Both the position numbers and the translations under genes were made by a program. Positions 1-31,866 of a stretch of DNA of 31,866 nt are shown here, piece by piece (the stretch's first letter is position 1; every line of letters starts with the position of its first letter). The DNA is from a virus (taxonomy: Duplodnaviria; Caudoviricetes). The stretch spans positions 1-31,866 of the IMG/VR virus record IMGVR_UViG_3300020457_000045; one strand, written 5' to 3'. Below the pieces are notes generated by a model. It ran no database searches and was not told the origin of the DNA. It saw only the letters and a program-made list of their open reading frames with translations.

Positions 1-2
1 AT

Positions 3-3000
3 TGTTACGTCAGAGAAAGGAAGAATATCCTTAGTAGGATAACCATTCTCCATAGTCCTGATCTGCATAGAGATAGGAATGTTAGTATCTTTGGTCTTGA
101 AGAATACATCAATACCAGTTAAGAATACACCACCCTCATCATCAACAATGAATGATTGAGCAAGAGGGTCATACCAACCAATCTGTCTTGTCTCAGTCCT
201 AGTTGTGATAACCTGTCTAGTATCTGAAACGGTATCTTTAACCAATTCAGCATTTCTAACTGCTAAGATATTCTCTCTAACAGTCTTCAATGTACCTTGT
301 GCTGAGTATGTGGTATCAGCAGATGAATCTACCTCTCCACTCGCCTTACTGTTCGTCGATGACGTTGTGAATCGGAATGTCCTTGTACCTGTAGCCCAAC
401 GAGGGTTTGAATCGTTACCTGGGTTAGGAATAAAGAATGATCCTTTGAAACTTCCAACATTGTCTGTAAGTAAACGACGGTCTTTAACAACTGCACGTGC
501 ACCAGATGTCTGTCCTACCAATACTTCTCCGACATTCATATTGCCGTAGTAGTTAGGGTTGACACTCTCTGATAGAGATGCAGTATCAATATTAATATAA
601 GGTGTCTGCGATGCATAAGACTCTGCTAATGTCGCAGTACCTGTCCCATATGGGTCAGTCTTATATCCATCATTTGCTGGAGCAACCTTAAATCTACATC
701 CTGAAATACTACCAACTACAGTCTCACCTTCAACGAAAGGTGTCTCGTTAGTTTGTGGATCAGCAGTAGATGATTTAACGATCTCAATAACTTTAGGTGT
801 GATATAGGTTGTAACATTAACACCATCAAAGAATGCATAGATTCTTGTGCGTGGCTTCATCCTATCACAGTTGAATGAAACGTTACGAGATCTAATCCAA
901 GGGATCGCTGTTTGTGATAACTGTGTATCTCCTAAAGATTTCTTATCGATCTTAGCAACAACACGAGTCTTAATACCCTGTCTTGCTTGGTTATTAACAA
1001 CCCTCCAAGTACGTCTTTCATGTACGAATAGAGGCTGTCTTCCTTGTCCATGACCCAATCTACCGAGTCTACGACCACCTGCACTGAATGATCCAGATCT
1101 GTTTCTAAACTGTGAAGTAGATTGTAGTGATTCACCTGTCCAGTTGGTCTTCCATGATCCCCACTGAATAGGAGCGAATCCATTCTGGTCAACTTGTAGG
1201 TCTCTTGATACAGCAGAGAAGTCACCTTCTACGTTTTCAACACGTGCTGGTAATCTCTTGATGTCAACCCAGTCATCTGATGCAGGAGTTAGGTCAATAC
1301 GACCAATGAAAGTAAACACGTTAAATGGGTTTACATTCTCTACCCTAGATGCATATGGTTGTGTAATGATTGCTAGATCTTCCCATGGTAGCAATGCCAT
1401 GTTACCAGTAGTCTTAACAATATTACTTGAAGCACCAAGGTTTAATTCGAGTGGGACGTTAGTTGTATAGTGTGATGGTCTAAGGAATCCATTCTTGAAG
1501 TCGAGAGAGCATTTGTAGTCAACTGAGAAAACGTCACCAACGTTGTGATCGGTAAAGTCATCAACAACGTAACCATTCTTAAGACGGTCAAATCCGTTAT
1601 CATCATAAGTCTTAGTATTTTCTGCTTGTGATTCTAATAGAGATAGAGATGTGTAGTACTCTACATGCTCTAGTCTTGTCTCAAGATCACCGATATCCTT
1701 CATGGTATATCGTCTAATAATCTCAGGACTGATTAGAATATCTCTTTCTACATCATATGTAAATGGACGGTATTCAATCTGTGCTAATAGCATAGCATTA
1801 GCAATACCATCAGGAGGTGGTAGATCCTCAGAAGATACACCCTTAACTATCTTAAGTTGGTTATCATGTGTCAAGTATAACTTGTCAGCACGAGGGAGAT
1901 AGTATGAGTAATCCATACGGATCTCAGTATTCACCTTCGGTATATCGAAGATGGTTGATCCTCCAGTACCTCCAGAGGTATCAAACTGTCTAGCAGCAAA
2001 GTCTAGTGATGCACAGTTAACATAGAAAGGAGCAGTAACTGTACCTGACCCAGATGCCAATTCACCTACACCTGGACGGAAATCTACTTGGTCTCTTAGG
2101 AAGTTAATAGATCCATCAAGTTTATAGGTTGGAATATCTTTGTAACTAATACCAGTATATGACTGAGATGAGAAGTAATCTCCAGATGATTCATGGATGA
2201 AGTAATCAAAGATGATTAACATCTTACGAATAGGTGGAGTATACTGTGGATACCTACTGATCTTACACACATCATAGTAGTGTGCTTTCTGACCTGGATC
2301 TAAAGTAAACTGTGTAGTAATAACTTTACTACCTCTGAATACTGATCCTTCAGCATCATCAACGAATGCTGATAGTGGAATTCCATCATCATCTACACCT
2401 TCAACAGTCTCACCAGCAGCAAATGGAATCTCATTTAACTGGACATAGTATAGTCTTAGAGTAGAGTTGATAAACTGAATAACTCTACCACGAGCACCAG
2501 ATGTCTTACCTATAATAACTGTGCCGTTATCAAAGAAGGTTGACTCTGTTAATACAATATAAGGAGGTGATGCATCGCTATCATTCTCTGACTCATATAC
2601 AGCATGTACTTTGTATACGTCATTAAGAGCAAATGATATCTCTTCATCTTCAATACGTGTGCCATATAGGTTACCATATGCCAAACCATATTTTTGTTGG
2701 TCGTTGTTAATACGAGTGCGGATAACTTTCAACGCTCTCATCTTAGCAGCAGTCTTAATCTTCTTACTGACGATATTCTTAGATACCAATGCAGTTAGTT
2801 TGATAGTAGATACGTTAGCAAGACCATCAATAGTAATTGACTGTCTATCAGCACCAAAGGTAACTGTCAAAGTACCAACAGTGTTAAGTGAATCTATATC
2901 TAAGTTTTCTCCAACTGACCATGCAGATCCTGATTCTGCAATGATAGTTAGAATATAGTTTTCATCGTCAAGTGTTGCAAACTGCTCTGATTCTGGTAGT

Positions 3001-5153
3001 GATACAGTAACACCACCTGATACAACAGTCTTATTAGTGAATGTCCTGAATACAAAGAATGATTCGTCAGAGATTGACTTCATTGATGTACGTGGACAGT
3101 CAATGGATAGCTCACCATTCTGGTAGTCTTTCTGGAAGATGAATGGTCTCATACGTGCGAGAGCATTTACTTCTCCATCATTAACAGTACCTTTCTTCAG
3201 ACCAGATTCTAGTAATGCATACTGGTTTAAGTAGTCAAAAATATACGACGACTGACCTGTAGCAGCATTTGTAGATGAAGTATTAATTGCAGTAACATCA
3301 ACTGTTGCAACTCTAAGAGTATTCTCACCCTCTTCAGATGTATTAGTTGATGTAACAACGTCTCCTGGACGTAGGTCTTGTGCAAACTTAGATCTGAATC
3401 CTTCTAGTCTACTATTACCTGCTTGGTCGATAGTAATAGTTGTGCCTTCAATGATTCTTACATCATTAAGCATTAAGTTAGCACCAAAGATAATAGCATT
3501 ACCTGTGTTTCTACCAACTACATGTCTACCATCAGTTAGGTTGAATGTATGTGCTGCCTCTAGGGTACCAATAACTCGGCCATCACGCTCGATAACCTCG
3601 CCATTTTGGAAGACCCCTGAGACTTGCTCTAGTCTACAGTTGGTACCTGAACCTTGCTCTGCAACGAAACCTGTTGCCTGAGATGTCCTTCCCTTGAGTA
3701 AATCACCTACCTGTACGTTGTTATTACCTGCTGCAAAGTTGATTGCAGTAAACATTTGGGCATCAAATATCCACAAATCCCAGACACCATTTATGTTAGT
3801 CTCTTGAATCTGGACTGTGCGACACCTACCAATGAGTGTACCTTGGACACTATTAGTAGTGTTTAATGTCCAATCATCATATATCTCTAGTGTTTGATAT
3901 GCAGATGTAACACCTTCACCAGTTAGGTCGGGCCATCCATACACATCGTAAACTTTTACATACTGTCCTAATCTGAATGGTAGGATAGTATTTTGTACTG
4001 AAGCAAAGTCTCTTGGTTTAGGAGCATCCACGTATTGTGGTACCAAAAACTCTGTCCTATAACCTTTAACGTATGCTCTACCTGGGCTAACCTCAAATGA
4101 TACTAAATCGTCTGATGCTAACTGTCCACCAGAGGTAGTATCACCTGCACGGTATACACCATTGTTGAAACCATCATCAAGACTCTCTCTTGCCTTAACT
4201 GTGAAGGTATCAATTACATAGTCGCCACTTTCTTCAAAGGTTCTTCTTGCGAGTGATCTCTCAAGTTCTGAATAAGCAGTGTGAGTAACAAACTGTTCAA
4301 CCTTTGAGTTGTTGATACGAAGTAATTCAATGAAGTTCTTATCGGTCTCATCATTGATTGGCTTCTTAGTAAGAGAAGTTTTAATTCTAAATCTGTGACC
4401 ACCTGGAGCAGAGTAGTTAGATGTACCTGCTGCATTGTCATTAAGTGATGGGTCGTCTTCTGGTGTAACGATTGACTCACTGACTTCAAGTCCAACTCTG
4501 TAAGATGGGTTGTTGTCGTATTGATCAAGGATGAGATATGAGGATGGAACATCAACGAAATGACCTCTAATAAAGTACACACCAGCATTAATGTATGCAG
4601 TAGATGCTACCGCAGTTGCATTAACTGGCAATAGTTGAGCAAATGGTGATCCAACTTCGATCAGTGTAGTACCGAAAGTGATTTCATTTTCGGCCAATAA
4701 TTGCTCGTTGGGCTGAAAAGTCTTGAGGGTAGTGTCACTTGTGGTGTCACCTGACTCAACATACTTAACATACAGAGTAACATAACCCTTAGTAGACTCT
4801 GTAGAAGGGATAGAATATAATACTTTTGCCTTAATACCTGTAGTAATACCCTCAATAATCTGTCCAGTTAACTGGGTACGATACGTCTCAACGTCTACCC
4901 CTAGGAATGATTGTTGAAGTACAATTGCTTGCACCTGAAGGTCATAACCCACCTGACCTGGTATAACCATACTTCCTTCTTTGAAGAAGTGCTGTCCGAC
5001 AGACTCCAACTGGTTTTGCAGTATGGACTGCATGGTCGTGAGCTCACGTGCCTGTATCGGATATCCTGGTCTAAAGAGGACTCTGTAAAAATTCTTGTCC
5101 TTATCAAAGTCATCAAAGTAAGGACTAATGTTTAAATTAGTATTCTGTGGCAT
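3..5153 (-). CDS. vrlC: VrlC/DUF4815-like large virion structural protein, 3' end beyond the left edge (over 1,717 aa)
   Basis: Not in the ORF track because it has no stop in the window. ATG at 5153, 4 nt after the gp8 stop. Hand translation starts MPQNTNLNISPYFDDFDKDKNFYRVLFRPGYPIQARELTTMQSILQNQLESVGQHFFKEGSMVIPG, the typical N-terminus of cyanophage VrlC/DUF4815 proteins. The same frame reads RTMENGYPTKDILPFSDVT at the window edge. An internal stop would have produced a listed ORF, and none is listed. Confidence 0.9.
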   Translation of the reverse strand, partial: MPQNTNLNISPYFDDFDKDKNFYRVLFRPGYPIQARELTTMQSILQNQLESVGQHFFKEGSMVIPGQVGYDLQVQAIVLQQSFLGVDVETYRTQLTGQIIEGITTGIKAKVLYSIPSTESTKGYVTLYVKYVESGDTTSDTTLKTFQPNEQLLAENEITFGTTLIEVGSPFAQLLPVNATAVASTAYINAGVYFIRGHFVDVPSSYLILDQYDNNPSYRVGLEVSESIVTPEDDPSLNDNAAGTSNYSAPGGHRFRIKTSLTKKPINDETDKNFIELLRINNSKVEQFVTHTAYSELERSLARRTFEESGDYVIDTFTVKARESLDDGFNNGVYRAGDTTSGGQLASDDLVSFEVSPGRAYVKGYRTEFLVPQYVDAPKPRDFASVQNTILPFRLGQYVKVYDVYGWPDLTGEGVTSAYQTLEIYDDWTLNTTNSVQGTLIGRCRTVQIQETNINGVWDLWIFDAQMFTAINFAAGNNNVQVGDLLKGRTSQATGFVAEQGSGTNCRLEQVSGVFQNGEVIERDGRVIGTLEAAHTFNLTDGRHVVGRNTGNAIIFGANLMLNDVRIIEGTTITIDQAGNSRLEGFRSKFAQDLRPGDVVTSTNTSEEGENTLRVATVDVTAINTSSTNAATGQSSYIFDYLNQYALLESGLKKGTVNDGEVNALARMRPFIFQKDYQNGELSIDCPRTSMKSISDESFFVFRTFTNKTVVSGGVTVSLPESEQFATLDDENYILTIIAESGSAWSVGENLDIDSLNTVGTLTVTFGADRQSITIDGLANVSTIKLTALVSKNIVSKKIKTAAKMRALKVIRTRINNDQQKYGLAYGNLYGTRIEDEEISFALNDVYKVHAVYESENDSDASPPYIVLTESTFFDNGTVIIGKTSGARGRVIQFINSTLRLYYVQLNEIPFAAGETVEGVDDDGIPLSAFVDDAEGSVFRGSKVITTQFTLDPGQKAHYYDVCKISRYPQYTPPIRKMLIIFDYFIHESSGDYFSSQSYTGISYKDIPTYKLDGSINFLRDQVDFRPGVGELASGSGTVTAPFYVNCASLDFAARQFDTSGGTGGSTIFDIPKVNTEIRMDYSYYLPRADKLYLTHDNQLKIVKGVSSEDLPPPDGIANAMLLAQIEYRPFTYDVERDILISPEIIRRYTMKDIGDLETRLEHVEYYTSLSLLESQAENTKTYDDNGFDRLKNGYVVDDFTDHNVGDVFSVDYKCSLDFKNGFLRPSHYTTNVPLELNLGASSNIVKTTGNMALLPWEDLAIITQPYASRVENVNPFNVFTFIGRIDLTPASDDWVDIKRLPARVENVEGDFSAVSRDLQVDQNGFAPIQWGSWKTNWTGESLQSTSQFRNRSGSFSAGGRRLGRLGHGQGRQPLFVHERRTWRVVNNQARQGIKTRVVAKIDKKSLGDTQLSQTAIPWIRSRNVSFNCDRMKPRTRIYAFFDGVNVTTYITPKVIEIVKSSTADPQTNETPFVEGETVVGSISGCRFKVAPANDGYKTDPYGTGTATLAESYASQTPYINIDTASLSESVNPNYYGNMNVGEVLVGQTSGARAVVKDRRLLTDNVGSFKGSFFIPNPGNDSNPRWATGTRTFRFTTSSTNSKASGEVDSSADTTYSAQGTLKTVRENILAVRNAELVKDTVSDTRQVITTRTETRQIGWYDPLAQSFIVDDEGGVFLTGIDVFFKTKDTNIPISMQIRTMENGYPTKDILPFSDVT

Positions 5154-5157
5154 GTCT

Positions 5158-6693
5158 TTAGAACTCGATTACGATTTTGATGTCTTCAATTTGGTCTCCA
5201 GCACGAGTAATTGCTCCTCTGTTATCTATGTAGATGACATCGCCTGAGTTAGGATCAACTTCTGCTTTTGCATAACCATTAGTAAATGCCATACCTAGGT
5301 CATACTCAGCATTATTAATAACCCTCGTAGAGGATCCAGAAACAATGGGGAAGTTAATATCTGGGTCAGCAGATGCACCTGAGATAGCACCCACAATTGG
5401 GTTACCACCTTCAAACTCGATTAAGTTACCAGTGAATTCAGGGAAGATACCATCAATTCTATTCTGATAATACTTAAGCACTTTAGTAGTTGCATTCCAT
5501 GATATAACACGTCCTCTTGCCGTTACCTGTTGACCACCAACAGTACGAGACTGGGTTATAATCTCGTCAGTCTGGAAGTTTCCAGTAAACGTAGGTGCAA
5601 ATATTGCAGCCTTTGTGGCACTTAATGTCAGGTCAGACGTTAATTCCTGAGTACCAAACTTGTTAGGATTAATTACCAAACCAATACGACGATAGTCGTT
5701 GTCAGTTGGGAAGTCACCAGATCCTTCATCATAGGTGAACTTAGTGTTAATCATCACACGGAAACCACCCAACTCAGTAGCAGGGGATGCTCCATGACCA
5801 CCAGTAGGAGGTATAACAACTTCAACGCTACCACCAGTACCTGTTCCAGCACCAATACCGTTGACTTCATCGATGATTACTTTACCAAAGGTGTATCCAG
5901 ATCCACCAGATGTAACAGTAGCAGAGGCAATACGACCACCATCTACAACAAGTGAAACCCTACCACCAACTCCGTCTCCTTTAATAGGGACGTTTTCATA
6001 GGTACCGTTGTTATAACCTGCACCAGATGATCCAATAACAATAGTATCAATTTCTCCACCGATAGCATCAGCTACAACAGCAGTGTCAAACAACACTGGC
6101 ATGTATTCGTTGGAGAAGAATTTTAAGACTTGACCAACAGGGATCGTAAACATATACTTCCAACGGTAACCATCAGCAGTTGTGATAATTGAAGTGGAGG
6201 TGCCAGTAGGCTCAACAGTACTAGGTTTACCATTAGGATCACTAGGACTGGTGCCGTTGTATATGCACTTGTAAACTTGATAAGACGAGTTAACAACGTA
6301 GAAATCTGCGTCGTATAACTTCGTAGCACCTGACGATGCCGTTTTAGTCGAGGAGTAATCATGACGATACATATCATAAACATAACCCAGACCACCTGTG
6401 GTTTGCTCTGGGGGAATCCAGTCAGTACGACGGATAACCTGAATGGTGTCATTTGCTAACACCCTCTTCAGGGAGATCATATCCGAATAGTCATCGGAAA
6501 ATTCTTGGAATGAATCTACTGGGTCTGGAGGTGCGTTTTCGTTATCCCATGGTTGTGGTCTACCGATAAACACATAAAGGCGATCCCGACTAGTACCCGC
6601 TTCCAGGTCAGACTGAGTAGGATTAGGCCCTTCAAGTGCCTTTCTGAACCTTTCGGCAGTAAATATTCTAAATTGGTCGGTAAGTAATGCCAT
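5158..6693 (-). CDS. gp8: baseplate wedge subunit gp8 (T4 gp8-like), 511 aa
   Basis: Motifs LYVFIGRPQPW, YDMYRHDYS, FYVVNSSYQVYKCIYNG, DGYRWKYMFTIP and C-terminal SGDVIYIDNR...QIEDIKIVIEF are characteristic of cyanomyophage gp8. Position next to vrlC fits. Confidence 0.93.
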   Translation of the reverse strand: MALLTDQFRIFTAERFRKALEGPNPTQSDLEAGTSRDRLYVFIGRPQPWDNENAPPDPVDSFQEFSDDYSDMISLKRVLANDTIQVIRRTDWIPPEQTTGGLGYVYDMYRHDYSSTKTASSGATKLYDADFYVVNSSYQVYKCIYNGTSPSDPNGKPSTVEPTGTSTSIITTADGYRWKYMFTIPVGQVLKFFSNEYMPVLFDTAVVADAIGGEIDTIVIGSSGAGYNNGTYENVPIKGDGVGGRVSLVVDGGRIASATVTSGGSGYTFGKVIIDEVNGIGAGTGTGGSVEVVIPPTGGHGASPATELGGFRVMINTKFTYDEGSGDFPTDNDYRRIGLVINPNKFGTQELTSDLTLSATKAAIFAPTFTGNFQTDEIITQSRTVGGQQVTARGRVISWNATTKVLKYYQNRIDGIFPEFTGNLIEFEGGNPIVGAISGASADPDINFPIVSGSSTRVINNAEYDLGMAFTNGYAKAEVDPNSGDVIYIDNRGAITRAGDQIEDIKIVIEF

Positions 6694-6715
6694 TACTATA
6701 CAATTGCCTTCTTTT

Positions 6716-6723
6716 TATTTATG
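6716..6723 (-). promoter_or_regulatory. T4-type late promoter candidate (CATAAATA) upstream of gp8
   Basis: Minus strand reads CATAAATA in the 34-nt intergenic gap, 22 nt before the gp8 ATG. Matches the T4 TATAAATA / cyanophage NATAAATA late -10 box. Confidence 0.7.
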
Positions 6724-6727
6724 TGGG

Positions 6728-8635
6728 TTATTCACCCTCGTTTCGGGAGAATGTATTATATTCAACAGCTTTGATGTTGGCTAATGCTCCAGAAGTATTA
6801 CCTCTAAGCACTTCACCTACATTAAACTTATAAGTGTCACCATTAGGTATTAAACTCTTAACACTAATAGTGTATTGACCTGTCTTAGGTCCAGATATCC
6901 TACTAACAGAAGTGCTCTTAACACCAGTTGTTACACCTTCTAATACCTCAGCACCCGAAGGACTGCTCTCAACGGTATGTAGGTTCTGTGTAGTATATTC
7001 TATGATTATATCAGCAGTAGATGTATGAGTATCACCATCTCCTAATTGACCAGCAGCCTGTACTGTTGCAACTAATGCATTCTGACTACCGTCATATATC
7101 TGATCCCCTATCTGTAATAGGGTGGTGTTTTGTCCACCAAGAGTCTCCTCTATACCATATTTAGACGATGCAATACCACCATCTAGATTAATCTGGTTTT
7201 CAAAGTCTGTACCAGTGTTAACAAGGTCAATGATACCATCACCAAATCTTTGTACACCTTCACTATCAGTATACTCTTCATCATCATCTTCAAATGCTCT
7301 ATTGAGGATGAGTCCTAGTGGTACAGTGAAAGTAACAATGTCACTTCCTTCCTTTTCAACTAAAACGTGAGGCTCAATACCTGTGCCAGATGATCCAGAA
7401 GTACCTGCAACGAATGCTATATTCTTTGCTTTCTCATTAGATCTACCAGCATCAATGAATGCTAATTCATCAACCTCAAAGGTTAAGTAGAGTGCTCTTT
7501 GAGCAACATCCCAGTCATATACAATAGCAACTCGGTTGTTAGATGACTCTTCAACCCTTCTTACTTTGTCAGTAACACTAAAACTATAAGCAGATAACCC
7601 AGTATTAGGATCATCCTGTAAGTTATCTAATATAACCTTCTGGTCAAAACGGAAGTTAATACCTCTATCACATCCAGTGAAAGCATCGTATGTTGCACCG
7701 TCTACACCAGCTTCAAGTTTACCTGTATATCTAACTAACTCTCTACCAAGTAGGATTTTACCTGAACCTGGGAAAGGAGCAGTAGTTTCAACTGGTATTT
7801 CTGTTTGACTTGATGTTAGATCAGATGTTATACCTGTAAGGTTATATGTAACTGCATTTAACGACTGTCTAACTCTTGCTTCTCTAATAAGGTTAGTATC
7901 CCTAGTAAAGATAATCTCTGGAGGTGTGCTATATCCACCGCCACCTGCCAAGAGGTCAATGTTTGTAATCTTTCCGAGGTTAATAAACGCTTCGGCCGTT
8001 GCACCAGATCCACCGCCTTTTATTATCTGTATAAGAGGAGGATCTTCAAAGAATTCACCCTGATTTGTTAGAGTAATAGATGTAACCTGACCAAATGGAT
8101 TAACAGCAGCAACACCAGTTGCACCCTGTCCTCCACCACCTGAAATGATAAGGTTAACGTCCTCTTCAGTGTAGTTTCTACCTTGCTCTTCAATAGAAAG
8201 ACCAGTTATCAATCCTGTTACTGGTACTAACTCAGACCCTGATCCACCACCACCTTCAATACGAGCAGTAGCATCAAAATAACCATCACCAGGTGTGGTC
8301 ATCTGAATGAAATCTATACTACCGTCTTCTTTAAGGTAGACTATACCATCTGCATGGTTATCTGATCCATCATCTTCAATTACCAATCTTAATGGGTTAT
8401 ATCCTTCACCAGGATCTAACACCTCAACAGCAGTAATCTCCCCTGCTTCACCTTCTATGACAGGTCTTAGTACAGCATCCCTAATAGGCGTACCACAATT
8501 GTCAATACGAAGTCTAGGTGGATCATTAGGATCATAACCACTACCAGGACTAATCACATAGACATCCCTTACCCCTGATATACTATTAAATACAGGGAAT
8601 ATTTGTGCTCCAGATCCAGGGACTGTTCTTGCCAT
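6728..8635 (-). CDS. virion structural protein with Gly-rich beta repeats, 635 aa (probably baseplate-associated)
   Basis: Long ORF tightly packed between structural genes (1-nt gap to the upstream stop). The N-terminal ~245 aa contain about 6 repeats of the I..I.V...G.GY...P.I.I.GGGG.GA.A type common in cyanomyophage baseplate proteins. Confidence 0.8.
   Translation of the reverse strand: MARTVPGSGAQIFPVFNSISGVRDVYVISPGSGYDPNDPPRLRIDNCGTPIRDAVLRPVIEGEAGEITAVEVLDPGEGYNPLRLVIEDDGSDNHADGIVYLKEDGSIDFIQMTTPGDGYFDATARIEGGGGSGSELVPVTGLITGLSIEEQGRNYTEEDVNLIISGGGGQGATGVAAVNPFGQVTSITLTNQGEFFEDPPLIQIIKGGGSGATAEAFINLGKITNIDLLAGGGGYSTPPEIIFTRDTNLIREARVRQSLNAVTYNLTGITSDLTSSQTEIPVETTAPFPGSGKILLGRELVRYTGKLEAGVDGATYDAFTGCDRGINFRFDQKVILDNLQDDPNTGLSAYSFSVTDKVRRVEESSNNRVAIVYDWDVAQRALYLTFEVDELAFIDAGRSNEKAKNIAFVAGTSGSSGTGIEPHVLVEKEGSDIVTFTVPLGLILNRAFEDDDEEYTDSEGVQRFGDGIIDLVNTGTDFENQINLDGGIASSKYGIEETLGGQNTTLLQIGDQIYDGSQNALVATVQAAGQLGDGDTHTSTADIIIEYTTQNLHTVESSPSGAEVLEGVTTGVKSTSVSRISGPKTGQYTISVKSLIPNGDTYKFNVGEVLRGNTSGALANIKAVEYNTFSRNEGE
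7900..8580 (-). repeat. about 6 degenerate ~38-aa protein repeats (V..V.V.xxG.GY...P.l.I.GGGGsGA.a)
   Basis: VRDVYVISPGSGY, ITAVEVLDPGEGY, IDFIQMTTPGDGY, ITGLSIEEQGRNY, VTSITLTNQGEFF, ITNIDLLAGGGGY. Boundaries approximate. Confidence 0.75.
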
Positions 8636-8636
8636 A

Positions 8637-8950
8637 TTAGACGATTACTATATTACCAACCATTGCAGGATGGAGTGTGCATTGATAAACATAGGTTGTG
8701 CCAGCAGCAACATTTTGAGGCACAGTATAATATTGGACTCCTGTAGTAGATCCAGTAACACCAACAGATAAAGCAGCACCACCTGCTGACTGTCTCAATT
8801 CAAATGGGTGTGCTACACCTGATGAATTATTAAATCTGTATGTAAATCCTCTATAAACATAGATTGTTGGATTATTTGCTGATGAATCCATACCACCACC
8901 TGAGAATTGATAATCAGACATGGTAGGTGCAGTAACTGTAAAACCAACTG
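8637..8950 (-). other. cupredoxin/plastocyanin-like C-terminal domain with type-1 copper ligand pattern
   Basis: NPTIYVYRGFTYRF...H(8808-8810)PF...YQC(8679-8681)TLHPAM(8661-8663)VG gives His ... Cys-x2-His-x2-Met. Confidence 0.75.
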
Positions 8951-10118
8951 TAGGACTTACTACAGGATCCCATGAAGTACCATTGTATATGATATTGTTA
9001 TTATTGGCAGGAGTAGAAGAGGTATAAAGATCTGCGTTTACAGTCAACGTATCTGCTGTTGCAGCAGTTGTAACTCCATTACCACCCGCTACAGTTAATG
9101 TAGTAGTTGCACTTCCAGCAGCAGTTGTACCAGAATCACCAGCGATTGTCTGGAATATATTCTGTGATACGTTTGGAGCGTCATTGGTTATTGTGAGGTT
9201 ATCTCCAGAGATAGCAGTAGATACTCCAGTGCCACCAATGATATTAATAGTAGCAGTAGTGCTACTTGCTGTCTTATTTCCTGAATCACTTCCAATTACA
9301 CCATAGGCATTTTGGTTTGCATCACCCAATGCCCCTGTCATGTTTATTGTGAGGGTGTCTCCGACGATTGAAGTCGAGATTTCAGTGCCTCCCGCAATTG
9401 TAAGAACATCAGTAGGAGCACTAGCAGTAGTACTACCAGTGTCAGCAGTGATTCCTTCAAATAAGTTTTGAGTTGTACCACCGCCTCCACCAGATCCTGC
9501 CTCATCATTAGCAGGCTCCCATTTAGTATTTGAAGCGGACCATTTAAGTACTTGACCATCACTCGGACCTCCACCGACTGTCATATCTACGTCATCAAGC
9601 ATCCCTACACTACATGTCGTGTCTATTATTTTAGTCCACGCTGTATTAGTTGCATAGTATGCAGCAGCCTCATCGATAACAACACCAAACATTCCTTTAT
9701 GATCAGTAAATGCTGGTAAATCACCAGATGTTGCAAAGTCATTAGACCATTTTAGTTTACCATCAGCACCATCAATATAGGTAAGTGCCGATCCAGTGTT
9801 TGCTGCCCAGAATTTTATATCACCACTACCATTTGGTTGTATAACTATGTCTCCATTGTTAGATGATACGATTTTCTGACCTGCTACATCTACATCAGCT
9901 GTAAATGCAGAGAAATGACTCTCAGCAAACTGAGCACCATTCCATATTAGTGTTTGTCCATTCGTAGGAGCACCTACGTTGACTTGAAGATTGGTATCGT
10001 TACCTAGATTGGTGTAAATCTCATCAATGACTTGATTCAATTTGATAGCACCATCTCTCAGACTGTCGCCAGTGCCGTCATTAGCGGTAGTACCAATACT
10101 GAGTGTTTGTTTAGCCAT
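8637..10118 (-). CDS. baseplate-attached fibre protein, 493 aa: T4 gp9/gp10-like N-terminus, fibre repeats, C-terminal cupredoxin-like domain
   Basis: N-terminus MAKQTLSIGTTANDGTGDSLRDGAIKLNQVIDEIY matches the T4 gp9/gp10 N-terminal motif (DGTGD.LR.GG.KIN.NF.E.Y). Short fibre motifs GQTLIWNGAQF and GQVLKWSASNTKWEP. Ends HPF...YQCTLHPAMVGNIVIV. Confidence 0.85.
   Translation of the reverse strand: MAKQTLSIGTTANDGTGDSLRDGAIKLNQVIDEIYTNLGNDTNLQVNVGAPTNGQTLIWNGAQFAESHFSAFTADVDVAGQKIVSSNNGDIVIQPNGSGDIKFWAANTGSALTYIDGADGKLKWSNDFATSGDLPAFTDHKGMFGVVIDEAAAYYATNTAWTKIIDTTCSVGMLDDVDMTVGGGPSDGQVLKWSASNTKWEPANDEAGSGGGGGTTQNLFEGITADTGSTTASAPTDVLTIAGGTEISTSIVGDTLTINMTGALGDANQNAYGVIGSDSGNKTASSTTATINIIGGTGVSTAISGDNLTITNDAPNVSQNIFQTIAGDSGTTAAGSATTTLTVAGGNGVTTAATADTLTVNADLYTSSTPANNNNIIYNGTSWDPVVSPTVGFTVTAPTMSDYQFSGGGMDSSANNPTIYVYRGFTYRFNNSSGVAHPFELRQSAGGAALSVGVTGSTTGVQYYTVPQNVAAGTTYVYQCTLHPAMVGNIVIV
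9036..9470 (-). repeat. three ~50-aa tandem fibre repeats
   Basis: QNLFEGITADTGSTTASAPTDVLTIAGGTEISTSIVGDTLTIN / QNAYGVIGSDSGNKTASSTTATINIIGGTGVSTAISGDNLTITN / QNIFQTIAGDSGTTAAGSATTTLTVAGGNGVTTAATADTLTVN. Confidence 0.9.
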
Positions 10119-10139
10119 TTGAATACTTGATTACAGGAT

Positions 10140-10147
10140 TATTTAGG
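10140..10147 (-). promoter_or_regulatory. late promoter candidate (CCTAAATA) overlapping the YHYH-gene stop codon
   Basis: Minus strand CC-TAA-ATA, 21 nt upstream of the fibre ATG at 10118. It has the TAAATA core of the T4 late box. Confidence 0.45.
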
Positions 10148-11735
10148 TACCATCATATGATTGTAAGGTAGAATCCATAGTAGCTGCAGTACTATCGAAT
10201 CTATTAGCAGTGCTTCCACCATCACCAGCACCAGTTACTGTCAATATTGCTGCTTGTGAATCTAATGGTGAGTTAGAAGCAGGTACTGGTGCACCATTTG
10301 GACCAGATATACGACATCTAAAGCGATACCCAGTCATATAGGGTAGTGCAGTTAGAGAATAGGTGTCTGTTGTAGCACCTGTGATGACAGCAAATGCGAA
10401 ACCACCGTCAGTAGATCTATACCACTGGTATGATACAGGTCCGTCCTCTGGTATTACTAACTTCTGTATGTTGAAGGTAGCAGTTTGACCAGCATTGATA
10501 GTAACATTCTGTGGTTGTAGTGTAAATTGTAAAGTTGGAGGGATTGGAGGGTCTCCACCGTCTCCACCATCACCACCAGATGATACAGGTGCTACAGTGA
10601 ACGTGGTGTCAATAGTTTCTCTAGTTGTATTACCAATGATATAAGGGAATTTTGTTATATCATTGTCATCAGGGTCTACTGTTAGGAAATATGCGTAGGT
10701 TCCAGTGGGATATTCAGGTGTAAAGCAATATCTACCGTTATGAATATCTAAATCTCCACTACCTTCGACATATTCATAGTCTTCCATGAGTGCACCAGCA
10801 GGTGGATTGTCAGAATCCGTGCCATAATCGGGTCTACCAGGTGCTTCTTGGTCTTTAATACCGTATTGAGTCCTCATTGTACGAGTACCACTCAAATTAT
10901 CGAATGGATCATCATATCCAAAAGGACCATAGATGGGAAATCCATCAAAACATATGCCAATTATCTTAGAATGACCATCTGGATGACGAATATTATTACC
11001 ATTAAACTGTGTATTACCATAATAATCGTTATAACTTGCCATTGTTGAATTAGTTTTCCAACAATCTAAGAAATGTGGGTCATGATAATGGTATTCACCT
11101 GACTGTGTGGGATGTCCACCACAACTATCTTCTCCAGAATTAACAAAAGGTGCATCTCCAGCAGCAACCCAACTGAATCCAGCAGGAGGATTGAGTCCTG
11201 ATCCAGCAGAAGGGTTAAAAATAGCAACTCCATTGCCAGCAATTCCTATGTTCCCCAGTGGAGTTTGAGTTCTTCCGTTTCTGCTATCCCAATACTCATA
11301 TGTACCATTAACAGGAGTTATCTCCTGTGTATCCATGATCAAATCTAATCTATCATCTGCTGCCAACCAGCACTCACCAGCAATAGAAGTAAACTCAGTG
11401 CCTTTGTAAAGATATCTTAAGTGTAATCCATCACTAAACTTAAACATTAAGTGGTCACCAGGTTGAATATTATTCCCAGTGAATACAGTAAGATCCGTTA
11501 CTGACAGTGTTATTGATCGAATGAATCCATCATGTGTATAAACATTGGAGTCAAACGTCCTAGAAGTACCAAATGTGCCACCTCTATACAAGAAATCGTG
11601 ATCGAAATCTTGCTCAGTAGGTACATTAGGGTTGTTATCGTTAGGAAACGTGCCATGAGACACTGGCGATGGTAATCCATTGGATGCCACCGTCAAGACT
11701 TTAGTCGCTTCGTTGTAGGTTGCTGTTGCACTCAT
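10143..11735 (-). CDS. YHYH-domain virion protein with C-terminal Ig-like domain, 530 aa
   Basis: LTVASNGLP, TPLGNIGIAGNGVAIFNP, CGGHPTQSGEYHYH, HSKIIGICFDGFPIYGPFGY and GDLDIHNGRYCFTPEYPTGTYAYFLT are YHYH-family motifs. An Ig-like domain follows a Gly/Pro linker. Confidence 0.88.
   Translation of the reverse strand: MSATATYNEATKVLTVASNGLPSPVSHGTFPNDNNPNVPTEQDFDHDFLYRGGTFGTSRTFDSNVYTHDGFIRSITLSVTDLTVFTGNNIQPGDHLMFKFSDGLHLRYLYKGTEFTSIAGECWLAADDRLDLIMDTQEITPVNGTYEYWDSRNGRTQTPLGNIGIAGNGVAIFNPSAGSGLNPPAGFSWVAAGDAPFVNSGEDSCGGHPTQSGEYHYHDPHFLDCWKTNSTMASYNDYYGNTQFNGNNIRHPDGHSKIIGICFDGFPIYGPFGYDDPFDNLSGTRTMRTQYGIKDQEAPGRPDYGTDSDNPPAGALMEDYEYVEGSGDLDIHNGRYCFTPEYPTGTYAYFLTVDPDDNDITKFPYIIGNTTRETIDTTFTVAPVSSGGDGGDGGDPPIPPTLQFTLQPQNVTINAGQTATFNIQKLVIPEDGPVSYQWYRSTDGGFAFAVITGATTDTYSLTALPYMTGYRFRCRISGPNGAPVPASNSPLDSQAAILTVTGAGDGGSTANRFDSTAATMDSTLQSYDGT
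10236..10535 (-). other. Ig-like domain of the YHYH protein
   Basis: TLQFTLQPQNVTINAGQTATF...VSYQWYRSTDGG...ITGATTDTY...YRFRCRIS...SQAAILTV fits an I-set-like pattern. Confidence 0.8.
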
Positions 11736-11740
11736 TGAGT

Positions 11741-11748
11741 TATTTAGA
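11741..11748 (-). promoter_or_regulatory. late promoter candidate (TCTAAATA) overlapping the giant gene's stop codon
   Basis: Minus strand TC-TAA-ATA-actca-ATG, one mismatch to TATAAATA and 5 nt before the YHYH start. Confidence 0.5.
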
Positions 11749-14700
11749 TGTCATCAAAGATTTGTGTTGGTAAGAAGTTGCTTAGGACTGTAGCACCAGT
11801 CTGGACGCTCAATACAGCAGATAGTGAGTAAACTGGAGTTGCACCAGATGCAGTGATCGCAACACGATATTCGTCACTGTCGTCTGCCTGTGTAGTATTT
11901 GGAGTATTGTATGTTGCTTGGTTAGCACCAATGATGTTACTCCAAGTCTGTGTGCCATACTCCTTCTTCTGCCACTGATAATTCATTGTCTGACCGTTAG
12001 TTACGGTAGAGACAACTGTGAATGCAGCAGAGTAACCTTGGTTAACTGTTACGTTAACTGGGTCTTGTGAAATTGCGATTGTACCAGGATCGATATCTCC
12101 AGCACCACCTGTGTATTCAGATCCTTCGCCAGCGAGTACGTCAAATCCACCGTTAATAGGAGCACCTTCAGGAGTTGTGAAACTGTCAGGGACTTCATTA
12201 TCGATAGCAACTGTTGGTAATGCGTATCCGATACCAGAAGTCTTAACATCAATTCTAGTAACACCCATCAATGCCTTGATACGAGCGTCAAATCCAGAGG
12301 AGGAGATAACGTCAACGTTAGGACGTGAAGTATAACCATCACCAGAGTTGGTTAGGTTAGCATTTGTAATCTGTCCAGAAGTGATAGCAGCGATAGCAGC
12401 AGCATTTCTACCCTTAACAGATCCAGTGTACTCGAATGTGATTAGTGAGTTTGAAGACTCAATTAGAGCAACCTCACGAGCAAATTCTTCACCGTCTATT
12501 TCAAGTTTGTCTCCAGCTTCGATTGGTGGGACAACGGTTGCTGCGATAACGTCTGCGTCAGATCCAATGTATGAGAAACCAACGAATGTTGATCCCGCAC
12601 GTGGGACTTCAGCGAAGATTAATCGTGAACCAACGATCTCGTATGCGAGTCCAGGTTCCTGTATAACACCGTTAAGTGATACGATAATGTTATTCTCAGG
12701 ACGGATAACGTTAGATGAAACACCTTCAGTTAGAGTCAAGGAGTAGAATAATCCAGATCTCTTAAGGTTGAAGGAAGATCTCAATGAATCAAACTCATAA
12801 CTGATATCGTCTAACTGACGTAATTTACCAACGTAGTAACCAACGAATTGTGATCCGATTACAGGTGGCTCAGCAAACTGAATCTTGTCTGAGAATGCAA
12901 CGTAAGAGTTGTTACCGCCAGGAGGCTGTAGGATACCATTAACGAATGCGAGTAAGTGACCAGCTGGATCTGGGAAGTATGCTTCACCATTAGAGATAGT
13001 TAAGTCAAACTGTGTTTGCTGACCATCAAATCCTCTGAAGTATCTGTCAACACGACCTTCGAGTGTGCGAGCAGATGAAACTGCACCACCCCATCCGTAG
13101 TCGGAAATTACTGACATATTATCAACGAATACCCCAGAAGCATCTTCTACCCAAATTTCAGCAGTGATACCAACTTGCTCGATTGATACGACCTTAGCGT
13201 ATGATGAGTAAGTTGTTGTAGTTACGTTAGTAACGTTAGCATATATGCTTGGGAAGTTAGATCCAAGATCGATCTTACCAATGTTGTTTGTGCCTTGAGT
13301 TACAGCATTAATTGTTTCACCTGTGCCTACTGGAACTACGTTACCAACCCAAAGTTTGTGTATACCGTAGTTAGGATCAGTATTTTCAAGCTCTAATCCA
13401 TTAATGTATTTTGTTACAGTTGCTTTGAATCCTGGATTCTTCTCAGTTGTACCTTGTAGGAGTGATACTTCATCACCAACACGGAAGGTATCATTAGTGC
13501 CGATATCAACGATTGCAACTCCAAGATCTAACTCATATACCGCAGTACCATGTATGTACTGGTTAAGTTGAATCTGTGTACCAGTTATACCCTTAACTGA
13601 AAGGATGTATGCAGTAACACTACCGTAGATAACGTCACCAGGATCCCACTGAGCATCAATGGTTTCAACATCAATCGTGATACGACCACCAGTATTACCT
13701 GTTAGTGATCCAGACTTATTGACATAGTTGTCAATGTATCCTTCAGTATTTGATGCTTTAGAGAAGAACCAATCACCTGTAGCAAATGCACCTCTAGAGA
13801 CATTAAGTAAGAATCTATCAGTTGGGATACCAGCAGTACCTGTTGCACCAGATGTCTGACCTTCTAATACATCATTTTGATTAATAGTACCAGCGATAGT
13901 TTGTAGTTTAACTAATGATGTACCATCAGTAGACTTCTTAGTCTGCATTACAAAACCAGTATTTGATCCAGCACCTTGGACTTGGACAGTCTCACCATTC
14001 AAGAAGACTTCATACTCACCACCTGATGTGGTTGACATTCCAGTGATAGGATAATGTGTAAAGATCTTACGGATAGTTGCTTCATTATCCTGAATTCTTC
14101 CTATCTCAGACTCAGCACCCGAAACACTACCGTAGATAACGTCAGCAGGATTGAATCCACCTTGGATTGGAGTATCAGAAGGATCTATAGCAAATACTGG
14201 AGCGTTACGAGTAATACCACTTCTCTGTACAACTGCCATGATTTGTGATCCAGAATTACTTGTATCAACTTGTAATACTCTGAATCTTCCATCGTGGATG
14301 TAAGAAGCACCAATTTCAAACCACTCAGCAGTAGCAGTCAAGCAATAGAAGAATGGTTGACCTGTCAATCCACTTAGGGATGTATCAGATGCAGGAATGT
14401 AACTTAATACATCACCACGTCTGAAGTTGTTAGCACGATTAATTCTAATTCTATACTCAGCACGATCAAATCCAACTTCAACTTCAGGAGTTAGTGTAAC
14501 CAATGCAGGGTCAGTATTATAATCCCAACCTACCTCATACTTGGTAACTCTGTTAATAGCATCAGTAGATGCAACGAATGTAACTCTTGCTTCTGTTGGG
14601 AAGGAAGATCTTTCTAGAGCAAACTCGATTGGGTTAAGTGAAGAGTCAATTATAAACTCAACTGCTTCCTGATTCCACTCAAGTCTGCCAGCTGGTTGCC

Positions 14701-17700
14701 ATACATCATAGTTGTCCCAAACACTATCAGTACCAACAAGATACATGATACTCTTAATATATTCTCTACATCTTGTTAGAGCGAATAAGATCTGAGATCT
14801 AATAACATCTTGGAATGCAATGAAGTTACCTTCACCATCAAACCAGTCTTGTGTCATCGCAAATGCACCAGCATTACCACCTGTAATCAAATCATAACGG
14901 ACTGCCTTAAGGACATCATTACAGAAGTCAATAGTTAAGTTAGTAGATGGGTAACTTGCTTGTGTATCTGAGAATGCTCTTCCAGCAATTGCTTGCTGAT
15001 TAAAGAGAATCATGTTAGCGATAATCTTGTTATTATATGTGCCAGCACCTAGAGTAGTTGACATACTATCGAATAATGTATCGATAGCAGACTGGACGTT
15101 ATAACATGTACCTGACTGGTATACAGTATTGGTATATGCAGATGGGAATGTCTTAGTTACACTATTAACAAGATAGTTTTGATTGTTATTTGCTGCCTGA
15201 GATATAGTGTTGATGTATATGTCAGCAATTGTATTAATTGCAGAAGCAGTTTCATTACATGTACCGACCCAGTTACCATTAGAATCTTGACCACCACCAG
15301 ATACATCATATGTAATTGTTAGATCTCTAGCAACTACATCTGGAGTGTACTTGACGGGCCATACAGTTGGTAATGTGTAACTTCTGTTTGCAATATTACT
15401 TGGATTAGTAAATGCATCAGTTGCGAAGTTAACAAGAGTAGTAAGCTCGTTTTCTACGTTTAGAGATTCATTTCCAGTGTATGCAGGATCAACTAGACGT
15501 GATCTATAGTAATCAAGATCAGATCTTGTAGGCCATGCCCATGACTTAACATGCTGTACTGGTAGTTTCTGACCATCAGCATAGTCTGTAATACGTGGAT
15601 ATGTGTGGTTAGTCTGGTTACTATCCTGTGAGCATGTAAAGGTTAGTGAATTACTATCAATGATAACAGCATCATCAGTACCAAGAGTATGATTTGCAAC
15701 AGTTAGAGTTAACTGACCACTTGTAGGCTCATAATATGCGTCTGTAGGTGTTAATTGTGTACCGTCATTAGCAACAGTAATACAGTTGGATAGAGCAGAT
15801 ACAAAGGTGTGTCTATAATTACCACCTTGTATTAGAGCACCACCATTAGCACTTACAAATGTATGCTGATATGTATTTCCAGCTGGTGACTTACCAACGT
15901 TAATAGTAATAGTGCCGTCTTGTTTCTTAAGACCCTTCTTCTTAGCAGATACGAATGTATGAGTACCAAGGAATGTGGAAGGAATCATATTGAATCCTAA
16001 TACACCAACATCGAATGTTGTGGTAGATACATTATGTACTGGTAACCACTGATTACTTGCATGATCAGTAGGTCTTGGATATGTGTGAGGAGTTTCATCC
16101 TTATCAAGATCACATGTAAATGCCAATGAGAAGTCATCAAACATTACATAATCATTTGCCTTAACAACTCCATTAGTATCAGCAGATACGAATGTGTGAC
16201 GATAACTACCACCACCTATTACAGCACCAGCAATAGCACTTACGAATGTATGATCGTATAGATCAGCAGTAGCAGCGACATCTACATCAACAGTAATCTT
16301 ACCAGACTGTCTATGTAAACCGTTATGCTTCGCATCAGCAAATGTATGTGTATAGTTACCACCAACGGTAACACCGTTTGTAGCAGCAGAGTTGAATGTA
16401 TGAGTATACTCACCACCAACAGTAACAATAGATCTCTGGACGTTAGATGCGTTAGCAGAAACAAATGTATGGACTGTTGTATTTGTAGAAGGAATGTCTG
16501 TTAATACTTGGACATCGAATAGATCACAATTAACATTAGAGATCTTTAACCATCTTCCACTTGAAGGATCAGAAGTCCTTGGATATGAATGATTAGTAAT
16601 GTTGTTATCTTTACCACATGTGAAGGTTAATGAATTGTCTGCAATCTTAACATACTCACCGTTAATGAATCCATTACCCACTAGGATACCGTTTGCAGTA
16701 GCAGACTGGAATACATGAGTAGTAGTATCAGTAATAGCACCTTGACCACCGTTAACGTTAACAGTGATTGTTGTGCCAGATACGGCAGTGATGTCTAACT
16801 CTTGATTGTATGCATAATCAGCACCAGATGTTGTAGCAGCACCAGCAGCACGTGGATATGTCTTAGTAGTTACGTTTCCATCTCCACCATAATCACAAGT
16901 GAATGTTAGTGAGTTAGGTAACAATCTAATAGTATCATCAGTAGTCAGACTATGTGATCCGATTGTCAATTCTAAAGTACCAGATGTTGGGTTGTATGCA
17001 GCACCCGAAGCAGTCTTCTTATCTTTAGGTACAGAGAGTGTCATGAATCCAGTAGCAGGATTGTATGATGCAGTCTCTGTAGAGTATGTGTTATTAGCGT
17101 TTTGGAATACGTGAGTTGTAGTGTTAGAAGATGTACCAACATCAACTGTAATACCATCAGCAGTAACAGCAGTAATCTCAACTCTATTATTGTATGCAGG
17201 GTCATTACCTGAAGCACCACCCCATCCTGTAGGACGTGGATACCAGTGATCAGAATTTTGTGAATCTTGATCACAACGGAAGACCATTGATTTGTTTGCA
17301 ATCTTAACGTAATTACCAACCTTAAGTTGATGGGTACCAATGGTCATTGTTAGAAGACCAGTATTAGGTACGTAAGATGCAGCACTTACTCCATAACCTT
17401 TAGCACGTGATTCTCCAACATCAAGTTTGATTGTTGAATTCTCCATCATAATGCCACCATCAGCAGCACTTACAAATGTGTGTGCGTAAGATCCACCACC
17501 CTTAACTACACCTCTAATAATTGCACCTGTTGCAGCAGATTGGAAGTTATGAGTTGTTGTGTTAGATGATGTACCAACGTTAACTGAGAAGGAATTAGCA
17601 TCAATATAAGTAACACTTAACCATGTATTATTAGATGCAGGATCTTGCTTTCTAGGATATGCATGATCGCTTCCAAAACTATCTTGCTGACATCTGAATA

Positions 17701-20700
17701 CGATAGACTCATCCTTAATCTGAATCTTATCTCCAGTGACAAATGGATGACCAGCAATTGTCAATACCAACTCACCAGATCCAGGTGTGAATGATGCACC
17801 TGTAGGTGTGAATGCATTTACAGATCTTACAAATGTATGCTGAGAAGTATTAGAAGAAATACCAACATTAACTACAACGCTATCAGCAGTAACTGATTGA
17901 ATTGGAATAGAAGTATCATAATATGGATCATCAGCAGTAGCATTTCCTTGACCATTTGCACGAGGATAGAAGTGCTCAGTTGCATTATCATCTAAAAGAC
18001 ACTTGAATACTAATGACTGATTTTCAATCCACAATGATTCATGTGCAACCTTAAGTCCATTAGGAGCAGCATTCATAAATGTATGAGCATATCCACCACC
18101 AGAAATTACAGCACCAGCAGCAGTACCACCAGCCCAGTTGTGTGTAGTTTCATCAGTAATTGCTCCCTGATTTCCGTTAACATTAACTGTGATTGTTGTA
18201 GCAGTCTTAGCAGAAATTGGTAGGGCAGTATCATATGCATAGTCCTTACCATTTGCGGTAGAAGCACCAGATGATCTTGGATATGTCTTCTGAGTTGTGT
18301 TACCATCACCATTAAAATCACAAGTGAATGTTAATGAATTAGGTTTGATCTTAATGCTATCACCAACATCTAATGTATGAGATCCAATGGTAAGTTCCAT
18401 GTTACCTGTTGTTGGATTGTAATTAGCAGCCGTTACGTTATGTGTAGACTGAGGTGAAGTACCTACATTGACTTTAAATGTATCATAAGTGATATCACTG
18501 ATTGGCATCCACTTATTAAACTGAGGATCAGTTGTTCTAGGATAAGTCTTAGTGGATGTATTTCCATCCATTCCACAAGTGAATGATAATGAATCTTGAC
18601 CAATCTTAACTCTGTCACCAATAGTAAATCCGTGAGCAGGAACTGTTACAAGTAAAGTACCAGCAATAGGATCGTAATCTGCATTAGTAATAGTATGAGT
18701 GGATCCACCTTTATAACCATGTGGTCCAATCTTAAGTGTCATATCACCTGTAGTAGGCTCATATGTTGCATCAGAAACAAGATAGTTAGCACGAGTTGTA
18801 GTACCTATCTGGACGTTAAAGTTATTACCAGCAACACCAGATACTTCTAACCACTTATCATATGCAGGGTCAATTCCTTCACGAGGATAAGAATGATTAG
18901 TAGCATTGCCATCCATATCACAAGACATTGTGAGTGAGTTTGGCTTCAGCTTAATTCTATTACCATTACTGAATGGGTTATTCAATACGGTTAGTGTTAA
19001 TACACCAGTCTCAGCATTATATGCTGCACCAGATGCTGTGTATTCTGCATGTCCTACATCCTTAATTTCTATAGAATGATCGTATGCTCTATCTCTCTTA
19101 TGAGTTACACCACCACCAGTAGCAGAAACAAATGTATGATTAAATGATCCACCTTTTCTGATTGTACCTCTTAGGATTGAATTAACCTTAGCAGTTACAA
19201 ATGTATGTGTGGAAGTATTTGTAGAAGGTACCTTATCAAGTACTTGGACTCTGAATGTATCTTGAGTTACATTAGAAATTGTTAACCACTTGCCAGATGC
19301 AGGATCACCATGTCTAGGATAAGCATGCTCAGTTGCATGGTCATCTTTAGCACATGTGAAGATCAATGCATTATCTTCAATTAATATTTGCTCACCATCT
19401 AACATTCCATGATCAGGAATTGTGATGGTCATAACACCAGATGCACCACTATAAGTTACATTGGTTGGTGTCTTACCTACAGCAGGTTTGAAGATATGAG
19501 CATGATTAGAAGATCCACTAGGTGAAGAATTAACGTTAACAGTTATAGTGCTATCATCAACAGCAGTAACATTAACAGCATCACGGAATGCAGGATCGTT
19601 AGCAGTTGCACCACCAACACCATTTGCTCTTGGATATGTGTGGTCAGATCCATGACCATCTTGAGCACATGTAAATGTCATTGAGTACTCATTGATATAG
19701 ATGCTATCGTTAACTTCTATACCATGATCAGGACCAACAGTAATTACCATATTACCGTTAGAAGCATTATATTCTACATTCTGAGGATCGAAACTTACAA
19801 ACTCAGACTTACCAACAAAAATGTCAATAGTGTTTTCAGTTGCATTCTCTACAGGCTTCCACTTACCACTAATAGGATCGGAAGATCTTGGATATGTCTT
19901 AGTTGATGTGTTACCATCCATTGTGCAATTTAATGACAATGCATTATCTGCAATCTTAATAAGAGATCCATTATCCATTCCATGATTAGTAATAGTAAGA
20001 GTTAGATAACCTGTCTCACCATTGAAATCTGCACCTGTAGGTGTGAATGAATCAATAGTTGTTCTTGGATAAGCATGTTGTGATCCATTCTGATCCATAT
20101 CACATGTAAATGTGACTGCACCATCAGCAAGTTTTACATGCTGACCTTGCTTCAATGAATGAGGACCAATATTAAGCTCAAGATGTCCTGTGTAAGGATC
20201 ATAAGAAGCATCAGTAGGTGTGAATTGTGCAGCAGCAGTTGTGCCAACATTAAGCTCAAATGTATCTTGAGTTACGTTTTCAATTTGTATCCACTTACCA
20301 CTGATAGGATCAGTACCTCTAGGATATGCATGGTCGGATGAATTATCATCCATTGTGCAATTCATATGAAGAGCATAATCATCTAACTTGATGAAGTCAC
20401 CGTTAGAGAATCCATGCTTACTAACTGTCAATGCCAATACACCTGTTGAAGGAGTATAAGTTGCTCCACTTGGAGTATGTCTTGTTACACCATCATCAAT
20501 AATTCTTAGAGAATTGTTATATGCTGGATCAGTAATTCTAGGATATACGTGCTCAGTAGAATTACCATCTTTAGAGCATGTGAATGTTAGAGAATTAGCA
20601 GCAATCTTAATACTATCGTTACCCTTCATCATTGTTGCAACAGTAATACTCTTAGGTACTGCTGATACAAATGTATGAGTAGAAGTGTTAGAAGAAGGTA

Positions 20701-23700
20701 TGTTGAATAATACTTGAACGTCAAATGTATCTTCAGTGACGTTACTTACCTTCATCCACTCATCACTGAATGGATCATTCTTTCTAGGATAAGAGTGATT
20801 AGTTTGGTTACTATCCTGTGTGCAGGTCATAGTAACGAATCCATCTTGTACCTTAATTCTGCCACCATTTTGTAGACCATGCTTCGCAGAAGTAATGGTC
20901 ATAACACCTGTAGTTGGATTGTATGCAACGTTGGTTGGTGTTAATTGTGCAGGAGCAACAAATTTATGACTGTAGTTACCACCAGTTACAACTTGTGCTC
21001 TAGTAACACCATTAGGAGTAGCAGATTCAAACTGGTGTAATGTTGTGTTTGTAGATGGAATATTCTCAAGTACTTGGACATCAAATGTATCGTCTGTGCA
21101 ATTAGAAATTGTTATCCACTTACCACTTACAGGGTCACTACTTCTTGGATAAGAATGAGGACTACCTAGACTATCTTGTAAACATCTGAATGTTAAAGAG
21201 TTATTGTTAATCTTAATGCTCTCTCCATCATGGAATCCATGATTAGGAATAGTAAGAGTCATTATACCTGTTGCAGGTAGATAGTTAGCATTGGTTACAG
21301 TATAAGTCTCAGTACCAGGAATGAAGGTATGAGCATACTGACCACCAGCAACTAATGCACCACTTACTGCACTCTGGAATGAGTGAGTTGTTGGGTTAGT
21401 AATTTGTCCATTACCAACGTCAAGTGTAACAGTACCAGTTTGTCTGTGTAATGAATTAGATACAACAGAAACGAATTGATGATCGTATACATCATTAACA
21501 GCAGATTTACCAACTTGGACAGAGAATCCAGTCGTACTTACATTACGGATTGGTAACCACTGTCTATATGTTGGGTCAGATCTTCTTGGATAAGTATGGT
21601 TTGTTTGATTGTTATCTTTACTGCAAGTAAATGTAATTGCATTCTCATCAAATCTTACAAAGTCACGTGCATGATAAATTGCACCTGTTTGGATATTATT
21701 GCAAACGTGAGTTGTAGTATTAGAGATAGGTGAGTCACCATAAAGATTACCAACCTGTAGATCATATGTGTTACTACCAATATTAAATGCCTTTAACCAC
21801 TTACCAGAAACAGGATCAGAAGGTCTTGGATATAAGTGATCAGTTGCTTGACTATCTTTATCACATCTGAATGTTAAGACGCTATCTCTTATCATCAACA
21901 TATCACCATTCTTCACATTGTGACCATTCTGAGTTAACCTTAATATACCTGTAGTAGGATAGAAGGTGCACATTGTAGGTGTAAGCTCATTAGGTCCTAA
22001 GAAACTATTAGAAACCGTAATCTGCATACTACCCTCAGTTGGGTTGTATGAAATAGTAGAAGGTGTATGATCTGTTTCACCAATTTCCCATACAGGAATA
22101 TTAGTATCGTAGAAGTGATCCTTCTTATGAGTTATGCAATTATTAGTTGCAGATAAGAAGTTATGAGTTGTAACATGAGTAGAAGGTATTACATCAAGTA
22201 CTTCAACGTTGAAACTATTAGCAGTTGTATCTTGTATCTGTACCCACTTACCAGCAACAGGGTCTGTTGCTCTTGGATATAGGTGAGCAGAAACTACAAT
22301 ACCAGTTACACATTCTGTATCAGCAGAGATGAAATTATGAGTACTTGTATCTGTGATAGCACCTTGACCACCATTGAAGTTAACAAATACACTGTCAGCA
22401 GATACTGAATCTATTGGTAAGTATGTGTTATATGCATAGTCCTTACCATTTGAAGTTGCAGCACCTGTTGCACGAGGATATTTCTTCTGAGTTGTATAAC
22501 CATCACCATTGAAATCACATGTAAATGTGAGAGACTCAGGTGAAATCTGAATCATATCATTGGTTGTTAAACCATGATATTGACCAAGAGTTATTTCTGC
22601 TACACCTGTTGTAGGATTGTAATCTATAGCAGTAGGAGTATGTCTTGAAATATCTTTCTTACAGCTGAATGATAGAGACTCATCAGCAATCTTCACATAT
22701 GAATATGGTAAGAATCCATGATTAGAAACATGGAATGTAAGATGACCTGTATTAGGATCATAATCAACATGAGATGGAGTATGAGTAGTAACAGCAGATC
22801 TAGGATATGTGTGGTTACTTGAATTACCATCAGCAGCACATCTGAATGTTAATCCATTATCCTTAATTCTTACGCTATCACCAGCATGTCTAACACAGTT
22901 AGCTACAGATGTTGAATAGGTATGATCATAAATTCCACCAGTTACAATAGCTGCTCTATGGACACAATTAGGTGTGCAACCAACGAATGTGTGTAGAGTT
23001 GTATTACTTTGAGGAATATCAACTAGTACTTGGACATCAAAACTTTGTGTAGTTACATTAGTAACTTCAAACCAGTTATCTGAGAATGGATCAGAAGGTC
23101 TTGGATAGGTATGTACTGTAGCATGATTATCTAAACCACAAGTAAATTTCAAGGAGTTATTATCAATCTTGATCTTATCTCCATTTTCAAATCCATGACC
23201 ATCTATGGTTAGGTTAAGAATACCTGTTGTTGGATTGTATACAGCACTTTCTGGAGTAAATCCTACATGTGGTATAAAGGTATGATCTGTAGTATCAGAA
23301 GATTGACCAACATCAAGAGTTATAGTTCCATCCTTCTTAGTGATTCCACCAACGGTACCTTGGACAAATGTATGAGTAGTAGTGTTGGTTGAAGGAGCAT
23401 AACTTAATACTTGGACATCAAATGTGTAAGTACTTACATTAGATACTGCCAACCATCTATTTGCATATGGGTCAGTTGCTCTAGGATATGGATGATTAGA
23501 TCCATTGTTATCTTCTAAGCACTGGAATGTTACAGCACCCTCTTTAAACTTAACTTCATCACCATTACTCAATCCATGAGCAGCATCAGTAGTGACACTC
23601 ATAATACCTGTTGTAGGATTATATGATGTACCTGTAGTTGCAGTTAAAGGTGATCCATCATGAATGATTGGACATGGCTTGTTATAGAATGGGTCAGCAC

Positions 23701-26700
23701 CACCGTTACCAGAGAAGTTAGATCCTGAAGATCTAGGATATGGGTGTAGTGACTGATGAGCATCTAAGAAACAAGTAAATGTTAGAGACTCTTTTGCAAA
23801 TCTTATACTCTGTCCATTACGAAGATTGTGATCACCAATAGTGATCTTCATGTGTCCTGTTACAGGAGTAAATTCAGCAGCAGTAACTAAGAATGGAATT
23901 TCAGGTGTGCGTCCAACAAAGATATCAAACTCATCCTTAGATACATTCCTGATATCCATCCACTTATCACTCATTGGATCAGTAGAACGAGGATATGCAT
24001 GGACTGTAGCATTGTTGTCCATTGAGCAAGTGAAACTTACTCCACCATCAGCAACTTTAACATAATCACCAGCAGAGAATCCGTGGTCAGTAATCTTCAA
24101 TCTCATTAATCCAGTCTGACCATTATATGATGCAGTGGATATACTATGATCTGAAGATTGACGAAGTGTTGTCTTTCTATCTGTTGTTAATACTAACTTA
24201 CCATCAGCAGGAGTAAATGTAGCACCATTTACATCATATTGTTGCTCTGGTGTCTTACCTACGTTAACAACAATAGCATCATTAGTTACCCCAACAATAG
24301 GTGTTGGCTCATTGTGAATTGGGTCAACGTGACGAGGATATTGATGCACTGAAGCATGATCATCCATTGCACAAGTAAATGCTAATGATTGAGATGCAAT
24401 CTTAATGTTAGTACCTTGAGTCAAACCATGACCAGATCCAACTGTCAATGTTAATTGACCAGTAGTAGAGTTAAATGATGCAGCAGTTGGATTCCAACCT
24501 ACAGTTGGTGACTCTCCAACATTAACAGTAAATGTGCCACCAGGAATATCAGATTCAACAACATCTAACCATTTACCACTGCAAGGATCAGTAGATCTTG
24601 GATATACATGCTCACTATAATGGTTGTCCATGGAGCATGTAAATGTCATGGAGTTATCAAAGATTTGTATCTGCTCACCCTTAGTGATCTTATGACCAGG
24701 TACTGTTAAAGTAAGTAGACCCTTAGTAGCAACATATTCTGCATGAGATGCAACGTGCATATCTGCACCAACAAATCTATGCTGACCGATATCTAATTCT
24801 AATTCACCATCATTCTGATTATAAGTTGCATCAGATACGTTATATTCAATCTTAGGTGTCTGACCAACGTTAACAGTGAAACTATTATATGTTACTGCTT
24901 CTACTAACATCCAAGCATCACCAGCAGGATCCTTTGCTCTAGGATATCCGTGCTTAGTAGAATGATTATCTTGAGCACAAGTGAATATTATAGATCCATT
25001 CTTGATTTGTATTTGATCACCAGTTTGGAATCCATGTGCAGGAGACTGACATACTAATAGTCCAGTATCAGGATCATATGTAGCATCAGTTATAGTATGC
25101 ATTGTAGAGTCAGTCATACCATGGTTAGGTAGAGTGATTGACATACTACCATTCTCAGGATTGTATGATGCATCCTCTACGGTATGAGCTGTTGCTCCAA
25201 CTGCAATAACTTCTACAGCAGCATTACCAGCTGGGTCACCAGATCTAGGATAAGAATGAGTTGAAGCATTATTATCTTGATCACATGTGAAGTTTATAGA
25301 GTTAGTTGCAAGTGATAAGAAAGTACCAACGGTATGGTTGTGTGATCCAATATTGATAACCATATCTCCATTACTGCTATCATAAGCAGCATGTGAAATA
25401 TCGTATGCAATCTTAGGTGCAGGACCAACATTAACTGTAAAGGTGTTAATAGCAGCAGACTCACCAGCAACTAGAGATCCACCACCAATAGCATATCCAG
25501 CGAAGTTAGAAGAGGCGAATATTCCACCACCACCTGTTAGACCAGTATAGTTAGCACCAGGAGTTGATGCTTCACCAACAGGTGTACCATCAATCCAAAG
25601 TTTTACTCTACCACTACCAGTACCTAAGTTACCACCAATACGAATCTCCCATACTAATTCATGATCACCATCATCAAAGTATGTTGATAGGTTACTGATT
25701 TGTAGGTCAAGCATTGCAAGACCATTATCATTATGGTTTGCACCACCACTGTAACTATTGGTGCCATCACCAGCACGAAGTCTTAAATATGTGCCACTAT
25801 CTCTAATACCAAACCATGTTCCTGAAGTAGAATCACCTGCTTCAAATAAACAACAATCTATTGGGTTAGAAGGTAGTTTTGTAACACAACGGAATACTGC
25901 ATCTTCATCAGTTACAATTCCAGTGCCACTATCAGTTGTAGAAATCTTATCTTCACCAGCAATGAATGATCTAGTTACAAGACTATTAGGTTGTGCAACA
26001 ATAATACCTGTATCAGCAATAGAATTGAATAGTGAATTATTAGGTCTTGGGACAGCATCATAGAATCTTTGATCAACATTATGACCAGCAGCATTAGTAA
26101 TAACCTGACCCTTCATGGCACGAATGGCATATTCTTTTGCCTTATTCATGATCCAGATGGTCTCAGTAGATTGAGCAGTAACGTGATCTAAAGCACCATT
26201 ATAAGTTGTATAGAATTCAGCAGCATACTGCATCCAGTTGTTACCACCATACTTAAGGTTAAACGCTAATGATCTTAGAATATCAGTAACGTCATGGACA
26301 CAGTTAGCTGGACCTCCAGGAATTAGGAGATTAGGGAATTGTACAAGTCCCGCAGCAACCGCTTGCTCCGCAATATAGCGTATATTTCCATCAATAGCAT
26401 CTCCACATTTCTGATACATCACTTCACGTGGGTTTTGCTCATATGATTGTACTGGTGTTGTTTGTAAATCAGTACCTTCAATGTAGTCTCTACCAAATGC
26501 ATTACGCATGGTAAGAGTCATGATATCTCTTAATATCTTAACTACAGTTATAGATGCTTCCCACTCACCCTCAATATGCTTAAGAGAGTTATCTTCTGTC
26601 TCAATATACAATGCAGCAGCATCATATGTCTTCTCGTTACAATCAAAGCGAAGGTCATGAACCGCTGCCTCGATCATATCAAGTACGTCATCTTCACAAT

Positions 26701-29700
26701 TAACTGGACCTCCAGGAATCTGTAGATTTTCATACTTGGACAAGTCATTCATAATTGCTACGCATTCTTTAGCAATTATTCTTCTATTATTCCAAATAAC
26801 ATCAGCAGCGTCAAGGTATCTGTCGTTAGAGTTTCTACCAGTTGGACCTTGAGGATATGCTTCAGTATCAAGTACTATATTCTCATCTCTATATGCTGCT
26901 CTTGCAGTGTATAGAGGAGTATAATATTCTTCCTGAATATATGAAGGAGCAATGGCACCTAATTCAGAAGCAGCTTCACCTGAAGATAACAATAGGTTGT
27001 TGATTGCTTTCAAGCAAAGAAGCTTAGTATGCTCGAATGCATCAAGCATTGGATTAAGCTCAGCTTCAACATGAATCACATTTTGCTGACTATCAAGATA
27101 CTTATCAATAACTGCTTCAGTCTGATATGTGCCACCTGTAGCAAGGTCAGCAATTACAGCAGGAAGTATAAAGTCCTTGATATCTCTTTCACAATATGGT
27201 TGACCATATCCAGGCATCTCTAGGAAGTCAAATACGACACCATCGATATCCTTCTCATACTTATTCTGAATGAATCCAGCAACCTCTTCTGCAATATAAT
27301 CTCTATTCTTCCAAAGTTGGTAACCACCTTCTCTGAATCTCTGATCCATAGGAGCAACAACCTTAAGTAAGTTACTACCTAAGAGGTTAATCTCATCAGT
27401 TGTATTAGATGAAGCAGGTGATGCAAAATTATTAGGTATTCTCAACCTAGTACTATATTCTCCATTAAGATCAGTAGATGTGGTTGTAACAACATCTATA
27501 CAGATCTTGAATACTTCATTCCATGTATAGAGAGATTGTAGAATCTCAGCAGCGATGTGATCTAACTTACCACTAGCAGTTAAGTAAGTTCTTGCTGTGT
27601 AGATTGTATGGAAGTCTCCACCTTCTTGAAGGTCTTTAATAAGTGCTCCAAGGATGTAATCCTTAGTATCCCTTACACAAAGGTTAGTACCACCATATAC
27701 GTTATTACCAGGATCATCACCACGGATAGTAAAGTCTGGGAATGCAACCTTCATTCTACCGACTGCTTCCTCAGCAATCCAAGCAGCGTTAAGGTCAATA
27801 ATTTCAGCACATCTCTTCTGCTCTGCTCTACCAGTATCAACGTCTTCTACAATAATATCTCTTTCTGCGTAATCAACAGACTTAGCAGTTGCAGATGAAG
27901 AATTCTGACCACAGAATGTAGCATAGGTATCAGTAGTTGAGCATACAAATGGTGCTTCACCATTTAGACCAAATACGATCTTATCATCAGTATAATCAAC
28001 TGTATTAGGTGAAGTGAAGTTTGCTTGACGATCACCTACTCCTTTTTTAATTACGAAGTTATCAATATGACCAGCCCAACTATTTGCTAAGTTAAAGTCT
28101 GCTCCAACATATGCACCACCATATAGGTAATCATTAGTGTCAACGTAGTTAGATCCAACTTGTGATCCATTTACATATGCCTGAGTAACACCACTTGTCC
28201 TACAGACTGAAATATGATACCAAGTACCTGTGGTAGCAAATACATCTGTACTAAGGATACTATTGGTCGTGCCGTTATATACCTTTAATTTCTGTCCATC
28301 CATCAAGATATTCAAACCTTGAGCAGCAGATAGTCTTCTGAAGTCTACAAGTACTTGTGTGCCAACATTTGAAGCAGGACGGATCCAACCTTCAATTGTG
28401 AAGTCTCCAGTGCCAAATTCAAAGTCTTTACTCTCTGTAGCAACTATATGACCGTTAGTTGGAATATAGATGGATTTATTTCCTTCTAATTCAGCTTTCT
28501 TGATTATTACACTTTGAGAGCAATTTGTGTTTGTGAGAGTTGAGTTAGTAAGATATTCACCATTTTGGAAGGTACCAGTAATTGGACCTGCAAATAACCA
28601 CTTAAGACCAGAATTAACTCCAACTGCACTGAATACTGCATTAGATGTAATACCTTTGATTTGATCGTTAGTTATGAATAATCCTGTTGACTTATCCTTA
28701 TATGCAAGTTTTGTAGTCCTTACAGTCTCATTAGCAACAAATGTGCCGTCAGAAACAAGTGCAAGAGCATTAACGTTGGTTAAGTTACCAGCAGTCATTG
28801 CAGTTGTTGCAATACCACTTAAAGTGTCAATATAAGATTTAACGTTAGCACAGTTGTTAACATCCTGATTATTACCAGATGCATAGTTTGCGTCGTAAGT
28901 ATTAGCAGGAGCAACACCACCAGAGTAAGTAGTAGGATCATTAAGGTTATAACCAGCAGTATTGAGTTCCTTCCAATACATTAGGTTATTGATCGCTGAA
29001 TACATTAATGTCTTTGCAGACTCAAATGCCCAGACTGCTTCTGCCTCTTCTCCAACAATACCGTTAGTTAGAGGGACACCAGCATCATCGAAGAATTTTT
29101 TAGTAAATTCAACGATATTATAGTTACCACCAGATCCTACATCTTCAGAAATAGCATCGATGAAATATCCAAGGTCACGACGACATTTCTCTTGATGAGG
29201 TGAATATGTGCCTTCTGTTTCATCAGGAAGTTCAGTTAGAGAAGAAATATTCAATGCTTCGTCTATAAACTCCCAAAGTGTTGTAAGTGCAGATTGTACA
29301 TCTGAGCAATTCTCAGAATCAGTATTAGAGGTATTAGAGCCAGCAGTGCCATAAGCATCGTTAGGTGATGGGTCAGCAGTGATTGTAAGGTCTTGATAAG
29401 CAACCCAAGAGTCTCCAGAGTTAACAGCGTTAATTGTGCCTGAATAACCGTTAGCAAGAGCAACTAAACAACGATCTTTAGCCTTTTCGTATGCAAAGCG
29501 AGTTTCGGCCGCTTGGGCATTAACGTAGGTTAAATTACCGTTAGTATCAAAGAATTGTTGGATAAACTTACGAGCATAACGATTACCACCTGCATACATG
29601 TCAATAGTGATTGCATCGATGAATAATCCGATATCTCTCTTACATTTGTCATCTGAAGGAATAGAAGATGAAGGATACTGAGTCTTCATGTCATCGAATG

Positions 29701-31864
29701 CCATTCCGATGATTAATGCTCTATTCTTCTGAATTAACCTGTATGCGTCTTTAAATCGACTCCATGGGTTAGTAATAACGTCAGATGGGAAATAGTAGTC
29801 TTCAAACTGTATTGCAATACTTGCTTCAGCAAAATCAATGATTTCTTGCTTATTATTGGCAATATTGCGTTTTCCATCTAAGAATCTGTTTGCAGCGATT
29901 CCATGATAAGAAGAAACTGGATTTCCGTAAATAACCTTCTTATTTCGGATAATTTCGCCTTCTGCAAGAGTACCACCAGTAAGTTGAGAATATGTAATCT
30001 CAGTAGTCCTTACTTCTTCAAAATCAAGGAAATCAGCATTAATTCTGTTTGCAGAGTCGTAAAGCTTAGTAGGAGTAATAGATGATTGTGAAATGTCGTC
30101 TAAGATGACATTAGGGTTAGTTAGACTAACTAAACGCTCAAATAGTAATCCGAAGAAGGTAGATCCTCTGTTAATGATCAATTCATCAACAGGGTCACCA
30201 GTTACAGGATCTGTGTAAGGTGCGATGTATGTAATCTGGCCTGCAATCTTAGATGAGGCAGAATAAATGTATTCATTGAGTTTAAGGTCAAAGATACCAG
30301 TTTCAAACCTAGGAGTACCTGAAGTCTTACTTACAACGACTCTATCAGTAACAGTACCTTGAGGATCGATATTAGTTTCTTCAATATAAGCAGTGTCACC
30401 ATCAAGGTTAGTAATTGCTTCTCCAAACTCAAAGATAGTATCTGAGTTGATTAGAGTAACAGATTCTACTAATGCAGCGAATATCTCACCTCTTACAATT
30501 TGCTCGTTAAGATCAAATGTACCACCAGTTACATTGATAACATCTAAGTGGTTAGTACCTGAATCAATAACGGTAGCAATAGTATCAGTAGTCTCACCCT
30601 GTATTTGCATACCTAGGGTTGGGAAGATACCATAGTTTGCAGTACCACCAGATTGATAAAGTGCAATTCTGTAGATAGGTGTAGGAGTAACTCCTAAGAT
30701 TCTATAGTTAACTTTAGAAGGTGGTTTAGGTGGCTCAGCAAATACTAGATTACCACCAACGATTGTGAATGATTCACCAGGAGACTGGATAACACCGTTA
30801 AGAGTTATCATCAACTGATCTTGTTTAACAATTACCTGCTCACCCTCAACAGTAATTGGGAATTGCTTATCAATACCGTTAAACTGATTTGAGATATCAT
30901 CAAGTTTCTTAACGATAGAAGTTAAGATTTCCTCAGATGAAGTTAGACGTTTCTTACGGAAAAGAACCTCAGTATTGTTGTAGTCAGTATAGATTGGTTG
31001 AGCAGCACCGAATGATGTAATCTGGTTTACATTACTATAGTTTTGTATGTTAACCTTCTTAGTAAACTCAGTACCAATTCTACGTCCAGATACGTCCTTA
31101 CCACCAGTAAGTTGTAACTGACCAAACATATTGAAACCAGCAGGGTGGTTATTTTCTAATACCTGTGCCTTCCACTCTGTAATAGGAATCTGTGATTGTA
31201 CAACGTATGAGAAGTTCTGATAGAAGAAACTATCCTGAATCTTCTGGACAATTTCAGATGGTTTACCAACGTCATCAATAAATCGGCCTGGTGTCTTCGT
31301 TAGGGAGCCGATATTTAACACACCACGTGCTATCGAGAAGTTATCGATAATACCAGATGCCTTAGATATTTCACCTTGGACTCTCTCACCTTTTGCCCAA
31401 TCACCAGTGTAATCTACAACCTTAAGAATCTTAGGACCAATCTGCCAACCTGTGTTAGTAGAAACCTTACCAATAGCAGTCTGTGTCTCTATTGAAGATC
31501 CTTGATATACTGTCTCTCCTTCTAAGAAACGAGATGTTTCAACAACAGCAGTTGCTTTACCACCGAATACCTCAGTTAGAAGTGTCTGTCTACCAGATCC
31601 TTGAGTTAGGAAGGTAACGTAAGAACCTGCTTGTGCTGCTTGTAAAGTAAGACCAAATCTTAATTGGTCAGGCTCCATACCTGCTGCTTCACCAGCAATA
31701 GCATAGTATGTCTGTCCAGCAACCAAACTGGTTAAACCTGCGGTACTTGGTTTTGGTAATTCACCAGTTGTTGATCCAATATCATCAGAACGGAATTGGA
31801 CTTCTGCACCAGTGGTTATACCATGTGGGAAGTTAAACTGTAGATAGTTAAGGTCTAAGTTAAC
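11744..31864 (-). CDS. gp7: giant gp7-like baseplate wedge initiator / multidomain virion protein, 5' end beyond the right edge (over 6,706 aa)
   Basis: The track start at 31726 is an internal TTG. The frame stays open to the edge (VNLDLNYLQFNFPHGITTGAEVQFRSDDIGSTTGELPKPSTAGLTS-LVAGQTYY). It contains KIQDSFFYQNFSYVVQS...W...V...NHPAGFNMFG, the conserved core of cyanomyophage gp7-like proteins, and lies upstream of gp8. Confidence 0.8.
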   Translation of the reverse strand, partial: VNLDLNYLQFNFPHGITTGAEVQFRSDDIGSTTGELPKPSTAGLTSLVAGQTYYAIAGEAAGMEPDQLRFGLTLQAAQAGSYVTFLTQGSGRQTLLTEVFGGKATAVVETSRFLEGETVYQGSSIETQTAIGKVSTNTGWQIGPKILKVVDYTGDWAKGERVQGEISKASGIIDNFSIARGVLNIGSLTKTPGRFIDDVGKPSEIVQKIQDSFFYQNFSYVVQSQIPITEWKAQVLENNHPAGFNMFGQLQLTGGKDVSGRRIGTEFTKKVNIQNYSNVNQITSFGAAQPIYTDYNNTEVLFRKKRLTSSEEILTSIVKKLDDISNQFNGIDKQFPITVEGEQVIVKQDQLMITLNGVIQSPGESFTIVGGNLVFAEPPKPPSKVNYRILGVTPTPIYRIALYQSGGTANYGIFPTLGMQIQGETTDTIATVIDSGTNHLDVINVTGGTFDLNEQIVRGEIFAALVESVTLINSDTIFEFGEAITNLDGDTAYIEETNIDPQGTVTDRVVVSKTSGTPRFETGIFDLKLNEYIYSASSKIAGQITYIAPYTDPVTGDPVDELIINRGSTFFGLLFERLVSLTNPNVILDDISQSSITPTKLYDSANRINADFLDFEEVRTTEITYSQLTGGTLAEGEIIRNKKVIYGNPVSSYHGIAANRFLDGKRNIANNKQEIIDFAEASIAIQFEDYYFPSDVITNPWSRFKDAYRLIQKNRALIIGMAFDDMKTQYPSSSIPSDDKCKRDIGLFIDAITIDMYAGGNRYARKFIQQFFDTNGNLTYVNAQAAETRFAYEKAKDRCLVALANGYSGTINAVNSGDSWVAYQDLTITADPSPNDAYGTAGSNTSNTDSENCSDVQSALTTLWEFIDEALNISSLTELPDETEGTYSPHQEKCRRDLGYFIDAISEDVGSGGNYNIVEFTKKFFDDAGVPLTNGIVGEEAEAVWAFESAKTLMYSAINNLMYWKELNTAGYNLNDPTTYSGGVAPANTYDANYASGNNQDVNNCANVKSYIDTLSGIATTAMTAGNLTNVNALALVSDGTFVANETVRTTKLAYKDKSTGLFITNDQIKGITSNAVFSAVGVNSGLKWLFAGPITGTFQNGEYLTNSTLTNTNCSQSVIIKKAELEGNKSIYIPTNGHIVATESKDFEFGTGDFTIEGWIRPASNVGTQVLVDFRRLSAAQGLNILMDGQKLKVYNGTTNSILSTDVFATTGTWYHISVCRTSGVTQAYVNGSQVGSNYVDTNDYLYGGAYVGADFNLANSWAGHIDNFVIKKGVGDRQANFTSPNTVDYTDDKIVFGLNGEAPFVCSTTDTYATFCGQNSSSATAKSVDYAERDIIVEDVDTGRAEQKRCAEIIDLNAAWIAEEAVGRMKVAFPDFTIRGDDPGNNVYGGTNLCVRDTKDYILGALIKDLQEGGDFHTIYTARTYLTASGKLDHIAAEILQSLYTWNEVFKICIDVVTTTSTDLNGEYSTRLRIPNNFASPASSNTTDEINLLGSNLLKVVAPMDQRFREGGYQLWKNRDYIAEEVAGFIQNKYEKDIDGVVFDFLEMPGYGQPYCERDIKDFILPAVIADLATGGTYQTEAVIDKYLDSQQNVIHVEAELNPMLDAFEHTKLLCLKAINNLLLSSGEAASELGAIAPSYIQEEYYTPLYTARAAYRDENIVLDTEAYPQGPTGRNSNDRYLDAADVIWNNRRIIAKECVAIMNDLSKYENLQIPGGPVNCEDDVLDMIEAAVHDLRFDCNEKTYDAAALYIETEDNSLKHIEGEWEASITVVKILRDIMTLTMRNAFGRDYIEGTDLQTTPVQSYEQNPREVMYQKCGDAIDGNIRYIAEQAVAAGLVQFPNLLIPGGPANCVHDVTDILRSLAFNLKYGGNNWMQYAAEFYTTYNGALDHVTAQSTETIWIMNKAKEYAIRAMKGQVITNAAGHNVDQRFYDAVPRPNNSLFNSIADTGIIVAQPNSLVTRSFIAGEDKISTTDSGTGIVTDEDAVFRCVTKLPSNPIDCCLFEAGDSTSGTWFGIRDSGTYLRLRAGDGTNSYSGGANHNDNGLAMLDLQISNLSTYFDDGDHELVWEIRIGGNLGTGSGRVKLWIDGTPVGEASTPGANYTGLTGGGGIFASSNFAGYAIGGGSLVAGESAAINTFTVNVGPAPKIAYDISHAAYDSSNGDMVINIGSHNHTVGTFLSLATNSINFTCDQDNNASTHSYPRSGDPAGNAAVEVIAVGATAHTVEDASYNPENGSMSITLPNHGMTDSTMHTITDATYDPDTGLLVCQSPAHGFQTGDQIQIKNGSIIFTCAQDNHSTKHGYPRAKDPAGDAWMLVEAVTYNSFTVNVGQTPKIEYNVSDATYNQNDGELELDIGQHRFVGADMHVASHAEYVATKGLLTLTVPGHKITKGEQIQIFDNSMTFTCSMDNHYSEHVYPRSTDPCSGKWLDVVESDIPGGTFTVNVGESPTVGWNPTAASFNSTTGQLTLTVGSGHGLTQGTNIKIASQSLAFTCAMDDHASVHQYPRHVDPIHNEPTPIVGVTNDAIVVNVGKTPEQQYDVNGATFTPADGKLVLTTDRKTTLRQSSDHSISTASYNGQTGLMRLKITDHGFSAGDYVKVADGGVSFTCSMDNNATVHAYPRSTDPMSDKWMDIRNVSKDEFDIFVGRTPEIPFLVTAAEFTPVTGHMKITIGDHNLRNGQSIRFAKESLTFTCFLDAHQSLHPYPRSSGSNFSGNGGADPFYNKPCPIIHDGSPLTATTGTSYNPTTGIMSVTTDAAHGLSNGDEVKFKEGAVTFQCLEDNNGSNHPYPRATDPYANRWLAVSNVSTYTFDVQVLSYAPSTNTTTHTFVQGTVGGITKKDGTITLDVGQSSDTTDHTFIPHVGFTPESAVYNPTTGILNLTIDGHGFENGDKIKIDNNSLKFTCGLDNHATVHTYPRPSDPFSDNWFEVTNVTTQSFDVQVLVDIPQSNTTLHTFVGCTPNCVHRAAIVTGGIYDHTYSTSVANCVRHAGDSVRIKDNGLTFRCAADGNSSNHTYPRSAVTTHTPSHVDYDPNTGHLTFHVSNHGFLPYSYVKIADESLSFSCKKDISRHTPTAIDYNPTTGVAEITLGQYHGLTTNDMIQISPESLTFTCDFNGDGYTTQKKYPRATGAATSNGKDYAYNTYLPIDSVSADSVFVNFNGGQGAITDTSTHNFISADTECVTGIVVSAHLYPRATDPVAGKWVQIQDTTANSFNVEVLDVIPSTHVTTHNFLSATNNCITHKKDHFYDTNIPVWEIGETDHTPSTISYNPTEGSMQITVSNSFLGPNELTPTMCTFYPTTGILRLTQNGHNVKNGDMLMIRDSVLTFRCDKDSQATDHLYPRPSDPVSGKWLKAFNIGSNTYDLQVGNLYGDSPISNTTTHVCNNIQTGAIYHARDFVRFDENAITFTCSKDNNQTNHTYPRRSDPTYRQWLPIRNVSTTGFSVQVGKSAVNDVYDHQFVSVVSNSLHRQTGTVTLDVGNGQITNPTTHSFQSAVSGALVAGGQYAHTFIPGTETYTVTNANYLPATGIMTLTIPNHGFHDGESIKINNNSLTFRCLQDSLGSPHSYPRSSDPVSGKWITISNCTDDTFDVQVLENIPSTNTTLHQFESATPNGVTRAQVVTGGNYSHKFVAPAQLTPTNVAYNPTTGVMTITSAKHGLQNGGRIKVQDGFVTMTCTQDSNQTNHSYPRKNDPFSDEWMKVSNVTEDTFDVQVLFNIPSSNTSTHTFVSAVPKSITVATMMKGNDSIKIAANSLTFTCSKDGNSTEHVYPRITDPAYNNSLRIIDDGVTRHTPSGATYTPSTGVLALTVSKHGFSNGDFIKLDDYALHMNCTMDDNSSDHAYPRGTDPISGKWIQIENVTQDTFELNVGTTAAAQFTPTDASYDPYTGHLELNIGPHSLKQGQHVKLADGAVTFTCDMDQNGSQHAYPRTTIDSFTPTGADFNGETGYLTLTITNHGMDNGSLIKIADNALSLNCTMDGNTSTKTYPRSSDPISGKWKPVENATENTIDIFVGKSEFVSFDPQNVEYNASNGNMVITVGPDHGIEVNDSIYINEYSMTFTCAQDGHGSDHTYPRANGVGGATANDPAFRDAVNVTAVDDSTITVNVNSSPSGSSNHAHIFKPAVGKTPTNVTYSGASGVMTITIPDHGMLDGEQILIEDNALIFTCAKDDHATEHAYPRHGDPASGKWLTISNVTQDTFRVQVLDKVPSTNTSTHTFVTAKVNSILRGTIRKGGSFNHTFVSATGGGVTHKRDRAYDHSIEIKDVGHAEYTASGAAYNAETGVLTLTVLNNPFSNGNRIKLKPNSLTMSCDMDGNATNHSYPREGIDPAYDKWLEVSGVAGNNFNVQIGTTTRANYLVSDATYEPTTGDMTLKIGPHGYKGGSTHTITNADYDPIAGTLLVTVPAHGFTIGDRVKIGQDSLSFTCGMDGNTSTKTYPRTTDPQFNKWMPISDITYDTFKVNVGTSPQSTHNVTAANYNPTTGNMELTIGSHTLDVGDSIKIKPNSLTFTCDFNGDGNTTQKTYPRSSGASTANGKDYAYDTALPISAKTATTITVNVNGNQGAITDETTHNWAGGTAAGAVISGGGYAHTFMNAAPNGLKVAHESLWIENQSLVFKCLLDDNATEHFYPRANGQGNATADDPYYDTSIPIQSVTADSVVVNVGISSNTSQHTFVRSVNAFTPTGASFTPGSGELVLTIAGHPFVTGDKIQIKDESIVFRCQQDSFGSDHAYPRKQDPASNNTWLSVTYIDANSFSVNVGTSSNTTTHNFQSAATGAIIRGVVKGGGSYAHTFVSAADGGIMMENSTIKLDVGESRAKGYGVSAASYVPNTGLLTMTIGTHQLKVGNYVKIANKSMVFRCDQDSQNSDHWYPRPTGWGGASGNDPAYNNRVEITAVTADGITVDVGTSSNTTTHVFQNANNTYSTETASYNPATGFMTLSVPKDKKTASGAAYNPTSGTLELTIGSHSLTTDDTIRLLPNSLTFTCDYGGDGNVTTKTYPRAAGAATTSGADYAYNQELDITAVSGTTITVNVNGGQGAITDTTTHVFQSATANGILVGNGFINGEYVKIADNSLTFTCGKDNNITNHSYPRTSDPSSGRWLKISNVNCDLFDVQVLTDIPSTNTTVHTFVSANASNVQRSIVTVGGEYTHTFNSAATNGVTVGGNYTHTFADAKHNGLHRQSGKITVDVDVAATADLYDHTFVSAIAGAVIGGGSYRHTFVSADTNGVVKANDYVMFDDFSLAFTCDLDKDETPHTYPRPTDHASNQWLPVHNVSTTTFDVGVLGFNMIPSTFLGTHTFVSAKKKGLKKQDGTITINVGKSPAGNTYQHTFVSANGGALIQGGNYRHTFVSALSNCITVANDGTQLTPTDAYYEPTSGQLTLTVANHTLGTDDAVIIDSNSLTFTCSQDSNQTNHTYPRITDYADGQKLPVQHVKSWAWPTRSDLDYYRSRLVDPAYTGNESLNVENELTTLVNFATDAFTNPSNIANRSYTLPTVWPVKYTPDVVARDLTITYDVSGGGQDSNGNWVGTCNETASAINTIADIYINTISQAANNNQNYLVNSVTKTFPSAYTNTVYQSGTCYNVQSAIDTLFDSMSTTLGAGTYNNKIIANMILFNQQAIAGRAFSDTQASYPSTNLTIDFCNDVLKAVRYDLITGGNAGAFAMTQDWFDGEGNFIAFQDVIRSQILFALTRCREYIKSIMYLVGTDSVWDNYDVWQPAGRLEWNQEAVEFIIDSSLNPIEFALERSSFPTEARVTFVASTDAINRVTKYEVGWDYNTDPALVTLTPEVEVGFDRAEYRIRINRANNFRRGDVLSYIPASDTSLSGLTGQPFFYCLTATAEWFEIGASYIHDGRFRVLQVDTSNSGSQIMAVVQRSGITRNAPVFAIDPSDTPIQGGFNPADVIYGSVSGAESEIGRIQDNEATIRKIFTHYPITGMSTTSGGEYEVFLNGETVQVQGAGSNTGFVMQTKKSTDGTSLVKLQTIAGTINQNDVLEGQTSGATGTAGIPTDRFLLNVSRGAFATGDWFFSKASNTEGYIDNYVNKSGSLTGNTGGRITIDVETIDAQWDPGDVIYGSVTAYILSVKGITGTQIQLNQYIHGTAVYELDLGVAIVDIGTNDTFRVGDEVSLLQGTTEKNPGFKATVTKYINGLELENTDPNYGIHKLWVGNVVPVGTGETINAVTQGTNNIGKIDLGSNFPSIYANVTNVTTTTYSSYAKVVSIEQVGITAEIWVEDASGVFVDNMSVISDYGWGGAVSSARTLEGRVDRYFRGFDGQQTQFDLTISNGEAYFPDPAGHLLAFVNGILQPPGGNNSYVAFSDKIQFAEPPVIGSQFVGYYVGKLRQLDDISYEFDSLRSSFNLKRSGLFYSLTLTEGVSSNVIRPENNIIVSLNGVIQEPGLAYEIVGSRLIFAEVPRAGSTFVGFSYIGSDADVIAATVVPPIEAGDKLEIDGEEFAREVALIESSNSLITFEYTGSVKGRNAAAIAAITSGQITNANLTNSGDGYTSRPNVDVISSSGFDARIKALMGVTRIDVKTSGIGYALPTVAIDNEVPDSFTTPEGAPINGGFDVLAGEGSEYTGGAGDIDPGTIAISQDPVNVTVNQGYSAAFTVVSTVTNGQTMNYQWQKKEYGTQTWSNIIGANQATYNTPNTTQADDSDEYRVAITASGATPVYSLSAVLSVQTGATVLSNFLPTQIFDDI
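11804..12082 (-). other. C-terminal Ig-like domain of the giant protein
   Basis: TIAISQDPVNVTVNQGYSAAFTV...MNYQWQKKEYG...WSNIIGANQATY...DDSDEYRVAIT...SLSAVLSV. Confidence 0.8.
15548..25447 (-). repeat. 31 copies of a ~106-aa beta-rich domain (FTCxxD-x5-H-x-YPR-xx-DP ... HTFVSA), nested rather than tandem
   Basis: 31 YPR cores counted by hand in 3,300 aa. Each is matched by one opening motif (TPTxAxYxPxTGxLxLTIxxHG), one FxVxV strand and one closing HxF motif. Confidence 0.92.
25448..26035 (-). other. putative ConA/LamG-like beta-sandwich hosting the nested array
   Basis: CCLFEAG..GTWFGIRD..LRLRAG...DDGDHELVWEI...RVKLWIDGTPVG resembles the LamG pattern (DG.WH.v....v.lYvDG). It appears to finish after the array (SWAWPTRSDLDYYRSRLV). 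Confidence 0.5.
28007..28477 (-). other. LamG-like (ConA-like lectin/glucanase) domain
   Basis: DFEFGTGDFTIEGWIRP...GTWYHISVCRTSGVTQAYVNGSQVG...WAGHIDNFVIKKG...NFTSP. Confidence 0.85.
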
Positions 31865-31866
31865 AA

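Follow-up and report, generated by a model that had tools for sequence, protein, structure and literature searches.

Thirty-one copies of one domain of about 103 residues lie in a single region (15542..25450) of a giant phage gene, and our preferred reading, to which we give a probability of about three in four, is that they are inserted in each other's loops, up to eleven deep, with the single chain predicted to form a branched tree of barrels. This and all features below are on the minus strand of the window, the whole stretch of 31,866 nucleotides that was analyzed. An initial annotation of this DNA had proposed such recursive insertion, with the parts of 31 domains opening and closing as balanced brackets, and the proposal is supported at three levels: sequence, evolution, and predicted structure. 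None of the outcomes that were named there as refuting it occurred, whether misfit of hosts, pairing of linear neighbors, or mis-assembly.

The gene that carries the nest (11744..31864) is one open frame whose 5' end is open, cut by the end of the window; 6,706 amino acids lie inside the window, with the nested stretch spanning residues 2139-5441. The protein matches PHROG 701 and PHROG 18802, and its homologues carry a gp7 annotation in P-SSM4 and P-SSM2 and follow gp6 in P-SSM4, P-SSM7, and P-RSM4. Here the window ends on the upstream side, and the giant gene is followed by genes for a gp9-like baseplate/tail-fiber connector (8637..10118; PF07880, PHROG 677) and the gp8 baseplate wedge (5158..6693; PF09215, PHROG 438), in the gene order of P-RSM6. 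The source is likely a P-RSM6-like cyanomyophage, a marine cyanobacterial virus, and PHROG and RefSeq labels suggest that the giant protein is likely a gp7-like component of the baseplate region. A stretch with a T4-gp7-like motif lies at 31040..31357; T4 gp7 is the sole match in PDB sequence searches for residues 170-275, weak at an E value of 0.54.

Motif counts in the nested region come to 31 A, 31 B, and 31 YPR tripeptides, and the last are found nowhere outside it when the whole giant protein is checked. The conserved residues (G, H, C, YPR, D, and H) are present in 156 to 174 of 174 domains and look core-like; the invariant Cys, His, and Asp were considered as a candidate metal site. A pushdown parser whose profile was trained solely on the ten intact copies, the leaves, gives for domains 1-30 the same tree as the initial annotation, bracket by bracket: 0[1[2[3[4[5[6[7[8[9[10,11]],12[13],14[15]],16],17],18[19[20[21[22]],23[24[25[26],27]],28[29[30]]]]]]]]]. 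The nest thus comprises 31 barrel domains, with 10 leaves, 21 hosts, and 7 branch nodes. When the fragments of each host are re-joined, as had been suggested as a check, all 21 match the leaf profile, at 84-129 bits, and 20 are nearly full length. Segmentation without a stack, using the profile of the ten intact copies, likewise yields fragments with complementary break points, and a first-in-first-out reading breaks down at 19 of the 29 resumptions. Agreement with the top of the stack at 29 of 29 resumptions is built into the parser and carries no weight as a test.

The pattern might be an assembly artefact, or a degenerate repeat array forced into brackets, since the parser nests shuffled segments too and the leaf profile alone cannot tell the short C and D motifs from background. 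A naive token parse built on the 31 best hits of five short motifs gave 17 mismatches and left 8 domains open; it failed because neither C nor D is long enough to be scored by itself. The A, B, and YPR tokens are clean. Against such a reading, the real order scores 2215 and exceeds every one of 200 shuffles of the 59 segments (mean, 1959; SD, 56; maximum, 2081), and control arrays of the same domains placed head to tail parse at depth 0 in 40 of 40 cases. The same tree is found in four further loci (L001-L004) at 89-96% identity, contigs from four runs of four studies are colinear with the nest without indels (the contig joints listed have fewer than 30 letters on the short side), and the copies are only 60-81% alike at the DNA level. 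The artefact or forced-bracket reading is refuted.

The tree has a trunk of four domains whose openers (24758..25396; domain 1 at 25396-25190, 2 at 25177-25109, 3 at 25090-24842, and 4 at 24835-24758) are answered in reverse order by closers at 15824..16300 (domain 4 at 16300-16211, with a middle part at 20611-20477; 3 at 16204-16157; 2 at 16156-15920; and 1 at 15913-15824). The five stacked HTF closers that had been placed at about 16160-16471 are there. The first main branch, domains 5-17 (20621..24748), includes a three-way node, domain 7 (21344..24229), in four pieces (24229-24158, 22882-22796, 22123-22073, and 21433-21344), with children 8, 12, and 14. Domain 8 (22883..24139) lies in two pieces (24139-23888 and 22924-22883) around domain 9, itself in three (23884-23648, 23326-23273, and 22951-22925). 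Leaf 10 (23333..23635), leaf 11 (22952..23251), and, in the second branch, leaf 26 (18098..18433) each lie inside 10 hosts, as proposed, with the root counted. Domain 12 (22124..22774; pieces at 22774-22643 and 22291-22124) is indeed interrupted in its core, at profile position 47, by leaf 13 (22298..22633), which is of a long subtype, kin to leaves 26 and 30 and unlike its host. Domain 14 (21440..22060; pieces at 22060-21983 and 21658-21440) encloses leaf 15 (21976-21668), and leaves 16 (21295-20996) and 17 (20935-20636) sit in the last loops of domains 6 and 5, respectively. The second main branch, domains 18-30 (16307..20470), bears leaves 22, 26, 27, and 30; it includes a three-way node in four pieces, domain 19 (20215-20060, 19096-19043, 17431-17396, and 16411-16361), and domain 29 (16430..17077; pieces at 17077-17018 and 16669-16430), inside which lies leaf 30 (17008-16676).

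The root, domain 0, departs from the plain A-B-C-D order of the initial annotation, which did not mention this. It is circularly permuted: its C strand alone opens the region (25409..25450), and D, then A and B, close it (15542..15820). Re-joined, the root scores 99 bits over profile positions 2-102, and the same permuted root is present in three other loci (L005, L011, and L013). A ConA/LamG-like domain (25448..26029), with its likely last strand after the root (15541-15494), appears to host the whole tree; ESM Atlas feature matches to Laminin_G_3 clusters (0.93-0.94) serve as a lead only, and neither Pfam nor a home-built LamG profile matched this domain. Before it come three helical, weakly phycobiliprotein-like domains that lack closing helices (26030..27340; opening at about 27340, 26821, and 26419), and after the tree come three stacked closing helices (15044..15469; 15469-15404, 15262-15197, and 15109-15044), also present in L005, L011, and L013. 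With a narrow profile trained on other loci these helices score 22.8, 10.9, and 6.3, ranks 3-5 of the whole protein, with the next best at 0.4; this profile took the place of a home-built helical one that responded to barrel motifs and was unable to score these helices. Placed inside the ConA-like and three helical domains, the nesting appears to reach about 15 levels.

The parse was repeated on gp7 homologues, as the initial annotation had advised, and of the 59 long homologues parsed, 49 have a nested architecture. Further trees occur in 19 more IMG/VR loci with 6-30 YPR motifs and in 8 cultured cyanophages with 3-19; P-SSM4 parses as 11 nested domains and P-RSM6 as about 19. Truncated loci (L007, L010, L032, L037-L040, and L047) parse unreliably at their ends, and some loci show additional root "domains" that lack YPR and are false. 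Tree size and shape differ widely among related phages, and L005, L011, and L046 differ by whole-domain gaps at the same sites. In all three of these lineages domain 12 is uninterrupted, with domain 13 cleanly absent; the L005 orthologue is gap-free and 62% identical, and both halves of host 12 have one same intact domain as best match in L005 and in L011. Leaf 10 is likewise absent as a clean unit in L011. These sequence comparisons suggest that leaf 13 is probably a recent insertion. Insertion sites cluster, and core likeness is higher among domains that share a site class (0.417 versus 0.376; 0 of 1000 shuffles). A GG motif at 51 of 56 site-86 junctions may be part of the host and was therefore set aside as independent evidence.

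The clustered sites, the core likeness within site classes, and the kinship of leaf 13 point to recombination as the likely means by which the tree grows and changes. On rare occasions a whole domain would enter a loop; paralogous copies would then trade host-site-plus-child units, and selection would remove products left unbalanced. The permuted root and the models suggest that the barrel ends sit side by side, so that a whole copy could fit any of about six loops and leave the host unbroken. As the chain goes out along a branch and comes back to finish its hosts, folding would proceed from the tips inward; the branched three-dimensional shape and the late folding of outer domains are predictions.

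AlphaFold models, a check likewise suggested at the outset, cover two subtrees (11 of the 31 domains, at most four levels), and in them bracket partners, not linear neighbors, make the barrels. The 966-residue model, of subtree 7 (residues 2543-3508), was built from 5 sequences (mean pLDDT, 73.4, and pTM, 0.55; other models, 52-67), in an alignment holding natural gaps that hint at pairing; in it eight of nine domains are built from bracket partners, domain 9 being without a match. Among the matches listed for this model, 43 of 50 and 44 of 50 each cover one bracket-defined domain, the split hosts 7, 8, 12, and 14 included. A single barrel chain aligns with domain 7 over model range 1-966, domain 8 is one barrel (Z 8.0; rmsd 2.3; 82 aligned; range 28-454), domain 12 is matched over 482-708, and domain 14 over 724-933 by one low-scoring row. 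In the 29[30] model (pLDDT, 89.9; pTM, 0.83), alignments place the child at 21-139 and the host at 1-220, bringing the hosts whose bracket parts join as one domain in single-chain models to five of 21 (7, 8, 12, 14, and 29). Two alignments for 12[13], A1 and A2, had their leaves all on the child or across the crossed pair, and therefore neither was folded. For the halves of domain 1, 3,090 residues apart, complex prediction gives 0.39 versus 0.01 for the best control, which counts as weak support. Of the solved pairs, 116 of 157 pass this mark, as do 2 of 215 mismatched ones, but at 0.60 or under only 18 of 157 solved pairs pass, along with both mismatches, and split-domain halves tend to pass through likeness. 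Contact agreement between runs is at least 95%, and partner pLDDT is at least 63.

It is also conceivable, if improbable, that the gene grew by nested insertion and that hosts of the same type swap strands, giving a compact interdigitated rod or body. At most resumptions several open domains need the same part, and the Si3 insertion of cyanobacterial RNA polymerase, in which strands are sometimes swapped between domains (PMC11515920), offers a precedent. Covariation of host halves gives a divided answer: bracket pairing is supported at mid-domain breaks (rho 0.70; 0 of 2000 shuffles; 19 hosts), and the other three of the four site classes give no signal (rho 0.04-0.07; 636-782 of 2000 shuffles). 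Against swapping, relatives hold host 12 intact, and no crossed range occurs in 200 structural-match rows over two models, although most of these rows cover leaves; among the matches listed for the 966-residue model, none covers the crossed 12/13 pair.

The barrel of the preferred, bracketed tree has middling fold matches, the top ones being FCCH/riboflavin-synthase-like barrels (Z 7-8; rmsd 2.2-2.7; 76-83 residues aligned). The predicted model aligns with UBA1 (Z 7.9; rmsd 2.6; 79 aligned), the same barrel fold as E1_FCCH, and no SBHM chain is among the fold matches listed. The gathering cut-off of PF16190 (E1_FCCH), 29.5, is reached neither by leaf 10 (20 bits) nor by the region as a whole (25.4), and ESM Atlas matches to E1 FCCH-type barrels are weak. 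PDB sequence searches with the barrel domain found no true relative and no solved structure of the family, the kelch matches among them being due to chance. The C, YPR, and HTF motifs set the family apart. The domain shares a predicted fold with the E1 FCCH/riboflavin-synthase-like barrel (PF16190; UBA1 and UBA6) and also resembles barrels of the phi92 and K1F endosialidases, the N4 tail, and the lambda tail tip. These barrels are themselves inserted domains, but, unlike the nest, their proteins hold single copies, at 10-20% identity.

The baseplate gene cluster and the fold matches to phage tail barrels argue for a virion appendage: the tree likely extends outward from the baseplate, and it likely touches the surface of the host cell. 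A plausible alternative, which we consider less likely than not, is that it folds as parsed and, as a scaffold or spacer, serves to brace, to add drag, or to display the neighboring lectin-like and helical domains without binding the host itself. The core-like character of the conserved residues fits this, and the ConA-like domain around the tree could be the binder; however, the wide variation of tree size and shape between related phages fits host-contact parts, and the closest folds include phage endosialidase and tail-tip barrels, although these middling matches carry no functional information. The K1F endosialidase barrel binds sialic acid. We suggest only tentatively that this single-chain dendrimer, with some 15 levels and three folds, might be a host-recognition antenna whose 7 branch points and 10 tips are rewired by bracket-preserving recombination, its shape tuning adsorption and host range.

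The initial annotation knew of no self-insertion at this depth, and the depth does exceed that of the published cases cited here; self-insertion itself has been published. Si3, in the beta' subunit (RpoC2), consists of recursively inserted SBHM/HABAS domains, with 8 motifs, of which 4 are discontinuous, packed into about 640 residues at six levels (PMC10895346, PMC11515920, and PMC13114784), and six levels is the most complex nesting in a 2026 survey of 2.7 million domains (PMC13114784). As in Si3, one small beta domain is self-inserted, with discontinuous hosts and nodes that bear more than one insert; homologous domains interrupt each other, hosts are complete without their inserts, and inserts are gained or lost whole, as with domains 13 and 10. 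Unlike Si3, the phage nest has 31 copies in 3,300 residues, 21 of them split, is nested eleven levels deep, or apparently about 15 when the outer domains are counted, with seven branch nodes, is of a probably different fold, varies between close relatives, and sits in a virion gene of the baseplate cluster rather than in the polymerase trigger loop. As recursive self-insertion was already known, the phage nest carries an existing principle to far greater depth and does not introduce one of its own; its novelty lies in the depth, the branching, and the virion setting. The giant gp7 or "virion structural protein" of P-SSM4, P-SSM2, and P-RSM6 (PHROG 701) is homologous, occupies the same gene position, and also parses as nested; trees in cultured cyanophages are smaller and shallower, and the proteins are annotated merely as structural or tail fiber. 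We found no description of nesting in phage proteins in the literature searched, nor a published account for these gp7 proteins. In the T4 gp18 tail sheath and bacterial flagellins, domains are nested in one another, the chain running out and back; they form a single stack without branches, made up of three to five domains that are unlike each other. The available portion of a sheath paper mentions only long insertions (PMC9230969).

Repeat proteins are usually read as beads on a string; here a linear chain encodes a tree, about twice as deep as the survey's most complex six-level case (PMC13114784). Small constructs make it testable how a dozen unfinished domains stay apart over 3,000 residues, how many insertions a barrel can accept (domains 7 and 19 carry three each), and how mispairing among close homologues is avoided. 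The nest shows a reason why profile searches mis-annotate such proteins and is a natural multi-site scaffold for protein design. For the abundant marine cyanophages, it provides a structural reading of their unexplained giant proteins and a candidate for host-contact variation. If the tree is indeed a host-recognition antenna, it would be a second route, beside linear fibers, along which virus appendages evolve, and the design of branched proteins would gain a natural template.

The giant virion structural gene lies on the minus strand at 11744-31864, open at its 5' end, in a window that is a single contig with a series of large minus-strand genes. Its 6,706-residue product matches PHROG 701 and 18802 (virion structural protein). 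The nested pattern in this protein is real, and the initial annotation, which read it as domains inserted within one another, parsed it correctly. A profile was built from ten uninterrupted copies (leaves) chosen by eye, the same ten as the leaves of the annotated tree (101 to 115 residues, mutual identity 29 to 60%). Over residues 2120-5450 it detects the A part, the B part and the YPR motif 31 times each; elsewhere the protein has no YPR motif. A stack-free segmentation that permits free jumps shows fragments breaking off and later resuming at matching profile positions. With the leaf-only profile, a pushdown parser returns the annotated tree for domains 1-30 unchanged, scoring 2254 nested against 1642 without nesting. 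The 59 segments score 2215 in their real order, compared to a mean of 1959 (SD 56, maximum 2081) over 200 shuffles, and the same 31 domains placed head to tail parse as flat in 40/40 trials. With children removed in silico, all 21 re-joined hosts fit the leaf profile (98 to 112 residues, 84 to 129 bits), 20 of them with near-full coverage. The tree has 10 leaves and 7 branch nodes; domain 1 spans 3,191 residues, and three domains lie inside 10 hosts each, as first counted. A first-in-first-out reading breaks down at 19 of 29 resumptions.

Mis-assembly, raised initially as a rival source of the pattern, is not borne out, and the nested pattern is not an assembly artefact. Four homologous loci, L001-L004 (89 to 96% identity over the query), each carry 31 YPR motifs and the same tree. 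Contigs from 4 of 24 listed sequencing runs, belonging to 4 studies that carry no flag as a possible source, extend in colinear order over all 30 bins and have zero indels; the 15 joints listed, of 65 in the contig alignments, all have a short side of <30 letters. Repeat copies within the region are 60 to 81% alike in DNA.

At the sequence level, relatives demonstrate whole-domain gain and loss together with the nested order. The loci L005, L012 and L070 have the window's tree minus domain 13, and L011 lacks both 10 and 13; a simple alignment of subtree 7 (domain 7 with children 8, 12 and 14) shows the missing children as gaps in mid-host. Re-joined domain 12 aligns without gaps to an intact L005 domain (62%), which each of its halves, taken separately, also selects. 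The window shares domain 13 with L001-L004, its closest relatives, and three more distant lineages lack it, which is most simply read as a recent gain. The domain is like leaves 26 and 30 and not like its host, domain 12. More distant loci hold other trees, with 6 to 30 YPR motifs, and the parser returns nesting for each of the 8 cultured phages retrieved. A profile search gave 693 clusters with E no higher than 0.001; among the best 150, 65 have at least 700 residues, 59 were parsable and 49 were nested in a bulk parse. Across 13 proteins, insertions concentrate around profile positions 21, 26, 47-56, 70-75, 85-87 and 96-98. Domains occupying one site class have cores that resemble each other more than do those of other domains in that genome (0.417 versus 0.376; 0/1000 shuffles), which fits recombination that may copy host-site-plus-child units.

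The relatives vary in architecture. The whole ORF of L013 parses into 26 domains and reaches a depth of 10 beneath the first. This exceeds the window's tree by one level, so that even the present sample holds a deeper case. The 4,764-residue protein P0001 combines nesting with tandem repetition, parsing into six units in a row, of which five are nested to four levels; P-RSM6 has several small separate trees; and more distant phages (L024, L008, L016, L028) set barrel trees among helical domains, without the permuted root or ConA-like host. Circularly permuted D-A-B-C barrels are seemingly common (L025, L026, L029, L031).

Sequence type alone leaves open which same-type host a returning strand joins. 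Covariation between halves points to the bracket partner where the break falls in mid-domain (19 hosts, rho 0.70, 0/2000 shuffles), with no bracket signal in the other three site classes (39, 17 and 56 hosts, rho 0.04 to 0.07). AlphaFold models, spanning 11 domains and four levels from input alignments partly dependent on the parse, predict barrels built from bracket partners. The model of 29[30], with 27 natural host-and-child stretches chosen by the parse as input, has pLDDT 89.9 and pTM 0.83. In two fold searches of 50 matches each, the child alone (about 19-140) accounts for 47 and 48, the host for one each (1-220 and 1-218), two and one are ambiguous, and none of the 2 x 50 covers a crossed range. 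For subtree 7 (966 residues, 5 sequences), pLDDT is 73.4 and pTM 0.55 (other models, 52 to 67). A single bracket-defined domain is covered by 43/50 matches in its first search (leaf 10, 26; leaf 13, 8; host 12 at 482-708, 5; host 8 at 27-453, 2; leaf 11, 1; host 7 at 1-966, 1), the remaining 7 being multi-domain or unclear, and by 44/50 in the second. The best there pairs host 8 with the phi92 endosialidase barrel (Z 8.0, rmsd 2.3, 82 aligned); host 14 has a single match (Z 3.2), and domain 9 has none in either search. What the models predict is a barrel of the E1-FCCH/riboflavin-synthase-like fold, which weak hints from sequence also suggest; its Z of 7-8 marks a common fold and says nothing on function. 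Modeled as a complex, the halves of domain 1 score 0.39 against 0.01 for the best control (contact agreement between runs at least 95%, partner pLDDT at least 63), weak support given that split halves tend to pass by likeness and that scores of 0.60 or less occur in only 18/157 solved complexes, plus both passing mismatches.

The root, domain 0, is circularly permuted, opening with a lone C strand and closing with D, A and B; in restored order it scores 99 bits against the leaf profile, and the region ends in L005, L011 and L013 are the same. Helical domains open at residues 1509, 1682 and 1816, and near none of these three is there a closing helix; a stack of three closing helices comes much later, at residues 5466, 5535 and 5586. 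Scored with a profile built from 9 examples at other loci, all three closing helices rank in the protein's top five (10.9, 6.3 and 22.8; next best 0.4), and L005, L011 and L013 agree on the stack. The domain situated between the helical domains and the root resembles ConA/LamG in its features (ESM Atlas 0.93-0.94) and goes unrecognized by Pfam. Adding these four to the inner eleven gives about 15 levels, the outer four less firmly shown. Farther upstream in the same protein, an uninterrupted LamG/ConA domain (PF13385) is encoded at 27950-28480. Nesting extends to the helical domains: the one starting at residue 660 breaks off around a whole second copy (703-863) and continues from 886 (window 29237-29887 and 28820-29210). 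Helical repeats at 26030-26431 and 29237-29761 match Pfam Phycobilisome weakly (E 2.9e-06 over the part as a whole, 0.01-0.08 for single repeats).

Nested domains occur in T4 gp18 and flagellins. Recursive insertion as a principle is already published: Si3 of cyanobacterial RNA polymerase has eight SBHMs, four assembled from distant chain parts (PMC10895346), and its domains are described as inserted recursively, with swapping in some of them (PMC11515920). A survey covering 2.7 million classified domains gives as its complex case six-level nesting in that polymerase, and "phage," "viral" and "virus" are absent from its main text (PMC13114784). The available text of the first P-SSM2/P-SSM4 genome paper reports repeats in tail-fibre-like genes and leaves nesting unmentioned (PMC1079782), and that of a sheath review mentions only "long insertions" (PMC9230969). 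The searchable literature, which most subscription papers lie outside, contains no account of a phage protein that nests within itself, and no paper in it matches the present depth, branching and setting. The initial annotation knew of no report of self-insertion at such depth; within that literature this holds, with eleven inner levels (about 15 with outer domains) in a phage virion structural gene against six in the survey's polymerase.

After the giant gene come a YHYH protein, a gp9-like connector, a wedge subunit and gp8. The YHYH protein (10143-11735) has an Ig-like tail and a 52% identical P-RSM6 counterpart. Gene order agrees with P-RSM6, with 64% identity over the giant protein's first 558 residues; homologues in P-SSM4 and P-SSM2 are annotated gp7, and the only match of residues 170-275 among PDB sequences is a weak one to T4 gp7 (E 0.54). 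All 170 phage records matching a piece of the nested region are of marine cyanophage type by name, relatives from which the phage's host may be read. In P-HM2 and Syn1 (L027 and L030 among our loci), nested barrels occur in another gene, annotated as a tail fibre protein, suggesting that the module moves between virion proteins.

If barrels form from bracket partners, as predicted, the product would be a tree with a trunk of five barrels and two main branches. Leaves would fold first, hosts closing as the chain returns, and the tree would project from the baseplate. It may be a multivalent host-contact appendage, at about even odds against a scaffold role. Recombination probably remodels the tree.
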